DNA from: a virus | Length of the DNA stretch: 64,000 nt | Strand: one strand, 5' to 3' | Virus record (IMG/VR): IMGVR_UViG_3300033998_000095 | Coordinates: 32,001-96,000 of that record | In this document: positions 1 to 64,000 of the stretch, in pieces | Position numbering within the stretch: position 1 is the stretch's first letter | Layout: each line of letters begins with the position of its first letter | The notes under the pieces: model-generated | The model's input: the letters and a program-made list of their open reading frames with translations, nothing else | The model's database searches: none | Told to the model about the DNA's origin: nothing | Made by a program: the position numbers and the translations under genes

Positions 1-1086
1 GAATTTAATAACTTGACATTTGAACATACCTTCAGCTACTTGTTCTCCAGTATCATAATTAATAACTTCTACAGCAGAATAATCTGTACCATTGGATGTA
101 GCAGTATCTATACCTATTATATATCTCTTATTATCATCTGGTTCTTCAAACCAGTAAATGTATCCATCTGGCAATGTTGTAGTTGATATTGGTGGATAGG
201 AAAGTGATTCATCTTGTAATCTTTTAATAATATCATCAGGAAATATAGAATCTGAGCTACCTAAAAATAACAATTCATATTCCTGATTCATTGTTTTCTC
301 ATCATAGTTATTTAAAGCTTTTTGCTTTTCATACCAATCATTATCATATACTGGTATCTCAGACCAATGGATTTTAACTGGAATATATGCTGATCTCTCT
401 GGATCAGTAATACTTTCCATCCACATCTTATAAAACTTTTCACCTTTACCAGTTCTTCCATTTGGAGTAGAAGATAAAACTACACCATAAGGTATGTTAT
501 TTTCTCTAGCTACTTTAAACGTATATCCAGCTGCATTTAAAATAGCCTTTAAATGGTCCTCCAAATGTATAAATGCAGCCTCATCTATCCATATAAATGT
601 AGGTCTCAAACCTCTACCTTTAGATGAGTTAATATCTCTAGTCTTATTACTTGCTTGTAAAATCAAAGATGAACCATTTGACAATTTAAACTCTTCAGCT
701 TTATTAATAGTATAAGATGGCCTCATCCAATCAGGCAATCTATTTATGATATCTTTAACTTCTTGTAAAGTTTCTCTACCCTGCTTTAGATCTCTTGTCA
801 TAAAGAGCACATCATAATTATCATTAAATATCATTAAATATGCTATAACAGCTTCATTCATTACAGTTTTACCACATTGTCTCGATGCAAGCAAAAGAAT
901 ACCATCTTTTTCTTTTTTAGTCCAAATTTCTTTTAGAGCGTTGATATATTTCATCTGACTGGGATATAGATTCAAATTGACTGTTGTACCCAATCCAGGA
1001 ACAGGTATCAATACATAATTTTTAAAGAAGTATGTTATATCATATAAGCATTTAAAGAATTCTTTAGCTTGCTCTTCAGCTTTCAA
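1..1086 (-). CDS. terL: Terminase large subunit, T4 gp17-like (3' end beyond window edge)
   Basis: Not in the ORF track; manual translation from TTG at 1086 gives LASRQCGKT (Walker A), FIWIDEAAF (Walker B), SSTPNG motif III and IIGIDTATSNGTDYS (RNase H-fold nuclease). Confidence 0.92.
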   Translation of the reverse strand, partial: MKAEEQAKEFFKCLYDITYFFKNYVLIPVPGLGTTVNLNLYPSQMKYINALKEIWTKKEKDGILLLASRQCGKTVMNEAVIAYLMIFNDNYDVLFMTRDLKQGRETLQEVKDIINRLPDWMRPSYTINKAEEFKLSNGSSLILQASNKTRDINSSKGRGLRPTFIWIDEAAFIHLEDHLKAILNAAGYTFKVARENNIPYGVVLSSTPNGRTGKGEKFYKMWMESITDPERSAYIPVKIHWSEIPVYDNDWYEKQKALNNYDEKTMNQEYELLFLGSSDSIFPDDIIKRLQDESLSYPPISTTTLPDGYIYWFEEPDDNKRYIIGIDTATSNGTDYSAVEVINYDTGEQVAEGMFKCQVIKF

Positions 1087-1104
1087 ATTGATTTCTTCCT
1101 TTAC

Positions 1105-2334
1105 CTATCCAGCATATGCATCATGAGTAGATACTGCATTTAACATTACATTTATAGTACCTTGTGCATTTTTGACCTTAGTTCGTTTGATATTAAATTG
1201 AATACCTGATATAAAAAATGTTATTTCACTTCCTATTTTATAGTTTACATGCTTATATTTCAATACAACTTTTCTACCTATATACCAGTGTGGAAATCTA
1301 AATGGTTGGGAAATACGAACAGATATAGGTTTAACAGTATTCAATATTATAGATGCTATACTTTCTCTTAAAGAATATTCATTATTCTGATCTAGATATA
1401 TTTTAGTGTTTGGTTGTACTATCTTGTCCAAATAATTCTCAAACGAATCAACACTATCTACAAACTTCATAGAACGTATTAAACTCATTACATCTATTTC
1501 ACTTTCTTTATACAGACCAGTATCACTTTTTTTGCATAGTGTTATTTTCTTTGGAATGAGTGCAGCAATACTATTAAATGAATTTGTTAATGAAGGAAGA
1601 TTTGGCAAAAAATACTGTCCATCATCTATCCTTATTTTATCTTGATCTTCTTGTGGTAAATCACCATATAATTCCAAAGCTTTTTCAGTTGTTGCATCAT
1701 TTAAGGATTTAATATACGCTACATTATCATGTAAATTAGTATAAATGATAGGGGGAATATTGAACATTCCATATCGTTGAGATATATATGCTAAATTGAC
1801 AAAGAACTTATTATTTGGTATCCATATCTGTTCATATTTCTCAGAATTATCTAATTTGGATACATTTAATCTTAATTTTCCATGATTTGTTTTTGACCAT
1901 AGACTATTAATAACATCTATAACTTTAACATTCTCATAAAGACCACCAACTACAGTATTAACACCAGTATACGCATCTTTAGCAACATATTCATGTCTGA
2001 CATTTATTATATCTGGTCTGGAAGATAAATCTGCTTCTCTATGTATATCAATCACAGCTTGACCAAAACTCAACCATTCACTATCTATTAAAGTTCTTTC
2101 TGTTTCACCCATATTCTTTTCAACGATAGTAATATGGACAGTATAAGGCATAAGAAGTAGATTTCTATATCTATTATCAATTCTAAAGTTCATTTTCATA
2201 CGTGGCACTAATTTATGATTTTGCATAATAAATGCAACTTCAAGAATCTCTTCTTGCAAAACAAGAGAAGTCTTAGTAAATTTAAACTCTGCCTTTATAT
2301 CAAATGCACTTTGCTTAACATCTGCATCAGGCAT
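1105..2334 (-). CDS. Virion structural protein, possibly baseplate hub-like
   Basis: 409-aa ORF in the baseplate cluster; no diagnostic motif. Confidence 0.35.
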   Translation of the reverse strand: MPDADVKQSAFDIKAEFKFTKTSLVLQEEILEVAFIMQNHKLVPRMKMNFRIDNRYRNLLLMPYTVHITIVEKNMGETERTLIDSEWLSFGQAVIDIHREADLSSRPDIINVRHEYVAKDAYTGVNTVVGGLYENVKVIDVINSLWSKTNHGKLRLNVSKLDNSEKYEQIWIPNNKFFVNLAYISQRYGMFNIPPIIYTNLHDNVAYIKSLNDATTEKALELYGDLPQEDQDKIRIDDGQYFLPNLPSLTNSFNSIAALIPKKITLCKKSDTGLYKESEIDVMSLIRSMKFVDSVDSFENYLDKIVQPNTKIYLDQNNEYSLRESIASIILNTVKPISVRISQPFRFPHWYIGRKVVLKYKHVNYKIGSEITFFISGIQFNIKRTKVKNAQGTINVMLNAVSTHDAYAG

Positions 2335-2335
2335 G

Positions 2336-3322
2336 TTATATCATCTCTATCTCTTTGTTGTCTGATGATTGTAATAATGATTTCAATTGTGTTAGTATAG
2401 CATTCTTAGCAACTCTAATTGCACTTGGATTGATGCTTCCTATTCTTGTGTAGAATATATCTGAAGCAATATTAACTGTATTCATCATAGCTACTAATTC
2501 AAAGCCAGATGATACACATATAGTACATGTTGCACCAAACATACGTGTAATTCTATTTCTGAAATCATCAACAGTAATATTCGGCATTATATTATATTCA
2601 GTTAATATTCTAAATATATCATTCCAACTTGAAACATCATCACTTGGTAGTTTTTCTGTTTTAATATTAAATCTAATCTTAGAATTCTCTTCTTTGGAGA
2701 AGAATCTTCTCAATGCACCAAATGCAATTGCTTTTTCATTACCCTGAAAATCAAAATAATGTGAACATATTAACCTAGCTATAAGATAAAAAACAGTACC
2801 AAGCTCCTGATCTGAAGCTTTTAAAATATCAAAATCTCTTATATAACATCTCATTAAAAGAGAATAACAGAATGCACAAGCAGCAAAATACAATGAATTT
2901 AATACTGTTTCATTATCAATATCATACAATATTAACTTTGTTAAACCATATGATATACATGATGCAAAATTGTTATAGTCTTGGATTATAATTTTATTTT
3001 TAGTCATATCTAAACGAGCAGAGCACACATCTATATTCAACACAACACCTTTAGATGTTGCATCAGTTACATATATCAATGCTGGTAATAAGCTAATTGC
3101 TTGGGGGAAAACAGATAATGATATATTGTTCAAAGTTAATTGCTTGATATATTCAGCATATGATGCTGAAAGTGCACTGGCTAATATATTATTAACTCTA
3201 TCAATACCATCAAAGTGTCTATGTGGTTCTTCTAAATTAATTCTCTTATCTGGTGGGTTTCTCAATATTGGTATTGTTATATTAAATATATCTGATGGTG
3301 TATTAGTCAATCCTTTAAACAT
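2336..3322 (-). CDS. Hypothetical protein
   Basis: 328-aa ORF with SD (AAGGTGG), abutting its neighbours. Confidence 0.6.
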   Translation of the reverse strand: MFKGLTNTPSDIFNITIPILRNPPDKRINLEEPHRHFDGIDRVNNILASALSASYAEYIKQLTLNNISLSVFPQAISLLPALIYVTDATSKGVVLNIDVCSARLDMTKNKIIIQDYNNFASCISYGLTKLILYDIDNETVLNSLYFAACAFCYSLLMRCYIRDFDILKASDQELGTVFYLIARLICSHYFDFQGNEKAIAFGALRRFFSKEENSKIRFNIKTEKLPSDDVSSWNDIFRILTEYNIMPNITVDDFRNRITRMFGATCTICVSSGFELVAMMNTVNIASDIFYTRIGSINPSAIRVAKNAILTQLKSLLQSSDNKEIEMI

Positions 3323-3342
3323 AATTATTCCACCTTTTAATT

Positions 3343-4005
3343 TTACTTCTTAATATATTTGTCTAATATATAAACATATTGTGTGAGTTTGTCCAAACCA
3401 ATTTCTTCTACTAACTTCTTAAATGCAGGCGTATTCTGAATATCTGTATAGTCAAAATTGGGAATTTTAATATTAAGCCAATTATCTATAGATGTTTCTG
3501 GATCTTTACCATTCTTTATGTATTCTTCATATATTTCTATAAACTCTTCAGGTGATGTTATCTCCTTAGCAGTATATGAATTAGATTGCTTTTTAGATAT
3601 TAATATATCCTTTATTTGTTCATTCGATAATAACTTAATGTTAGGATAATAATCAGATCTGAAGTTAGCATTAGTAGTTATTTTATTAAGTAAAAGAACT
3701 AAAATAAAGAAAGTAGTATTGTTATATTCATCATATGCTAATACTGGTGATTTATAATCCATATCAGGAGACATATTATATTGTTCTGTAGTCTCTACCA
3801 CTTGATCTATCTTATCCAATAAAAAAGAAATAGATATATCTGGAACATTCAAATATGTTAGAGAATCTCCAACATATACATATTTGTATTCTTCGACTGA
3901 TTTACCAGTTGCCTCTATAGTTAATGTTTCTATAACCTTACCAATTCTGAAATCACTTTCTTCTTTAACATGCTCTCTTATATCAGGAGATGTCCACATA
4001 TACAA
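3343..4005 (-). CDS. Baseplate wedge protein, T4 gp53-like (LysM-related)
   Basis: DMDYKSPVLAYDEYNNTTFFILVLLLNKI resembles the gp53 pattern Y(R/K)PDxxAYxxYxxxxxxWxxxxxN. Confidence 0.55.
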   Translation of the reverse strand: MYMWTSPDIREHVKEESDFRIGKVIETLTIEATGKSVEEYKYVYVGDSLTYLNVPDISISFLLDKIDQVVETTEQYNMSPDMDYKSPVLAYDEYNNTTFFILVLLLNKITTNANFRSDYYPNIKLLSNEQIKDILISKKQSNSYTAKEITSPEEFIEIYEEYIKNGKDPETSIDNWLNIKIPNFDYTDIQNTPAFKKLVEEIGLDKLTQYVYILDKYIKK

Positions 4006-4012
4006 TCATTCC

Positions 4013-5728
4013 TTAGGATGGTATAAACATAACTCTAACTTGATTGGCTGATTTATTAATATTAATAATTCTTCCAACTATTTGATCAGCATATTGTTTT
4101 CGTTCTGTTTTACTAATAACTTTCCCATAACCATTGTCATCAGGTATAATATAATCTCCAATTTGAGCATCTTCAACATTTACTACATCTACCCATACAT
4201 ATCCAGCAGAACATATTGGAAGTTTTTTACCAGATTTAATTTCTTCTTCACTACCACCAGCTAAATAAGCATAAGAATCTGAAACTATACCAATTACAGA
4301 TGAAGATCCTTTACTGGCTAATGCTACAGTATCATTGTCTACTATTGCTACTATTTTATTTTTTGCAGTTTCATATGAGAGACCATCTTCAGGTATCAAA
4401 CAATCAGCAAAGTCATTATATACTGCATTATACACTCTTGTAGCATAAAAATATCCATCTAAATTCAATCTATAAGCTGCTGTTGGTGCTGTAGATCCTG
4501 CATATAAATAACCTTCAGCTTTAGTGGTACCTGATATCTTCAGAGTACCAGTCATTACATCTCCAGCTTTTTTAACATAAGTATTGGTAGCTTCTGTTTT
4601 TGTAGCAAAGGTATTATTAGCATATGTTCTAAGACCAGTGATTTCATTATCAACATATCGTTTTGTAGCAGCATGCAATAAATTAGTTGGATCTGCATGG
4701 AGAGTAAGATAACCAGTCATAGAATCTCCAGCTTTTTTAACATAAGTTCCAGTTGCTTGGTTTTGTGTAACAAAATTGGTATCAACATAATTTTTTAAAT
4801 TATTTATACTGGTATCAACAAAACCCTTTGTAGCTGCATGCATTGTATTAACTGGATGATCATATAATGTTAAAAATCCAGTCATTGTAGTACCAAGCTT
4901 AGGCACATAATCAGCAACCAATCTATTATCTATTTCTTGAGCAGCATAGTCTACATACCCTTTAGTAGCTGCTTGTCTACTACCCAAGGGATCTCTAACA
5001 GTTGATGGGTGTACACTTAAAGTTAATACACCAGTCATAGTGTCTCCAGATTTCTTAACAAACCTATCATCATGTTGAGAATCATGATTGGCTATTACTG
5101 TATCCACATATTCCTTATTCGCTGCTTGATTTGGTTCAGTTGGAGTAACAACATAGATTATTGTATCTTCATCAATAACACCACCATATATAGGCGTAAA
5201 GCTTCCAGTTAACCATTTGGGAAGATAAGCTGGGTCTGCTCTTAAATCTTTAAAATTATCCTCATTAGCAATCCAAGTATTAAATGCTGATTCACTTGGT
5301 AAAGTTAACCAGTTACCAGTTTTAAGATAAAATAATTTTAAATGTTTCGTTTCATTATATGTTTCTATTGGAATAGTCTTAATGGAAGCAACTGCTAGTG
5401 GTTGTATTTTTCTATATTCATATTCAACAACTATAAAATATTCTTTTTGATTTATTGGGCCTGCATTAGGATCTAATACTACTATGGTAGATGGTTGTTT
5501 AAATTCAATACATACATAGTTCATAACTACAATACCATTGGTCAACTGCATAACTATCTTCTGTTGTGCTGAATCATATATAAACGTATAATCTAATCCA
5601 TCGATGTATATATTCTGTCTTCCAAGTATCTTTAATAATTTATTATGATTATCAGAAAATACTGGTGAAAATGGATCTATATTTCTTTCCTGAATAGCAT
5701 CCCATTGAGTTGTAAGCACATAAGCCAT
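4013..5728 (-). CDS. Tail fibre protein with repeats and C-terminal intramolecular-chaperone-like domain
   Basis: Repeated VKK(A/S)GDxMTGxLTL...HAATKxYVD units; C-terminal VYNAVYNDFAD...VIGIVS...GYVWV domain. Confidence 0.8.
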   Translation of the reverse strand: MAYVLTTQWDAIQERNIDPFSPVFSDNHNKLLKILGRQNIYIDGLDYTFIYDSAQQKIVMQLTNGIVVMNYVCIEFKQPSTIVVLDPNAGPINQKEYFIVVEYEYRKIQPLAVASIKTIPIETYNETKHLKLFYLKTGNWLTLPSESAFNTWIANEDNFKDLRADPAYLPKWLTGSFTPIYGGVIDEDTIIYVVTPTEPNQAANKEYVDTVIANHDSQHDDRFVKKSGDTMTGVLTLSVHPSTVRDPLGSRQAATKGYVDYAAQEIDNRLVADYVPKLGTTMTGFLTLYDHPVNTMHAATKGFVDTSINNLKNYVDTNFVTQNQATGTYVKKAGDSMTGYLTLHADPTNLLHAATKRYVDNEITGLRTYANNTFATKTEATNTYVKKAGDVMTGTLKISGTTKAEGYLYAGSTAPTAAYRLNLDGYFYATRVYNAVYNDFADCLIPEDGLSYETAKNKIVAIVDNDTVALASKGSSSVIGIVSDSYAYLAGGSEEEIKSGKKLPICSAGYVWVDVVNVEDAQIGDYIIPDDNGYGKVISKTERKQYADQIVGRIININKSANQVRVMFIPS

Positions 5729-5747
5729 TAATAATAACCTCCTCTAT

Positions 5748-6320
5748 TTAAAACACAAAAAACCATTCAATAATTATCTTATCCATATTAGATTTAGGAA
5801 TAGAAGGAAATGTTACATGAGATAACATAACAAAATTGATTTCATTGTGATCTTCTGATGGAGCAGCATATAATCCAGCTTCATTTATGTATGTATCTAT
5901 ACAATCATTATAGTCAATAGTCATAGAAAATTTAGCAGTAAGATAAGCAGAGTATGATATACTGTCTATTAATTTTTTATTTTTAGTTGGATTATATAAT
6001 GGTCCTCCTAAATCATTAAATGGTAATATATTATAAAGCTCAGCATCATTATCAGTTGGCCAAGTTGGCTGAAAGGGAGCATCTATTGTGGCTGCACCAT
6101 TACCTACAGAAAACCATCGTGGAACCCATTCGTTCTTAGCATTTGTATCACTATAAGGCAAATCAAATAGTCGCTGCATGATATAATTTCTACCAGTTAA
6201 TACAATTTTGTTGTTCTTATCAACTACAATATCATTGTTTTTATAGATCTTTACTCTACCCTCGAATGAATATCTATCCTTATATTTAATATTATCATAT
6301 AACTTAAGATGCTTGTCCAT
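5748..6320 (-). CDS. Baseplate/tail-collar protein
   Basis: NKIVLTGR, FSVGNG, INEAGLY and C-terminal IIIEW, typical of myovirus baseplate and fibre-attachment domains. Confidence 0.6.
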   Translation of the reverse strand: MDKHLKLYDNIKYKDRYSFEGRVKIYKNNDIVVDKNNKIVLTGRNYIMQRLFDLPYSDTNAKNEWVPRWFSVGNGAATIDAPFQPTWPTDNDAELYNILPFNDLGGPLYNPTKNKKLIDSISYSAYLTAKFSMTIDYNDCIDTYINEAGLYAAPSEDHNEINFVMLSHVTFPSIPKSNMDKIIIEWFFVF

Positions 6321-6356
6321 ATTATATTCATTTCCTCCTTTATTTATACACTCTAT

Positions 6357-8153
6357 TTAATATATTATATTTACTGGATTATATGATATATTTGTTAGAT
6401 CATATGGTATATTTGTTGGATAAGGATATATCATATTTTTTATTCTCATATTAAACGTTACATTATTAAAACTTTTTCCACGTGGTATATATACCACAGG
6501 TATAATCCAGCCAACATTATAAGGTAAATATGTTATATTAGCAATATCATCACAAGTCATAAACTCAGACATATCTAATACATCTGTAGGTCTAAGTTCT
6601 CTTGGATATGGATCTATAAATTGTGCTGAACCTATATCATATATATATGGTAATTTTTTCTTATACCAACCAATATTTTGTTTATAACACCAACAATTGC
6701 TTAATAATTCATTATGTCTATTATGGTGATGTATTATATTCTGTTCTGCATCAAAATTAAATGCAAATCTCACTTCTGGATCACACAATGCAGATATTTC
6801 TACATCAACAACACCATGTAATATTTTATATTTAGTTCGTCCTACTAAAATAACATCCCTATTCCAAGTATTAACAACAGTACCAGATATATGATCCCAT
6901 GTTAAATGTTCCAAATTTTGACGTAATTTATCTATTGTGTTCATTGTGGGTATATAAAATTTCCATGTAGAAGGAAAATGTCCACTATATGCTTTAGTAT
7001 ATATTTCTTCTTTAAATACTCTAGTTTCTTCATCTATTATTTCATCTTGTGTGTTAACCAACAAGGAATAATCAAAAACATTAACTACAGCGTCATCATC
7101 GTCTAAATTTGGTACATATCTTATATAATCAATAACAGAACGATATATAATTCTCTTTATATAATCTCTTATTTTGACGATGACATCATATAAACTATCA
7201 TCTTTAGTATCATCATAATCATATAATCTGTGCATTACACCAGTGACAATCTGTTTAGTTATTATTCTAGATATATAATCTGATGATGTTACAGATTCAT
7301 CTATATCACCATCTATTCGTAGTATGGGTGCAGTTTGTAAATTATAAGCATGATATGGTTTTACAAAGTCAACAATTATTTTCATATATATCTTGTACAA
7401 ATAAGAGAAAATAGCATATATACGCAATGGAAACATCTTCTTTGTAAAACCATATAATATCTGTTCTAATACAGCTAAAAAAGATAAATAGAATCTATTT
7501 CCATCAAGCAATGCTTTATTAAATAAGTTTAAATCGTCATCAATTGGTGTGTATTGACTATCAAAGAATTTAGCAAAAGGTTTAATATCAAATATGTAAT
7601 CTCTTGATACTCTAGTAATCATAGTAACTGAATTTAAAGCATCTTCAATAGCTTGTAGTCTTGCTTCTATCCAATTATAAAAAGGTTCATTCATTGTTTT
7701 TAATACTTCATATGATGAATAATTTAAAAAATTTGGTCCTGGTTTATAAAACCATTTTTCAATTGTTTGCATACGTAGAAACTTTTCATCTGTGTCATAT
7801 ACATTAGCAGAAAGTTCATCAAACATTTCCAATGCCATTGGGATATCAACATATGGATTATCAATAGGGCCATTCCATCCCATTGATGATATCCCCACAC
7901 TCTCTTGAACTTCTGGGGGAAAACCCCAATACATTCTATCAAATACCATCCACAAACCTAAACATAATTCATTAAAAGATATAAATTCTCCATATCCTTC
8001 AATTGATAATACTCTAGTATTGTATCCATGCAGTTCCTGATAATCATAATATTGTTTGACTATATCTAATGCAATAGCTGTTTCTTGTATCATATGTGTT
8101 GTTAAGAAATTATTTATTGAAAAATATGATGTTCGTTGTGGAAAATTAGACAT
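6357..8153 (-). CDS. Baseplate wedge-like structural protein
   Basis: IVDFVKPYHA resembles the KPxH motif of P2 gpI/T4 gp7-like wedge domains; baseplate cluster. Confidence 0.45.
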   Translation of the reverse strand: MSNFPQRTSYFSINNFLTTHMIQETAIALDIVKQYYDYQELHGYNTRVLSIEGYGEFISFNELCLGLWMVFDRMYWGFPPEVQESVGISSMGWNGPIDNPYVDIPMALEMFDELSANVYDTDEKFLRMQTIEKWFYKPGPNFLNYSSYEVLKTMNEPFYNWIEARLQAIEDALNSVTMITRVSRDYIFDIKPFAKFFDSQYTPIDDDLNLFNKALLDGNRFYLSFLAVLEQILYGFTKKMFPLRIYAIFSYLYKIYMKIIVDFVKPYHAYNLQTAPILRIDGDIDESVTSSDYISRIITKQIVTGVMHRLYDYDDTKDDSLYDVIVKIRDYIKRIIYRSVIDYIRYVPNLDDDDAVVNVFDYSLLVNTQDEIIDEETRVFKEEIYTKAYSGHFPSTWKFYIPTMNTIDKLRQNLEHLTWDHISGTVVNTWNRDVILVGRTKYKILHGVVDVEISALCDPEVRFAFNFDAEQNIIHHHNRHNELLSNCWCYKQNIGWYKKKLPYIYDIGSAQFIDPYPRELRPTDVLDMSEFMTCDDIANITYLPYNVGWIIPVVYIPRGKSFNNVTFNMRIKNMIYPYPTNIPYDLTNISYNPVNIIY

Positions 8154-8180
8154 TAATAATTCATCTCCTATCTACAACTA

Positions 8181-10445
8181 TTATAATAAAACAATTTCAT
8201 TATAATGTTGAGGATCCAATAAAGGACCAATCTGAAGAGGCTCGTAGGTTGTAATTATTAAATATGGTGTATTATAACTTAACCAATCGTAGTAAGCTAA
8301 ATCTAATATTGGTTTAAAGGTAATTATAAACTGAGTATCAACTTTATAATATCTATCCCCATATAAAAACAATTGCCATTTGAAATTATTATCATCCACA
8401 CATCTTAAATTACCCATACAATCCATACCAATTATTCTCAATAATGATCCAGAATGTAATATCTGAATAGATCTCTCTAAATACATATCATAGCATATAC
8501 ACATATAATCATCTACAACAGATCTGTAATTTGATGAATTGTAATCATAATTTATAACTTTACCACTAACATATAGCCTTTTATCTCTACCAATAAAAAA
8601 TGAAATATTATCATCCAAATAAAACTCGTCTATGTCATACATAAATATATCATTACTTATATTTTGAGTAAATACTTCTCTTTCAGGTAAAGTATCTAAT
8701 AAAGAGCATTGTTGTACGTAGTTTTCTAATTTATAGACATCAAATCCAATAACACCTGAAGTATTATCTATGAAATACATAAAATTGTTAGTGCACATAA
8801 ACTTGTTTAATGGTCTTGATCCAAGATCAATATTAAATGTAATAGTTAGCTTATCTAAGAAATCAGATTTCATCGAAAACCATGTATTGTTTGTTTTATT
8901 AATAACTATTATATCACTTGAAAACAAAATAAATAAAAATTCATTATAATCATAACTCTGTTTAATATGCAATGAATTATCATTCAAATAATCTGTTAAT
9001 GACATATTGTTTATAATATGAACTATATTATTAAAACTTAATGTTGAAACGACATTGCGAAACGTATCTATCATCATACCATTAGTGTTGTCATCACTAC
9101 TTGTAAACAATAGATATTTATCAGACATAAAAGCACAAGCTATATCTGATAGATGAGAACAATTAAATGCTGAGATATAATTATTTTTGACCCACCAATT
9201 GCTTTCAACACTAACATCTATCCACGTTGGTTCACCATCTTGATTATAATTAAATGTAGTTCCAGATAGATGTGTTCTAATACACTCTTTTGGTGTACCA
9301 TTATGAATAACTATACTACCAACTAGATATTGTGTGTTTGGTTGCCATGTACTATAAGCATCAAGGTATTCCTGTAAATAATAATCATACCATTCTTGAT
9401 CATATAATACATATTTTGTTTCAATATTGTTGTTTTTAGTATTTATTATGTAACATATTGTTTTGGTCTTAAATTGTGGTGGTCCAGATATATCAGCTAC
9501 TGGTTTGGTAGTCATAACATTACCATGACCATCTTCTACATCATAGGATATTCTAAACTTATTTAAGGGTATATTATCGTGATCTACTGAAACAGGATAG
9601 TCTAATTTAACTACAACAGCAGCCTTATTTGTAAAGGAATTAAAATTGAAACTCCCTACTTCTTTAATAGATATATAATCTGGTAAGTTTAGATATTTCT
9701 GTAAATGTTTAAAATTATCTAGATTGTATGTACATAACCAGTTTTTTGGATATATAAATGTATTTTTCAAAGCTATACTATCTAATGTCTGCTCATCTAA
9801 ATACCATAATATATCATCCACTTCACTAAGTTTTATATCATTAGCCACTAATACATTTTTATATTGTTTAGCCACATCAGAATAATATACTGTATCTGGA
9901 ACTAGATACCATTCATCCAATGTTCTATTCAGATCATATTCATTTATTGTAAAAAATGTATAACCCAGTTGAACTAAAAAGTCTCCTAATAAATTTGGTG
10001 TGCCTTTTTTGCGCAAAAAAGAATATATTTTGTATGCTATATTCTGTCTAGAATTAAAATCGAATATATCATATATATCGAACCCATATGATATTAATAT
10101 ATCATTGATGATATCACTATCCAATTCATATACATTAGTTATATTTCTTCTTGTGGTAACTAATGTATTTATGACAGAAAATATTTTAGTAATTAAAAGC
10201 ATTATATTATTATAATCTTCATGATTGTATATATTTTGATACACTACATTATCAATATGTGTTGTAACCAGATCTTCAGACTGAAAATATCGTTCTTTCA
10301 TCATTGTTTGTGATATTTTAGAAAAGTCATTAGTTCTAATTGCATCTAATAATAATTTAAACATAACAATAGGTACATTAAGTGTAGAAAGAGAAGCCTC
10401 TAACTCTTGCAATGAGGATGTGTTTTTTAAATTGATATTATTCAT
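8181..10445 (-). CDS. Baseplate wedge-like protein with CBM5/12-like carbohydrate-binding module
   Basis: LRKKGT wedge motif; WQPNTQYLVGSIVIHNG...C...H...W matches a CBM5/12-type pattern. Confidence 0.5.
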   Translation of the reverse strand: MNNINLKNTSSLQELEASLSTLNVPIVMFKLLLDAIRTNDFSKISQTMMKERYFQSEDLVTTHIDNVVYQNIYNHEDYNNIMLLITKIFSVINTLVTTRRNITNVYELDSDIINDILISYGFDIYDIFDFNSRQNIAYKIYSFLRKKGTPNLLGDFLVQLGYTFFTINEYDLNRTLDEWYLVPDTVYYSDVAKQYKNVLVANDIKLSEVDDILWYLDEQTLDSIALKNTFIYPKNWLCTYNLDNFKHLQKYLNLPDYISIKEVGSFNFNSFTNKAAVVVKLDYPVSVDHDNIPLNKFRISYDVEDGHGNVMTTKPVADISGPPQFKTKTICYIINTKNNNIETKYVLYDQEWYDYYLQEYLDAYSTWQPNTQYLVGSIVIHNGTPKECIRTHLSGTTFNYNQDGEPTWIDVSVESNWWVKNNYISAFNCSHLSDIACAFMSDKYLLFTSSDDNTNGMMIDTFRNVVSTLSFNNIVHIINNMSLTDYLNDNSLHIKQSYDYNEFLFILFSSDIIVINKTNNTWFSMKSDFLDKLTITFNIDLGSRPLNKFMCTNNFMYFIDNTSGVIGFDVYKLENYVQQCSLLDTLPEREVFTQNISNDIFMYDIDEFYLDDNISFFIGRDKRLYVSGKVINYDYNSSNYRSVVDDYMCICYDMYLERSIQILHSGSLLRIIGMDCMGNLRCVDDNNFKWQLFLYGDRYYKVDTQFIITFKPILDLAYYDWLSYNTPYLIITTYEPLQIGPLLDPQHYNEIVLL

Positions 10446-10465
10446 TATTCAATCTCCATCTATTG

Positions 10466-11635
10466 TTAGAAATTAATACTAATTTGAGACAACGTATGTA
10501 ACTTCCTGGATATAATAATAAATTCCAATGTTGCTTCTAATAGATTAGTTGCTTTCATATCAGAAGATGTTTCAGTTATATCATTAACTGGATCAACTGA
10601 ATTTAAAAGATATAAAAACTCTCTTAACAATGCTGTTAACATCAATTCATTTTGGGGAATATCTAATGTAGGATTGGATATTGCTTCTTTAAAAGCATTT
10701 ATTGATAATTTAGCTTCTAATACTTTATCTGGATAGAAAGACTCTATTACATCTATATCATATGTATCTGTAATAGAAGTAGTATATTCTTGATAATCTA
10801 AAAACAGTTTTATTCTTGGATTGAAATAAGATCTTGTAAACTTATAATTAATTTCATCTGCATTGAACATATGTGGTAAAAACAATAAATTAAAAACACT
10901 ACTATTAATAATATGATCTACATATTTTTCTGATAGCAAGGTTACATTTGGAGGAATTATTGTTTCATAAGTATTAAGTATAAAATCAATTTCAGGAAAT
11001 GAATGTTTATTATCATTAAAATGTGCACATATATTTGTATGATATAACGAATTTAAATAGTTAATTACTTTCTCAAGACGTGATAATAATATTAAGAATG
11101 TCTGTCCTTGAGAGAATGGCAAAATAGATTTTAAATATTCTATGAATATATATTCACCATTTATATTATATTGTTCCCAATTTGCAAATGGTCTAAACTG
11201 TTCAACTACACATCTATAATAAGCTCTATTTAATGCTGCTGAACGTTCTATATTAACTATCATCCAATATACATAATCTCCATCTATATTAAAATGCAAT
11301 ATATCTCCAACTGTTGGTACAACATTAGTAGAAGGATCTATAACAATAGATGTCTGCGTATCTTGAGAGTAATTAACTCCTCTTTCAGAGGAATTCATGG
11401 CAGGTAATACCTGTTGAATAAATGTTATTGGAAGCATATATATCTTATGCCATTTCCTACCAGATAACTCACCAGTAGTTCTATATGTTTGAATATAATT
11501 TTCATCAAATACTGTATTTTGATAATCTAATTTATAATACGTAGAGTATATAACATTGTTCCAATCAGCATAATCATTATATACTAATTTCTGATACTCA
11601 TCAGCATAATTTGTTAATCTAATAGTAGGTTGCAT
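10466..11635 (-). CDS. Virion protein, possibly neck/head-closure (gp14-like)
   Basis: PTVGDILHF beta-barrel-like motif and structural-gene context. Confidence 0.35.
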   Translation of the reverse strand: MQPTIRLTNYADEYQKLVYNDYADWNNVIYSTYYKLDYQNTVFDENYIQTYRTTGELSGRKWHKIYMLPITFIQQVLPAMNSSERGVNYSQDTQTSIVIDPSTNVVPTVGDILHFNIDGDYVYWMIVNIERSAALNRAYYRCVVEQFRPFANWEQYNINGEYIFIEYLKSILPFSQGQTFLILLSRLEKVINYLNSLYHTNICAHFNDNKHSFPEIDFILNTYETIIPPNVTLLSEKYVDHIINSSVFNLLFLPHMFNADEINYKFTRSYFNPRIKLFLDYQEYTTSITDTYDIDVIESFYPDKVLEAKLSINAFKEAISNPTLDIPQNELMLTALLREFLYLLNSVDPVNDITETSSDMKATNLLEATLEFIIISRKLHTLSQISINF

Positions 11636-11636
11636 T

Positions 11637-12074
11637 TTAATCCTCTACTCTTTCTTCTTTAACTGTTTTTAATTCATATAATGACTGGCTTAATAAATCT
11701 ATATTATCTAATATAGGAAATCTATAAGTATAATCTCTATCAGCATAATTAAATCTAATAGTTATACCAATACCTTTATTATATCTATCTCCTATGAATT
11801 CACTTTGTACGTCCAATACCCTAATTCTAGGTTCCCATTTTTCTAATGCATATCTAACTTCTTGATTTGCTTCAGTTAGTATATCATCAGTTTCCAAAGA
11901 AAATAAAAGTTTAGTTATATTACAACCAAACTCAGGTTGCCATATTCTACTGCCTGGAGGAGTAGCAAGAATGACAAATATGGACTGTAGAATAACACCA
12001 ATATTTCTACTTTCATAAAAGTCTCCATTTGGTGATAATTCTGGTAAACATCCAATCAACTCTTGATATGCCAT
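11637..12074 (-). CDS. Baseplate wedge subunit, gp25/GPW family
   Basis: ILATPPGSRIWQPEFGCNI...LEKWEPRIRV. Confidence 0.9.
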   Translation of the reverse strand: MAYQELIGCLPELSPNGDFYESRNIGVILQSIFVILATPPGSRIWQPEFGCNITKLLFSLETDDILTEANQEVRYALEKWEPRIRVLDVQSEFIGDRYNKGIGITIRFNYADRDYTYRFPILDNIDLLSQSLYELKTVKEERVED

Positions 12075-12098
12075 TATTTGCTACTCCTCCTATTTTAA

Positions 12099-12287
12099 TT
12101 ATTTCTTTTTCATTGATGTTGCTTTTTGCCTGGACAATTCTTCTTCTACTCTTTGTTGCTTGGTTTCTTCATATTTTACTCTCCAATTTAAGATAGCATC
12201 AAGTTTACCTACTGGCATTGCCATAATATCACTGTATGGTACTCCTCCAAATAGGGTCATAAATAATGCTACCTTTTCAGTAAGCAT
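12099..12287 (-). CDS. Tail assembly chaperone C-terminal (T-like) segment
   Basis: YSDIMAMP motif typical of chaperone extension ORFs; directly follows the gp26-like gene. Confidence 0.55.
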   Translation of the reverse strand: MLTEKVALFMTLFGGVPYSDIMAMPVGKLDAILNWRVKYEETKQQRVEEELSRQKATSMKKK

Positions 12288-12315
12288 CTTTTTGTATGTT
12301 TCTTGTGCTTTAGGA

Positions 12316-13188
12316 TTACTGTGATAAGCGAAAAAGCTCAGCTATTAAGCTGACTGGATTCTCCTCTGACTTCCCACAATTGGGACAGGTTCCTCTAACA
12401 TATAAATCTATACCATAATTTCCATACGCTTCATTCCATGCTTTTCTAATAGCTATTTTATCTCTTGATGGTAGGTTACGTAGATAAGAATATATTTCAA
12501 ACACATTTTTAACAACCAAATATTTCTTATCATCTTCACTATTATTTGTTGATGATTCATTTTCTATATTCTCATCTGGTTTCTGCTTCATTGCTACTTG
12601 TTTCTGTGGAATATGCAATTCTCTTATAATAATATAACTATCTGCTCTTCGTAAGATTTCCTGAGATATTCCTTTACTCGTTGCAAACTCACGTTCATCT
12701 TTTAAAGTAGGTAGGCAAAGCACAGCCTTATATTTACTTATAGGTAATGTTACATCCACTGTCTTTGCAATTAAACTTTCTCTTCCCTCATATAATCTTA
12801 TATCAACATTTTCAGTGATATTCTCTTTAACAGTGTATTGAAAATCACAAGCAGAGCAATTGATTGTAAAGTCTTGTTCTTCACCATATGATGCTACTAA
12901 TATTCCATAAAGCAAAGCTTCTCTATCTATTATAGAAACATTTCGTTCGAAATTATAAATAGTATCCAAAGGTGGTTCCTTTTCAGTAATACATTCATAT
13001 ACAGTTTGATTAAGTAATGCTGTTGCTTTAGCAGCAGTAAGAGCAGATTCCCTTAATCTCTCTTCCTGTGCTACTGTAAGAGACCTAACAGTTAAATGTA
13101 ATTTACTATGTGGTGTTATAACCTCAAACGTAGGAAACTGAAAATCCTCAAATTTTGGTAAATCTTTTGCTTGATAAGCCATTAACAA
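12316..13188 (-). CDS. Baseplate hub assembly/tail chaperone, T4 gp26/gp51-like
   Basis: VRSLTVAQEE, DREALL...SYG, two CxxC pairs (CSAC, CPNC), LPTLKDE. Confidence 0.75.
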   Translation of the reverse strand: MLMAYQAKDLPKFEDFQFPTFEVITPHSKLHLTVRSLTVAQEERLRESALTAAKATALLNQTVYECITEKEPPLDTIYNFERNVSIIDREALLYGILVASYGEEQDFTINCSACDFQYTVKENITENVDIRLYEGRESLIAKTVDVTLPISKYKAVLCLPTLKDEREFATSKGISQEILRRADSYIIIRELHIPQKQVAMKQKPDENIENESSTNNSEDDKKYLVVKNVFEIYSYLRNLPSRDKIAIRKAWNEAYGNYGIDLYVRGTCPNCGKSEENPVSLIAELFRLSQ

Positions 13189-13223
13189 AATCCTCCTTGT
13201 AATTAATTATTATTCGTTATTAT

Positions 13224-13252
13224 ATTTTACATCATTCAGTACAAAAATGCAA
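13224..13252 (-). promoter_or_regulatory. Putative sigma70-type promoter
   Basis: TTGCAT-N17-TAAAAT upstream of the 13188 ORF. Confidence 0.45.
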
Positions 13253-13261
13253 TACAAAAAT

Positions 13262-13294
13262 ATATTGGTCTCCCTTTATCAGGGAGACCAATAT
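13262..13294 (-). terminator. Intrinsic terminator after major capsid gene
   Basis: 14-bp perfect stem ATATTGGTCTCCCT/AGGGAGACCAATAT followed by a T-run on the minus strand. Confidence 0.85.
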
Positions 13295-13338
13295 GATATA
13301 GTATTACATGTTACATTGAAATGTAGTTTAGTATAGAA

Positions 13339-14817
13339 TTAGTTAGTTATTTCAATAAGTCCTACACCTTCATGCCTTATAAACTTAGCAGCATACCTGC
13401 TAAGGAAGGTCATGACTGGTTTCCTGCCAAGAGGGAATGGTGTAATGGTTAGTGGCCTATATGGTGCAAACACAAACACAGCATGATCTGGATTCTCAGG
13501 CTTTAACAATACTATCATTTTACCCTGAGGAACTACAGGAGAGCTTAGCACTTTCCAAGTATCATCCAGCACACCAGCTATAGGCGAATTACCAAATGCT
13601 CCACCACCAACAGTATTACCCTTGAAAGAATAATCAGAAGTAGTTTTCAGAATAGCAACATCAAGAGGATTGGCTACTATAGTATTGGCCACTCCAATAT
13701 TAGTATCAACATAAATCTGGTTGCTTACTTCATTCAGCTGAACTACAATCTGGTTGTACCATTCTTTTCTACCAAATGCAAAATTAGCATCAGGTGTCTT
13801 GGAGAAAGTTTTTATTGCATTGGGATGGAAAATGCTTGTTTCCCTAATAAGGGCATTAATCAGTTTCCTATCAATATCCAACGCTATAACATTTCCAAAC
13901 GTATCTACCAACTGAGCCTGGACATCCATATCAAAATATGCTTTGACATCCTGCTCATACTGAATCGTCCATTCAGCCTGCACTTCATGGTCAATAGCAT
14001 TCATTCTAATCTTAAGATGTTTAAAACTAATTTTATTAGCATACATTTCCTCAAATCCAGAAATGCTTGCTACTATGGATATACCAGTTACTCTTTCAGC
14101 TTCTCCTGCTCTAGTATTAGATACAGTTACTGTTCCTTTGAAATAGTCTACATTACCAGATACATGATCTACGAGACCACTGGTTCCAAGTTCAACATCA
14201 AAATTAAACATACCTTCTTCATTGGGCTCAACCAATATATCTACATCAGAAGTGGTGCTACCATTATCAGTAGTAAAAGTAACACTAACAATCTGAAAAT
14301 CTCTCTGTAGATGAGCCTGAGAAGGATTCAATCCCTGAGCAGCCAGCAAATCAGTAATAGAAGGAACAGCAACAAGAGCAGGAGCAGTTACTCCTATTTG
14401 AGTTGCACTAGAAACATCCCTCTGTAGATTAGGCAGATCAAACTCTTCATTGCCAACTTTAGCTACAGCAATCAAAAAGGGCCTTATAATTTCAGGCTGC
14501 TCCATTGGCAACACTGTCAATGCTTCCCTAGCAACCAATGCAGGCCACATTTTCCTAAACACAGGAAGAATTAGCTGAGCCTGTGGTTTAAATCCATAAA
14601 CAGTTTCAGCAAGTATTCCTTCCCTAACCAGACCAGACATAGTCTTGAATTCATCTTTCATATTTAATTCAAGACCTTCTGAAAGAGCTTCTACATAGTA
14701 ATCGAAAAGAGCATCATCAGCCAATATCTGTGGATAGTTTGCTACTACATCCACACCCTGCTTCTTCATAGACTTTGCAGTTTCCTGCAACAACGATTTT
14801 ACAGCACTATATTGCAT
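13339..14817 (-). CDS. Major capsid protein, T4 gp23-like HK97 fold
   Basis: AEWTIQYEQDVKAYFDMD, IALDIDRKLI, VFVFAPYRPL, SRYA; strong terminator; next to protease and portal. Confidence 0.88.
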   Translation of the reverse strand: MQYSAVKSLLQETAKSMKKQGVDVVANYPQILADDALFDYYVEALSEGLELNMKDEFKTMSGLVREGILAETVYGFKPQAQLILPVFRKMWPALVAREALTVLPMEQPEIIRPFLIAVAKVGNEEFDLPNLQRDVSSATQIGVTAPALVAVPSITDLLAAQGLNPSQAHLQRDFQIVSVTFTTDNGSTTSDVDILVEPNEEGMFNFDVELGTSGLVDHVSGNVDYFKGTVTVSNTRAGEAERVTGISIVASISGFEEMYANKISFKHLKIRMNAIDHEVQAEWTIQYEQDVKAYFDMDVQAQLVDTFGNVIALDIDRKLINALIRETSIFHPNAIKTFSKTPDANFAFGRKEWYNQIVVQLNEVSNQIYVDTNIGVANTIVANPLDVAILKTTSDYSFKGNTVGGGAFGNSPIAGVLDDTWKVLSSPVVPQGKMIVLLKPENPDHAVFVFAPYRPLTITPFPLGRKPVMTFLSRYAAKFIRHEGVGLIEITN

Positions 14818-14923
14818 TTATTTTACCCCCATATTAAAAAGTGTTTATAATTTATTCCCAAATAAATTATTATCTTCTGTCTACTATACTTCATATCTTC
14901 TTAGTCTATTATCTTTCAGCTAA

Positions 14924-15349
14924 TTAACAATAAGAAATATAACCACTTATCTTATTAGTACTACCATTATCATTAACTATTATTAACTTTCTAAGCAAAT
15001 TACTTTGAATATTATTGAATACATATCTTCCAGCTTTTAAATAAGCAGGAGTAGAATTCATAGAATTGAAGTATAATTTTAAATTAGATTCACATTCTAT
15101 AACAACGTTCAATCTATACATCGACGACATTTTTTCAATTGGTAATTCAATTGTAAATTGATCTACTAAGTTATCTTCTTTAAAGCTATAAAGAATAGGA
15201 GAAACTGGTGGATCGTCTGAAATAAATTCTATATATTTGTTAAGCTCTGCTTTAGAAAGATATCTACTAAGAGTAAAAGTAGAATTACCTTTTGCGATAA
15301 AATCACCAACAACTACATCTTTAGGATTGTGATTCTTATATGTAGGCAT
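14924..15349 (-). CDS. Hypothetical virion protein
   Basis: 141-aa ORF with SD GAGGT between protease and capsid genes. Confidence 0.5.
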   Translation of the reverse strand: MPTYKNHNPKDVVVGDFIAKGNSTFTLSRYLSKAELNKYIEFISDDPPVSPILYSFKEDNLVDQFTIELPIEKMSSMYRLNVVIECESNLKLYFNSMNSTPAYLKAGRYVFNNIQSNLLRKLIIVNDNGSTNKISGYISYC

Positions 15350-15377
15350 TATTTTTTTACCTCTCTTTAGATAATAA

Positions 15378-16295
15378 TTATTCTATCCCAAAATATTTTT
15401 TAAATAAGGTATCAATTGGTTCTTTGTTATTTATATAATCATCGAGAAAATCTATAAGATTCTTTTCTTTCTTATATTCTTCTTCATCATATAGATAATT
15501 CTCAATTAATTTATCTACAGTGTTTTCTGCTTCCACTAATTTGTTATGTTTCAAATTAATTTCTAGCAGTTCCAATAAAGTTTCAAAATCATTCTTTACT
15601 TTATTTTCAGCTAATGGTTTAGAATTAAACATACCATTAACAATATCAAATCTATCTACCAGAATATTGGATTCTGTCAAATATGATGCTCTCTTTTTAG
15701 TATTTGCAAAATGTTCTTTGACAATCTCAATCATACGTGCCTTTTCATGTGAAGGATTACTAACACAATCATATGTTATGATTTCAAATGGGGCTGTTAT
15801 TTCAGTAATTCCATCAGATCTTGGTTTACATTCACCTACTGCTCTAACTGAAAATCCTACCTTAACACCATCCATTATTAAACCAGCTAATTTATATCCA
15901 TTATCAGTAGAGGTGGTCTCAATCTCTCCCAAGACCATATTACCATCCATCCACATTTTATTTATTATATGTGAAACATTATCATATAATACAACAAAAT
16001 GCCTATATTCATCTACTTCAGTATTACCTGTAAGCACAGGATGATCCAGTTCTCCAAGCAATGTCCTTGCTTGAATAAGTGGTTGTAAGGAATTAATCGC
16101 TTTCTCAACTAGATATTTAGGATACATACGTTTATTAAAATTAACATCATCAGTAGTCTGCAATACAGTTCTAATTTTAACTTTTGGCATCCTGGCACCC
16201 ATATACTTTGAATCAACTACTTCAGTATATAGGTTAGTTTTATCTATACCATTATCCAAATATATATACATTATGTTTTTGAACCTCCTAACCAA
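15378..16295 (-). CDS. Prohead core protease, T4 gp21-like
   Basis: NFNKRMYP, LGELDHP, VGFSVRAVG, YDCVSNPS. True start may be the ATG at 16271. Confidence 0.92.
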   Translation of the reverse strand: MVRRFKNIMYIYLDNGIDKTNLYTEVVDSKYMGARMPKVKIRTVLQTTDDVNFNKRMYPKYLVEKAINSLQPLIQARTLLGELDHPVLTGNTEVDEYRHFVVLYDNVSHIINKMWMDGNMVLGEIETTSTDNGYKLAGLIMDGVKVGFSVRAVGECKPRSDGITEITAPFEIITYDCVSNPSHEKARMIEIVKEHFANTKKRASYLTESNILVDRFDIVNGMFNSKPLAENKVKNDFETLLELLEINLKHNKLVEAENTVDKLIENYLYDEEEYKKEKNLIDFLDDYINNKEPIDTLFKKYFGIE

Positions 16296-17055
16296 TTGTA
16301 TTTAATAAAGAGTCAATATCATCATCTTGTTCTTTTGGAGAACTAGATAATTGATTATCCTTATCAGATATATTATCTTCTTCACTATTAGTTGCACTGT
16401 TATCCTCATCACTCTTTTTATCATCATTATTATCATTATCCTGATTATCTTGTGATAAGGTTTCATCATCAGAATTATATTTCTTCAATATCTCTATAGC
16501 CTGTTTTACAACTTCTGCAGAAAATTCCTCCAGTTTTTTATTAACTTCATCTAGATTATCTTTCTCATATATGCTATCACCAATAGTTGCAATTGTTTGT
16601 AAAACTTTGTTTACATACTTTATTAAAGGAGTAAAATCAGCATCTCTTGTTTTAGTAGATGCCATATTGAGCAAATCTCTGATTCTGATTAATTGTTTAA
16701 GATTAAATAAGAATTTATCTTTGATACTCTCAGCATCTTGTTCATCTCCAGAATCTATCTCAGGAGTTTCTGGAATGTTTTGATCATTGGTGTTTAAGAT
16801 ATCTTCTGGTGTAATATCGTTGATATTAGAATCTGGATTATCATTCTGACCAGTAATATCAGAAGGTTCATTATTTAACTCATCATCATTAATTTGTTGA
16901 TCATCTGTTTCATTTTGATCATCATCTTCTTCATCTAACAAATCATCTACTTCAAATAAAACATCGTTTTCAGTATAATTATCGATATCATATATCTTAT
17001 TCAATAATTCATCAATATTCTCATACTTACTATATAATATATTGTCAATAGTCAT
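16288..17055 (-). CDS. Acidic prohead core/internal protein
   Basis: D/E/N-rich 255-aa ORF between portal and protease. Confidence 0.45.
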   Translation of the reverse strand: MTIDNILYSKYENIDELLNKIYDIDNYTENDVLFEVDDLLDEEDDDQNETDDQQINDDELNNEPSDITGQNDNPDSNINDITPEDILNTNDQNIPETPEIDSGDEQDAESIKDKFLFNLKQLIRIRDLLNMASTKTRDADFTPLIKYVNKVLQTIATIGDSIYEKDNLDEVNKKLEEFSAEVVKQAIEILKKYNSDDETLSQDNQDNDNNDDKKSDEDNSATNSEEDNISDKDNQLSSSPKEQDDDIDSLLNTIG

Positions 17056-17096
17056 TTTATACTATAACCTCCATCAATATTACTTATAATATGTTA

Positions 17097-19148
17097 TTAA
17101 GGAGTCTCTGGAGCTGGTGTTTCTTCTCCTCCAAACAGATCTGATGAGAGTTCTCCACCACCCATGTCTTCTTCATTGGATTCTTCTCTTGATTTCTCCA
17201 TCTGTTCTAGATAGAATTCATCAAAATCATATTCTGGTAAGAATCTCCTTAATATTTTCTCTTCAGGTACATTCATTTCTTTAAGTGAATTGTATATATC
17301 TCTAATTTCAGTGTACATCTTTGACAATGCCTCAGTAATAATGCCTCTTGGTGGCATAAACGTTAGAGATATATTATGATAATTACTATTTAGATCATCA
17401 TCATCTGAATGTACTAATATATATATTTTGTGCATTAACTCTGTAAAGTATTCAGAAAACATCTTTTGATATCTGATAACTGATCTCGCAAATAACATGC
17501 TTTCTTGTGCTAGGGTTGCTTTGGTTGAATTGAATTCTTCTATACCTAGATAAGATGGTGGAATTTCAATACCAGTTAATATATTCTTTATGAGTGTTGT
17601 ATCTTCACCCTGTCTGGTATCTGAATAGGATCCCATATCAAGTGTATCCATTTCAACATATCTTTTTCCATCTTTAGCAGGTAAATAATAATCTTCAAAT
17701 GTAGACACAATAGAAGGAATAGTTTCTATATCATTTAAATCAGATACCTTTACTTCTCTACTCTTAACTGCTCTTTTAACATTTTCTATTCTACTAGATG
17801 CATCTCTAGTACCTGAAACATCTACAGTAAATATCATATGCTTTCCTGCTCTAGAAAGCATATATATCGTAGATGATACTAATCTAGCAAGATACAGTCT
17901 AAATATAAACTCAAGATCTGCAAATATAGACTCTCCATATACTTCATCTTTAAGACTTATATTCTTAAAATGAATCATATTGCTTTCAGGCACATATCTT
18001 ACATTGACAGATTTAATAGAACTAATTTTATTATAACCTTTTATAATATTAATTAAAACATCCTTTATATCATCAGATAATGAATTTACATCAATTTGTT
18101 TGAGATATGAAGAAATAACAGCATACACTTTGTTTATAATAGTATTAAATGCCTCTTTTTCAGAGTCCATCTGCATCTTAGAAAAGGATCCTACATTACC
18201 CATTCTTGGACCTGCTGCTTCTTGAGCACTTGTTTCACTATCAATGACTAAATAACCAAGGCATATATTATAACGTTGTATCTTAATTACATTATGTGGT
18301 TGATGAAATATTAACGAAACATCATCATATGTTATATCATCTTTATTATTTTTTGCATCATCTTTATTTGATTCATCTTCAGTGATAAGATAATCTTCTG
18401 TGATGTTATCATCATTTTTATATTCTCTTAATTCCTTTGATACTAAATCATTTTCTATTAAATTATGTCTGCGAATATGCTTTATATCCTCTGTTTCTAA
18501 TAACTTGACTGATATCTGTTTATCTTTAAATAACTTATTATTTATTTCAGATAGATTGATCTTTTCCTCTCTTATGACACCACCAAACACATTCTCCATT
18601 TCACGCTGTCTGGTAGTTAATTCAACAAAGAAATCACCAAATAATAAAGTATTCTGAATAATATAATCAGCTTTCTTATCTATAGCTAATACTTTCATAG
18701 CATTTCTAAATTCTTGTTTAAGAAGATCTATTTCAGTCTCTATACCTTCAATATCATCCAACTCAGATATTACATTCAAAGATCGTTTATTAATATCATC
18801 AGGTGAAAGAATATTATCAGCCCATATACGTAAAGCTTTTCCTAATATTGGTATTCTATCTTTAACAGCAAGTATATTCTTATAACTATCTAATCTTTTC
18901 TTAGATGGTGTAAATTGAGAATATCCAGCATTAAATGAACTCAATACATTGTCTATAACATCTGATTCTTTTCCATTGTTAGATTTATTAACAACAGCAT
19001 TAACCAAATCAATCCAATCTTTTTTCCTATAGGGACTTAATAAATCAGCACTATTAACATCATCTAGATGACGTTCGAAGTCAATAGTTAGATCTCCACT
19101 TTTGTTAATACTATATAGTAAATTTCTAAATGTATCTTTAATAGACAA
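17097..19148 (-). CDS. Portal protein, T4 gp20-like
   Basis: LFGDFF, YGESIF, IYMLSRA...IFTVDV, EDYYLP, IPPSYL, FARSVIRYQ. Confidence 0.88.
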   Translation of the reverse strand: MSIKDTFRNLLYSINKSGDLTIDFERHLDDVNSADLLSPYRKKDWIDLVNAVVNKSNNGKESDVIDNVLSSFNAGYSQFTPSKKRLDSYKNILAVKDRIPILGKALRIWADNILSPDDINKRSLNVISELDDIEGIETEIDLLKQEFRNAMKVLAIDKKADYIIQNTLLFGDFFVELTTRQREMENVFGGVIREEKINLSEINNKLFKDKQISVKLLETEDIKHIRRHNLIENDLVSKELREYKNDDNITEDYLITEDESNKDDAKNNKDDITYDDVSLIFHQPHNVIKIQRYNICLGYLVIDSETSAQEAAGPRMGNVGSFSKMQMDSEKEAFNTIINKVYAVISSYLKQIDVNSLSDDIKDVLINIIKGYNKISSIKSVNVRYVPESNMIHFKNISLKDEVYGESIFADLEFIFRLYLARLVSSTIYMLSRAGKHMIFTVDVSGTRDASSRIENVKRAVKSREVKVSDLNDIETIPSIVSTFEDYYLPAKDGKRYVEMDTLDMGSYSDTRQGEDTTLIKNILTGIEIPPSYLGIEEFNSTKATLAQESMLFARSVIRYQKMFSEYFTELMHKIYILVHSDDDDLNSNYHNISLTFMPPRGIITEALSKMYTEIRDIYNSLKEMNVPEEKILRRFLPEYDFDEFYLEQMEKSREESNEEDMGGGELSSDLFGGEETPAPETP

Positions 19149-19180
19149 TTAATAATACACCTCTCAGTGTGAAATCAATC

Positions 19181-19555
19181 TTATCTAATAACGTTATAAA
19201 TCATATTCAAATGTCTATATATTTCTCTAGATATAAAATCAAAGTATTGATCCTTGGTCATAAATACCAAGGATTCTCTTTGTAATTTTCTAGGTATATT
19301 TTTCACAATATATGCAAATGCTTCTTTGTATATCATAAAGTATTCTTCAGTATTTAAATCCAAATTATTAACAAGTGCATCATGTACACCTTTTTCTTGC
19401 ATGAAAAAATCTATCAATGATGATATTGTATCTGAAAGCATAAAAAGAGTATTTCTCATTGATTTAATTCTATTTCGCTCTCTTATTGATGACAATAATC
19501 TAGACAACATGAATGTTAAGTATAATAACATAAAAATTATAATATATTTTATCAT
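19181..19555 (-). CDS. Hypothetical membrane-anchored protein
   Basis: N-terminal hydrophobic helix; SD GAGGAG. Confidence 0.55.
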   Translation of the reverse strand: MIKYIIIFMLLYLTFMLSRLLSSIRERNRIKSMRNTLFMLSDTISSLIDFFMQEKGVHDALVNNLDLNTEEYFMIYKEAFAYIVKNIPRKLQRESLVFMTKDQYFDFISREIYRHLNMIYNVIR

Positions 19556-19584
19556 TTATGAAAAACTCCTCTCTCTTATTATCA

Positions 19585-19829
19585 TAATCAATCGAGTTGC
19601 AATGATGTGAACTACCCCCACCTATAGAGGTGGTGGCTTCGTGGTCAATGCTCCCATCGGAGCAAGATTACCCACGCTCAAAGGGCTGTTCCTTCCCCAG
19701 CTTTACCAATTACATGGCTAATTTTAGCAGGTTCTTTGATGCAGTCAAGCGACATTCATCACCCACTTATAGAAGTGGGCGACTTCTGTCGTTAATTAGG
19801 TTAATTTGACATTGCAACTCGATTGATTA
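19585..19829. repeat. 20-bp perfect inverted repeat flanking the miniature element
   Basis: TAATCAATCGAGTTGCAATG (19585-19604) / CATTGCAACTCGATTGATTA (19810-19829). Confidence 0.9.
19607..19804 (-). mobile_element. Miniature non-autonomous IS200/IS605 (TnpB-derived) element with both ends and omegaRNA scaffold
   Basis: Termini resemble the two IscB elements (GTGAACTACCC..., ...CCCACTTATAGAAGTGGG...GGTTAA); minus strand keeps a TnpB-like C-terminus ASKNLLKLAM* followed by a scaffold ending GTAGTTCAC. Confidence 0.8.
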
Positions 19830-19856
19830 CAAATGAGAATATTTTATTTTGTTTTA

Positions 19857-20165
19857 CTATTCATTTTCAGAACATTCATCATCAGAATAGTCTTCAGCCC
19901 CACCTCTTACATGTTTCTTAGTGGTAGCATAGAAAAACACAAGATCTTTCTTATTAAGTAATAAGACGTCTTGCTCTCTGGTTGGTATATCAAGCAACAC
20001 AAAATCAGTTTGACTCTCTGCTATCTTTTCAGCTATACGATGAATGTCTTGTTTGGTAACATTCTCTGCAGTGAGAACTGATTTGGTGTTATTAATATAC
20101 CCAAATACCAGCCTAATAGAACACGTTTTTTCCTTAACCTGATTTTCCATAATTATACCCTCCAA
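19857..20165 (-). CDS. Hypothetical protein
   Basis: ORF with SD GGAGG (probable ATG at 20150) and its own promoter. Confidence 0.6.
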   Translation of the reverse strand: MEGIIMENQVKEKTCSIRLVFGYINNTKSVLTAENVTKQDIHRIAEKIAESQTDFVLLDIPTREQDVLLLNKKDLVFFYATTKKHVRGGAEDYSDDECSENE

Positions 20166-20197
20166 TATTCTTAGAATGATTTTATCTTTTCTTTTTG

Positions 20198-20226
20198 ATT
20201 ATAAATGACATTTTGTGAAAAATCAA
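20198..20226 (-). promoter_or_regulatory. Putative sigma70-type promoter
   Basis: TTGATT-N17-TATAAT. Confidence 0.55.
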
Positions 20227-20239
20227 GTAGTTAATAAAA

Positions 20240-20464
20240 CTACTTTCCAATTTCTTCACTTTCTGGTTGTAATGATTTAGATTTCTTACCAGTGCTTTCT
20301 TGAGTATTATCTATAATCTCATATTGTACTCCTTGCACATCCAAAAGCAATAGCTGGTGTTCATATAATTCAACAATAGCTGGAGTTCTAAGGGAGTTAA
20401 ATCCAAATGCATTTAATGTGCCAGGAGATTTTATATTGACAAGTACCTTCTTTCTAGTATACAT
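20240..20464 (-). CDS. Hypothetical protein
   Basis: 74-aa ORF with SD AAGGAG. Confidence 0.6.
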   Translation of the reverse strand: MYTRKKVLVNIKSPGTLNAFGFNSLRTPAIVELYEHQLLLLDVQGVQYEIIDNTQESTGKKSKSLQPESEEIGK

Positions 20465-20503
20465 GGCTGTAATCTCCTTTTATATAATGATGAACAAACA
20501 ATA

Positions 20504-21952
20504 TTACTTATTATCATTTGCAAGTTTACGCAAGACCATAGCTGGATCAAATTCTTCATATGTGCTATAGATGCTCAATAATCCAGAAGATTCTCTAAAC
20601 TTAAGATTACCTTCCTGCGATTCAGCTTCCTTCCAAGGTATAAGCATACCAAGCTGTTCGAGATATTTCTCCAGCTTTTGCCTCACTTCTTTAACTACAT
20701 TTTCATTAACCTTTAAAGCTTTAAGGGTAGCATCATTAGCAAATACATCAGTTAAGGTTTTAATAGCACCAGGTATTGCATAAAGTTTTCCATCAATAAT
20801 ATCTGCTATGGGATACTGATATGCATCTATATCATTTTCCTTACCAGGTTCAACATATAGATGGGCTTGTTTTATTAATTCAAAATTTACAGTATCAGTC
20901 TTAACTGCAGCTTCAAGTATTCTCTTACTAGAATTGACAGGAGACCAAGTAGCATTAACAGCAATTGGAAGTGGAACATAAGATTCAGTCTGTTTTTCTG
21001 GAGTTTCTGCTTCTTTATCTGGTGCTTTTTTATTTACTTCTGCTTCTTTTTTCTTACATTTTGCCTCTTCAGGCATCTCATCACTTACATCTTCTAGTTT
21101 GTCAATATCTCTTAATACAGTATCCAAATCAGCATCTTCTGCTTCAGTTGTTTTTACCATATCTTTATCATTTTTCATTTCAGCATCAGGATCTTCAAAA
21201 TTCTTTGCTACTTTTTCCATAGCTTTATCTACACTAGTTTTTGCTGCTTCAACCTGATTTATGAAATGCTCTACAGTAGAAAGTGTTTTATCAAGATCAA
21301 ATTCATCTTCAGATCCAGCTTCTGGTTCTAACTCAGCCTCAGGCTCAGTTTCCTGTTCTGGTTCCACTTCTTCAGGCTCTTCTGCTGGTTCTTCTTGAGG
21401 TTCCTCTAAAGATACAATTTTATCTAGAAACTCACTTATAATAGACATAAGTATATCTATATCATTGTCCTCATATACATCTACATCAGATGCATCTGCA
21501 GGCTCTTCAACAGATACTACAGATTGAACTACATCATTCTCATCATCTACAGGAGTATCAACTGTAGAAGCAACAACAACAGGTTCTTCCTCATCTTCCT
21601 GTTCTTTTAAAGCTGTAAGTAAATTACGTAGTTCAGTAACATCATCAGATTTCTTGCTTACTGACTCTTTGATAGCGTTGTCAACTTGTTTAGCACTCTT
21701 TTTAGGTTTAGACTCAGCAACAGAGACCATCTTCTGAGAAACTATATCCTCAACCATAGCATTAAGTTTCTCAGCTTCCTTTGTTAACTTTGCTTTAAGA
21801 TCAGCAGTAATATCAACAGGAACTATATTACTCTTTTCAAGATCCTTAATAATCCTACTAGAAAACAATTCACTTGCAATATCATTCATTGCAGGTTCCT
21901 TTGAAAACTCCATTTCTTGAACCATTTTATTCTTCTTCTTCTCGTTTGTCAT
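20504..21952 (-). CDS. Acidic scaffold/prohead core-like protein
   Basis: E/P-rich middle; C-terminal ATW...AHLYV...AYQYPIADIIDGKLYAIP domain of a type I recall from phage head-maturation proteins. Confidence 0.5.
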   Translation of the reverse strand: MTNEKKKNKMVQEMEFSKEPAMNDIASELFSSRIIKDLEKSNIVPVDITADLKAKLTKEAEKLNAMVEDIVSQKMVSVAESKPKKSAKQVDNAIKESVSKKSDDVTELRNLLTALKEQEDEEEPVVVASTVDTPVDDENDVVQSVVSVEEPADASDVDVYEDNDIDILMSIISEFLDKIVSLEEPQEEPAEEPEEVEPEQETEPEAELEPEAGSEDEFDLDKTLSTVEHFINQVEAAKTSVDKAMEKVAKNFEDPDAEMKNDKDMVKTTEAEDADLDTVLRDIDKLEDVSDEMPEEAKCKKKEAEVNKKAPDKEAETPEKQTESYVPLPIAVNATWSPVNSSKRILEAAVKTDTVNFELIKQAHLYVEPGKENDIDAYQYPIADIIDGKLYAIPGAIKTLTDVFANDATLKALKVNENVVKEVRQKLEKYLEQLGMLIPWKEAESQEGNLKFRESSGLLSIYSTYEEFDPAMVLRKLANDNK

Positions 21953-21987
21953 TTTTAAATGACCTCCTATTTTAATATTTTCTTATT

Positions 21988-22875
21988 TTATGAAACAAGA
22001 GCAGATGTTGCTCCTGATCCCAATAGTGCTAAAATTGAAGATATTGATAATATTATACCAACTGGTTTAAACAATGCTTTAAGATACATAAGTTTCTCAT
22101 TAAGTTCTTCACTTAATCTATAAGCTATAACTGCCTTAAGAAATAAAACAAATAAACCACCCATGATTATATTAAGACTAGCTTGCTCATTAACAGTGTC
22201 TTCTTTAACAATAGTAAATGATATATTAGGTACTTCTGGTACTGGAGGAGTTAATTCTTCAGGAAGTGGTTCTGGTTCTTTTCCTAGTAGATTATTGTAT
22301 ATTTCTTTTGCATAATTTTTAATTTTACCCAACCAACTCTCTTTATCCTTAACATTGATAGATGTTAATTTTTCATTAGCTCTATTTAACCATATTGAAA
22401 GTGCTATCATTATAACACAAGCAGTCAATCCTCCAGTTAATCCAGCAAGCGATAAAGAAATTCCTGTTACTAATCCACCTACTGCTAATCTATCTACTAT
22501 ACCACTTTTAGATAATTTATCACCAATATATCTACCTACACTTTTAATAATATTATAAGCTAAATTAAGAGCAGCTTTGGCTGATTTTAAAATTAAAGTA
22601 AGAATTGACTTAAACCATTCTTTGTCTACTACATTTTCTATTTCTGCACCAACATGAGCATGTTTAATATATTCCTTTATTATGTTCTTAGGATTTTCAA
22701 GAACATTAGTAACTATTTTTTTACTGCTTGGGTATTTGTTTACAACATCATTTACAAATTCCTTAAAATTAGGAAGATCTACATTTAAGTATTTGCCTTT
22801 TTGTTTGGCATTCAATTCTACCTGTTGCATAATACGACTGCGTTCTCTTTTATCTGGTAGTGACATTTTTATCAA
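21988..22875 (-). CDS. Hypothetical protein with hydrophobic segments
   Basis: Gly-rich hydrophobic helices; SD. Confidence 0.55.
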   Translation of the reverse strand: MIKMSLPDKRERSRIMQQVELNAKQKGKYLNVDLPNFKEFVNDVVNKYPSSKKIVTNVLENPKNIIKEYIKHAHVGAEIENVVDKEWFKSILTLILKSAKAALNLAYNIIKSVGRYIGDKLSKSGIVDRLAVGGLVTGISLSLAGLTGGLTACVIMIALSIWLNRANEKLTSINVKDKESWLGKIKNYAKEIYNNLLGKEPEPLPEELTPPVPEVPNISFTIVKEDTVNEQASLNIIMGGLFVLFLKAVIAYRLSEELNEKLMYLKALFKPVGIILSISSILALLGSGATSALVS

Positions 22876-23074
22876 TGATTCCTCCCCTTTTCATTATATC
22901 AAAATAATAATCAGTATTGTAATTCATATTTGGTTATGATATAGTTTATTTAATTATATCATATTGTATCATTTATTTGTTACGATTTCTTTTAGAATAT
23001 GGAACAAATAATTGAATGAATGGGAACGAAATATAACCCAAAATAACAATAAATAATATAGGGGGTAATAAATA

Positions 23075-23848
23075 ATGGAAATGCAGGAAAGATTTTATGG
23101 AAATTTGGATAAGATACTTGTTGATGTAAAATCAGGAGATCTAGAAAAAATGCTCCAATGGATGAAAGAGTTTGGATTGACTACATTTGCTGCTATATCA
23201 GGTTTTCTAACAAGCATAATTAGTTCTTTAAAAGATATAGCAAGTAAAGGATTGGATACTATAAGTGGCGTCATCCCTGTGGATCAAATACCTAAAGGAA
23301 TAGCAACATTCTTTCAAAATGCATATGCTAGTCTTATGCAGGTACTAAGTAATGTAGTATCTCATCTAACTGGTGCTGCTAAAGCAATAGCTACAAACGT
23401 ACCAGCTACTGTAACTGTTGGTGCTGTAACTATATCAACTGCTCATCTTATCCTTGGTGGTGTTGCAGCTTCTGTAGTATTGCTAGCATTGTTTAAACTA
23501 TTTAATAATCTTAAGGCACAGCCATCTGAAAATACGTTTAGTGATGCTATGGATATATTTAATGAGATGCCTCTATTTGCAGAGAGTATTAGCAAACATC
23601 TATCTGAAGAAAATGGAGAACCATCCAAGATGGGTAAAGTTATTTCTACCATCCTTAATAAAGGTAAACAAATAGCAGATAAAGTTGTAGATATGCTCTC
23701 TTCTGGTGTAGATAAGTTGGAAGGTGCAGCAAAAGTACTGCTCAGTTCCAAAGCAGTGCGTATCTTGTTAGGAGTATGTGTTCTGTTGATTTCTGTTGGT
23801 TTTATGCTATTATTTAGTGATCAGGTCCAGAATTTAACTGCTGTCTAA
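23075..23848 (+). CDS. Hypothetical amphipathic/membrane protein
   Basis: 257-aa ORF, SD GGGGGT, two hydrophobic helices, followed by a terminator. Confidence 0.6.
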   Translation: MEMQERFYGNLDKILVDVKSGDLEKMLQWMKEFGLTTFAAISGFLTSIISSLKDIASKGLDTISGVIPVDQIPKGIATFFQNAYASLMQVLSNVVSHLTGAAKAIATNVPATVTVGAVTISTAHLILGGVAASVVLLALFKLFNNLKAQPSENTFSDAMDIFNEMPLFAESISKHLSEENGEPSKMGKVISTILNKGKQIADKVVDMLSSGVDKLEGAAKVLLSSKAVRILLGVCVLLISVGFMLLFSDQVQNLTAV

Positions 23849-23873
23849 ATTACTGTAAGAAGTAACAAAAAAT

Positions 23874-23908
23874 AATATAGCACTCAGGAAATACCTGAGT
23901 GCTATATT
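23874..23908. terminator. Bidirectional intrinsic terminator
   Basis: 15-bp stem AATATAGCACTCAGG/CCTGAGTGCTATATT between convergent genes. Confidence 0.85.
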
Positions 23909-23916
23909 TATTTGTT

Positions 23917-25650
23917 TTATATTAAAGTATCTATATCAACTTTCCATAAATCCTCTGTTTCCTCTTCATCAGTTGTGACTACTTCTTGCTCTTCTTCATT
24001 AATATCTTGAGTATTAACTGAAACTTTATACTTAGCTAATTTAACTGTGCTAGGATCTTCATCGAATATGATACTAATCCTCTCTGGAATATCAAACATT
24101 CTACAAACAGTATAATCAATCCTCATTAAAAATCTTATATTGCTAGGACCATCTCTATTTTTATCTATAATACCCCAAACTTCTTTATAGTTCTTATAGT
24201 TATCTGTATTGTTTAATATATCATCCACATCTAATGTATTATAATCAATTACAGTTTCTTCAACTTTAGAGAAATCAAATAGAACTAATACATCAGCATT
24301 TTCTCTCTTCCTAATAGAGCCAGCTATTTTATCTCCTTTTATGTTTTCACCATATCCACTTCTATTTACCTGTGTAACAGTTACAACAGGGATATTAAAT
24401 TCAACACTCATGGCTTTTAAATCATCTACAATCTTTCCTAGATCTATCCATTCTTGTCCAGTCTTACTCTCTGTGGTTGCTGCCAATTTATCAGCATAAT
24501 CTATAAATACTATCTTTATTTTAGTACCATATGTGCGTTCAATATCATTTATTAATGACATAATATCAAAAGTATTAATTGATCCAGGTGATCTCCATAC
24601 TATGAATATTTCAGTACTATTTGGCTTGACAAATACCTGATCATATTTTTCTTTCACATAATTATAGTTGTTTAATCTATAAGATGATTCAAATTCATGT
24701 TTGGCTATTCCAGTGGCACAACTTACAAATCTTGCCTGTGTTTCCTCTTTACCATTTTCTAATGTTAAATACAATACACCCCATTTTTCTGATTCAGGTA
24801 TATTGTCCAACTTTCTTCTTTCATCAAGAGATATCTTAGCAGTGTAAGCTAAATTAATTAATACTAGAGATTTACCTCCACCAGAAATACCTCCCATAAT
24901 GTAAACCCTTCCATTTTCAAAGCCACCATTAAAAGCATAATCAAATACTTTGTATCTAGTGGGTATATGCTCTTTATTAAGTTCTTGGAGAATATAATCT
25001 TCAAAATTAGAAGTAGAAAGACTTAGAATATCTCCTCTTGATAATTCACTTATTTTAGTTTTGACTACAGTCTCATCTATAATCTTATTAAAGATGCTCA
25101 TATATTCATCTAAATCTTTACATGTCTTGTAATCTTTAATGATGAAATTCATTAGCACTTGATGTTGTTCAAATATATTAAATAAACATTTCCTATATGT
25201 AAATTTCTCTTCAATAAGATTAATGACATCCATGGAAAGAACATCTTGAGCTACACAATATCTGGAAAGAATTTCGTTTTGAATAGATGCTAATCTTGAA
25301 TCTGATTGGAGTATCTTTTTGAAATCCTCTAAACATATATCTCCATCTATATACTTCTTTCTACTATCTATGCATTTATCAAGGATATTGACTGTAGCTG
25401 AAGCTATATCATCAAAAGCCAAAAATTTAATATTATATTCCTTTTCCTTTGATTTAATCATATTGATAAAGGTCTTGAATTCTTTGGCCAAAAGGGAAGC
25501 TATCTCCATAACATCTTTATCTGGTTTCTTACCAAAAGCACATCTAGTATAATATGCTACAAACTCATTACCCATAAATACTTTATCTGTTTCTATTATT
25601 CTTTTCAGTTCTTGAAACAACATATCTGGTGATATATTATCAGTAATCAT
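23917..25650 (-). CDS. Replicative DnaB/gp41-like helicase
   Basis: GGISGGGKS Walker A, YLTLEN, FIDYAD, TQVNR, IDKNRDG. Confidence 0.92.
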   Translation of the reverse strand: MITDNISPDMLFQELKRIIETDKVFMGNEFVAYYTRCAFGKKPDKDVMEIASLLAKEFKTFINMIKSKEKEYNIKFLAFDDIASATVNILDKCIDSRKKYIDGDICLEDFKKILQSDSRLASIQNEILSRYCVAQDVLSMDVINLIEEKFTYRKCLFNIFEQHQVLMNFIIKDYKTCKDLDEYMSIFNKIIDETVVKTKISELSRGDILSLSTSNFEDYILQELNKEHIPTRYKVFDYAFNGGFENGRVYIMGGISGGGKSLVLINLAYTAKISLDERRKLDNIPESEKWGVLYLTLENGKEETQARFVSCATGIAKHEFESSYRLNNYNYVKEKYDQVFVKPNSTEIFIVWRSPGSINTFDIMSLINDIERTYGTKIKIVFIDYADKLAATTESKTGQEWIDLGKIVDDLKAMSVEFNIPVVTVTQVNRSGYGENIKGDKIAGSIRKRENADVLVLFDFSKVEETVIDYNTLDVDDILNNTDNYKNYKEVWGIIDKNRDGPSNIRFLMRIDYTVCRMFDIPERISIIFDEDPSTVKLAKYKVSVNTQDINEEEQEVVTTDEEETEDLWKVDIDTLI

Positions 25651-25683
25651 AATATAAAAATACCTCCCTTTTATTTATCTTTC

Positions 25684-26673
25684 TTACCAAGTTAAATTAT
25701 CCATATGATCAATATTAATTCCAAATATATCTATAATTGGTTCTAGTCTCTTATAAATTGCAATATCAAGCATGGCATCTATATCTGGATAAAAAATAGA
25801 GGTATCTAAATTAACTCCTTCAGGTACTGTAATAACATCAATCTGATCGTTTTTAATTAGCAAACCCTCAACACGCATTTGCTTTAATTTCTTATCATAA
25901 TCTTTGATCTTGCTACCATCTACTTTACTTATAGTAAATGTATATCCTCTATCTCCTTCATAAAAGGTAGGACCATATATGACATTGTATATTTTCATGC
26001 CTCTTATAGTCTTTGTCAATACTTTATATTCTCTAGCACCCCATCCACCAGGAACTCCTAAAGTATAATCACCAGCCATAAGTCTGGTTTTATATTCATC
26101 TATATATTTGTCTATTAGATTTAAAATTTGAAAAGAGCTGTATTCTTCTCTTAATATCTTATCTATAACATCTTGTAACATCTGTTTAGTAAACCTTGGG
26201 AAATCTGCTCTAACCACCTCCATACCAGTGATACTTAGATTATCTATTTTCTTTCCTTCTTTGTTGATGATCCATAATGCATACTTCTTCTTTGCATCTA
26301 AGAACATAGCTCTCTTAATAACTAATTCCTCTTTAAATGTAAAGTTATATTTAGTGGCAAGCTCAGAATCACCAGCATTATGCCTTTTAAGCATTTCAGG
26401 AATGATATATTTATTAATATATTCAGAACAATTTCTAACAATCTTTAAAGTGGTTTCTGTCTTTTCATCTTCACTTATTGAATCATATTTATCACCATAT
26501 AATGACTTGAGCACTGGTTCAATAAAGAGAAACATTGAGTCAGTATTATGTACTAAAATGTCATTAGCAAAAAACATATGGTTATTATCAACTTCAATAT
26601 CATATACATACTCTGGTACATTATTTTCAATTTTCTCAACAGATGCTATTCTTTCCTTTACTATAGGCATCAT
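25684..26673 (-). CDS. polB: DNA polymerase B, C-terminal half, starting with the C-intein
   Basis: YVYDIEV...FFANDILVHN followed by TDSMF, KKKYA, GMEVVRAD; own SD AGGGGG. Confidence 0.92.
   Translation of the reverse strand: MMPIVKERIASVEKIENNVPEYVYDIEVDNNHMFFANDILVHNTDSMFLFIEPVLKSLYGDKYDSISEDEKTETTLKIVRNCSEYINKYIIPEMLKRHNAGDSELATKYNFTFKEELVIKRAMFLDAKKKYALWIINKEGKKIDNLSITGMEVVRADFPRFTKQMLQDVIDKILREEYSSFQILNLIDKYIDEYKTRLMAGDYTLGVPGGWGAREYKVLTKTIRGMKIYNVIYGPTFYEGDRGYTFTISKVDGSKIKDYDKKLKQMRVEGLLIKNDQIDVITVPEGVNLDTSIFYPDIDAMLDIAIYKRLEPIIDIFGINIDHMDNLTW
26545..26673 (-). other. Split intein, C-fragment (about 42-43 aa)
   Basis: Block F VYDIEV, block G LVHN, +1 residue Thr. Confidence 0.92.
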
Positions 26674-27005
26674 CTAGTACCCCCTATTCAAAATATCCAT
26701 ATATATTATTATAATGATATGGAGTAAAATCCATATCGATCATATAGCATTGCCACAGCAGAACCACCAGGCTCCCTAAATAATATATCACATCAGGAGA
26801 TATATATCTCCAAATATTTTTTAACTGTCTTTGTGGATTAAGTATAGCATAATATCTCTCACTTATCAAGCATATTAATATTAATAATCTCTTTAATGAT
26901 ATAAAAATTTACATATATATTATTATAATGAAAGAAGAAGTTTGTAGCTGTGTTTTACAGGCTTTTTCTTTCAAATATTTTTTTTACTTTTAGGGGGGTA
27001 TTATT

Positions 27006-27224
27006 ATGTTTAAGGTTGTAATTGAATCTTTATTTAATGATAGGTATGGGAAAGGTAAAAGGAAAGAATTCGTAGTATTAAGTAAAGCAGTTGCTATTCA
27101 AAAAGCAACTGCATTTAGTAAGCATTCTTGTGTAGAAGTTATCGATCACCATAAACAATGTATTGCTTATGGAGATCCAGTAGTAGGATTCAAGGAGATT
27201 GAGAGTTATGAGCACAATTTGTAA
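27006..27224 (+). CDS. Small hypothetical protein, first gene of the inserted cassette
   Basis: 72-aa ORF with G-rich SD; overlaps the next gene. Confidence 0.65.
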   Translation: MFKVVIESLFNDRYGKGKRKEFVVLSKAVAIQKATAFSKHSCVEVIDHHKQCIAYGDPVVGFKEIESYEHNL

Positions 27225-27540
27225 GATATATAAAGCAGTACTGTCAACTACAGTACTGCCAAATGATGGAATTTATCAGGTAAGAACTCTTGAAACCTTA
27301 CCTGATATCACAGGGGTGCCTCATTATATAGGACACCCTGCAACAAAAGCAATTGTAGAACAGCTTGGAGCAGTTGAAGCTTCCTCCAAGCTGTTCCAAG
27401 GATTAGATGTTGGAGAAGCAGCTGTATGCTTTGCCATCAAGCAAGGGAGAAGTACTAGAAAGGATGAAGGGTTCACAACTCCTCATCAAGAAGTTAGCAT
27501 TGATGATCTTTCTGTAAGAGAGATCATCAGATTAGAGTAA
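27208..27540 (+). CDS. DUF1874/AcrIII-1-like (YddF, STIV B116 family) putative cA4 ring nuclease
   Basis: About 110 aa; LSTTVLPNDGIY, YIGHPAT (catalytic GH), AVCFAI and terminal IIRLE follow the family pattern; SD AAGGAG before the ATG at 27208. Confidence 0.75.
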   Translation: MSTICKIYKAVLSTTVLPNDGIYQVRTLETLPDITGVPHYIGHPATKAIVEQLGAVEASSKLFQGLDVGEAAVCFAIKQGRSTRKDEGFTTPHQEVSIDDLSVREIIRLE

Positions 27541-27546
27541 TAGAAA

Positions 27547-27582
27547 ATGGAAATGATCTGAGAATACTCAGGTCATTTCCAT
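27547..27582 (+). terminator. Stem-loop/terminator after the ring-nuclease gene
   Basis: 16-bp stem ATGGAAATGATCTGAG/CTCAGGTCATTTCCAT with one G-U pair. Confidence 0.7.
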
Positions 27583-27606
27583 AAATACATAATTAAGAAT
27601 AAGGAG

Positions 27607-28116
27607 ATGATAGTGATGATATCAATGAAAAGGTTAACAAAATTATTTGTTTTATCTTTTATTATAAGCTACTTCTGTATAAATACAGGATTAGCATATG
27701 GGAATAATCTACATTTAGGAACAATTCCAAATGTAGATTATAAAATAGCTGAAAATAATGGTAATAATACTATCACCATCAATGAAAGTGGCTCATCTAA
27801 CATTGATGTAATATTAGATGAGTATGGTGATGTTTGTTTTAATATCAAAAAGATAAATCTCTATTTTACTGCAAATATATTTGCTGTATTAGATATCCTA
27901 ACACAGCTTGATGTTATTGAACCAGGTACATATAGAAATATGATTTTGGATGACAATGGAGTGACATTTGAAGTTGGTGTTAGCTCTGTGAAAAAAGATA
28001 ACGTCATGATGTGCATTAGTAATCAAGATATATCACTAATTCTAGACATTAAAACACCTAAACAGTTTCAATGTCTAGAAGATATAGAAAACAATATTCG
28101 CTCCTTATTTAAATGA
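27607..28116 (+). CDS. Hypothetical secreted protein
   Basis: Signal-peptide-like N-terminus MKRLTKLFVLSFIISYFCINTGLAYG. Confidence 0.6.
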   Translation: MIVMISMKRLTKLFVLSFIISYFCINTGLAYGNNLHLGTIPNVDYKIAENNGNNTITINESGSSNIDVILDEYGDVCFNIKKINLYFTANIFAVLDILTQLDVIEPGTYRNMILDDNGVTFEVGVSSVKKDNVMMCISNQDISLILDIKTPKQFQCLEDIENNIRSLFK

Positions 28117-28122
28117 ATAGAT

Positions 28123-28165
28123 AAAGATATCAAGCGTGATTAAACGAATCACGCTTGATATCTTT
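28123..28165. terminator. Bidirectional intrinsic terminator
   Basis: 19-bp perfect stem between the convergent polB N-half and the secreted-protein gene. Confidence 0.85.
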
Positions 28166-28193
28166 TATTTAAGTAATATATTTCACTATATAT

Positions 28194-31100
28194 TTATTTT
28201 TGGTTTGTCAATACAAGATCAGAATCCAATATTTCATTTGGTTTAACTTGCATTAATTGTCCATCTCTCTCAATCATAATAGAATGGTCTTCAGTTACAA
28301 TTAATTCTTTTCCACTTTCAGTTCTAATTCTATACATTGGTTTATTAACTTTATGTCGTGATATATTATTTATTGATCTATATACAGCATCAGAATCTTC
28401 ATATGTAAGTACTTTGTCATTTGCAAAGATATATTCTCTTCCTATATAATTCATAAGTTTGTATTCCTTATGCCTTTCAAATAGATCTTTGATTGGTATA
28501 CCTTCTGGATATTGTTCAGTATTTATTTTTGTATTTTCATCAACAGAATCACCATATACTATATTCTCCAGTACATCAGCATCGAGAAATCTTGTATCAA
28601 ATTCATATGGTTCAATATCCATCTTGTGAGCATCTCTCATTTTATTTAAATACTGATGAATATGATATGCACCCATTGTTACTATTTCTCTTCCAGATGC
28701 AGTTATAGTCTCTGCAGATGGAAAATGAAACAGTCTAAAATATTGATTAGCAATTCCACCATATAGTGAGTTAGTAAGAACCTTATAAGTAAATTGCCAG
28801 TTATTATATCTTTCTGCTAACATATGATTATTATTCTCAATAGCTTTAAACATTTCATTTTTATATCGTTTACGTTCTCTAATAAGCATATCTATAATTT
28901 CATAATAAACTGACAATTTCGTGTTATGATTGACATACATTGTACCCATTATTGTTATTATCAAATTGTGTTTCGTTATAGTCTCATGCAATTTCTGTAC
29001 TGTTATCTGTTTAACATTTAAGTTCTTATCTTCATAATTAATAAGTCTATCTGGTTGAGGTAATAATTCATCTCTATTATAGATATACTCACGAGCTATA
29101 TATTCATCTACCTTACCAACATAGGTGTCAATAGAAATATTATATCGTGCAATGATATATGGATACAGAGAAGAAAGATCCAAATCAGCCAACCAGTTAT
29201 ATAATCCTTTTAATGGTTTTCTTACAAAAGCACCTTTAAGCTTTTCTGTTTCCTGATCATTATCTTTATCATATTCATATTTTTTACATATAACTGTCTT
29301 ATTTTGTTTATCCAATGTTGTAAATAGAATACCATCTATAATTGGAAGTGTGCTGAATGATTCCTCCCAACTGATGTTGGTAGCTCTTATAATGTTAAAT
29401 TGAATATCAATATATTTAAGTTTATTGTCCAACTTTCTAACAAGATGAACATCATTAATATTATAAGCAATGAATCTATTGGGATCTGATAACCACATAT
29501 CATCAAATCGTTTGTCAAGAGACAATTTCTTTATACCAAGTTCGAATTCAGCAATAAATCCAAGTGTATATGATTCTCTTTTACTGAATGTTCTTTTCTT
29601 ATACAATGTTAAATAATCACATTCCACGACATATGGAATGTATGGTTTATTAGTTCTCTCATTAATAAAAATACGACCATATTTGTTTTTACATTCTATT
29701 CCAAGATATTGTGATCTATTAATAATAATTGGCCAGTCAAATGCTGATGAGTTCCATCCTGTTACAAGATCAGGATCTATTTCATCAAATTTTTGAATAA
29801 ACCCGTTCAACATCTTTCTCTCATCATTATATACAAATATTTCAATATTACATTCGTCTTTATATTCAAGATGTTTGATTATTTCTTGTTTATCAATGTT
29901 CAAATTGAATGAGTTGTTTATAAATGTATAATAAGTATCAGTATAGTTATCATACAGGGTTATCAACGATATAGCATATCTCTTTGCAGCTGCCATCATG
30001 TCATCAAGAAGCATCATATTGCCATTGAGAAACAATTCGATATCTATAGCAGCAATTCTTAATGGTTGTTCAGTCTCAGTATAAGTATTTCTAAACTGAA
30101 TATTCTTATATACTGATAGATTCATATCTCCAAAGACATTAAACCCTTTACTCTTCAAATCATTTATTACATTTACTCTATCTTTAAACTGTATAACCTT
30201 GAGCTTTAGTTTATCCTTGTATTCAACAGTATTATTTGATTTACCATAATATAGAGCATATTTATCATCTGTAGTATGAATTATTTTATCTTGTCCTCTT
30301 CTTAATATATAATTAACTTCAGATTTAAGATAATTGTATACTGTATTGACTAACATTATATTATCTGATGTATTACTTGTGGTATCAGTATCACTCTTAT
30401 TGTCATTAACTGTTTCATATTTAGTATTGTTAGGAATAGGAAATAACTTCCTCACATCATCAGTAGTATAAGACATATGTGGTTGAACATTATCTTTTGA
30501 TTCTACAGCATATCTTATTTGTTTTAACCTATTAGCAAAAATATCGTATCTGGACATATTTCTGCATATTGCTGATGGATGAATACATGGCAATAATAGA
30601 TGATCATTATATTTATATATCTTTGTCATAGCATCAGTTATCTTATCTGTTATACCAAATCTACTACATGGATAATTACCAAGTGGAACTATAACAGCAT
30701 CAGCAGGTAATTTAGAAATGATTAACTCTAGATTGTCAAAACAATATGCTATCTCATCTTTCATTGGTGGGTTTGATGGTTGATGAAAACATAAACAAAC
30801 ATTCATAACACCCCAATGAATATCATTAAAACCAGTATTATCTAATGTTTGTCTTAATAACTGTCCTGCACGTCCAACAAAGGGTTTTCCTTCTTTAATT
30901 TCATTGACAGCTGGTGCTTCTCCAACAAATAATACTTTAACTTGAGATATATCATTTGTTGTAAAATCAAAAATAGTTCTTTGTATATCATCTTTATTAT
31001 TAGATTTGCATAATGCACATTGTGTAATGAGTCTCTTTTCTATCTCATCTTTCAATGGAGAGATAGTATCTATAGTATCTTCAACATTGCAAGAAACAAT

Positions 31101-31484
31101 AGATTCTTGATTAAGATTTTCAGTATTATTATTTTTTGTCAATGTAAGATATGTTTTAATATCTTCTTCTGATAAATAGGGATGTTGGTGTTTTAATTGA
31201 TTTATTTCATCAGTAACTTTCTTTGATTTGTTTGACATATATTGTATCTGTTTAGATCTATTAATATTTCTGTGAAATTCAGATAATTTATCAAAAGGTA
31301 CATTTCGTGCAAGTATAGGATTAGTATTAATTAACTGATCTAAGTATATACAAGATAACACATCATCTTCAGATATATTTAATATCGTAGATATATTAAG
31401 TTGTTTAACTGAATCATCCAATGAATCAGTCTTATGTTGTATATAATAAATGTATTTAGTTAGTGGTGATAACTCTTTTGCCAT
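28194..31484 (-). CDS. polB: Uracil-DNA glycosylase (family 4)-fused DNA polymerase B, N-terminal half, ending in the N-intein
   Basis: UDG: CALC, VGEAP, GKPFVGRAG, NVCLC, HPSA. Exonuclease: DIE, GWNSSAFD, YNINDV. Polymerase: DLSSLYP, KVLTNSLYG, YGD, then intein sequence. Confidence 0.93.
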   Translation of the reverse strand: MAKELSPLTKYIYYIQHKTDSLDDSVKQLNISTILNISEDDVLSCIYLDQLINTNPILARNVPFDKLSEFHRNINRSKQIQYMSNKSKKVTDEINQLKHQHPYLSEEDIKTYLTLTKNNNTENLNQESIVSCNVEDTIDTISPLKDEIEKRLITQCALCKSNNKDDIQRTIFDFTTNDISQVKVLFVGEAPAVNEIKEGKPFVGRAGQLLRQTLDNTGFNDIHWGVMNVCLCFHQPSNPPMKDEIAYCFDNLELIISKLPADAVIVPLGNYPCSRFGITDKITDAMTKIYKYNDHLLLPCIHPSAICRNMSRYDIFANRLKQIRYAVESKDNVQPHMSYTTDDVRKLFPIPNNTKYETVNDNKSDTDTTSNTSDNIMLVNTVYNYLKSEVNYILRRGQDKIIHTTDDKYALYYGKSNNTVEYKDKLKLKVIQFKDRVNVINDLKSKGFNVFGDMNLSVYKNIQFRNTYTETEQPLRIAAIDIELFLNGNMMLLDDMMAAAKRYAISLITLYDNYTDTYYTFINNSFNLNIDKQEIIKHLEYKDECNIEIFVYNDERKMLNGFIQKFDEIDPDLVTGWNSSAFDWPIIINRSQYLGIECKNKYGRIFINERTNKPYIPYVVECDYLTLYKKRTFSKRESYTLGFIAEFELGIKKLSLDKRFDDMWLSDPNRFIAYNINDVHLVRKLDNKLKYIDIQFNIIRATNISWEESFSTLPIIDGILFTTLDKQNKTVICKKYEYDKDNDQETEKLKGAFVRKPLKGLYNWLADLDLSSLYPYIIARYNISIDTYVGKVDEYIAREYIYNRDELLPQPDRLINYEDKNLNVKQITVQKLHETITKHNLIITIMGTMYVNHNTKLSVYYEIIDMLIRERKRYKNEMFKAIENNNHMLAERYNNWQFTYKVLTNSLYGGIANQYFRLFHFPSAETITASGREIVTMGAYHIHQYLNKMRDAHKMDIEPYEFDTRFLDADVLENIVYGDSVDENTKINTEQYPEGIPIKDLFERHKEYKLMNYIGREYIFANDKVLTYEDSDAVYRSINNISRHKVNKPMYRIRTESGKELIVTEDHSIMIERDGQLMQVKPNEILDSDLVLTNQK
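28197..28547 (-). other. Split intein, N-fragment (117 aa)
   Basis: Begins SVDENTKI directly after YGD; block B LIVTEDHS; ORF stops after DLVLTNQK. Confidence 0.92.
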
Positions 31485-31563
31485 GAATTAAAATCCCCCA
31501 TCATATAATAATCATATAGACAATGTTTTATTTAACTAAACTTGGCAAGAAGTCTCCCATCTT

Positions 31564-32829
31564 CTACAAGTGGGAGATGAATTGCCAATTATTGTTATGA
31601 TTTATGAACTCTATATGCTTAAAACTAACTTGTTTATAAGATTTATTTGGTATAGTGATATAATTACCTTCTATATCTTGTATATATGCACCACCATTAG
31701 TAAAGCCTGTTATAAAACCAACTTTACCAAATACCTTCACTTTATCATTAAGATAAAAGCCATTTCTATATTTAGTGTTTTTACTGTTTCTTTTTTGAGT
31801 TCGATTTGGTTCTTTTCTACCTTTTCTTGGTATTGCTTCATGTAAACTACGCTTCTTTTTTCTAAATTGCTTTATTTTGAAGTAGTTGTCTGGATTATGC
31901 TTTATACTTTCTATTCCTGTTATAGCTATCGCATCATTATAATGAGTTTTTTCTAAGCCTAATTCTTTTCTTCTTATAGTTGTATAACTGCCATAGACTA
32001 TATTGGCTTCTGGGTATTTTTCAAAAACTCTACGTCTTATAATGTTCATTAATGGAGTTTCTTTATAACTTGGCATCTTTTTCTTTTCCATCATCCATTT
32101 GTAAAATATGCCACCTTCTTGATGATTTTTATGTGTATGACAATCTGTGCAAACTGTTATTAAATTACTTGGTCTATCTGTACCACCTTTAGACTTATAT
32201 ACTATGTGGTGAGTTTGCAAAATCTTGCCTTTCTTCTTACATACTTGACAAGTATAATTATCTCTTGCAAATACATAATATCTCACATCATAGTAACCAT
32301 AAGTTTCCCCTTGCTGGTATTCTACACCTTCTATGTCTGGATTCATCATTTTTTGAACATCAAATTTGCCTACTTCAATGCACAACTTAGGGCTTGGCAG
32401 TAAATTTATAAAGTTGTCTATCCATCTAAATGTATTATCAATTCTACTTTGAATTGAAGGTGGTAGCCAATCTTCTGGTCTCTTTCGGTTATTAAATCTA
32501 GGTTTTCTATATTTAGTTTTTCTATATCTCCTACTTCTACGATACTGCCTTCTTATATCTAAATTTTTCTTTACATCATTTCTTAGTTCAATTTCTCCTT
32601 TTATAAGAACTTTATCTTCACTTGTTACTGCTATTCCTATGTGTTTAGAGCCTAAATCTACACCTAAAGTTACAGGTTGTTTATAGCCACTACTTCCGTA
32701 TAAAAGCTGAATTGTAAAAGGTTTATAACTAATTATCTTAGCTTTCTTTTGTTGTAGTAATTTTCTAGCTTTACTAGGTTTACATGGCATTAAATTTTCA
32801 CCATGCTTATTTTTTACGAACACTAACAT
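31564..32829 (-). CDS. iscB: RNA-guided endonuclease IscB
   Basis: NLMP (PLMP domain), LGVDLGSK RuvC-I, RRSRR bridge helix, HNH (HHI...SNLITVCTDCH), HYNDA RuvC-III. Confidence 0.95.
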   Translation of the reverse strand: MLVFVKNKHGENLMPCKPSKARKLLQQKKAKIISYKPFTIQLLYGSSGYKQPVTLGVDLGSKHIGIAVTSEDKVLIKGEIELRNDVKKNLDIRRQYRRSRRYRKTKYRKPRFNNRKRPEDWLPPSIQSRIDNTFRWIDNFINLLPSPKLCIEVGKFDVQKMMNPDIEGVEYQQGETYGYYDVRYYVFARDNYTCQVCKKKGKILQTHHIVYKSKGGTDRPSNLITVCTDCHTHKNHQEGGIFYKWMMEKKKMPSYKETPLMNIIRRRVFEKYPEANIVYGSYTTIRRKELGLEKTHYNDAIAITGIESIKHNPDNYFKIKQFRKKKRSLHEAIPRKGRKEPNRTQKRNSKNTKYRNGFYLNDKVKVFGKVGFITGFTNGGAYIQDIEGNYITIPNKSYKQVSFKHIEFINHNNNWQFISHL

Positions 32830-32844
32830 AAAGTGCTCCTCCTT

Positions 32845-33065
32845 TCAGGAGTTGTTGCCCTTCGCCAATGTTATCTATCCTTACATGTGAAGCCGACTAT
32901 CCCTACCCCTTAGGATTGTTTACGTACTCCACGACAGAGCTTGGAACTAGGGCATCATTCCAATGTGTCATAAGATAGATAACGTAGCTTTCGCTTAGGC
33001 TAGTCAACTAGGGCTTACAAGCCCCCACTTCAAGCACCTATGGTGCTAAGTGGTGGGTAGTTGAC
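32845..33065 (-). ncRNA. omegaRNA (HEARO-like) scaffold
   Basis: GTCAACTACCC...GTTGACTAGCCTAAG...CTACGTT...AACATTGGCGAAGGG upstream of iscB; similar to the copy at 56319. Confidence 0.85.
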
Positions 33066-33099
33066 TTGAAGTGGGAGATACTGTTTTAGCTATTTATTA

Positions 33100-33480
33100 T
33101 TATTCTGTTTTCTCTGTAGTAGTTTGCTGAGATTCAGCAACGTGTTCAGTATATCCAGGTATATCTTTTACACTATCAGCTATTGGTACGCACATAATGA
33201 ATTCATCATCACTAATAAATTCTAGATTTTCCAACTTTACCATAAAATACTTAGCTAACTCATTAGATCTAATACCAGTTACAGTTTCAAATGCAACCAT
33301 CTTTATATCATCGATACTTCTAAATGCATTTGGTACTAATACCTTAAAAGAAGAACCATGTCTAGATATCAACGATACAACTGCAGATACATGGTCATTG
33401 TCTGCTCCTTCTGTAAAAGCACTATCTTTACATGAAATATTGATTGTTACTAATATAGAACTTGCACCTTGATATTTCAT
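33100..33480 (-). CDS. Hypothetical protein
   Basis: 126-aa ORF with AGGAGGT SD and promoter. Confidence 0.7.
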   Translation of the reverse strand: MKYQGASSILVTINISCKDSAFTEGADNDHVSAVVSLISRHGSSFKVLVPNAFRSIDDIKMVAFETVTGIRSNELAKYFMVKLENLEFISDDEFIMCVPIADSVKDIPGYTEHVAESQQTTTEKTE

Positions 33481-33524
33481 TTTAATACCTCCTGTAGTTT
33501 ATGATAGGTATCTCTATCAGTATC

Positions 33525-33553
33525 ATTCTACCAAGTAAGATAATAACTGTCAA
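33525..33553 (-). promoter_or_regulatory. sigma70-type promoter
   Basis: TTGACA-N17-TAGAAT with extended -10 TG. Confidence 0.75.
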
Positions 33554-33660
33554 GTCTATTTTTTTAGAAATATTCAGTGGTTAGAAGTCCGCTACGCAGC
33601 CCTCTAACCACTGATGAGAAGATACTATAATCCTATCTGATGATGAGTAATACCTAGTAT

Positions 33661-33689
33661 ATAATAACATATATTATAAACAATGTCAA
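33661..33689 (-). promoter_or_regulatory. sigma70-type promoter
   Basis: TTGACA-N17-TATTAT with extended -10 TG. Confidence 0.6.
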
Positions 33690-33694
33690 ATAAT

Positions 33695-34261
33695 CTATGG
33701 TACTAAAGTTACATATGATATAGCTGCCATTATAATGGAAAATGCAACACTGATAACAGTTAATACCAGTTTATTATGATGTTTAAGCTCTTCAATATCA
33801 GATGTTATTTTCATTATTTTGTCATATAATGGACTACCTACTTGAAAGACAGATTCTAATATATCTTGAGTATATTTATTTTGTAATATATCTTTTTCAT
33901 TACGCCATGTCTTAAGTTGCTCTATCATTTCTTTATTATCTTCAAACATTTTTTTAATTTCAAGTAGCATATTCTTCTCATTATCAGATATAGTATTTAT
34001 TTTCTTTTCCAATAATACATCTAAAGTTTTAATACATTCATCAATTTTTTCTGATATAACTTCTCTATTTTTCATGATAATATCATAAAGTTGTGATCGA
34101 GAGGGTGGTGCAGTTACATATGTTAATAACTCATTTATTGATTTGGTAAGTTCTTTAATGGCTTCAAGGTTGTCTTCCTGAGGTTTGATGATAGTAGCTA
34201 GTATAGTCTCAACAAACTTAGCTGGTATATATTCATCTTGTGCCACGTTATGCACCACCAT
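33695..34261 (-). CDS. Coiled-coil protein with C-terminal transmembrane anchor
   Basis: Heptad-rich body, terminal LVLTVISVAFSIIMAAISYV; overlaps the PAS gene. Confidence 0.65.
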   Translation of the reverse strand: MVVHNVAQDEYIPAKFVETILATIIKPQEDNLEAIKELTKSINELLTYVTAPPSRSQLYDIIMKNREVISEKIDECIKTLDVLLEKKINTISDNEKNMLLEIKKMFEDNKEMIEQLKTWRNEKDILQNKYTQDILESVFQVGSPLYDKIMKITSDIEELKHHNKLVLTVISVAFSIIMAAISYVTLVP

Positions 34262-35696
34262 TTCTTGTTTTTATAGCTGAAAGTTTTTCCTTCATCTTGG
34301 TAAATTCTCTTTTCATATCAGCATAAGTTTTACCATTATTTATAAAATACTGGTTAGTAATAAGTTCTACATCTTTTTTAATTTTTTCAAATTCTCTTAT
34401 TTGTTCTGTTATATCTGTACCTATAGAAATAATACCAATTATGTCTTTATTAAAAAGTAATGGTGCATGTGTAAAACTGTACCAGTCATTACTATTAGTT
34501 TTAATTGTGTGTTCTATTGGTTTTCTATGTTCAAGTATTAATTTATCTATACGATACAATGCATCTACAAATTCTTTGTTATTTGCAAATATATCTTTGT
34601 AATGCTGTCCTATAATATCCATGTAAGTTAACTTAGATGTGACCAATGAGGATTCTACTAATTGTTTATTTGAGTATATTATAATACCTGTTTTGTCGTG
34701 TACAAATAATAAGTTTGGTATTTGATCTGTAATAATCTTGAGGAGAGTATCCATTTTATAAAGCTCTTTTTGGAGGGCTATATATTCTGTTAGGTTTACA
34801 GCATGACCTATTATTCCTTCTGCATTAATACCATCACTGCTAAGTATTGGTGCTTTATAGACACTATATGTTTCATATTTGTTTTTATTATATCCAGATT
34901 CAACATAATTAACAGATTCTTTATTTTGAATTACTTGTTTATCTGTTTCATTAACAGTATCTGGTTTAAAGTTCTGGAGTTTATATTTCAAAAGTTTTGT
35001 ATTATAAAAGTAATCATATGTTTTGTTAAGTACATCTTCACTATCTTGGGCGTCTAAAAATTCCATTACTTTTTCGTTTATATATGTATATTTACCATTA
35101 GCATCTTTTGTCCAAAGATAATCAGGTATAATATCTTGGATGGCCCTAATAAATCTGCTTTTCTGTATAACTGTGCTTAAATATAATATTTTAAAAACAG
35201 CAGAAGATATTAATCCTGCAAATAACGCTAATGTATCAAAAAATATATCAGGCATATTGTTATTAATCTTTATAATTAATAAGGCAGTAGGTATATTAGT
35301 ATACAATATTGGGGCTATAAATAGTTTATTATTATCATCTAATGTTTGAATAGTATATTGATCATCTTTAATAGATTCAGAATTAAATAGGTTAATTATA
35401 TCATTCTGAGAAATATAATCTTCTGGAATTGGAATTTCTAACTCCTTTAATAACATAGATGGATATATAACACTTTTATCTATTGGGTCGATAATAGAAG
35501 TATTATTAAATACCAACCATATATTTTCAATATTTTCCACCATTTGTTTTAATTCATTAAATATATATAGTATATTATTTTTTAGATTAGTGATCACTGT
35601 CTCTTTAACAAAAGTTGTACTATACTTGGAAATAAGATAAAGTAATCGTATTGTTGGTACATTATTGATAAAATCATTATCGTTAATCTTACACAT
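34248..35696 (-). CDS. GAF-like plus tandem PAS domain protein
   Basis: IPDYLWTKDANGKYTYIN...KAPI...GIIG and IPNLLFVHDKTGIIIYSN...IIGIISIGTDITE; N-terminal IAPILY...ALLII GAF-like strands. Confidence 0.8.
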   Translation of the reverse strand: MCKINDNDFINNVPTIRLLYLISKYSTTFVKETVITNLKNNILYIFNELKQMVENIENIWLVFNNTSIIDPIDKSVIYPSMLLKELEIPIPEDYISQNDIINLFNSESIKDDQYTIQTLDDNNKLFIAPILYTNIPTALLIIKINNNMPDIFFDTLALFAGLISSAVFKILYLSTVIQKSRFIRAIQDIIPDYLWTKDANGKYTYINEKVMEFLDAQDSEDVLNKTYDYFYNTKLLKYKLQNFKPDTVNETDKQVIQNKESVNYVESGYNKNKYETYSVYKAPILSSDGINAEGIIGHAVNLTEYIALQKELYKMDTLLKIITDQIPNLLFVHDKTGIIIYSNKQLVESSLVTSKLTYMDIIGQHYKDIFANNKEFVDALYRIDKLILEHRKPIEHTIKTNSNDWYSFTHAPLLFNKDIIGIISIGTDITEQIREFEKIKKDVELITNQYFINNGKTYADMKREFTKMKEKLSAIKTRNGGA

Positions 35697-35762
35697 TTAT
35701 ATAACCCTCCATTTTATATCTCTAACTAGATAATAAGGTAAGAATAGTAACTTATATACTTA

Positions 35763-36128
35763 TTACATATTTTGTTCTGATCTTTTATATTTGTTTCGAA
35801 TAATAATAAGATTGGGTTTAAATACTAGTGATTCACATTGTTGTAACATTTTGTTGAAAGTATATAATTTATCTAACATATCTAAACTAATATTGCTGCA
35901 TCGAAAAACAATAGTAAATTGCTTATTTGGCCTGGCCATAATAACTCTAACAGTTTCAGCATATGGGTCAATAATTGAGCATATGTTGTTTATTACATTT
36001 ACTATTGAATCATAACTTATATTATTTTCTAAACATAAGATGATAAGTTGATTAAACGTATCATCATCAATATTAGCTTGGATACAATCATCAGGTAATA
36101 ACATGTACTTCCTCTGTGCAGTAATCAT
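35763..36128 (-). CDS. Hypothetical protein
   Basis: 121-aa ORF with AGGAGG upstream and a promoter. Confidence 0.6.
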   Translation of the reverse strand: MITAQRKYMLLPDDCIQANIDDDTFNQLIILCLENNISYDSIVNVINNICSIIDPYAETVRVIMARPNKQFTIVFRCSNISLDMLDKLYTFNKMLQQCESLVFKPNLIIIRNKYKRSEQNM

Positions 36129-36183
36129 AGTAAATTCAGTTTTAACCTCCTAAAGATATGTGAAGATATATTACATTAAAATA

Positions 36184-36212
36184 ATTATATTATACAAATT
36201 TATACATGTCAA
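36184..36212 (-). promoter_or_regulatory. Consensus sigma70-type promoter (leftward)
   Basis: TTGACA-N17-TATAAT. Confidence 0.8.
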
Positions 36213-37200
36213 CCTAGTTAAATCAAACTAAGTTAACATTGTATTTGCCAATAATTATAAACTTGAGTTTATTTTGAACTAATATTAAAATAAACTAATT
36301 GGTGTAAGAAAGTTTACTAGTATATATTTTATGGTTATAATTAAAGAGTACTGTGCTTGTTTAAACTAATGTATCAAATTAATGTGAAAATTATATTATA
36401 TATCAAAATTATTTTATATAATATAAAAATATATAACCTAGAAATTTTATATTATATATAATCTTTTGAGTAAAAATGAGTGAAAATCATAAATAATATA
36501 AATTTTCTTGGTGGTGAAATTATAAAAACATTGATGCTAACTGGTGTCTCCCAAATTTGAATTTTATATTATATACGTAAACGTAAATTAGAAATTTATA
36601 TAATATAAAATATTTGATATGTTAAATATAAATAATATAAATTTCCAGAACAAATGATTTTATATAATATATATTTTACCTGGCGATAATACTTTAACTT
36701 GCAGAATTGGGTCATACCTACTTTGTGAAAACAATAGCTTGCCTATATATTTATAATATTATAATATATTATATAACCTGAGTATATTAAAATAAAATAT
36801 TATAAATACTAGTATTTTATACATAGCTAGATAATATAATAATATTAAATACTAGTACTAGATACTAGTATTATTATTATAATATTAATATTAAAATACT
36901 AAATCTAATAATTTTATTATTTTTATAACACACACACCCTAACTCTCTTTACAGAGTTAGGGTGTGTGTTATAATTATTATAATATTACTAGTGTCTAAA
37001 TATATTAATATTAATATTATATTATTATTTTAATACTAATACTAATTCTTGTATTAATAATATTATTTTTAAATATACTATTCCCTAATAACTCTTTAAT
37101 ATATTTAATATATCGAGTGGGTGGGCTAATATCAACACCAGTTATAGGTCTAGAGACCTAATTTTGCATAAAATTAAAACACTAAAATTAAAACACACTG
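36213..37200. other. Candidate replication origin: extremely AT-rich non-coding region at the strand switch
   Basis: No ORF in the track; divergent gene orientation; repeated TACTAGTA; central palindrome. Confidence 0.5.
36923..36974. repeat. Long inverted repeat (possible cruciform)
   Basis: TTATAAC(AC)ACACACCCTAACTCT-CTTTAC-AGAGTTAGGGTGTGTGTTATAA. Confidence 0.9.
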
Positions 37201-37300
37201 TTGACAATTCCAAGATAAAAGGCTATGCTTTAGTAGCATCAGACCTGGTTTACAAATCTCCAAAAGGGTATTGACAGAATTAAACCAGCTGGTGTAGAAT
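37201..37300 (+). promoter_or_regulatory. Tandem sigma70-type promoters (rightward)
   Basis: TTGACA-N17-TATGCT (37201-37229) and TTGACA-N18-TAGAAT (37271-37300). Confidence 0.75.
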
Positions 37301-37397
37301 TAAAATATCCTTGGCCAGGGGATAAGCAGTAGCACCACAAGCAGTAAAGCAAAAGCAACAAAAATTCTAAACACGAAGGAGGACATCAATCACAATC

Positions 37398-39707
37398 ATG
37401 ATAAATCAAAGATTTAGCCCAGATAAGAATGCAGTGGAGGAGGAACTGATAGAGGAGTGGATGCCTGTTGAAGGCAGCAGATGTGATTTTCAGTCTTCAA
37501 CTAGGAGTTTAAAGTATTACATTGAGCACGTGATTCTTCTCAAGAAAGGCAGATACACTGGTACCATTGCTGAGTACAAGCCATTTTTCCACATGTTCAT
37601 GTTCACGATAGACAATGTGAAATTCAATGTGTACATCCCAATTGAGCATGCAGTAACCTTTGCAACAATGCTGAAGTACGTCATATCCAACAGCACAATC
37701 AACAAAGTTTTTGCATCATCAGTTACACAAGGTTGGACCATTGCACAAGATCAAAGAGATAAATCAATCATCAGGAAAGCATTTAACAAAAAAGTCATAC
37801 TTGAAGTTATGCCATACATTGAGCCAGTCAGGAAGATACCTGCTTTCCTGTTCAAGTGGACAAATGGGACAACCACTTTTGACATGGTCACCACAGCAGG
37901 TGAGATTTCAATCCTGATAGAGAGACTCAATGGATTCATCAACAACGCACCAGTATACAATGCTTTAATTAAGCAAGAGATTAGAGACAGCTACCTTGAA
38001 ACTAAGCTTGAAAAGCTTGACAGCCTATATGCTATGCTACTTGAAAACAGCAAAAAAGTTGACGAACAGAGTAATAGGCTTGACAATTTCACATCCAACA
38101 TCAAACAGGAGATATCAACAGCATTCAGTGCAGCAGTTGGTTCGCTGATGGCTTATTTTATTAACACACAAAACCATTCAAATGCTTTGATTAGTCAAAC
38201 TAATACATTAACAGGAGTGCTCACTGAAAATACAATTGGCACTATCCATGACAGTGAAAAAAATACAGAGACTGAAAGTGAGCATGATAATATTCCAGTT
38301 GAAGTTGAAATAGATACTGAGCAGTCATATGTTGACGCTAGTGAGATTAAAGAAACTCAGACAAATGAAGCTGGTGATGATGATCTAATTTCAACAGAGT
38401 TTTTATCTGATGAAGAGATAGAACGTGAAATACAAACAATGGATAAAGATGCCTTTTTGGCTGATTTGCTCAAAGATGAGTTTAATGTTATTGGCGTAAG
38501 CAATAGTGATGTAACCAAAGAGGACATCAAATCAATTGCACAAATTGAACGTGAAGAGCTAGACAAAAATGATAAAGGACTTCATGACGATTTAGCTAAA
38601 AAGATATCTCTAGTTAAAAATAAACCAGTTGTTGAAAATGTCCATAATTTTGAGAAGGAGATACCCTTGACAGAAGTATATCCTAAGCCCTTAATTGAAT
38701 TGCTTACTCCAGAATTAAGTGATGCTAATGTTCCTCATTCAACATTTCCTGAGGAGGTCAAAGAGTATTATTCAAGAATCAATCTTAAGAAAATCATTGA
38801 GACTATAACCAAGGAACGTCCTAGATTAATTGATGATTCACTCTTATGCAACATGCTTGGCAATGTTTTCACCAAGAGAAATTTATCAGCAATGATGATT
38901 AATAGAGGAAACGTTGGTATACCTGCAACATCAGTACTTTATACTGCATCTTTGTTTGCAGCTGGTTATGAAGAAATGTATATGACCAAAGATAAAGATG
39001 AACGTAAACAAATTGCGTTTAAATATGGTCGCCTTGCTATGAAATCATTTCTGGAACTATATTCCAATAAAGCAGATACATCTATTGCTTCAAAGTATCA
39101 TAAAGCACTATGTGAAGATATATTTAAAGAGCAAGATGAGAAATATGTGTGGAGATTGTTTGTATTAGATAAGATGCTGGCTAAAGATAAATATGATTAT
39201 AGCTATATTGACTTATCCCTTTCAACTTTAAAACCACAAGAGAAATACTGTCTTGTAAAAGCATTGACTGATATATATTTGCTGTTATGGTACTCTGAGG
39301 CTAAGCATATTGCCATTGGAAGTAACACACCAGGCTTAAATATGGTAGATGCATTTACTTTGATAAATAAACCCATGTACAGATTCACCAGAATGCTAAT
39401 TGTAAATATAATAGCTAGTGCTACAACTAATGAAGAACGTAATACATTAAAATTAGCAGTGAGTGAATCAGTAGTGGCATTTGTTAAAGTATTAAAAGTA
39501 CTTAATTGGGATTTGGATGTATATAAAGATGCTGTTATAACATTACTGGGTTCTATATCCTATATTAATCAATCTGATATTAAAAATAGACCAGTTGATT
39601 CAGATGGATTCATTGAAGGTACACCTATATATGCTGGAATACCTTATGGTGATATATACTCTATTATTAAATCAACATGTGATAAGATCAAAGAGAGGTC
39701 TAGTTAA
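37398..39707 (+). CDS. Large hypothetical protein, probably early-expressed
   Basis: 769 aa, AAGGAGGA SD, tandem promoters, acidic linker. Confidence 0.75.
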   Translation: MINQRFSPDKNAVEEELIEEWMPVEGSRCDFQSSTRSLKYYIEHVILLKKGRYTGTIAEYKPFFHMFMFTIDNVKFNVYIPIEHAVTFATMLKYVISNSTINKVFASSVTQGWTIAQDQRDKSIIRKAFNKKVILEVMPYIEPVRKIPAFLFKWTNGTTTFDMVTTAGEISILIERLNGFINNAPVYNALIKQEIRDSYLETKLEKLDSLYAMLLENSKKVDEQSNRLDNFTSNIKQEISTAFSAAVGSLMAYFINTQNHSNALISQTNTLTGVLTENTIGTIHDSEKNTETESEHDNIPVEVEIDTEQSYVDASEIKETQTNEAGDDDLISTEFLSDEEIEREIQTMDKDAFLADLLKDEFNVIGVSNSDVTKEDIKSIAQIEREELDKNDKGLHDDLAKKISLVKNKPVVENVHNFEKEIPLTEVYPKPLIELLTPELSDANVPHSTFPEEVKEYYSRINLKKIIETITKERPRLIDDSLLCNMLGNVFTKRNLSAMMINRGNVGIPATSVLYTASLFAAGYEEMYMTKDKDERKQIAFKYGRLAMKSFLELYSNKADTSIASKYHKALCEDIFKEQDEKYVWRLFVLDKMLAKDKYDYSYIDLSLSTLKPQEKYCLVKALTDIYLLLWYSEAKHIAIGSNTPGLNMVDAFTLINKPMYRFTRMLIVNIIASATTNEERNTLKLAVSESVVAFVKVLKVLNWDLDVYKDAVITLLGSISYINQSDIKNRPVDSDGFIEGTPIYAGIPYGDIYSIIKSTCDKIKERSS

Positions 39708-39709
39708 CA

Positions 39710-40660
39710 ATGTTAAAGGAACTTATAGAATTATGGAAGAGGACTGTTATATTCACAGATAATAAAATACAATTAAGTGCCTATATCTTTGCGCCTGTTA
39801 TAAAAGAACTTATAGATTATCTTTACATTAAAGATACCAGAAAGATGTATGATAAACTGTTTGAATTAGAAAAGGACAGCATCATTGATGAGTTTAGATT
39901 TGCAGAAAGCACAACAAGAGAAGATTATTTGGATTACGATAGAGACATTAAAAATATGCTTCTTGAAATTGATTGGGAACAGGTATTGTTGTTTATAGTT
40001 GATCATTTAGATGAGTTTAAAGAAGTACTTGATAGTAATACATATAGTATATTAATTAACAAAAAAAGAATATTGGGAAAAGTAAGCAACTATAAGGAAA
40101 GCAATAAAACACCAGAACAAATAAATAGGATTAATGTTTTTCTATTAAAGGTATCAGAATATTTACCTAAGAACCATTGGTTGATATATATCCTCAAAAA
40201 CCATTGGATGGGTTCTGTATTTGATTGTTTAAACAGTATTCTAATAAGTTTTGTCAAATTAAATAGTTTGATTATAGATGTTATTGATGAAGTATCCAAT
40301 CTGTTATATGAACTTGATAATAGAACTAAATTATCATCATCTAACTTACTAATATTATTAAGAAACGCATCAAAATATTATGATAAATATGCATTGGATA
40401 TAATGGATATGCTGATTGATGGAAAGACTATAAGATATATATCTAAGATATTGGAAGAAAAAGGATTAAATACCAAAGAACGTCTATTATTAACAGATGC
40501 TGTATTATGGATAATAACAGCAGGTAGTCTTAAATCACTAAATAATGAGAAAGATAAAGATGACAATATAATTCAATTATTGAAAGTATATTATGAAAAC
40601 TTTGTTTATCCTTCTGGTAAGAGGATGTTAATTGATTATCCAATAGATTTGTCTCCTTAA
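39710..40660 (+). CDS. Hypothetical protein
   Basis: 316-aa ORF coupled to the upstream gene. Confidence 0.65.
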   Translation: MLKELIELWKRTVIFTDNKIQLSAYIFAPVIKELIDYLYIKDTRKMYDKLFELEKDSIIDEFRFAESTTREDYLDYDRDIKNMLLEIDWEQVLLFIVDHLDEFKEVLDSNTYSILINKKRILGKVSNYKESNKTPEQINRINVFLLKVSEYLPKNHWLIYILKNHWMGSVFDCLNSILISFVKLNSLIIDVIDEVSNLLYELDNRTKLSSSNLLILLRNASKYYDKYALDIMDMLIDGKTIRYISKILEEKGLNTKERLLLTDAVLWIITAGSLKSLNNEKDKDDNIIQLLKVYYENFVYPSGKRMLIDYPIDLSP

Positions 40661-40745
40661 AATCTTTTATGTAATGGAAATGTATTTCCACTAGAATAAT
40701 CACTAGTTATATTTTGTAATATGGTATAAGGAAAGGTAGATTAAT

Positions 40746-41891
40746 TTGTCTTATAAGAAAGTATCTAAAAGAGTTCCATATATACATACTACTTTTGGAC
40801 CATTTATAAATGCGCTTAGATCGTTCTTTAATACAAATGTTTATAAATTTAATTTTACAATGGTAGGAACAATGGATAAAGCAATTCAATTAATTTTTCA
40901 ATCACAAGCTGATCCTAATGTGACATTACAGGGTCCATTAATGCCTATGATTGTATTTACTCCAAATTTAGTAGAACAGGTAAAAGAACTTGATTTTCCT
41001 TTTAGATATACTACATATCATCCATTTCAATCTAAATGGTTTCAGCAACCATTTATTTTTCAAGATGGATCAGCATTGGATATAGTAACAAGACGTATGA
41101 CTGGTAGTGTTGATATTAGAGTATTTGCACATTCTTTGATGGAAATACATGATATTCAGATGGCTTTTCTGGATGCTTTTAGAGGTTATGGAAAGTGGAT
41201 AATGTTAAATCATATTAAGCAATTTTTAGTAATTGAAGATAATGTTAGATTATTTACAGATGAAGGTGTTGAGTTTTTAGATTGGTCTAAAACTAATTTA
41301 AGTAATATGCTAATAAGATCAATAAATAAAAATAAATATTACTTACAAGTTGATACTGATGTTCAAATTAGATTGGAGAGTTTAACAGATGCATCTGAAT
41401 TTTATGGTGGTACAGGTTTAAGTGATTATGCATTAACTGGAGAATTAACATATGAAATAGAACTACCTGCATTATATAATCTGTATACTGATCTTGACAT
41501 AGTAGATTTTGATGTTAGTATATATAATGTGTTTGTTCCTAATTATAATCTAGATATACCACCAACAGCATCATTTAAATTAATTGGTATATCTAAAGAA
41601 GAACGTAATGATAGAGTTGCATATATGTATGCTGATGAAGATCGTTCTTTATCTTTAGCTCAAATATTAAACAGAACAGTATTTGAAGTAGAATTACCAG
41701 AAGCAGGAGAAATAGTACCATTAATATTACAGAGTAATGAAATGGACTTATCTAAAGATTTTATAGTTTTAATTAATGGTGATATCTTTGAGGATATAGA
41801 AGTTATAGATAATCATACGATAAAAGTTAATTATACTAAACCAAACACTGAACCTATTGTAATAGAAGTAATGGAAATTAATAGATTTTAG
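40746..41891 (+). CDS. Virion structural protein, possibly tail terminator-like
   Basis: 381-aa ORF next to PAAR; weak resemblance only. Confidence 0.35.
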   Translation: MSYKKVSKRVPYIHTTFGPFINALRSFFNTNVYKFNFTMVGTMDKAIQLIFQSQADPNVTLQGPLMPMIVFTPNLVEQVKELDFPFRYTTYHPFQSKWFQQPFIFQDGSALDIVTRRMTGSVDIRVFAHSLMEIHDIQMAFLDAFRGYGKWIMLNHIKQFLVIEDNVRLFTDEGVEFLDWSKTNLSNMLIRSINKNKYYLQVDTDVQIRLESLTDASEFYGGTGLSDYALTGELTYEIELPALYNLYTDLDIVDFDVSIYNVFVPNYNLDIPPTASFKLIGISKEERNDRVAYMYADEDRSLSLAQILNRTVFEVELPEAGEIVPLILQSNEMDLSKDFIVLINGDIFEDIEVIDNHTIKVNYTKPNTEPIVIEVMEINRF

Positions 41892-41925
41892 AAACATTAT
41901 TTTATTCTGAAAGGAGATAATAATA

Positions 41926-42243
41926 ATGCCAAAAGTTACAAGAATTGGAGACGAAGAAGAAAATACTTGTAACCCTGGTTATGATTGTTGTCCACATCAT
42001 AGAGTGGGTACAAATGCTACTGGATCACCTAATGTTTTTGTTAATGGTAAGAAAGTACATAGAGTAGGTGATACTGGACCAACCAATTGTCCACATGGTG
42101 GTACATTTGAATCAATTTCTGGATCACCCAATGTATTTGTTAATGGTAAAGCAGTTACAAGAATTGGTGATAGTACTAAGTGTAAGAAATGTGGATTAGT
42201 TGGTAAGCATATAAGTGGATCTCCAGATGTGATAGTAAATTAA
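41926..42243 (+). CDS. PAAR-family spike tip protein
   Basis: Repeated GSPNVFVNGKxVxRxGD with Cys/His Zn ligands. Confidence 0.93.
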   Translation: MPKVTRIGDEEENTCNPGYDCCPHHRVGTNATGSPNVFVNGKKVHRVGDTGPTNCPHGGTFESISGSPNVFVNGKAVTRIGDSTKCKKCGLVGKHISGSPDVIVN

Positions 42244-42277
42244 ATACTATTTTTAGTAGGGAGGTTAATTATTTATC

Positions 42278-43177
42278 ATGATTAAACCTGAAGATGTATT
42301 AAAATATATAGATGAAATGAAAACAATAGAAGCCAAAGATGTAGAGAAACTTAAGAAGGATGTAAATAGTGATAATATTGCTTGGGTTGATAATAAACCA
42401 GCACAAGCTCCATTAGATATAAAGCAACAAGCTAATACTGATACAATTATTAGTAATAATAATATACCTACAAAGATTACAAAAGAACTACTTGATGAAT
42501 ATTTGCGAGACTATTATATGGAACATGTTAAACAACGAAATTCCTATCAAAAAGAAAACCTCTCTGTTACTGATTTAGTTAATTGTATAAGAATGGTTTA
42601 TTTTGATTTTGTCAATACTGAGCGTAAACGTAATTATATATATCCTTATGAAGAAATAGTTACTGAAGTGGGAAATACAATTCATTCTATCATTCAGAAA
42701 AGAATACCATGTATTGATAAAGAAGAAAAGATAAAAATTACAGATATATTTGCTTTTCCTATTAGTTTTAGGATGGATATACATCTTAATGATAAAACTT
42801 TAATTGAAATAAAAAGTATAGATGCATTGCCAGATAAACCTAAACCAGAGCATATGAAACAAGCTATCATGTATGCATACTTTTTAAATAGATTTAAGAA
42901 TTATAATATTGATTTAGTTCAATTGTTGTATGTCAGTAGGGGTAAGATAGATATAAAAGTATTTGATATTCCTATTACTGTACAATTGCTCGATAAAGTT
43001 GATATTAGTATAAAAGAATATATCAATGATCTCAAACGACATATAGATATGAATGTACCACCACCATTAACCAACAAATATATAGACAAAAGTAAATGTT
43101 TCTTTTGTGATTATTCTTATATATGTCAAACAACATCAAATATTAGATATAAAACATATTCAGAAAAAATAAATTAA
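42278..43177 (+). CDS. Cas4-like PD-(D/E)XK exonuclease
   Basis: NCIR, GNTIH, D...EIKS, QAIMY, CFFCDYSYIC. Confidence 0.85.
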   Translation: MIKPEDVLKYIDEMKTIEAKDVEKLKKDVNSDNIAWVDNKPAQAPLDIKQQANTDTIISNNNIPTKITKELLDEYLRDYYMEHVKQRNSYQKENLSVTDLVNCIRMVYFDFVNTERKRNYIYPYEEIVTEVGNTIHSIIQKRIPCIDKEEKIKITDIFAFPISFRMDIHLNDKTLIEIKSIDALPDKPKPEHMKQAIMYAYFLNRFKNYNIDLVQLLYVSRGKIDIKVFDIPITVQLLDKVDISIKEYINDLKRHIDMNVPPPLTNKYIDKSKCFFCDYSYICQTTSNIRYKTYSEKIN

Positions 43178-43192
43178 GAGGAAGGTAAATAA

Positions 43193-43822
43193 ATGTTAGA
43201 TATCTTAAACTTTTATGAGAAAAACTCATTTAAAAAGATTAAAAAGCTTGATAAAGAAGATATCGATCGTAATTTAACAAAATTAGATGATAATATATTA
43301 TGTTGGAATAATGAAGTGTATGTACCTAATGATAATGATATGTATGACTTGATTAAAATAAGATATTTTTATTCTAATGTTGATTTCTCCAAGTTAGATA
43401 CTGATATGATAATTATATTTAATGATAAATATGGAATATTATATAATTTATTACCTAAAGATATAACGATATGTATAGTAAATGATGATGATATGCTAAA
43501 TGATGAGGATGCGATATATATTAGAGAGTTAAATGGTGTAGATGAGCAATTACTGCTTTCATGTAATGATATTGAAAATTTTTCTACTAAAAAGACTGTT
43601 ATATTATTAGATGATAATATAATAAAACTTTATGATATTCAAAATGCTAAGTATGGATTATTTATATCCAAAGTGAGTAATTTTGTAGTGTATTCTTTCT
43701 TTGATTATGCTTTATCTATGTATTCAACTCTTGGTGAAAATAAAAAAGATGTATTTAGGATGAAAGAGATTATAACTGATGATGATTGGTGTTTAATAAA
43801 GACAGAGGTGGAAACGATTTAA
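43193..43822 (+). CDS. Hypothetical protein
   Basis: 209-aa ORF in operon. Confidence 0.6.
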   Translation: MLDILNFYEKNSFKKIKKLDKEDIDRNLTKLDDNILCWNNEVYVPNDNDMYDLIKIRYFYSNVDFSKLDTDMIIIFNDKYGILYNLLPKDITICIVNDDDMLNDEDAIYIRELNGVDEQLLLSCNDIENFSTKKTVILLDDNIIKLYDIQNAKYGLFISKVSNFVVYSFFDYALSMYSTLGENKKDVFRMKEIITDDDWCLIKTEVETI

Positions 43823-43824
43823 AG

Positions 43825-44394
43825 ATGATTACTAACAATCCTACTTTAGAAAGTCCTATATATGGTGAAGAATCATTTTATACAGATGATTTTTTAACTG
43901 AGAAAGAAGAAAAGAGATTTATTAGAGAAGTTGAGAAAATAGTGAGAAAATCTCCAGAGTATGATAGATGGGTAAGATTTGTACATGGTGCATTAGGGAC
44001 TGGATTTGTTTGTTATTTAACAGGACATACTAGTGATGAATGTAAAATTGAATTACATCATTATCCAATATCATTATATAATTATATCCAGATAGCTATA
44101 TATAATAATGACTCTTTTACTTCTTTTGATATAGCTCATCAAGTCATGAAATGGCATTTTGAAAATATGATTGGATTTATACCATTAAGCCAATCTGTTC
44201 ACGAAATGTATCATAATAATTATCTAAAGATACCTATAGATATTGTTGAAGGTGAATGGGAAGCTATATTAACAGCAGTGGATATTCCTGATAAAATAAA
44301 AGCACAAATTGATATATTAAAAACAATTACATTAGATTCTGTCAATGAAAATTGGGAAATTAGAGAAAGACAATATGATTTAAAAAATAACTAA
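43825..44394 (+). CDS. HNH-like hypothetical phage protein
   Basis: CYLTG...IELHHYP...VHEMYH; ATG at 43825 chosen over the longer track ORF starting at 43786. Confidence 0.5.
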   Translation: MITNNPTLESPIYGEESFYTDDFLTEKEEKRFIREVEKIVRKSPEYDRWVRFVHGALGTGFVCYLTGHTSDECKIELHHYPISLYNYIQIAIYNNDSFTSFDIAHQVMKWHFENMIGFIPLSQSVHEMYHNNYLKIPIDIVEGEWEAILTAVDIPDKIKAQIDILKTITLDSVNENWEIRERQYDLKNN

Positions 44395-44501
44395 TATTTT
44401 ATAAAGTTAATTGATAAATATATTTTGATTGTGTTTAGAGTATAAGAAAATGTAAAATTAATTAACAAATACTATAAATGTTAAGTAAAGGAGAAGAATA
44501 A

Positions 44502-45482
44502 ATGCTTAAAATACAATGGTTTATGATGACTAAACAAATTGAGTATATTCCATCTGTTTATTATTATGGTACTATTACACCATTAAGTGTAGCTAGAGGT
44601 TATTTTGCAGCTACTACTGTAGGTGATTATGCTCTATTTGGTGGTGGAAATCCTACATCTAATGTAGTAGATGCATATGATACATCTCTTACTAGAACTA
44701 CACCTACTGCATTAAGTGTAGCTAGAAGATATTTAGCAGCTACTACTGTAGGTAATTATGCTCTATTTGGTGGTGGATATACTGATAGTGCAAATTCTAA
44801 TGTAGTAGATGCATATGATACATCTCTTACTAGAACTACACCTACTGCATTAAGTGTAGCTAGAAGATATTTAGCAGCTACTGCTGTAGGTAATTATGCT
44901 TTATTTGGTGGTGGATATCCTATAACTAATGTAGTAGATGCATATGATACATCTCTTACTAGAACTACAGCTCCTGCATTAAGTGTAGGTAGATATTATT
45001 TAGCAGCTACTACTGTAGGTAATTATGCTCTATTTGGTGGGGGTAGTGGTCCTTCTAATGTAGTAGATGCATATGATACATCTCTTACTAGAACTACACC
45101 TACTGCATTAAGTGTAGCTAGATATAATTTAGCAGCTACTGCTGTAGGTAATTATGCTTTATTTGGTGGTGGATATACTGGTAGTGCAAATTCTAATGTA
45201 GTAGATGCATATGATACATCTCTTACTAGAACTTTACCTATTGTATTAAGTGTGGGCAGACGTTGGTTAGCAGCTACTACTATAGGTAATTATGCTCTAT
45301 TTGGTGGTGGATCTACTAATGGTAATGTAGTAGATGCCTATGATACATCTCTTACTAGAACTACACCTACACCATTAAGTGTAGCTAGAGGTTATTTAGC
45401 AGCTACTACAGTAGGTAATTATGCTCTATTTGGTGGGGGAGATCCTACATCTAATGTAGTAGATGCATACTATGTATTTTAA
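44502..45482 (+). CDS. Seven-bladed Kelch-type beta-propeller protein
   Basis: Seven repeats LSV(A/G)RxxxAATxVGNYALFGGG-x(4/7)-NVVDAY. Confidence 0.85.
   Translation: MLKIQWFMMTKQIEYIPSVYYYGTITPLSVARGYFAATTVGDYALFGGGNPTSNVVDAYDTSLTRTTPTALSVARRYLAATTVGNYALFGGGYTDSANSNVVDAYDTSLTRTTPTALSVARRYLAATAVGNYALFGGGYPITNVVDAYDTSLTRTTAPALSVGRYYLAATTVGNYALFGGGSGPSNVVDAYDTSLTRTTPTALSVARYNLAATAVGNYALFGGGYTGSANSNVVDAYDTSLTRTLPIVLSVGRRWLAATTIGNYALFGGGSTNGNVVDAYDTSLTRTTPTPLSVARGYLAATTVGNYALFGGGDPTSNVVDAYYVF
44580..45470 (+). repeat. Tandem coding repeat, seven units of 129 or 138 bp
   Basis: Near-identical DNA, e.g. AATGTAGTAGATGCATATGATACATCTCTTACTAGAACT, repeated. Confidence 0.95.
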
Positions 45483-45584
45483 TTATAAATGTTTTTTTTA
45501 AATTATTTATAATTATAATAATATTGTTTAAAATCAATATTTATTTATCATGTTCTTAATTTGAAAAAGGAGGACTAAACATAA

Positions 45585-45814
45585 ATGCCAGTAGAAAAGA
45601 CATTGTTATCTAAAGATCAATTGAAATTAACCATTGATTGGGTGAATTATCAGGAGATATTCGCGATCAATATGATTTAATGCGTAATATTATTGATAAT
45701 GCAATAAACAGGCAGGAATTGCCCAAAGTTATGCATATGAATATCATATAAGATCTCAGATTTTTGGAACAACAGTCGACGAAGCAGGAAGAAGCCTATG
45801 ACTTTAGATTTTAA
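45585..45814 (+). pseudogene. Possible degraded gene remnant
   Basis: Strong SD AAGGAGGA and ATG, but a stop after 31 codons; coding-like sequence continues in other frames. Confidence 0.3.
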
Positions 45815-45897
45815 TTAATTATAGATAGTTCACGATAAAAAAGATAAAACAGGAGGTGAATAATAGACAATATATACTTTATTGTCTATTATGACAA

Positions 45898-46341
45898 ATG
45901 ATAGGTGATATTATTAATTATGTGATTTCTAATGATATTATATTGAGCTTGATAATAATAGCTGTCATTGCTCTTAGTATTTATAGTTTCAGTAAGCATA
46001 AAACTCTAAAAGATATAGTTATTGCTTTGCTAGGTGTCATTGCATTTATCCTACTTTTATTTAAGAAATCAAATAAAGATATAGATGAAAAGATAGATGA
46101 GCTTGAAGAACAAAAAGAACAGTTAAAAGATGAAATGCACAAAGTAGATGAAGAAGTAAAAGAAAATAAGGAACAATTTGATCAAGTAATGGATGAAAGA
46201 AAAGATATAGAAACTGATTTAAATCAGAAACTGGAAGATGCTCAGAAAATTGAGCCAAAACCAATTGAATCAGATCAAGATATACTAGATGCTTTTGACT
46301 TTGCTGCTGATGTAGCTAAAAAGAAGAAAAAAGCAAAATAG
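45898..46341 (+). CDS. Membrane protein, two TM helices plus coiled coil (possible lysis function)
   Basis: Hydrophobic N-terminus, acidic coiled coil, basic C-terminal tail. Confidence 0.55.
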   Translation: MIGDIINYVISNDIILSLIIIAVIALSIYSFSKHKTLKDIVIALLGVIAFILLLFKKSNKDIDEKIDELEEQKEQLKDEMHKVDEEVKENKEQFDQVMDERKDIETDLNQKLEDAQKIEPKPIESDQDILDAFDFAADVAKKKKKAK

Positions 46342-46384
46342 CTTATTTGGATATTATTATGTCATTGTTATGAGGTGAATATAT

Positions 46385-46852
46385 ATGAAGAGAATGGTAT
46401 TATTAACTATATTTTGTTTAATATTTGTATTGACAATAGTAAGTCCCTCTCTGGCATTAGGTATGAAAATAGAGAGTGGTATACTTTCTTTACCTGATGG
46501 AAAAAGCATTAAAGTAGGACCAGGTTTTTATTTGACTCAAAATGATGCAACAGATGTTGCTTCTGGTATAGAAATATTAAAAGCAGATCTCCAACGTATA
46601 CAAGCAGAGCGTGATGCATATAAAGAAGCATATGAACGTGAAAAGGAGACCAATGATAAAATTGCACAGATATATAAAGATCTATATCTTAAATATGAAC
46701 AAAAAGCTGATTTATTGGAGCAATATATAGCAGCAACAGAGAAAGAGATAGCCTTACTTAAAAGTGAAAATAATGTCTTAAAGTTTGAATCTAAAGTATA
46801 TAAAACATCTACGTCTATACTGGGTATAGCATTAATAATAGCTTTGCTATAA
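46385..46852 (+). CDS. Signal-peptide coiled-coil protein with hydrophobic C-terminus (spanin-like topology)
   Basis: MKRMVLLTIF...ALG signal, coiled coil, terminal ILGIALIIALL. Confidence 0.5.
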   Translation: MKRMVLLTIFCLIFVLTIVSPSLALGMKIESGILSLPDGKSIKVGPGFYLTQNDATDVASGIEILKADLQRIQAERDAYKEAYEREKETNDKIAQIYKDLYLKYEQKADLLEQYIAATEKEIALLKSENNVLKFESKVYKTSTSILGIALIIALL

Positions 46853-46876
46853 TATGATGGGAGAGAATGATACAAT

Positions 46877-48778
46877 ATGGCAAATTTAAATCTAGATTAT
46901 GCGTGTGTTGGATTAAATCCATCACAGTATATAGTCATAGCATATGTTACAGATATAGAACCCTGGGAATATAGAGAGTATATATTTTCTGTAGATAATC
47001 CAAATGTAGTGTTTAACGCAGAGCAAAATGCAAGTAAATTTATCTTTTATTTAAAATATAATCAAACTGTAAATGTAACTTGTACTGTTAACCTTTATGA
47101 TTATAACTATAATATGCAAAAACATATTTATAGTACGATTAGCAAAACTATTACAATTGAATCTATTGATGATGGCACATTGTTTAGAACTAGACCACGT
47201 ATTAAATTAAATAGAGCAGAGACTAGTTATATTCCCAGCTATGCTTCTTTTTCAATCGATATACCAGATTGTGGTATTCCACCTTTTGAATATTCCTGGA
47301 ATGTATTTTCAGAACATCCATATATGTTTTTTGCAGAAGATGATAGATTGTTTTTAATTGCAATGGGTAATGGTACATATAGAATATCATGTAGTGTAAC
47401 TGATGCTGGTGGTATAACTGTATCTGAATCATTAAATGAATATGTATTATTGCATAAAGTATATAAAACAGCAGAAGCCAATCAGAATATATTCGATATA
47501 TCAGATTGCTGTGAATCAAGCAGTATATATTTTGATATATATCATAATGGGTTGCATATGATTGAATCATTAGATTATACTATAGATGTTATTAATAAAA
47601 AATTGATTTTCAATTTTCCATGTAGGAAAAATGATGTAATAACAATATATAATTTCTATAGAAAATATGATGATATTACTACTGTAAATGTGAATACTAA
47701 GACGTTAATAGCAACACAAAATCAAACAGTATATGATATAGCAGATATATATGTTGAAGGAATGTCTAATATAATTGTATTTAGAAATGGGTTGCAACAA
47801 GTAGAAGGATTAGATTATATTTTTGTCTTTGATACCAAATCAATTGTATTTAATTATGGATGTAATGAAAATGATATTATAACAATTAATAATTATGTGA
47901 ATATAAATCCTAATTATGCATGGTTGGATATGAAAAGAATAACATCTGTCGCTGATTTGGGACAATATATATTTGACATAAGCGATGATTATAACAATAA
48001 TGTTTTTGATATTATGGTATTCAGAAATGGTTTGCTGGAGATCTATGATGCAGCATATACTGTAGAAAATGAACAAATTAGATTCGTATATCCATGTGAT
48101 AAAAATGATGTAATAACAATATTAATACTATATCAAAATAGTGTAGCATCAGAATACGTTTTAGAAGTTGATGGAGTTCCTATAGAAGAAGATTCATCTG
48201 CTATATATAAACGTAAATCCAATGTATTCAAAGGTAAGTTAAGTGTTCCATATGATGTACCTGATGCTGATAAAGATGCTTTACTTGCTGAAATTAATTT
48301 ACTTAATAGTTATGATATGCGTCATATACTATTGTTTAAAAGAGATAAAGCTTCAGATAGTAATTTCTTTAATGCAATCAAAAACCTAGATGCTATATAT
48401 TCAAATGCTCAGTATAGGTTATGTGCTGTTGCGTTTGATAGTGATAACTATTTGTATTTTTATGTAAAATGTACATCTGATTATGCTGCAAAGACAGCAG
48501 CTAATAGATTGATTGAAACAGTATCATGGGTAATATATAAACATGGATATAGAGCTAAAGATGACAAAATAGCATTTACTTATGAATATGAACCTGCATT
48601 ATATTCAGAACAGGTGGTAAGTGATATGACAGCATATTTGGAGCATGTAATGCAAACAAAATATAACAGGATGGATCTATTGGAAGTTCATGATGCTCTG
48701 AAAGGAGAAGTTGCAATTTTCTTAGAGTCTCTTAGAAATACTGATCCTATAATTATGCCTGGGTTGCAAAAGATATAA
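46877..48778 (+). CDS. Virion structural protein with Ig-like domains and three repeated beta domains
   Basis: PFEYSW...GTYRISCSVTD; three (H/R)NGL...Y...C..NDVITI repeats. Confidence 0.6.
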   Translation: MANLNLDYACVGLNPSQYIVIAYVTDIEPWEYREYIFSVDNPNVVFNAEQNASKFIFYLKYNQTVNVTCTVNLYDYNYNMQKHIYSTISKTITIESIDDGTLFRTRPRIKLNRAETSYIPSYASFSIDIPDCGIPPFEYSWNVFSEHPYMFFAEDDRLFLIAMGNGTYRISCSVTDAGGITVSESLNEYVLLHKVYKTAEANQNIFDISDCCESSSIYFDIYHNGLHMIESLDYTIDVINKKLIFNFPCRKNDVITIYNFYRKYDDITTVNVNTKTLIATQNQTVYDIADIYVEGMSNIIVFRNGLQQVEGLDYIFVFDTKSIVFNYGCNENDIITINNYVNINPNYAWLDMKRITSVADLGQYIFDISDDYNNNVFDIMVFRNGLLEIYDAAYTVENEQIRFVYPCDKNDVITILILYQNSVASEYVLEVDGVPIEEDSSAIYKRKSNVFKGKLSVPYDVPDADKDALLAEINLLNSYDMRHILLFKRDKASDSNFFNAIKNLDAIYSNAQYRLCAVAFDSDNYLYFYVKCTSDYAAKTAANRLIETVSWVIYKHGYRAKDDKIAFTYEYEPALYSEQVVSDMTAYLEHVMQTKYNRMDLLEVHDALKGEVAIFLESLRNTDPIIMPGLQKI

Positions 48779-48829
48779 ATATATGCTATTCTTGTATTGA
48801 TGATATTAAATAAAGGAGCCATTATCCCA

Positions 48830-49264
48830 ATGATATCTGTTTTTGATATAGCCAAATATATTTTAGAAAAGTATGAATCATTACCAAATATGAAGTTGCA
48901 AAAGCTTGTATATTATTCACAAGCATGGAGTCTAGCTTGGGATAATGAACCTCTTTTCTTCGAGGAAATTAAAGCGTGGGCTAATGGACCTGTTGTTGAA
49001 GAGTTATATGAATTACTTAAAGGAAAATTTGAAGTAAATTCAGGTATGATAGAATCATTTAATACATTAACAGACGAACAAAAGGAAACAATTGATGCAG
49101 TATGTGAATTTTATGGAGTTAAAGAACCTCAAGAACTTAGTGATATGGTTCGTCTAGAAGATCCATGGATTAATGCAAGAATAGGGCTTGAAGAATATGA
49201 ACGTGGTGATAGAATTATTCTAAAGGAAGCAATGAAGGAATATTATAGCAATATTGATATATAA
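48830..49264 (+). CDS. Panacea/SocA-like (DUF4065, GepA) antitoxin-domain protein
   Basis: NMKLQKLVYYSQAW...EIKAWANGPVV..LY, EDPW; ATG at 48830. Confidence 0.88.
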   Translation: MISVFDIAKYILEKYESLPNMKLQKLVYYSQAWSLAWDNEPLFFEEIKAWANGPVVEELYELLKGKFEVNSGMIESFNTLTDEQKETIDAVCEFYGVKEPQELSDMVRLEDPWINARIGLEEYERGDRIILKEAMKEYYSNIDI

Positions 49265-49294
49265 TAATATCTAGTTGGGAGGTAAATCATTATT

Positions 49295-50254
49295 ATGGAT
49301 ATTCAGAATTATTTATGGGTAGCTAAATATAGACCAAAGCAGTTAGATGATATTGTATTGAACAATACAATTAAAACTGCTGTCAATAGTTTTATTGTGC
49401 AAGATAATATGCCTCATTGTATGTTTATTGGTAAACCTGGTACAGGTAAGACAACATTGGCATTGATCTTAATGAATCATTTTACCAATAATGACAACGA
49501 TAGGTTGTTTTTGAATGCATCTGATGATAGAGGCATTCAAAGTATGAGGGATATTGTTATTGAATTTATGAAAACACCACCATATTCTTCTAAATATAAA
49601 GTAGTTGTTATGGATGAGTGCGATAATTTAACTAACGATGCTTGGTTAATCATTAGAAATCCAATTGAGAATGATCAAATAAATGCAGATTATCTCACTA
49701 GATTTATATTTACAGCAAATTATGCTAATAAGATACCTGATTTTATGAAATCAAGATGCGCTGTATTTGAGTTTACTAGTATTCCAAAGAGTATCATGAT
49801 TGATAAGATCAGATATATATTAGGTAATGAAAATATCTCATATGAAGAAGAAGATCTTGTGAATCTTGTAGACTACTATTATCCTGATTTTAGAGCAGTT
49901 ATAAATAATCTCCAATCAATGTGTATAAATAATGTGTTTTCATTTTCTACTGGTATAGAATCAATTTCTACCCTTGCAGAATTGGTATTTAATACAATAG
50001 AAAATAATAATATAGACCAACTTAAATACAATATAACTCAAATTAGAAATATAATGCATACTTCAGAAGTGAATCCAATAGAAGTCATCAGATATATTCT
50101 TAACGAAAAGGATGTTTCATTATCAAGTTATATTGTTTTGAACAGATACATGAATACCTTTAATAATGTAATAGATAAGGTAGCACATTTTATAGCTATG
50201 ATATATGAATGTATATTATTCAATCAAAAAATTGGTAAATTATCATGCAATTAA
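49295..50254 (+). CDS. Clamp loader ATPase subunit (RFC-small/gp44-like)
   Basis: WVAKYRP, GKPGTGKT, LNASDDRG, MDECD, SRC. Confidence 0.93.
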   Translation: MDIQNYLWVAKYRPKQLDDIVLNNTIKTAVNSFIVQDNMPHCMFIGKPGTGKTTLALILMNHFTNNDNDRLFLNASDDRGIQSMRDIVIEFMKTPPYSSKYKVVVMDECDNLTNDAWLIIRNPIENDQINADYLTRFIFTANYANKIPDFMKSRCAVFEFTSIPKSIMIDKIRYILGNENISYEEEDLVNLVDYYYPDFRAVINNLQSMCINNVFSFSTGIESISTLAELVFNTIENNNIDQLKYNITQIRNIMHTSEVNPIEVIRYILNEKDVSLSSYIVLNRYMNTFNNVIDKVAHFIAMIYECILFNQKIGKLSCN

Positions 50255-51144
50255 AAGACATATTAAAAACTAAATTAACTTATATTAAATCAAATACAAG
50301 GCACCATATATTTAGATGTCCATTTTGTGGAGATTCAAAAGATACCACACATGGTCATCTATATATTGCTATAGATAAACCTGTCTTTAGATGTGTACGC
50401 TGTGGTACTGGTGGCCATTTATCATATTTAATAAGAGAGATAGGTTTACAAGATGATCTTAATATTGAAGACTATTATGACAATGTATCATCAGATAGAA
50501 GTATTACATCAACTTCAAATTTGTCCTTTAATATAAATGATGAACAATATGAAGAGTTTATATACGAATACATTAAGCAGAGACTTGGAGTAGATACTAT
50601 TCTTCCAGAATATAACATATTCTCATATAAAACTTATGTTGATATAGTTCAAAATAAGTTAAAAGATATTGTTTTTGAAAAGGGTATTTGTTTTTTAACT
50701 TATTACAAAAAGAAAATGATATTTAGAGTATTGAATGATGATAAGTTATTTAGATATTATAATTATTCCCTTGCAGATGGTAATGATACTTTTATTGTTA
50801 ATAATACAATTGATATATTTAAATTCAGACAGCATAAAACAGTTGTAATAGCTGAAGGTATATTCGATATACTTAATGTTTATATACATGGATATATTGA
50901 TATCCCCGATGATGCTATCTTTGCAGCAGCACTTACTAGTACGTTTTCTAATACCTACAAATTGATAAAGTCTTTGACATTATGTAATTATCCCAATATA
51001 ATAATTGTAGCAGACAATGATAAAGATGATAATAATTATTTAACTGGATTAAATTATAATAGCGTTAAAGTAGTGCGAAATAAAATTGATAAAGATTTTG
51101 GACAATATGATAAAGTTGATCCATATATTAGTTTAGAAATATAA
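50245..51144 (+). CDS. DNA primase (Zn finger plus TOPRIM, gp61-like)
   Basis: CPFCGDS...CVRC, AEGIFD, ADND, KDFG. Confidence 0.88.
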   Translation: MQLKDILKTKLTYIKSNTRHHIFRCPFCGDSKDTTHGHLYIAIDKPVFRCVRCGTGGHLSYLIREIGLQDDLNIEDYYDNVSSDRSITSTSNLSFNINDEQYEEFIYEYIKQRLGVDTILPEYNIFSYKTYVDIVQNKLKDIVFEKGICFLTYYKKKMIFRVLNDDKLFRYYNYSLADGNDTFIVNNTIDIFKFRQHKTVVIAEGIFDILNVYIHGYIDIPDDAIFAAALTSTFSNTYKLIKSLTLCNYPNIIIVADNDKDDNNYLTGLNYNSVKVVRNKIDKDFGQYDKVDPYISLEI

Positions 51145-51177
51145 TTAATCATTATAATATACAGGAGTGTGATATAA

Positions 51178-51909
51178 ATGATCTTTTCCAAAGAAGATTT
51201 TAAACAATTTATTTCATTGTGTGGATTCATTAAAGGTTATTGTGATGATCTTCATATTAAAAATGCAAAGATACATCAAAAGAGTAATAATAGTCTGTTT
51301 GTCATTGATGCTGATTTATCAAGTATATTTAATGCTGATATTGATGAATTAAGACTATCAAATTTACAAAAGACAAATAATATGTTATCAGTATTTTCTG
51401 ATGCTGAAGAAGTCACATTAACTAAAGATGAGAAATCCTATTATTTAAGCGATAAATCATCTACATTAGAAATAAGAATCCCACAAGATTCTATATTGAC
51501 AAACAGATATGATGAACAACTTATGACATCATATAATCCAGAATCTTACTTTTTAACATATAAATTAGATGATTATATATTAAAGAAAATAAAGAAGATA
51601 TCTGATGTTGTAAATACCCAAAATATTGAATTCAATATATCTTCTGATAACATATCTGCATTATTAACAGATACAGCCAAAAACATAACCATGACTGTAT
51701 TTACACTTCCCTATGAAGGTAGTATAGTTATTACAGAACCATACTCACTTAAATTAAATAATGCTTGTTTTTTAAATATACCTGCAAAAACAGATCCTAC
51801 GCTTTCAATCTTTTATGATGAAAACACCAATATAGCTATCACTCTAGTTAGTATTAAGTTTTCAGATGTCATTAACATAGATATATACCAACGTACCAGA
51901 ATACGATAA
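51178..51909 (+). CDS. Sliding clamp, gp45-like
   Basis: 243 aa acidic alpha/beta protein next to clamp loader and primase. Confidence 0.6.
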   Translation: MIFSKEDFKQFISLCGFIKGYCDDLHIKNAKIHQKSNNSLFVIDADLSSIFNADIDELRLSNLQKTNNMLSVFSDAEEVTLTKDEKSYYLSDKSSTLEIRIPQDSILTNRYDEQLMTSYNPESYFLTYKLDDYILKKIKKISDVVNTQNIEFNISSDNISALLTDTAKNITMTVFTLPYEGSIVITEPYSLKLNNACFLNIPAKTDPTLSIFYDENTNIAITLVSIKFSDVINIDIYQRTRIR

Positions 51910-51924
51910 GGAGTTGAGCATACA

Positions 51925-52959
51925 ATGATCTTCATAGGATATTATCCATCTTGGTCTGATTTGGATTCTGTTATAGATCCTTCCAAACAAGTTAATATAT
52001 TTGTAGATCTTAAGAACTGTTTGACAGGGTTATTTATAAAGGAAGCTGTACAGACTGCTATAGATGTAAATAGAGGTTCGAAACAACCAATAACAGATAT
52101 ATTTATGTCATGGTTAGACTTTGTACTTTTTCATTTTAAATATATGCATAAAAACAATATAAATATGAATTTGTTTCATATATCTGATTCTGGTGATTCT
52201 GTATATCATAGAAGCATATATAGTGATTATAAGAAAAACAGAGTAATCACGAAGTTTAATACTGTATCAGAATTAGAAACAGATGCAGTAAAAAAAGTTA
52301 TAAGACAAAATTTTGAAGCAATACATAAAGCAGCCAAGAAAATGTATAACAATTATAGTATAAATTTATCACATTTTGAAAGTGATTTTGCAGCACATTA
52401 TTTAATAAAAACAGAGTTTAACGATGATAAATATATTAATATAATTTACTCAAGAGATACTGATATGTTTCAGACTTTAAAGTTTAAAAATACTAAGATA
52501 TTTTATAGAAACTCAAAAAATAATAAATGCTTTTATGATCATACTAATTGGTATACTAAATTTGAAAAACAGGTTGATATAGATCCAACATTTCCAGTAG
52601 AAAATTATATTTATGTTAAATGTATAGCTGGAGATAAGAGTGATGATGTGCCTGGTATTAGAGGATATGGATTTAAGAAAACATTTGCATTCTTAAATCA
52701 AATTAAAGAACCAATTAACAATATTAAAGTTTTAAGAGAGATAATAGAACTAATGGATACTGATATAGCTCATAAGATGTTAGATAATTGGGATATAATT
52801 GAACGTAATTATAAGTTGATGTGCTTTGATGAAATTATTAATTCAATACCATTATCAGTTTTTAATGAGTTCAATAAATTAGATCAGCAAAAGAAATTAT
52901 CCTTTGGAGAGACAATGTTATTTATAGACAAGATACATCAAATGTGGGGAGGAGTATAG
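51925..52959 (+). CDS. 5'-3' exonuclease / T4 RNase H-like
   Basis: YKKNR, ESD, SRDTDMFQ, GDKSDDVPGIRGYG. Confidence 0.88.
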   Translation: MIFIGYYPSWSDLDSVIDPSKQVNIFVDLKNCLTGLFIKEAVQTAIDVNRGSKQPITDIFMSWLDFVLFHFKYMHKNNINMNLFHISDSGDSVYHRSIYSDYKKNRVITKFNTVSELETDAVKKVIRQNFEAIHKAAKKMYNNYSINLSHFESDFAAHYLIKTEFNDDKYINIIYSRDTDMFQTLKFKNTKIFYRNSKNNKCFYDHTNWYTKFEKQVDIDPTFPVENYIYVKCIAGDKSDDVPGIRGYGFKKTFAFLNQIKEPINNIKVLREIIELMDTDIAHKMLDNWDIIERNYKLMCFDEIINSIPLSVFNEFNKLDQQKKLSFGETMLFIDKIHQMWGGV

Positions 52960-52965
52960 AATAAG

Positions 52966-53679
52966 ATGCTTTCAATGCAGAAAGTCTTATATTATATAAA
53001 AAGACAATTAGGTTTTCCATATGTTGGCATAGAATTATCTGATAATGATATAGAGATGGAAATAAAGATGTTTGTTTTACCAAAATTTTCCAAATATGTT
53101 CCAAATGTTAATTGGGTTACAGTAAATCCTAATATTCCTCAGTATTTGGTATCACCAGGATCAAACATGTATTATATATTTGATCCTGATGGATGTTCTA
53201 TATTAAATGTAGTTGCTGTGCATTATGAAGAAACAGATTATTTGGTGCATAGATATCCTTATACATATACATTAGCTAATGAAGAAGAAGTTATTGCATA
53301 TGTTGAAGGAATAGAACGAGCAGAAACTGCAATGATATTCTCAGGGGCAGCTAGAACATTTATGTATATACCTCCTAATATAATAAGAGTATATCCACAT
53401 AGAGAACCACCAGCATCTTTTATAGTTAAATATGAAAGAGTACATCCTGAGCATTTAGCTACTATCCCAGCTGAATTTGAAATAGATTTTCTAGTATTAT
53501 CACTAGCACATATTATGACAATTTGTGGCAATATACGTAATAAATATCAGACTATAACAACTCCATTTGGTGATATTCCACTCAATGCTGATTTGAGAGA
53601 AAGAGCTGAGACACTAGAACAAAATGTTATATCTAGACTTGAGAGTTTGCCACCTAATATACTAATAGATGTTTACTAA
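52966..53679 (+). CDS. Neck protein, T4 gp13-like
   Basis: YIKRQLGFPYVGIEL at the N-terminus; GNIRNKY...IPLN near the C-terminus. Confidence 0.6.
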   Translation: MLSMQKVLYYIKRQLGFPYVGIELSDNDIEMEIKMFVLPKFSKYVPNVNWVTVNPNIPQYLVSPGSNMYYIFDPDGCSILNVVAVHYEETDYLVHRYPYTYTLANEEEVIAYVEGIERAETAMIFSGAARTFMYIPPNIIRVYPHREPPASFIVKYERVHPEHLATIPAEFEIDFLVLSLAHIMTICGNIRNKYQTITTPFGDIPLNADLRERAETLEQNVISRLESLPPNILIDVY

Positions 53680-53702
53680 TCAATAATTGAAGGTGATTCT
53701 TA

Positions 53703-54176
53703 GTGACATCAAAGCAGAAGGCCAAAGGTAAATACTTTGAATCTAAGATAGCATCACTCATATGTGAAGGTTTAAATCTTGATGAATATCAATGCAAACG
53801 ATCTCCATTTTCAGGCAACGAACGTCTTGAGTTTGGAGATATTTATTTTTCCAATCCTGAAAAATATGGTATAATTATAGAGTGTAAATTCCATAATGAT
53901 TGGGATATGAGATCTATATGGCCAACTGTTGGTTCTAAGTTTCTATCTTTCTTGGATGAATTATATGAAGCATATAATAAATATAAACATAAATTTAATA
54001 GAGAGCCTATATTTGCAGGTGTAGTATTCTCTAAACCATATTATGATATTTATGTTTTAACATGGTATGAGTTAAATATTCCAGTAAAAGTTGTATGTGC
54101 TAACACATATAATAATAATATATTATACTTATATCTGTTTAAAGATGTATTAAATGAATTAAAAGATATGATATGA
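53703..54176 (+). CDS. Holliday junction resolvase-like PD-(D/E)XK nuclease
   Basis: KAKGKYFE, RSPFSG, GDI, IECK. Confidence 0.75.
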   Translation: MTSKQKAKGKYFESKIASLICEGLNLDEYQCKRSPFSGNERLEFGDIYFSNPEKYGIIIECKFHNDWDMRSIWPTVGSKFLSFLDELYEAYNKYKHKFNREPIFAGVVFSKPYYDIYVLTWYELNIPVKVVCANTYNNNILYLYLFKDVLNELKDMI

Positions 54177-54203
54177 TTGGACTGATATTTAAAAGAAAAT
54201 ATC

Positions 54204-54232
54204 TTGACAAACGTTAGTAGTAAGGATAGTAT
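54204..54232 (+). promoter_or_regulatory. sigma70-type promoter
   Basis: TTGACA-N17-TAGTAT. Confidence 0.7.
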
Positions 54233-54260
54233 AAAGCCACAATACTGGAGGGTATGATAA

Positions 54261-54665
54261 GTGGATGAGAAAAATTCCAAATATACTAAATCTATAGAAA
54301 GTCTTAATTCTATAATAGAAGAAAGAAATAAATTAGCTGAACTATGTGAAGAAATTAAGGATGTTAGAACAGAGGTTCAAAATAGAGTATTAGGTTATAT
54401 TAAAAATAGTGCTAAGAATTTACCTAACTTTTATTCAACTAAAGAGATACTTGATACATTATCTTCTTTGTTTAAAACTGAGTTGGATATACATGATAGG
54501 ATAATACGTTCACATGAAAAGACTATAGAGATAACAGCTAAATATATTCCAAGTTCTGAAGATGAAGAAACACCATATGAATTGAATTTTGAGAAATTAA
54601 GTGAATTAAAAAGAATGGTTTTTGCAACACCAGATCCAGATGATGGAGGTAATGATAATGGATAA
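54261..54665 (+). CDS. Hypothetical coiled-coil protein
   Basis: GGAGG SD with GTG start. Confidence 0.65.
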   Translation: MDEKNSKYTKSIESLNSIIEERNKLAELCEEIKDVRTEVQNRVLGYIKNSAKNLPNFYSTKEILDTLSSLFKTELDIHDRIIRSHEKTIEITAKYIPSSEDEETPYELNFEKLSELKRMVFATPDPDDGGNDNG

Positions 54666-54903
54666 GGCAATACAGCTTACAATAAGATTGGATAATGGAG
54701 ATATTATTGTTGGAACATTAGCTAAAAGAGATAGAGATTTCATTTATCTTGATGATGCTGTTGTATCTACAAAGAGTGATACATCAACTGCATTTAGCGT
54801 ATGTATACCTAAATCTAAAATAGTTTACATGTCATCTCAAGAGCAGATATCATTTAAACCAAATAAATCAAAACAATCTGGCAGACAATTATTAAGAGAG
54901 TGA
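54658..54903 (+). CDS. Sm/LSm-fold-like protein
   Basis: LTIRLDNGDIIVGTL...FIYLDDA (Sm1-like) and CIPKSKIVYM (Sm2-like); ATG at 54658 after GGAGG. Confidence 0.55.
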   Translation: MDKAIQLTIRLDNGDIIVGTLAKRDRDFIYLDDAVVSTKSDTSTAFSVCIPKSKIVYMSSQEQISFKPNKSKQSGRQLLRE

Positions 54904-55175
54904 TAATCATGGATAAAAGAGATGGTTATACAATTAAAATTATAGGACAGGATAATAGACCAGATGATAAGTATGATCCAGAAGAACTAAAAGCTGGAAT
55001 TGAAGTAGAGAAAGAACATACTGATCAAGAAGAACTAGCAAAAAGTATTGCTAAAGATCATTTGGATGAATTGCCAGATTATTATACTAGACTTAAAAAA
55101 ATGGAAGATAAAAGCCAACTGGAAATAGAATCATTAATAGATAAGTTTTTGTATAAAGATGAAATAGATAATTAA
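54900..55175 (+). CDS. DUF5661-like phage protein
   Basis: GIEVEKEHT...IAKDHLDELPDYYTRLKKME. Confidence 0.75.
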   Translation: MIIMDKRDGYTIKIIGQDNRPDDKYDPEELKAGIEVEKEHTDQEELAKSIAKDHLDELPDYYTRLKKMEDKSQLEIESLIDKFLYKDEIDN

Positions 55176-55199
55176 ATAATTATTATTTAGAAGGGGTGT

Positions 55200-56369
55200 A
55201 TGATTATGGGTGATATTTATGAACTGGTAAAAGAGATTGAAGAGGATTTGAAAGAGACTGTTGAGGATATTAGTTTTAATGAAGATATTGAAACCATACC
55301 AACTGGTATAGATCTATTTGATACTATACTTGGTGGTGGAATACCTGTTGGTAAGTTGGTGCTTATAACAGGTGCTCCTGGTGGTGGAAAGACAAGCTTA
55401 GCAATAAGTATGATATCATCTTTGCAAAAGAGATATAAAAATGCTCTTGCTTTATATCTTGATGCTGAACAGTCTATGGGAAAGAAGAGATTGGAAGAAT
55501 TTGATGTTGATACTGATAGGACTATTCTCATTTCCCAAGATCTTACAGTAGAAAAGGTTAGCAAGATAATATCTAAAGCAACTGCATATAGAGAAAATAA
55601 AAAATATAAAGATATTAATGATCCTTTCTTTGTGGTATGGGATAGTGAATCTGCTACCATGACAAATAAACAGTTAGCAGCAAACGATGATCCATCTAAA
55701 GTACTTGGACAAAAGTCAAACATGTTATCATTAGTTATCCCTAAACTGGTAAATGTTGCTAATAAGTATAAAATGACATTTATAGTTATATCTCAATTGA
55801 GAGATAAGATAAGTATGAATCCATTTGCATCTAACTCTCCTGATTTGAAAGGATTAGGTGATAAAAGAATAACTGGTGGAAATGTGATGCGTTTTCATCC
55901 ATTTCAGATCATCTATATGAGACCAAAGGAAGATGTAGATATAGATGTTTATGGATTCTCAGGTGTTATATCTGAAGTTAAATTGATAAAGAATAAGTTG
56001 TTTAGACCAAACATTAAAATTAACATAGTCTTAGATTATATACGTGGTTATAATGATTTTTGGACTAGAGAGTATCTAATAAGACAACATAAAGGTATAA
56101 AAGGTACAGCATGGCAGTATTTAGATAATTATCCAGATGTTAAGTTTAGAAAAAGCGATATCCTTAATATGTATAATACAAATGAGACATTTAGACAGAA
56201 ATTTGATGAATTGTATTATACCTATAAAGAAGAACTTTTGAAATCTACACTTCTAGATACTGCTGTTGTTGATCTTGATGATTCTGAAGAAGCAGATGAA
56301 GAAGATGGTGTTTCTGATGTCAACTACCCACCGCTTATAGAAGCGGAGGCTTGGAAAAGCCTTAGTTGA
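55200..56369 (+). CDS. recA: RecA/UvsX-like recombinase; last 16 aa come from the IscB element
   Basis: IPTGIDLFD..LGGGIP, GAPGGGKT, YLDAEQS, VWDS, SQLRDKI, TGGN, KNK. Confidence 0.92.
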   Translation: MIMGDIYELVKEIEEDLKETVEDISFNEDIETIPTGIDLFDTILGGGIPVGKLVLITGAPGGGKTSLAISMISSLQKRYKNALALYLDAEQSMGKKRLEEFDVDTDRTILISQDLTVEKVSKIISKATAYRENKKYKDINDPFFVVWDSESATMTNKQLAANDDPSKVLGQKSNMLSLVIPKLVNVANKYKMTFIVISQLRDKISMNPFASNSPDLKGLGDKRITGGNVMRFHPFQIIYMRPKEDVDIDVYGFSGVISEVKLIKNKLFRPNIKINIVLDYIRGYNDFWTREYLIRQHKGIKGTAWQYLDNYPDVKFRKSDILNMYNTNETFRQKFDELYYTYKEELLKSTLLDTAVVDLDDSEEADEEDGVSDVNYPPLIEAEAWKSLS

Positions 56370-56545
56370 CTACCCTAAGTCTTAACTGACTACGTTGGAA
56401 TAATTATCTTACCCTGAAATGATGCCCAAGTTTCAGGCTCTAAGGTGGCTCTGTAAAAGTTCTGATGGGTAGGAACGGTCAACCACAATTGGCAGTTATA
56501 CTGCAAAGTTATTCCAACATTGGGGATGGGCAAATAACTCCGAAA
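56319..56545 (+). ncRNA. omegaRNA (HEARO-like) scaffold
   Basis: GTCAACTACCC...GTTGACTACCCTAAG...CTACGTT...AACATTGGGGATGGG upstream of iscB. Confidence 0.85.
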
Positions 56546-56562
56546 GGAGGGCTTAAAGCCAA

Positions 56563-57876
56563 ATGTTAGTATATGTTATTTCAGTTGATGGGAAACCTTT
56601 AATGCCTTGCAAGCCTGCTAAGGTAAGAAAATTGCTGAAAAACAAGAAGGCTAAAATAGTAAAATATGAACCATTTACAATTCAATTATTATTTGAGTGT
56701 GAAAACCAAGTGCAAGATTGTATATTAGGAATTGACGCAGGAAGTAAACATATAGGAATAGCAGTTATAACTGAACAAGGTAATGTGCTTTATCGTGCCG
56801 AAGCAGAATTAAGGCAAGATATAAAAGAAAATATTGAAACAAGGAAACGGCTTCGGCAAGCAAGACGTAATAGAAAAACAAGATATAGAAAACCTAGATT
56901 TCTAAATAGAAAAAGGAAAGAAGGATGGTTACCACCGAGTATACAATCAAGAATTAATGCTCATATAAGACTAGTAAATGATATTGTAAAAATTTTACCT
57001 ATAAGCAGAATAAGAGTAGAAATAGGGCAATTTGATACACAGGCATTAGTTAATCCAGATATTAATGGTATAGAATATCAACAGGGAGAAATGTATGGAT
57101 ATGATAGCGTAAAAGAATATGTAAAAATAAGAGATAATTTTACTTGTCATTATGCAAAATTAAGACCAGACATACCTTGCAATGATATTCTTGAAGTAGA
57201 CCATATTATACCAAGAAGCAAGGGTGGTAGCAATAATCCAAGCAATTTGGTATGTAGTTGTGAAGCACATAATAAAGCAAAAGGCAACATGGAATACAAA
57301 GAATTTACAGGTAAAAATCTACCTAAGATAAAGCAATTTCAGGAAACGGCATTTATGAATGTTCTTAAAGATTATCTTGTGCCTAAACTACAAGAAATAA
57401 TACCAACGCAGTATACTTTTGGACTATACACACGCAGAAAGCGTAAAGAGTGGAATATAGAAAAGTCGCATATAAACGATGCAGTAGTAATTGCAAATAT
57501 AAAACCAATGAAGTATAGCGATAATATATATTATATAAAGCAAGTACGCAAAAAGAAACGTAATTTGCATGAAGAAATACCGCGTAAAGGTAGAAAAGAA
57601 CCTAATAGGAAAGCAAAAAGAAATAGCAAAAATACAAAAGAAATAATTGTAAAAGAAAAGAAGTGGTGCTTGCGGGATAAAGTGTATATACCAGAAATAA
57701 ATAAGATTGGTTTTATATCGGGATTCGCTGGTAATTGGGTATATGTGCAAGATATACAAGGCAATTATTTACAAACAACATCTAAATATAAGCAAATTAG
57801 CACAGAAAAAATTCGATTGGCGTGTAGAAACAACAATTGGATAACCGATTCATCCTCCACTTTCGCTTACGCTTAG
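56563..57876 (+). CDS. iscB: RNA-guided endonuclease IscB
   Basis: PLMP, LGIDAGSK, RQARR, HNH (DHIIPRSKGGSNNPSNL...HN), HINDA. Confidence 0.95.
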   Translation: MLVYVISVDGKPLMPCKPAKVRKLLKNKKAKIVKYEPFTIQLLFECENQVQDCILGIDAGSKHIGIAVITEQGNVLYRAEAELRQDIKENIETRKRLRQARRNRKTRYRKPRFLNRKRKEGWLPPSIQSRINAHIRLVNDIVKILPISRIRVEIGQFDTQALVNPDINGIEYQQGEMYGYDSVKEYVKIRDNFTCHYAKLRPDIPCNDILEVDHIIPRSKGGSNNPSNLVCSCEAHNKAKGNMEYKEFTGKNLPKIKQFQETAFMNVLKDYLVPKLQEIIPTQYTFGLYTRRKRKEWNIEKSHINDAVVIANIKPMKYSDNIYYIKQVRKKKRNLHEEIPRKGRKEPNRKAKRNSKNTKEIIVKEKKWCLRDKVYIPEINKIGFISGFAGNWVYVQDIQGNYLQTTSKYKQISTEKIRLACRNNNWITDSSSTFAYA

Positions 57877-57936
57877 AAGTGGAGGACTTCTCGGTAATTT
57901 AGTTAAACAATAATTATATATGTGGAGGATATTGTC

Positions 57937-58407
57937 ATGTTAAGTATTAATCAGACAAAAGCCAAAATAGCAATAATCTTTAAAGATAAAGATATAGCTC
58001 AGGAAACATTAAATGATATATGGGAAGCTTTTATAGCATTCATGGATGATGAGCTTCCCAGTAGAATTGGTAGTAAGATATTTACCAATCCAATATTTCA
58101 TTCTTCAGCAGCTGGTGAGAAAACAGGCAACATTGAAACTGAAGAATTAAGAGAGCCTATGTTCATAACTAGAAAGTATATAACAGATGTTGATGATTTT
58201 ATTCTTGTACTAAGTGCTTTAAGAAAGTGGAAACAAATGCAAGATAAAGATATCCATATTAGCATTGAAGTACTTGTTAATAAACTAAAATTTCCTTTAT
58301 ATTTACGTAATAATAAATATATACCACCTGACACATATTATCACTTGAAAGTTATTACTAAACAAGAGGAAGAATTTATTAATAAATTGAATGAAAGTTT
58401 ACTATAA
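57937..58407 (+). CDS. Hypothetical protein
   Basis: ATG at 57937 after GGAGG. Confidence 0.6.
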   Translation: MLSINQTKAKIAIIFKDKDIAQETLNDIWEAFIAFMDDELPSRIGSKIFTNPIFHSSAAGEKTGNIETEELREPMFITRKYITDVDDFILVLSALRKWKQMQDKDIHISIEVLVNKLKFPLYLRNNKYIPPDTYYHLKVITKQEEEFINKLNESLL

Positions 58408-58428
58408 AATAATTATTTAAATAGATAA

Positions 58429-59814
58429 ATGGGGGTTAATCCAATTATGATCAAAAATAATAATTTTATCTTGGACATGTTTTATACTTCAGAATTAGAT
58501 AGCGTGGATGCTCAAAAGTTAGTACTGTTTAATGATGCTGATGTATTATGGTTTTATGAACAAGTAGAGTTTAATGGTACTATAATGTATAGAGTTCCAC
58601 GCTATTATTTTACTGATAAACAGGCTACAGATCTAACTACACATGGTGAAGATATTGATTTAAAAATTAAATCAGATTATGCTCCTCAAAGTGAAGCTCA
58701 AAGGTTAGCAATAGAAGCCATAGTTAATAATGATCATGGTTTAATAGCAGCTAAGGTTGGTTTTGGAAAAACATATGTTGCTATAGATGCTATATCTAGA
58801 ATCAAAAAGAAGGCATTGATTGTAGTCAATAAAACAGCACTTATAGATCAGTGGATTGAGAGAATAATCCAATTTACATCTCTCACTGCTGATGATATTG
58901 GTATCATATCTGGCAGAAAGCAAGAATTTAATAAACCCATTTGTATTGCTACTGTTCAGACTCTATTTAGAAGAGTTAAAAACGAAGATAAAGCCTTTAT
59001 TAAAAGTATGTATGAAGCTAATTTTGGTGTTACCTTTTATGATGAATGCCATATAACAGCAGCAGCTCCAACATTTTCAACAAGTATTAAGACTATATTC
59101 TCTAAAAGACTATATGGATTGTCTGCTACGCCATATAGATCAGATGGTCTTGGACAATTATTGAATTGGTTTATAGGCCCAATTATATTTGATGATAGTA
59201 AGTTAAATGTTCCTGTATATGTTGGACTAGTAGACATACCATTGTATATATCTCAAGGATATAAGAAGTATATTGAGTGGTCTAATGACAACAGCATAAT
59301 AACACGCTATTGTAAGTTTCTTAAGAAACAGGATGTTTATATACGTCAGATAGCTAAGACAATAGATGATTTAATAAAATTAGATTTACAAATTTTAGGA
59401 TTGAGTGCAATGATAGATCTTTTGTATATGATATATGATAAATGTCAATATAAACATAAGATATCTATAGTACATTCTTCTGTAGAGGAAAAAGATTATT
59501 CTAAACAATGTATACTAGCTACATATGGAATGTTTAAAGAAGGAATGGATGTTCCACGTTTGAATACTTTAATTTATATAACTCCTATAACTAATAAGAA
59601 CAGTTTAATGCAAAGCATAGGGAGAATCAGTAGATATACATCTGCAGATAAAAAGGCGTTTGTAATAGATATAGTTAATAGTGAATATGAACCATTGAAG
59701 AAGATGAGAGAATATAGGCTTCGCTATTACAAACAATTTGGATTTAAATATGTTAATGCTGATCTGGATAATATAGATAAGTTTATAGAGTATGCACGAG
59801 GAGGTATTATATAA
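58429..59814 (+). CDS. Superfamily 2 helicase, UvsW-like
   Basis: GFGKT, DECH, LSATPYRSDG, EGMDVP, QSIGRISR. Confidence 0.92.
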   Translation: MGVNPIMIKNNNFILDMFYTSELDSVDAQKLVLFNDADVLWFYEQVEFNGTIMYRVPRYYFTDKQATDLTTHGEDIDLKIKSDYAPQSEAQRLAIEAIVNNDHGLIAAKVGFGKTYVAIDAISRIKKKALIVVNKTALIDQWIERIIQFTSLTADDIGIISGRKQEFNKPICIATVQTLFRRVKNEDKAFIKSMYEANFGVTFYDECHITAAAPTFSTSIKTIFSKRLYGLSATPYRSDGLGQLLNWFIGPIIFDDSKLNVPVYVGLVDIPLYISQGYKKYIEWSNDNSIITRYCKFLKKQDVYIRQIAKTIDDLIKLDLQILGLSAMIDLLYMIYDKCQYKHKISIVHSSVEEKDYSKQCILATYGMFKEGMDVPRLNTLIYITPITNKNSLMQSIGRISRYTSADKKAFVIDIVNSEYEPLKKMREYRLRYYKQFGFKYVNADLDNIDKFIEYARGGII

Positions 59815-59815
59815 A

Positions 59816-60748
59816 ATGGATGGACAGAAGAAAGTAAAAAAATGTTTTGTACAGGGTGATATTGAGAGTAATAATGTATATATGACTTCTGGTTTACAAC
59901 CACCAACTGATGCTGATTTGATATATAGAAGTGAGATATCAGCATATACACAACCTTTCAGTAGTGGTGGTTGTTATGATGACAAAACAAAAGTCAGAAC
60001 AGATAATGGATGGAAGTATTTCAAAGATGTAGATATTGATGAAGATCGTTTTTACACTTTTAATATAGATAGTAATAGGATTCAGTTACAGCATGCTATA
60101 AAAAAATTTGATTTCGATATTGATGAAGAATTAATTCATTTTAAAAGTACTGTATTGGATATAATGGTTACAAAAGATCATAATATGGTAATAATAGATA
60201 AAAATGGAAAATATAGAATTGTACAAGCATCAATGGTAGAAGAAATGTTTCAAAAAGGGGAACATATATTTATCCCAACTGCAGAAACAGAGCATGCTTC
60301 TTTAAAAGTACAGAGTATAGAACGAGTACCATATAAAGGAAAAGTATATTGTGTTGAAGTTCCCAATCATGTTTTGTATGTTAAAAGAGAATGTGGTATC
60401 CCTGTTTGGTGTGGAAACTCTATAGAACATGTCTTTCTTGGAGCTAAAGTGTCTGAAAAATTAAAAAAGGATATAATTGATAAGTTATTCGATATGCCAA
60501 TTAATTATATTACATTGTCACCAGTATTGAGCGTATGTAATAATTGTCATTCTAAGTTTGTAGGAGAACATTATGTATGCCCTAATTGCAAAGACGCTGA
60601 TCATATGATGATATATGCTAGGATAATTGGATATGTAAGACCAATCATATCAGGACATATACGCATAGAGAATAATATGATAAATGGTGATGAAAACTAT
60701 TGGCAAGATGCTAGACGTGTTGATTGGGTAGACAGAAATAAGTTATAA
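59816..60748 (+). CDS. nrdD: Class III ribonucleotide reductase NrdD, C-terminal (glycyl-radical) part, containing an intein
   Basis: YMTSG, SSGG|SIEHVFLG, YITLSP, CxxC...CPxC, YARIIGYVRP; ATG at 59816 after GAGGAGG. Confidence 0.9.
   Translation: MDGQKKVKKCFVQGDIESNNVYMTSGLQPPTDADLIYRSEISAYTQPFSSGGCYDDKTKVRTDNGWKYFKDVDIDEDRFYTFNIDSNRIQLQHAIKKFDFDIDEELIHFKSTVLDIMVTKDHNMVIIDKNGKYRIVQASMVEEMFQKGEHIFIPTAETEHASLKVQSIERVPYKGKVYCVEVPNHVLYVKRECGIPVWCGNSIEHVFLGAKVSEKLKKDIIDKLFDMPINYITLSPVLSVCNNCHSKFVGEHYVCPNCKDADHMMIYARIIGYVRPIISGHIRIENNMINGDENYWQDARRVDWVDRNKL
59972..60418 (+). other. Contiguous mini-intein (149 aa, no endonuclease)
   Basis: Starts CYDDKT, block B VTKDH, block F VYCVEV, ends WCGN with +1 Ser. 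Confidence 0.92.
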
Positions 60749-60772
60749 TAAAGGAGCGTATGAAAAGAAAGA

Positions 60773-61180
60773 ATGGGTGAATGCAATTTGTATCTGATTA
60801 AAGCTATATCTATACTAATTGAAGATGAAATATATCCAGATATACTATTACGCATAATGGCATCAGCAAAGACCTCTACACCCATTCTTTATTCATTAGT
60901 AAATATACTTAAAAGAGCAGAATTTATAGATGTACCAGATAAACAGTTGCTATATTTTATTAGTAAACATATAATTAAGTTATCTAAATATATACAAAGT
61001 AATACATCATCTCGTGAATTAATACATGCTAGCATTAAAGATGAACTAGAGTCATTATCAATTTGGATTGATGTTGATAATAATCTTAGTAATTTAGTTT
61101 TAATTCTTTATAAGATGTTTCCAGAAGATCATGATATAGAAAACTTAGTAAAAAAAGTTAATAATATTCTTAAAGACTAA
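60773..61180 (+). CDS. Hypothetical protein
   Basis: 135-aa ORF. Confidence 0.5.
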   Translation: MGECNLYLIKAISILIEDEIYPDILLRIMASAKTSTPILYSLVNILKRAEFIDVPDKQLLYFISKHIIKLSKYIQSNTSSRELIHASIKDELESLSIWIDVDNNLSNLVLILYKMFPEDHDIENLVKKVNNILKD

Positions 61181-61222
61181 TTCTGTAATAGTAGAATAAC
61201 TTTTATTGGGAGGTAATGTTAC

Positions 61223-61846
61223 ATGCGTGAACCAATGTTTTTTAATTTACAATGTTCTTTAGTTGATCATCCTGAGACAATTTCTGCTGTTGTTTATACC
61301 AGATTCTGTAATTGGAATTGCTGGGGTTGCCATAATATGAAGTATTTATTAAAAGGCAAAGATCTGGTATCATATACAATGGAAGATATAATTCAAGCTG
61401 CTAAGAACCCACTTGTTGAATTATTAATTATTACTGGTGGAGAACCTCTTATTCAGGGTGATGAATTTATAGATGCTTTGAGATATCTTAGGCGGAATAT
61501 AGAGAAACCAATTAGATTAGATACCAATGGTACTTCTCCTGAATTAGTGAAACAGGTAAAAGAAGAAGGATTAGTAGATGGGTTTGCTGTAGATGTCAAG
61601 TTTCCATATTGGTTAGAAGATCATGATAATATTTTACAAAAGATAACTGGTACAAAAGATATTGATAAGAGTGCTATACTTAAGACTATGAAGCTGGTTG
61701 ATGGTATGCCTTTTAGTTTATTTAGGACAGTTAAATATCCTATATTGTCAAATGAGCTTTTATCTTGTATAACTACATATATGAAGGATAATTTTACGTC
61801 ACCACATTTTGTGAACACATATTATACGTTTAATAATGTACAATAA
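61223..61846 (+). CDS. nrdG: Anaerobic RNR activating radical-SAM enzyme
   Basis: SLVDHP, CNWNCWGCHN, ITGGEP, LDTNG, AVDVK. Confidence 0.92.
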   Translation: MREPMFFNLQCSLVDHPETISAVVYTRFCNWNCWGCHNMKYLLKGKDLVSYTMEDIIQAAKNPLVELLIITGGEPLIQGDEFIDALRYLRRNIEKPIRLDTNGTSPELVKQVKEEGLVDGFAVDVKFPYWLEDHDNILQKITGTKDIDKSAILKTMKLVDGMPFSLFRTVKYPILSNELLSCITTYMKDNFTSPHFVNTYYTFNNVQ

Positions 61847-61875
61847 TAAAATTATTTAAGGAGGATATAATTATC

Positions 61876-63429
61876 ATGTCAAAGTATACTGAAATAGTTG
61901 ACAAATATCTTAATAGGGATGACATTTCCAGGCATAATAGTAATTTGGTTTATTCTTTACCTGCACTTAATTCAACATTATATGGTGAAGCAAGTAAAGA
62001 ATATTGGTTTGAAAAGGTGTACCCATCATATGCCAGTAAATTGCATGAAGAAGGATGGCTATATATACATAATTTGAGCATATTAGGTCCATATTGTTCT
62101 GGATATTCTGCTGAAGATATAGCTATGAAAGGACTTAATTCCACTGCTGTAAATGGATTAAAGACAGCCCCTCCCAAACATGTACATAGTCTTTTAGGTC
62201 AGTGCAGTAATTTTATTGCATTAATTTCTCAAGAAATACATGGTGCATGTGCTATAAATGATATTACAACAGTAGTGGCAGCCTATCTGTTTGTTGAAAG
62301 AGAGTTATTAAACAGAAATGTTGATTATCAAGATCTAATTAATGCATGGCAGCATTTTATATTTGAAATTAATGTTCCTTTTAGAGCAGGTAATAGTTCT
62401 TTTTCTAATATCACAATGGCATTTGGAGGACCAGATGCTGCTTTAAAGGATGAATTTATTGTATTTGGTGGAAACCATTTAATTAAAAATACTGTTATAC
62501 GTTCTGGAAATACAGAGATTAAACTTGATAGAGATTATAAGTATTCAGATGTACCTGCAAAATATTATGATGAAGTGAATAAAGCATTTATAGAGACTTT
62601 TGCAAAAGGAGATAATAGTGGAAAACCATTCAGTTTTCCTTTGATTACAGTTAATATAACTGATAATTTTGATTTTGATAATGAAATATTTAATATGCTA
62701 CTTGAAGAAATGGATAAATGGGGTGGAGTATATTTTGAAAATTATAGAACCAAACCATTTCTTGAAGATAGCAAATATAAACAATTAAACAAGTATATTA
62801 AAGCTAGAAATATGGAGATGCAGAAATCATTTTGTTGTAGATTTCAAGTCTCTTTAGAGGATATATTGAAAATAAATAGTGGTATATTTAGAAGTGGTTC
62901 TGGTGTGGGTGGTGTTGGTGTATTTAATATTAATCTAAATAGAATTGGATATATAGCTCAAGGTGATTGGGATATATATTTCACTATTTTAGATGATCTT
63001 ATGGAGAAAGCTGAAGAATTAGCACAGGCTAAGAGATGTTTTATAGAAGCGCATAAAGAACTATATCCTTACTTTTTCTTTTATAACCAATCTCTAGATT
63101 CTTATTTTAATGTTATATCTATTTGTGGTGGACATGAATCTCTTATGAATATGGGTTATTCAAAGGGATTACTTTCTGAAGATGGTATTGTTGCTGCTAC
63201 TAAAATAGGTGATTTTATGTGCAAGAAAGTTAATGCACTTATTAAGAGAGATAATATTCCTATAAATTTAGAATATGCTCCATCAGAATCTGCTGCTCCA
63301 AAGATGGCTAAAGCTGATTTGAGTTTCCAGAAATGGATAGAGAATGAGATGCAACCTGAAGATAAGTTTTCCTTTTTCAAGGATATCATAAAGCAGCAGT
63401 ATGAAAAGGGAGTATTCTTTGAGGATTGA
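61876..63429 (+). CDS. nrdD: Class III ribonucleotide reductase NrdD, N-terminal catalytic-barrel part
   Basis: LYIHNL...PYC, FSNIT, PFSFPLIT, SFCCR finger loop, INLNR, EYAPSES; stops before the glycyl-radical domain. Confidence 0.9.
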   Translation: MSKYTEIVDKYLNRDDISRHNSNLVYSLPALNSTLYGEASKEYWFEKVYPSYASKLHEEGWLYIHNLSILGPYCSGYSAEDIAMKGLNSTAVNGLKTAPPKHVHSLLGQCSNFIALISQEIHGACAINDITTVVAAYLFVERELLNRNVDYQDLINAWQHFIFEINVPFRAGNSSFSNITMAFGGPDAALKDEFIVFGGNHLIKNTVIRSGNTEIKLDRDYKYSDVPAKYYDEVNKAFIETFAKGDNSGKPFSFPLITVNITDNFDFDNEIFNMLLEEMDKWGGVYFENYRTKPFLEDSKYKQLNKYIKARNMEMQKSFCCRFQVSLEDILKINSGIFRSGSGVGGVGVFNINLNRIGYIAQGDWDIYFTILDDLMEKAEELAQAKRCFIEAHKELYPYFFFYNQSLDSYFNVISICGGHESLMNMGYSKGLLSEDGIVAATKIGDFMCKKVNALIKRDNIPINLEYAPSESAAPKMAKADLSFQKWIENEMQPEDKFSFFKDIIKQQYEKGVFFED

Positions 63430-63454
63430 CATTGAAAGTACATAATGCTATAAT
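63426..63454 (+). promoter_or_regulatory. Consensus sigma70-type promoter
   Basis: TTGACA-N17-TATAAT with extended -10 TG. Confidence 0.85.
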
Positions 63455-63538
63455 CAAAATGATATATATTACATATTAACTTAATAAACTATTTTTTAAT
63501 ATTTTAAATTATGATTATCTGTGGAGGTAATTGTAATA

Positions 63539-64000
63539 ATGGCTTCCAATTCCTATATACAGGACAGAACACGTAGAAAGAATGTTAGCAGAATTATTGA
63601 TAAAGTAATTATACGTGATTATGTCTCCAATCATTTTCAAACAGCTGTCTTTAGCTTAGAAGATATGGATACTCAAGATAATATATTTTCTAAGTTTGAT
63701 ATTATTTATGGTATTGATCATTTTCACTTTGCAAAGAATGAGCGTGCTAAATTGACAACATTTGCGACATCTAATAGAATATGTTTTTATACCAGTACAC
63801 CAAAGTATTATTTTCAGATTAAATTTCATCGTAGTACATATGAAACAGAATATGAAAAATGGAAAAGATATATAGAGAATTCAAAACAATTTCAAAAAGA
63901 GTTTCTCATTATACCAACCTATTTTATTCAATCTATTGTACAAGAGGATTTGAGACGTTTAATTGAATGGTATCTTGCAAAAGATTGGAAAGTAGAAGAT
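63539..64000 (+). CDS. Hypothetical protein (runs off window)
   Basis: GGAGGT SD; open frame MASNSYIQDRTRRKN... to the window edge; not in the track. Confidence 0.65.
   Translation, partial: MASNSYIQDRTRRKNVSRIIDKVIIRDYVSNHFQTAVFSLEDMDTQDNIFSKFDIIYGIDHFHFAKNERAKLTTFATSNRICFYTSTPKYYFQIKFHRSTYETEYEKWKRYIENSKQFQKEFLIIPTYFIQSIVQEDLRRLIEWYLAKDWKVED

Follow-up and report, generated by a model that had tools for sequence, protein, structure and literature searches.

The DNA analysed here, referred to as the window, is a stretch of 64,000 nt covering positions 32,001–96,000 of the IMG/VR virus record IMGVR_UViG_3300033998_000095, and all coordinates are those of the window. It belongs to a large phage, and the source habitat is anaerobic digesters. 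On the minus strand, a family-B DNA polymerase (PolB) is encoded by two genes that are split at the YGD|TDS motif and carry a split intein at this site, an observation that we confirm. The N-half (28194–31484) is an ORF of 1096 aa with UDG, PolB exonuclease and PolB polymerase domains, followed by YGD and the N-intein. The C-half (25684–26673) is an ORF of 329 aa that begins with the C-intein, ending in HN, and continues with TDS and the remaining part of PolB. A preliminary description of the locus had the N-half ending in IVYGD followed by a 117-aa N-intein starting with Ser, and the ORF reads exactly so. The separate C-half that it described, with its own Shine-Dalgarno sequence and a C-intein of ∼43 aa ending in LVHN before TDSMF, was also found, with a GGGGG Shine-Dalgarno-like run 6 nt upstream of the ATG. 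Directly downstream of the C-half lies a gene for a DnaB-like helicase (23917–25650, minus strand; Pfam DnaB_C, 8.8e-19), which is probably in one transcription unit with it. A DnaB-like helicase is also found downstream of the C-half in relatives, at variable spacing.

The two exteins are complementary parts of one polymerase. The N-extein (28548–31484, minus strand) consists of an N-terminal region of ∼150 aa, a UDG domain (residues 179–317) and the PolB exonuclease and polymerase domains up to IVYGD (residue 979). Its Pfam matches are UDG (7.8e-20), DNA_pol_B_exo1 (6.4e-18) and DNA_pol_B (8.6e-25), and the motifs DIE (481), FD (582), YNIND (674), LSSLYP (770), NSLYG (905) and YGD (977) can be read from the translation. 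The C-extein (25684–26544, minus strand; 286 aa plus stop codon) runs from TDSMF via a KKKYA motif through palm and thumb, and matches positions 269–356 of Pfam DNA_pol_B. In PHROG 262 (DNA polymerase, 856 positions) the N-half covers positions 9–569 and the C-half 575–847. Across the halves, all PolB motifs are intact.

The N-intein (28197–28547, minus strand; 117 aa) follows NIVYGD, starts with Ser1 in SVDENT and ends in LVLTNQK before the stop codon at 28194–28196. Its blocks are SVDENT (A), VTEDHS (B) and VKPNEILDSDLVL (N4), and its NX motif is SRH. The C-intein (26545–26673, minus strand; 43 aa) extends from MMPIVKE to DILVHN, which is followed by TDSMF, with YVYDIEVDNNHMFFAN as block F and DILVHN as block G. 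Neither fragment contains a cysteine. All splicing residues are there: Ser1, the TxxH of block B, the R-H of the NX motif, block F, the terminal HN and Thr+1. In the profile search proposed in the preliminary description, the halves matched complementary parts of Pfam Intein_splicing (155 positions), the N-half positions 12–93 (33.2 bits) and the C-half 121–155 (25.3 bits), but each alone scores below the gathering cut-off of 35.8 bits. In an alignment of seven N-halves, 35–59% identical to that of the window, Ser1 (alignment position S84), the T-E-D-H of block B (T168-E-D-H171) and the NX-motif His (H148) are invariant, the latter always preceded by R or K. Likewise, 20 C-halves (33–79% identical) all have the Y-D of block F and L-V-H-N | T-D-S, the conserved intein residues being Y24, D25, A36, N37 and L40-V-H-N43. 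Among solved structures, the PolB split intein of an Aeromonas phage (9HTH) is the closest; it is the best PDB match of the N-intein (9hth_A, E 2e-12; PI-PkoII, 1.5e-4) and is also matched by the C-intein (1.7e-5), together with 7cfv (2.7e-6), gp41-1 (2.9e-5) and PolB16 (1.9e-4). Between the matched blocks, the unaligned stretch is 25 residues long in 9hth as well as in the N-tail plus C-head of the window, and the intein fold therefore has no missing or added parts. The PolB intein of Nanoarchaeum equitans presumably occupies this YGD|TDS site too, likewise with Ser1 and Thr+1, and the C-intein aligns weakly with 5oxx_B (E 0.61). The sequence bears out every prediction that follows from the original proposal of a trans-splicing intein split at YGD|TDS, and the residues expected to carry out splicing are invariant in relatives.

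The gap between the halves (26674–28193), previously put at about 1.5 kb, measures 1520 nt and contains three plus-strand ORFs. None of them has a Pfam or PHROGs match to a nuclease family, and no homing endonuclease was found in the gap, which agrees with the earlier description. The first gene of the cassette, g1 (27006–27224; 72 aa), has no match to Pfam or PHROGs families, PDB or Atlas, and at 79% identity to its counterpart in the related locus L007 is the most diverged stretch of the locus. The second, g2 (27199–27540; true start probably the ATG at 27208), is DUF1874/STIV_B116-like, a member of the AcrIII-1/Crn2 ring-nuclease family by profile and structure-model matches. The g2 protein of the window itself has no PF08960 match in the Pfam search; 8 of 21 homologues match PF08960, and the family profile matches 2j6b (8.9e-8), 2j85 (1.7e-6), 2x4i (4.9e-5) and 6scf (4.6e-3) in PDB. 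The 16 best Foldseek PDB matches of its structure model (pLDDT 85.8) are all Csx1-Crn2, AcrIII-1 or DUF1874 chains, with modest E-values of 2e-3 to 4e-2 and TM up to 0.59. G45-H46 is invariant across the family alignment; its counterpart in AFV3-109 and STIV B116 is the I-G-H motif, which holds the catalytic His of the DUF1874 family (H47 of gp29). The fold appears to be shared with AcrIII-1/Crn2 (SIRV1 gp29, 6SCF; STIV B116; AFV3-109; bioRxiv 10.1101/778746). The subfamily of g2, with bacterial and phage members, is distinct and tightly conserved (60–70% identity among them) and falls mostly under the PF08960 threshold. By profile and model, g2 is probably a cA4-degrading ring nuclease, i.e., a type III anti-CRISPR. 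The third ORF, g3 (27607–28116; 169 aa, true start probably the ATG at 27625), has a hydrophobic N-terminal helix and no Pfam, PHROG or PDB match. Its only four homologues (68–96% identity) are limited to this phage lineage, and its poor model (pLDDT 67) gives only generic beta-sandwich matches.

The N-half and g3 converge on a perfect 19-bp inverted repeat (28123–28165), whose predicted folding energy is −29 kcal/mol (z −8.65) on one strand and −31 kcal/mol (z −9.76) on the other; 0 of 200 shuffles fold as well. A bidirectional terminator had been proposed here: the inverted repeat is real, and we regard it as a candidate for that role. RNA-library contigs from two studies end at 28101–28110 and restart at 28189–28264, and DNA contigs run through, which is a weak hint of termination. 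The divergent intergenic region from the C-half to g1 (26674–27005) contains sigma-70-like matches on both strands in a promoter scan, as well as a plus-strand 19-bp hairpin followed by a U-run (26929–26973; −24.1 kcal/mol, z −5.8; fold and terminator scan). RNA-library contigs from two studies also break within this region, where the DNA contig X4 record 17 is continuous; this hint is equally weak. The convergent hairpin and the opposite-strand cassette, over which GC skew reverses, argue for separate transcription of the halves, as had been suggested; as neither RNA ends nor strand can be read from Logan contigs, we continue to infer it.

In a phylogenetic tree, seven loci with dispersed halves form one clade with support 88/89, which is below the starred threshold of the tree tool. 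The nearest rows outside it, at an unresolved fork, are L017 and the L022/L024 pair, of which L022 is contiguous. In L017, a UDG-PolB carries an uninterrupted mini-intein at YGD|TDS. Within the clade, 1.5–7.8 kb separate the halves, and the genes in between vary (ThyX, QueT, SLT, TnpB). Judged from these sequences, the split has a single origin and is ancestral to the clade, whose members are phages of ∼275 kb from anaerobic habitats. It would have arisen once, in their common ancestor, probably from an uninterrupted mini-intein at this position such as the nearest outgroup carries; an endonuclease, if once present, would have been lost, and the halves would have drifted to their present distances while unrelated genes moved in.

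As the record is a metagenome-assembled fragment, the gap might be a misassembly or chimera, with a contiguous intein in the true gene, and Logan contigs indeed break inside it, with loose ends at 26738, 26777, 26989 and 27615 that point to strain variants. Yet IMG/VR contigs from other samples have the identical layout at 98–99% identity (L005/L007, L004/L006), and the gap, including its two edges, is covered by contigs of independent biogas and digester runs (X10 record 2, 26750–28219; X4 record 17, 25600–27049; X4 record 19, 27199–28223). A joined form lacking the gap was not seen among the Logan contigs of independent runs. The halves also have a stop and a start codon of their own, respectively, and the gaps in the six further clade members are even larger, which leaves a vanishingly small probability for an assembly artefact. 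It is extremely unlikely that the gene is broken and decaying and that the phage uses a host or other phage polymerase. The 112-kb record has only the two PolB pieces as PolB matches, but with a completeness of 41% (CheckV) it would leave room for such a polymerase, and a second polymerase in this phage is therefore excluded only through comparison with relatives whose genomes are complete. In two of these (275 and 284 kb) nothing but the two PolB pieces matches a family A, B or C polymerase, with no match for PolA or Pol III alpha. Furthermore, the motifs are intact, the split is retained across a deep clade, and synonymous codon differences from L007 far exceed non-synonymous ones in the exteins (77 against 12; 16 against 2 in the C-extein). 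That the split PolB is the sole polymerase match in the complete relatives strengthens the earlier proposal that phage replication would depend on protein splicing.

The intein halves could instead be splicing-dead and serve as a non-covalent dimerisation module kept by a two-subunit polymerase. Intein-less split PolBs do exist in T4-like gp43 and M. thermautotrophicus PolB (PMC2677866). We nevertheless consider this very unlikely, as the chemistry residues (Ser1, block B His, NX His, terminal Asn and Thr+1) are invariant down to ∼35% identity. A retained Hint domain of ∼160 aa would also separate the two Asp of motif C (DTD). A further proposal concerns the layout: the two transcription units could be adaptive, gating replisome timing or dosage, with counter-defence genes landing preferentially in the gap. 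The probable placement of the halves in different transcription units, the AcrIII-1-like gene in the gap of two sub-lineages, and the gap content, which changes faster than any other part of the locus and varies between strains, would fit this. However, in the relatives' plastic replication module, insertions of comparable size also interrupt the helicase or separate it from the C-half, so the gap is not special, and the relatives' gap genes are mostly metabolic (ThyX, QueT, SLT) or selfish (TnpB). We regard an adaptive split as rather unlikely.

Taken together, the replicative PolB-UDG is very probably made from two separate precursors that are joined by split-intein trans-splicing. Precursor 1 would comprise UDG, PolB (exo, motifs A and B) and YGD with the 117-aa N-intein, and precursor 2 the 43-aa C-intein with TDS and the rest of palm and thumb. 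After separate transcription and translation, the intein fragments would associate to form a single folded Hint domain, and class-1 splicing via oxyester intermediates (Ser1, Thr+1, Asn cyclisation) would yield a contiguous enzyme with the metal-binding motif C (YGDTDS) restored. At this locus, the opposite-strand cassette between the halves would include a probable type III anti-CRISPR ring nuclease as its middle gene.

Cysteine-less split phage PolB inteins are already known (MIJ3, Aes123 PolB1, CP21 and LCGC14); such inteins have been characterised and engineered, several of them into splicing tools (PMC11923092, PMC10189870, PMC12707363). Use of the present pair as such a tool, as suggested in the preliminary description, thus has precedents. 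In the T4-like Aeromonas phages Aes123/Aes516, PolB1 (JN377905 Gp43B1/Gp43B2; PDB 9HTH; engineered as the CL/CLm inteins; PMC11923092) likewise carries in motif C a class-1 intein with Ser1 that is naturally split and lacks cysteine, with similar fragment sizes and the split at the usual endonuclease-insertion point. Its insertion is two residues further on (DTD|S, Ser+1), its halves are directly adjacent or overlapping, and the Aeromonas polymerase, unlike that of the window, is additionally split without an intein (Gp43A). A split PolB intein has also been published for a jumbo phage, Pseudomonas phage MIJ3/PA5oct (PMC6892783), where the homologous intein has nearly the same block sequences but Ser+1 instead of Thr+1. 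Contiguous mini-inteins at YGD|TDS, found in Salicola phage SCTP-2 and the IMG/VR loci L017–L020, L023, L027, L030 and L031, share the insertion site, Ser1/Thr+1 and a homologous intein sequence with the window, but each is a single ORF expected to splice in cis; L017 also resembles the phage studied here in its UDG-PolB fusion.

Fractured genes typically have a free-standing homing endonuclease between the halves (Dassa et al., 2009, PMC2677866). Two other loci, L025 and L028, have this classic layout with a same-strand ORF of 317–320 aa, whereas the window has its three opposite-strand genes instead. The layout resembles that of the dispersed split-intein polymerases, cyanobacterial DnaE and N. 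equitans PolB, with separate transcription units (here probable), unrelated genes between them and no endonuclease, which corresponds to ‘step IV’ of the gene-breaking model (PMC2677866). Those halves are unlinked and lie in cellular genomes, whereas here they lie in phages, 1.5–7.8 kb apart and in the same orientation and order. Compared with these systems, the polymerase described here is unusual in combining a dispersed layout with Thr+1 and cysteine-free fragments, and in having unrelated opposite-strand genes, including a likely anti-CRISPR, between its halves.

The locus sits within the minus-strand gene block of a 112-kb IMG/VR virus record with a GC content of ∼29%, and matches to major head, portal and tail-fibre proteins place the record with the tailed phages. 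CheckV gives a completeness of 41%, so the record is a piece of a larger genome. The N-half of the polymerase (28194–31484, minus strand, 1096 aa) consists of an N-terminal region of ∼150 aa, a UDG domain, the PolB exonuclease, the PolB polymerase up to ...NIVYGD, and a final 117 residues that open with SVDENT and end at the stop codon after ...LVLTNQK (N-intein, 28197–28547). The C-half (25684–26673, minus strand, 329 aa) has its own ATG and an SD-like run. It starts with 43 residues ending in ...DILVHN (C-intein, 26545–26673), followed by TDSMF and the remaining PolB including KKKYA. On PHROG 262 (856 positions) the N-half covers positions 9–569 and the C-half 575–847. The N-half carries the motifs DIE (481), FD (582), YNIND (674), LSSLYP (770), NSLYG (905) and YGD (977), and the C-half carries TDS (44) and KKKYA (128). 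In the joined exteins Exo I–III, motifs A, B and C (DTD) and KKxY are all intact, and Pfam and PHROG agree on a family-B polymerase. The preliminary description of a PolB split at YGD/TDS by an N- and a C-intein, with these sizes and a gap of 1520 nt (26674–28193), is thus correct in every detail as judged by ORF translations, Pfam and PHROG. The UDG domain at the PolB N-terminus (30534–31484, minus strand) is preceded by ∼150 residues without assignment, and the UDG-PolB fusion is also found in the more distant relatives L017, L021 and L022. The motif GEAPAVNE in this UDG takes the place of the GEAPG of family-4 UDGs.

The residues expected of an active intein were identified in alignments of seven N-halves (A4, 35–59% identical to that of the window) and 20 C-halves (A1, 33–79% identical). 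The Ser directly after YGD is intein residue 1 and is invariant (S84 of A4). Block B reads VTEDHS, of the form T-x-x-H, with T168, E169, D170 and H171 of A4 invariant. Blocks F and G read ...YVYDIEVD..HMFFANDILVHN followed by TDS, which gives a His-Asn end and Thr at +1, and L-V-H-N-T-D-S is invariant in the 20 C-halves. Neither intein fragment contains Cys, and positions 1 and +1 are Ser and Thr. Cysteine-independent Ser1 inteins are marked by the NX motif, in which a conserved His between blocks N2 and N3 follows Arg or Lys, and by the lack of Cys at 1 and +1 (PMC10189870). In the window this motif is S-R-H at intein residues 63–65; its His is H148 of A4, invariant and with R or K before it in every row, which assigns the intein to the Ser1/NX-motif inteins. 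Ser1, the NX R-H (R or K before the His), T-E-D-H of block B, block F, the terminal H-N and Thr+1 are thus kept invariant amid diverged surroundings.

The profile search for intein domains called for in the preliminary description gave complementary matches to Pfam Intein_splicing (PF14890, 155 positions), 33.2 bits over positions 12–93 for the N-half and 25.3 bits over 121–155 for the C-half, each alone just below the gathering cut-off of 35.8 bits. Many homologous C-halves bear PF14890 in precomputed annotation. The nearest solved structure is 9HTH, an Aeromonas-phage-type PolB intein (E 2e-12 for the N-intein and 1.7e-5 for the C-intein), and further PDB matches of the intein halves are PI-PkoII, gp41-1, Spl DnaX and PolB16. 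The fragments are collinear with 9HTH, and between the aligned blocks the N-tail and C-head together supply 25 residues, as many as in 9HTH. Therefore the split lies in the usual endonuclease-insertion loop and no part of the fold is missing. As in a typical naturally split intein, the two parts are two ORFs with their own stop and start, broken between block N4 and block F. The sequence features support the earlier interpretation that the pair would act as a functional trans-splicing split intein. When the window was compared with L007, a closely related contig with the same layout, the intein-coding segments differed by one synonymous change in 160 codons, and the extein codons at 89 of 885 (∼10%). 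This near-identity of the intein DNA could be due to chance, gene conversion or an extra constraint on the DNA.

A contiguous gene broken by misassembly would leave reads that join the two halves directly. Read mapping across the gap had been proposed for this reason, and we compared the read contigs of four independent metagenome runs with the locus. Contigs cover the gap and both its edges, and in these four runs no joint that would remove the gap was seen. One contig (X4 record 17) spans 25600–27049 and bridges the edge at the C-half. At the N-half edge X4 record 19 (27199–28223) and X10 record 2 (26750–28219) extend 30 nt and 26 nt beyond the N-half stop codon, respectively, just under the 31 letters that we required for bridging. 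The same arrangement is found in IMG/VR contigs from two other samples with 98–99% protein identity, and at least nine studies of subsurface, biogas-fermenter, activated-sludge and anaerobic-digester samples have DNA runs that contain the stretch. Loose contig ends at 26738, 26777, 26989 and 27615 point to variation between strains within the gap. A megablast search of the locus against GenBank phages gave no match.

The gap contains three ORFs on the plus strand, opposite to the halves, in agreement with a local reversal of the GC skew. The absence of a recognizable homing endonuclease from the gap, already remarked on, was borne out in Pfam, PHROG, PDB, Atlas and model comparisons: g2 resembles DUF1874, and neither g1 nor g3 has a match in a nuclease family. 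The g2 product (27199–27540) belongs to a tightly conserved family, of which 8 of 21 members match PF08960 and whose profile matches AFV3-109 (2j6b, 8.9e-8), STIV B116 (2j85, 1.7e-6), SIRV1 ORF114 (2x4i, 4.9e-5) and the AcrIII-1 structure 6SCF (4.6e-3). Its structural model has a pLDDT of 85.8, and the 16 best PDB matches in Foldseek are all Csx1-Crn2, AcrIII-1 or DUF1874 chains, with modest scores. The invariant G45-H46 aligns to the I-G-H of AFV3-109 and STIV B116, the motif carrying the catalytic His in this family (H47 of SIRV1 gp29). Having both the DUF1874 fold and the conserved G-H of the AcrIII-1/DUF1874 ring nucleases, g2 is predicted from sequence and model to be a probable cA4 ring nuclease, i.e., a type III anti-CRISPR. 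For g1 (27006–27224, 72 aa) there was no Pfam, PHROG or PDB match and no usable Atlas match. The same holds for g3 (27607–28116, 169 aa), which has an N-terminal hydrophobic helix and is confined to this lineage, with only close homologs; its resemblance to Ran-binding/PH-like domains (TM ∼0.4 on a poor model) is not meaningful. A 61-aa minus-strand ORF at 26684–26869 is 100% identical in L007 and has no other support as a gene, and we treated it as leader or promoter DNA.

The N-half and g3 converge on a perfect 19-bp hairpin at 28123–28165, with a z of about −9 on either strand, a candidate for the bidirectional terminator previously noted after the N-half. The 332-nt divergent region between the C-half and g1 contains promoter-like matches and, ∼30 nt before the g1 start codon, a second strong hairpin (26929–26973, plus strand; 19 bp followed by a U-run). 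This hairpin is terminator-like, yet no plus-strand gene lies upstream of it, and it may serve the plus-strand cassette as a 5′ leader or attenuator. That the halves would be transcribed separately, as suggested in the preliminary description, is well supported by this anatomy, i.e., the convergent hairpin, the opposite-strand cassette and the divergent promoter-like region. All parts of the locus are represented in RNA-library contigs, and those of two studies break at both hairpin regions, where DNA contigs run on; this is a weak hint, as such contigs cannot tell strand, ends or even transcription, and parts without RNA-library cover were not counted as evidence.

No PolB match other than these two pieces was found in the 112-kb record. 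This is also the case in two complete relatives from the split clade, of 275 and 284 kb (one with terminal repeats), in neither of which PolA or Pol III alpha was matched. Between the window and L007 77 extein codons differ synonymously and 12 non-synonymously, and the exteins are therefore under purifying selection. The metal-binding Asp residues of PolB come from motif C, and each precursor carries one of them. From general knowledge of PolB, an unspliced pair would therefore hold a domain of ∼160 aa inside the active site. We thus infer a jumbo phage whose only polymerase would need protein splicing, with a probable type III anti-CRISPR inside the same locus.

All seven IMG/VR loci of the family are split, with gaps of 1.5 kb (window and L007), 4.1 kb (L011), 4.4 kb (L010), 4.8 kb (L009), 6.6 kb (L008) and 7.8 kb (L013). 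In a tree of C-exteins they form one clade with a support of 88/89. The nearest rows outside it, at an unresolved fork, are L017, in which a UDG-PolB carries a contiguous mini-intein at this site, and the pair L022/L024. The gaps of the relatives hold genes for ThyX (40 kb away in the phage of the window), a QueT transporter, an SLT transglycosylase, a CoiA-like protein and TnpB, and that of L008 holds another DUF1874 gene. In L013 a TnpB-like gene (OrfB_IS605/Cas12f1-like TNB, 6628–8112) is followed by a short tandem-repeat region (8248–8752); the space between the polymerase halves thus takes in selfish elements too. The idea of the gap as a uniquely variable hot spot is weakened by insertions of 1.3–4.4 kb between the C-half and the helicase in relatives, and by one inside the helicase. 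In L009 (10406–13661) a break of ∼1.7 kb splits the match to the DnaB-like helicase that follows the C-half, between query residues ∼313 and ∼309; this interruption may be an intein or intron.

Beyond this clade the same intein allele is contiguous in Salicola SCTP-2 and several IMG/VR loci, and L025 and L028 show the classic fractured layout with a same-strand ORF between the halves; the ORF in L025 (320 aa) has no Pfam match. In L021 the halves abut and the N-half ends in a Vsr-like domain. Here (5171–8521) the N-half of a more distant UDG-PolB runs on past the N-intein to a Vsr/DUF559-like endonuclease motif (...FVFRNRKYVLFIDGDYWH...), its end being overlapped by the ORF of the C-half; by its sequence, L021 seems to be split downstream of the endonuclease domain. 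A homologous intein is found two residues further on, at DTD/S, in T4-like Aeromonas and Campylobacter phages. A database search detected the C-half family (∼327 aa) down to 38% identity, mostly with intein annotation. A search of 1.8 billion representatives yielded, among the best 150, at least 11 clusters of ∼310–370-aa C-halves opening with a C-intein, and splits at this site are therefore frequent and recurrent.

The window also contains candidate mobile elements and an apparent second intein. In each of two diverged IscB-plus-omega-RNA units (31518–33067, minus strand, and ∼56319–57876, plus strand) a HEARO RNA (129 and 136 bits) precedes an RRXRR+HNH protein (421 or 437 aa). A distance of 34 nt separates the first unit from the start of the PolB N-half, upstream of which it lies; relative to L007 (a 91% identical contig), it is a 1.55-kb insertion in place of ∼209 nt. 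Loose read-contig ends are found at 31517–31588, so this unit seems polymorphic and perhaps mobile. A 318-aa C-terminal piece of NrdD (class III ribonucleotide reductase; 59792–60748, plus strand) contains an apparent contiguous mini-intein of 149 aa (∼59972–60418), which reads ...FSSGG / CYDDKT ... VTKDHN ... VWCGN / SIEH..., with Cys1, a terminal G-N and Ser+1. The piece matches Pfam Intein_splicing weakly (E 2.5e-3), adjoining NRDD positions 469–545.

With these loci the YGD/TDS site now shows every proposed stage of gene breaking in natural sequences: a contiguous mini-intein, an intein with endonuclease, a fractured gene with a free-standing ORF, abutting halves, and halves 1.5–7.8 kb apart with unrelated genes between them. 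As all stages are present and the split is kept throughout one clade, the gene-breaking model becomes testable by comparison. The loci also provide co-evolved pairs of N- and C-fragments that differ in age. Such pairs are relevant to the idea that N-fragments of older splits tend less to aggregate (PMC12707363). For engineering, the window offers a candidate fully cysteine-free Ser1/Thr+1 split pair from digesters and sludge, presumed to be non-thermophilic. The main value of the locus is this comparative series together with the candidate pair. That the break is more than a frozen accident seems rather unlikely to us; in that case the gap would be a tolerated landing pad for accessory or counter-defence genes that are gained and lost, here the opposite-strand AcrIII-1-like cassette, the separate units would gate replisome assembly via splicing, and the intein would be the first naturally split PolB intein with Thr+1 and no Cys at all to come from a mesophilic habitat, which might make it orthogonal to the Ser+1 tools.

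Several known systems can be compared with the locus. In fractured genes an endonuclease lies between the split-intein halves, and a later uncoupling has been modeled (PMC2677866). The locus has no free-standing homing-endonuclease ORF between the halves, the feature that defines a fractured gene (Dassa et al. 2009), and so fits the later stage of that model. The jumbo phage MIJ3 has a split PolB intein with an HNH gene (PMC6892783) and block sequences close to those of the window, and Aes516 Gp43B1/B2 is annotated as a split intein in GenBank. On the junction of the Neq Pol intein our literature search found no paper, PMC4760082 being without a residue-level site. The cysteine-less split inteins Aes123 PolB1, CP21, LCGC14, GOM-OPS-1 and PolB16 have been characterized and partly engineered as tools, and all have Ser+1 (PMC11923092, PMC12707363, PMC10189870). 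Unlike the characterized phage PolB split inteins with their Ser+1, that of the window has Thr+1 and is wholly without Cys. It differs from MIJ3, the Aes phages and the fractured systems in its linked but dispersed halves with opposite-strand genes and no endonuclease between them, and in being an old, clade-wide split.

Follow-up and report, generated by a model that had tools for sequence, protein, structure and literature searches.

A phage class III ribonucleotide reductase gene divided into two cistrons in swapped order, and its probable two-chain product

How is a class III ribonucleotide reductase (RNR) to be made from a locus in which the catalytic gene, nrdD, lies in two pieces and the piece for the C-terminal part comes first? 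Throughout the literature that we searched, class III RNR appears as a glycyl radical enzyme made of a single chain. We addressed this question for one phage locus in a window of 64,000 nucleotides of DNA taken from a virus record. Between positions 59816 and 63429 of the window, the gene order is NrdD C-part, ORF X, nrdG and NrdD N-part; NrdD is thus not encoded as one chain per protomer but in two cistrons in swapped order, and this arrangement is conserved in relatives. The features of the locus are collected in the table.

Every cistron has its own start and stop codon, and clear Shine-Dalgarno (SD) sequences precede the C-part, nrdG (GGGAGG) and the N-part. The first-pass annotation, made from the DNA letters and a list of their open reading frames, had described this gene order, an SD for each NrdD part and an N-part that ends shortly after EYAPSES. 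The reading frames are as it claimed: GAGGAGG serves the C-part and AGGAGG the N-part, and the N-part stops 48 residues past EYAPSES. The ATG of the C-part at 59816 lies 9 nt past GAGGAGG, and the stop codon TAA of the upstream helicase gene occupies 59812-59814. The gaps between the four genes measure 24, 42 and 29 nt, and no terminator-like site was found between these genes. Judging from its sequence, the promoter that overlaps the end of the N-part gene likely starts the next transcription unit and marks the 3' limit of the cluster.

Table. Positions of the features of the divided nrdD locus in the window
Feature	Position	Strand	Remark
SD GAGGAGG of the C-part gene	59799..59805	+	within 3' end of upstream helicase gene; direct sequence reading
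NrdD C-part precursor, 310 aa	59816..60748	+	N-extein, mini-intein, C-extein
N-extein, 52 aa	59816..59971	+	basic head MDGQKKVKKC, strand FVQGD, YMTSGLQPP motif, splice-junction GG
Mini-intein, 149 aa, no endonuclease domain	59972..60418	+	precise insertion vs intein-less orthologues
C-extein, 109 aa	60419..60748	+	SIEHVFLG strand, helix, INYITLSP strand, four-Cys Zn ribbon, RIIGY
ORF X, 135 aa	60773..61180	+	between C-part and nrdG
nrdG, radical-SAM activase, 207 aa	61223..61846	+	Pfam/NCBIfam matches
NrdD N-part, 517 aa	61876..63429	+	Pfam NRDD match
Sigma-70-like promoter TTGACA, 17 nt, TG-TATAAT	63426..63454	+	12/12 consensus

The two NrdD genes together cover one enzyme. On the Pfam model NRDD (562 positions), the N-part occupies positions 2-428 (E 7.7e-70) and the post-intein section of the C-part positions 469-545. 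On the NCBIfam model NF006126 (684 positions), the N-part occupies 100-542 and an intein-less orthologue of the C-part 546-666. With the one-chain NrdD of Clostridium phage FA67 (656 aa) as the reference, residues 15-492 of the N-part map to 24-482 with 43% identity, and the C-part corresponds to 475-523 and 523-634. In all three comparisons, the complementary coverage that the first-pass annotation had proposed as a check takes the form of a near-exact tiling of full-length NrdD, and no core segment is missing. Each piece alone scores below the equivalog cut-offs of NCBIfam, and annotation pipelines will label both genes as partial or broken. In the 112-kb virus record, these are the only two NRDD pieces, and neither a further NrdD piece nor an extra copy of the C-part was found there; according to CheckV, the record is approximately 41% complete, and a full-length nrdD may possibly lie elsewhere in the phage or in its host.

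The residues expected of the enzyme are distributed over the two pieces. The C-part carries the four-Cys zinc ribbon CNNC...CPNC, the cysteine codons of which lie at 60536-60589, and the glycyl-radical motif ARIIGYVRP, in which the radical glycine is encoded at 60629-60631. The four zinc cysteines and the R, G, Y, R and P of the radical motif are invariant among 10 C-parts (alignment A3). The region of the C-extein aligns to residues 551-627 of Thermotoga maritima NrdD, and the N-extein aligns to residues 475-523 of FA67 NrdD and to the beginning of every intein-less C-part. The N-part forms the main body of the barrel and ends in a helix-like tail, FSFFKDIIKQQYEKGVFFED, that is conserved in the clade. 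Among 32 N-parts, its C74 (PYCSG) and C320-C321-R322 (FCCRFQ) do not vary, and these cysteines are presumably equivalent to C79 and C290 of T4 NrdD.

The chain break lies approximately 165 residues ahead of the C-terminus of NrdD. We located it on an AF2 model of the nearest fused relative (pLDDT 83), which gives TM scores of 0.65-0.72 to T. maritima NrdD and the fold of which also matches T4 NrdD. On this model, the break falls in the coil between helices 465-481 and 524-539. The C-part corresponds to approximately residues 492-660, a span comprising helix 524-539, strand 542-548, helix 554-565, strand 569-576, the zinc ribbon and the Gly loop. According to the model, the C-part makes up about a quarter of the enzyme, and its two beta-alpha units apparently form the barrel's end.

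The sequences on either side of the break have a character of their own. Every one of the 19 split pairs combines an acidic N-part tail (mean charge -2.2) with a basic C-part head (mean charge +3.1), and the junctions of fused enzymes differ from this. Such opposite charges might assist docking, although N-termini rich in Lys are frequent for reasons of translation too. We considered whether the N-part tail might be an added docking module and dropped this idea because the tail aligns with a native segment of fused archaeal and Aquificaceae NrdDs, namely the helix-like F..F..L..E..W that stands before their IYVxG strand.

A splicing element is present in the locus, although not at the break. 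The first-pass annotation was right that no splicing motif is visible at the break, but it missed a mini-intein inside the C-part. This element sits in frame between GG and S(IEH), away from the break. It is absent from 8 orthologues (L070-L073, L005, L007, L047 and L049) and occurs solely in the nearest relatives, including L068. Its signatures are Cys1, a block B TKDH, the C-terminal ...VWCGN and a +1 Ser. Inteins usually carry a penultimate His, as would be expected of a class 1 mini-intein; here, as in L068, the penultimate residue is Gly (WCGN), and because Gly replaces the usual His, splicing competence is only assumed. The best match was to the MJ0781 intein chain 2JMZ (E 1e-3), with weaker matches to the AceL NrdHF and Spl DnaX inteins, and the match to Pfam Intein_splicing (PF14890; E 0.0025) reached 18 bits, below the cut-off of 35.8. 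Among the relatives detected with tblastn, some are located within phage RNR genes (Staphylococcus, Vibrio and Pectobacterium phages) and others in unannotated Lak phage records. After the predicted splicing, the C-part would measure approximately 161 aa, which is the size of the intein-less orthologues (158-163 aa).

Two further genes lie between the NrdD pieces. The product of nrdG matches Pfam Radical_SAM above the cut-off (E 5.5e-17) as well as Fer4_12. Its best NCBIfam model is TIGR02495 NrdG2 (E 8.8e-29), with 100 bits against an equivalog cut-off of 131, and it is 33% identical to the product of the gene following nrdD in FA67. ORF X encodes a clade-specific helical protein, homologues of which hold the same slot in L063-L074 and L084. 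A profile search of 1.8 billion proteins returned just 16 representatives, all of the same size. The AF2 model of ORF X is a 7-helix bundle (pLDDT 90), for which Foldseek found no structural match at E <= 0.001 and VIA-align gave a best Z of 4.1. No match was found in Pfam, NCBIfam or PHROG, and an atlas search gave no lead (best score 0.75). In locus L005, the slot is taken by an unrelated ORF of 307 aa, for which hhalign found no match with ORF X; not every swapped-order locus therefore requires ORF X.

The arrangement is not confined to one assembly. The layout helicase-C-X-nrdG-N was found in approximately 17 independently assembled contigs, among which the identity of the N-part ranges from 50 to 99% and the GC content from 25 to 48%. 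The swapped order with the same upstream helicase characterizes L005/L006, L063-L077 and L084, which were assembled from numerous separate metagenomes; the datasets that yielded L063-L077 are of the anaerobic digester and sludge type. The relatives on viral contigs were found with an alignment query, a single-sequence scan having found none. Stand-alone C-parts of 156-163 aa formed twenty clusters. The first-pass annotation had named misassembly as the finding that would overturn its reading; given the same order across these contigs, the split locus is real. Estimates of dN/dS were 0.058 for the N-part, 0.085 for the N-extein (compared with L068), 0.036 for the C-extein, 0.09 for nrdG and 0.26-0.33 for ORF X, values that are rough because dS exceeds 1 and is saturated. 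Judged by these ratios, both NrdD halves are under strong purifying selection.

The break itself extends beyond this phage clade, and the locus is not the singular oddity for which it had been taken: the identical break is fixed in Desulfurobacteriaceae in the normal gene order. All 15 Desulfurobacteriaceae-type loci whose contig extends beyond the N-part have the break in the order nrdG-N-C (13 of them titled Desulfurobacteriaceae, Desulfurobacterium or Thermovibrio, and 2 titled only 'uncultured bacterium'), as does the phage contig L007/L086. These collinear split NrdDs share with our phage the position of the break, between the tail segment and the x[FY]V[QN]GD strand, as well as the size of the C-part (~175 aa), its basic head, the acidic tail of the N-part and an nrdG directly upstream of N. 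They differ from it in their gene order, in carrying inteins, if any, in the N-part, and in forming a separate clade in the tree. The occurrence of the identical break in normal order indicates that the split and the order swap were separable events. In the AU test, the hypothesis that all split forms share one origin was borderline (p = 0.046), and the tree fits either one split with later re-fusion or two splits. The nearest fused relatives are contigs that use UGA as Gly (code 25). Contigs L078-L083, which at first sight carry multiply broken nrdD genes, have intact fused genes once TGA is read as Gly. Our literature search found no paper describing a split NrdD, either in the swapped form or in the collinear form of the Desulfurobacteriaceae.

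Because a conserved two-gene NrdD has no splicing signal at its break, a two-chain enzyme is the best reading of these data. We consider it probable that the locus encodes an obligate two-chain class III RNR, in which the products of separate N- and C-cistrons assemble non-covalently and the small chain is activated by NrdG. Under this model, both chains would be produced from separate cistrons of one operon, C-X-nrdG-N. The C-part would first lose its mini-intein through ordinary cis protein splicing, and the spliced chain of ~161 aa would then provide the radical glycine of RIIGY, the zinc ribbon with its four cysteines and what seem to be the final two beta-alpha units of the barrel, while the bulk of the barrel, together with the conserved cysteines of the active site, would come from the 517-aa N-part. 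The two chains would associate by fragment complementation, with the break bridged neither by RNA splicing nor by protein splicing, and NrdG would place the radical on the small chain to give an active reductase. The swapped order of this phage clade, with the C cistron upstream of nrdG instead of downstream of N, may have become possible once the split into independent cistrons had freed the gene order from constraint. The first-pass annotation had proposed a two-subunit enzyme with the radical domain supplied in trans. The conserved two-gene NrdD supports the first part of this proposal, but the small chain is more than a radical domain.

It has also been suggested, by analogy with GrcA/YfiD, that the small chain is exchangeable, being made in excess or turned over, such that after cleavage by O2 only ~160 aa would have to be replaced. 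This idea would supplement the two-chain model rather than replace it, and we regard it as improbable. The radical glycine is indeed carried by a separate small chain, the cistron of which comes first in the operon, ahead of the activase gene, and a 2026 review restricts the known spare parts to the formate lyases and describes their existence in other glycyl radical enzymes as undetermined (PMC13450708). However, the C-part appears to contain two barrel strands in addition to the zinc ribbon, which suggests a tightly integrated subunit and not a swappable cap. Moreover, the 112-kb record (~41% complete) contains no extra copies of the C-part and no full-length NrdD to rescue; the absence of the latter from the record argues that the C-part is a regular subunit and not a spare. 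On both counts, the likeness to GrcA/YfiD that the first-pass annotation had drawn breaks down, and repair by a spare part is not favoured. Similarly, it seems unlikely that the detachment is itself adaptive, in the sense that NrdG would act on the small chain while it is detached from the enzyme and its glycine can be reached, that the activated or a fresh chain could be exchanged into the large body after oxygen damage, and that the C-first order would reflect the order of assembly. If such exchange did occur, this would be the first case, formate lyases apart, of a glycyl radical enzyme with a renewable radical module resembling a spare part.

A covalent rejoining of the halves, by a trans-splicing intron or a split intein, would restore an ordinary single-chain NrdD. 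The phage does carry mobile elements, namely the intein in the C-part and a nearby IscB/HEARO element, and nrdD genes split by introns exist in T4 and Jug phages (PMC3653736, PMC12880540). Nevertheless, we consider this explanation very improbable. First, a search of positions 55500-64000 with Rfam, which detects described families only, found no group I or group II intron at E values up to 1; the only matches were HEARO and one chance-level snoRNA. Second, the N-part tail is conserved as protein and is native NrdD sequence in fused homologues. Third, the C-part has only ~9 residues ahead of its conserved strand, which is too few for half of an intein, and neither a Cys/Ser/Thr +1 junction pattern nor intein blocks were found at the break. 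Fourth, both cistrons have their own stop codon, and in the collinear relatives the N and C cistrons overlap or are irregularly spaced (-160 to +65 nt). The absence of a visible intron or split intein at the break, noted in the first-pass annotation, thus agrees with the Rfam result and with the short ends. Least credible of all is that the pieces are decaying remnants or an assembly artefact: a MAG contig (L008) starts 28 nt ahead of the N-part and the virus record is incomplete, but the layout recurs in four independent assemblies that are nearly identical (L063-L066) and also in distant relatives with as little as 50% identity, and both halves retain all catalytic residues and low dN/dS values, which argues against misassembly and decay alike.

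What is new here is a conserved two-gene NrdD, probably a two-chain enzyme, which occurs in swapped order in a broad phage clade and in normal order in a family of vent bacteria. It offers a system in which to ask by what route NrdG gains access to the buried glycine, and if activation or replacement of the radical module on its own is possible. It is also a natural guide to barrel positions that tolerate fission, and a clean case of gene order being freed once a gene has been split.

Among known systems, GrcA/YfiD and T4 Y06I (PMC8683613; PMC13450708) resemble the C-part in being small stand-alone proteins with a radical glycine, presumably activated by the cognate radical-SAM activase. However, GrcA resembles only the C-terminal radical domain of pyruvate formate-lyase (PFL) (PMC13450708), and it coexists with full-length PFL and replaces only the damaged radical domain, whereas the record of our phage contains no full-length partner. 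RNR catalytic subunits made of two polypeptides, which assemble without splicing, are found in the fragmented class Ia NrdA of Aeromonas phage Aeh1 (PMC3045599) and in class II NrdJa/NrdJb of Pseudomonas aeruginosa (PMC4520616). In contrast to the present case, these belong to other RNR classes, keep the normal order and do not have the radical-bearing residue on the small piece. The split in Aeh1 was caused by the insertion of a homing endonuclease, which also supplied interaction domains (PMC3045599); no such element remains at the break in our phage. A further comparison is with the canonical single-chain NrdD and NrdG of phage T4 (1H78/1H79/1H7A) and T. maritima (4COI/4U3E), which belong to the same Pfam and NCBIfam family. 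The zinc ribbon, the RxxGY radical motif, the conserved cysteines and the adjacent nrdG are common to both, whereas in our phage NrdD is encoded by two cistrons, with the C-part upstream of nrdG and the N-part and with a mini-intein in the small chain.

The region examined (GC ~29%) spans bases 32001-96000 of a 112-kb IMG/VR record with a CheckV completeness of ~41%. It carries the permuted layout that the first-pass annotation had described: the class III (anaerobic) ribonucleotide reductase (RNR) NrdD is encoded as separate C-terminal and N-terminal parts, with ORF X and nrdG, the gene for its radical-SAM activase, between them (59816-63429). The four cistrons are tightly packed, with intergenic gaps of 24, 42 and 29 nt, and no terminator-like site was found between them. 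The Shine-Dalgarno sequence claimed for each NrdD part was present, with one GGAGG-type sequence before each of the C-part, nrdG and the N-part. A promoter overlapping the N-part stop codon probably marks the start of the next transcription unit. An IscB-like gene with its HEARO/omega RNA was also observed upstream of the cluster.

Features of the RNR region; dN/dS values (Nei-Gojobori) are rough because dS was saturated
Feature	Coordinates	Strand	dN/dS (rough)	Remarks
HEARO/omega RNA, full length	56319-56538			Rfam RF02033, 135.8 bits; immediately precedes IscB-like gene
IscB-like protein, 437 aa	in 56319-57876			Pfam RRXRR (E 1.4e-67) and HNH; two genes upstream of RNR cluster
ResIII/DEAD-type helicase	58429-59814	+		Upstream of RNR cistrons
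NrdD C-terminal part, 310 aa	59816-60748	+	0.04-0.09 (exteins)	First cistron
Mini-intein, 149 aa	59972-60418		0.20	Within C-part
ORF X, 135 aa	60773-61180	+	0.26-0.33	Second cistron
nrdG	61223-61846	+	0.09	Third cistron
NrdD N-terminal part, 517 aa	61876-63429	+	0.06	Fourth cistron
Promoter	63426-63454			TTGACA, 17 nt, TG-TATAAT; perfect extended -10 sigma-70 consensus, 12/12

The N-part and C-part add up to one NrdD, and their coverage of full-length references is complementary. On Pfam NRDD (562 positions), the N-part covers 2-428 and the post-intein C-part 469-545; NCBIfam NF006126 (684 positions) is matched by the N-part at 100-542 and by an intein-less orthologue of the C-part at 546-666. 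In the one-chain NrdD of Clostridium phage FA67 (656 aa), N-part residues 15-492 align to 24-482 with 43% identity, and the C-part aligns to 475-523 and 523-634. An NRDD profile search of the whole 112-kb record revealed no further NrdD pieces.

The helicase-C-X-nrdG-N block recurs in related loci (L005/L006, L063-L077, L084) from many separate metagenomes, with N-part identities of 50-99% and GC contents of 25% to 48%. Misassembly was excluded, because four near-identical independent assemblies (L063-L066) show identical gene order. Searching proteins with a C-part that lacks the intein returned 20 clusters of stand-alone C-parts of 156-163 aa. No variation was seen in the radical Gly, the four Zn cysteines or the cysteines of PYC and CCR. 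ORF X is a genuine gene that evolves fast and is confined to the clade, with only 16 relatives among 1.8 billion representative proteins; its predicted structure is a confident 7-helix bundle, for which no significant structural match was found. It is not essential to the split enzyme, because an unrelated 307-aa ORF fills its slot in L005, the deepest swapped-order lineage. The cistron junctions accept insertions, since a 284-aa ORF sits between nrdG and the N-part in L067-L069 (e.g. L068:5797-6651; N-part identity 87%). In addition, a 6.7-kb contig beginning 28 nt ahead of an N-part 100% identical to the one studied here (L008, CALMHN010000191.1) was found in a MAG labelled 'uncultured bacterium'; in all likelihood the contig is phage DNA that was placed in the bin of a bacterial genome.

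The C-part also contains a mini-intein that the first-pass annotation left unmentioned. Alignment with eight intein-less orthologues showed it to be cleanly inserted between GG and S(IEH), far from the break between the two parts. It begins with Cys, has a block B TKDH and ends in ...WCGN followed by Ser, the penultimate residue being Gly, where His is usual. It matches the MJ0781 intein (2JMZ; E 1e-3) and, more weakly, the AceL NrdHF and Spl DnaX inteins, while its Pfam Intein_splicing match was under the model cut-off. The intein is limited to the nearest relatives (N-part identity at least 87%). By tblastn, sequences related to it were located within RNR genes of Staphylococcus, Vibrio and Pectobacterium phages, as well as in Lak phage records that lack annotation. 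A 50-nt stretch of the intein (60321-60370) shares 88% identity with the class Ia RNR alpha genes of Staphylococcus Silviavirus phages. This nucleotide match, together with protein-level relatives in the RNR genes of several unrelated phages, suggests that inteins are exchanged among phage RNR genes.

The same break occurs in normal gene order (nrdG-N-C). A genome scan found 15 Desulfurobacteriaceae-type loci (Thermovibrio, Desulfurobacterium; two bear only the title "uncultured bacterium") whose contig reaches beyond the N-part, and in all of them nrdG, an N-part of ~520 aa, often intein-bearing, and a C-part of ~175 aa are separate, sometimes overlapping, cistrons. The phage contig L007/L086 has the same order. 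Collinear N-parts of L007 (5621-8953) and L054-L058 carry one or two large inteins, at sites other than that of the mini-intein, in ORFs of 926-1378 aa. A fused nrdD followed by nrdG is found in Aquificaceae and many archaea. In swapped and collinear splits alike, the break falls past a helix-like segment (phage F..F..I..QY..GVFF; Desulfurobacteriaceae LN.FI.E...KFGE.IF) and just ahead of the strand x[FY]V[QN]GD. An equivalent segment, F..F..L..E..W, occupies the same place in fused archaeal NrdDs; thus the N-part tail is native NrdD sequence, and an added module or intein half was ruled out.

No splicing element was recognized at the break, as had been noted earlier. No split intein fits: the first conserved strand of the C-part is preceded by only ~9 residues, and the tail of the N-part is native. 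An Rfam search (E up to 1, 55.5-64 kb) found no intron family, HEARO being the sole real match. The 19 split pairs uniformly combine a basic C-part head (mean +3.1) with an N-part tail that is acidic or neutral (mean -2.2), a pattern from which fused junctions differ. This contrast may aid docking, a role we leave unclaimed because N-termini rich in Lys can also be explained by translation.

L079 (660 aa), the nearest fused relative, was modelled with AlphaFold2 (pLDDT 83, pTM 0.87), and the predicted fold matches both T. maritima NrdD (Foldseek E 1.5e-23, TM 0.65-0.72) and T4 NrdD. The break corresponds to residues ~492-499, within a coil (482-523) that is well predicted and links helix 465-481 to helix 524-539. 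The C-part equivalent comprises helix 524-539, strand 542-548 (where the GG-S intein site falls), helix 554-565, strand 569-576, the Zn ribbon and the Gly loop, and so amounts to about a quarter of the enzyme. Taking these strands to be NrdD barrel strands, from the general NrdD fold, the small chain appears in the model to contribute the last two beta-alpha barrel units, an arrangement more in keeping with fragment complementation than with a detachable cap.

The closest fused relatives, L078-L083 (e.g. L079:6992-8971), look like shattered nrdD genes under table 11. That reading was rejected: every in-frame TGA lies at a conserved Gly, indicating code 25 (UGA=Gly), under which they are intact fused NrdDs. 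Gracilibacteria/Absconditabacteria, or their phages, use this code. Maximum-likelihood analysis of 47 NrdD sequences, concatenated or fused, gave a monophyletic swapped-order clade (SH-aLRT 99) that grouped with the code-25 fused forms (97); the collinear-split clade was likewise monophyletic (100) and was sister to this group with weak support (82). Constraining all split forms to one clade cost 17.4 log-likelihood units, a borderline result (AU p = 0.046). The split had either a single origin, followed by re-fusion in the code-25 lineage, or two origins at one permissive loop. Because nrdG lies directly upstream of N in collinear and swapped-order loci, and as a fragment just upstream of the fused gene in L082, the sole code-25 contig where it was detected, we infer that the C cistron moved from its place after N to one ahead of nrdG. 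Tandem duplication of nrdG-N-C, with the outer copies later lost, would lead to this order too.

The split, permuted NrdD is therefore confirmed and extended. Its best explanation, which we consider quite likely, is an obligate two-chain NrdD predicted to assemble without splicing at the break; the small chain would carry a putative cis-splicing mini-intein, and the gene order would have been swapped after, or together with, fission. That the radical part is also exchangeable for GrcA-like repair, as first proposed, is a conjectural and improbable addition, given a small chain of this size that seems integral to the barrel. According to a 2026 review of glycyl radical enzymes, formate lyases are the only ones for which spare-part proteins are known (PMC13450708). 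In the literature searched, no published class III RNR of two polypeptides or with swapped gene order was found. Splits of RNR genes in phages are well documented and mostly involve introns, inteins or homing endonucleases; among these genes, nrdD is interrupted most often (PMC3653736; PMC12880540). For two split RNRs, Aeh1 NrdA (PMC3045599) and P. aeruginosa NrdJa/b (PMC4520616), assembly at the protein level has been established.
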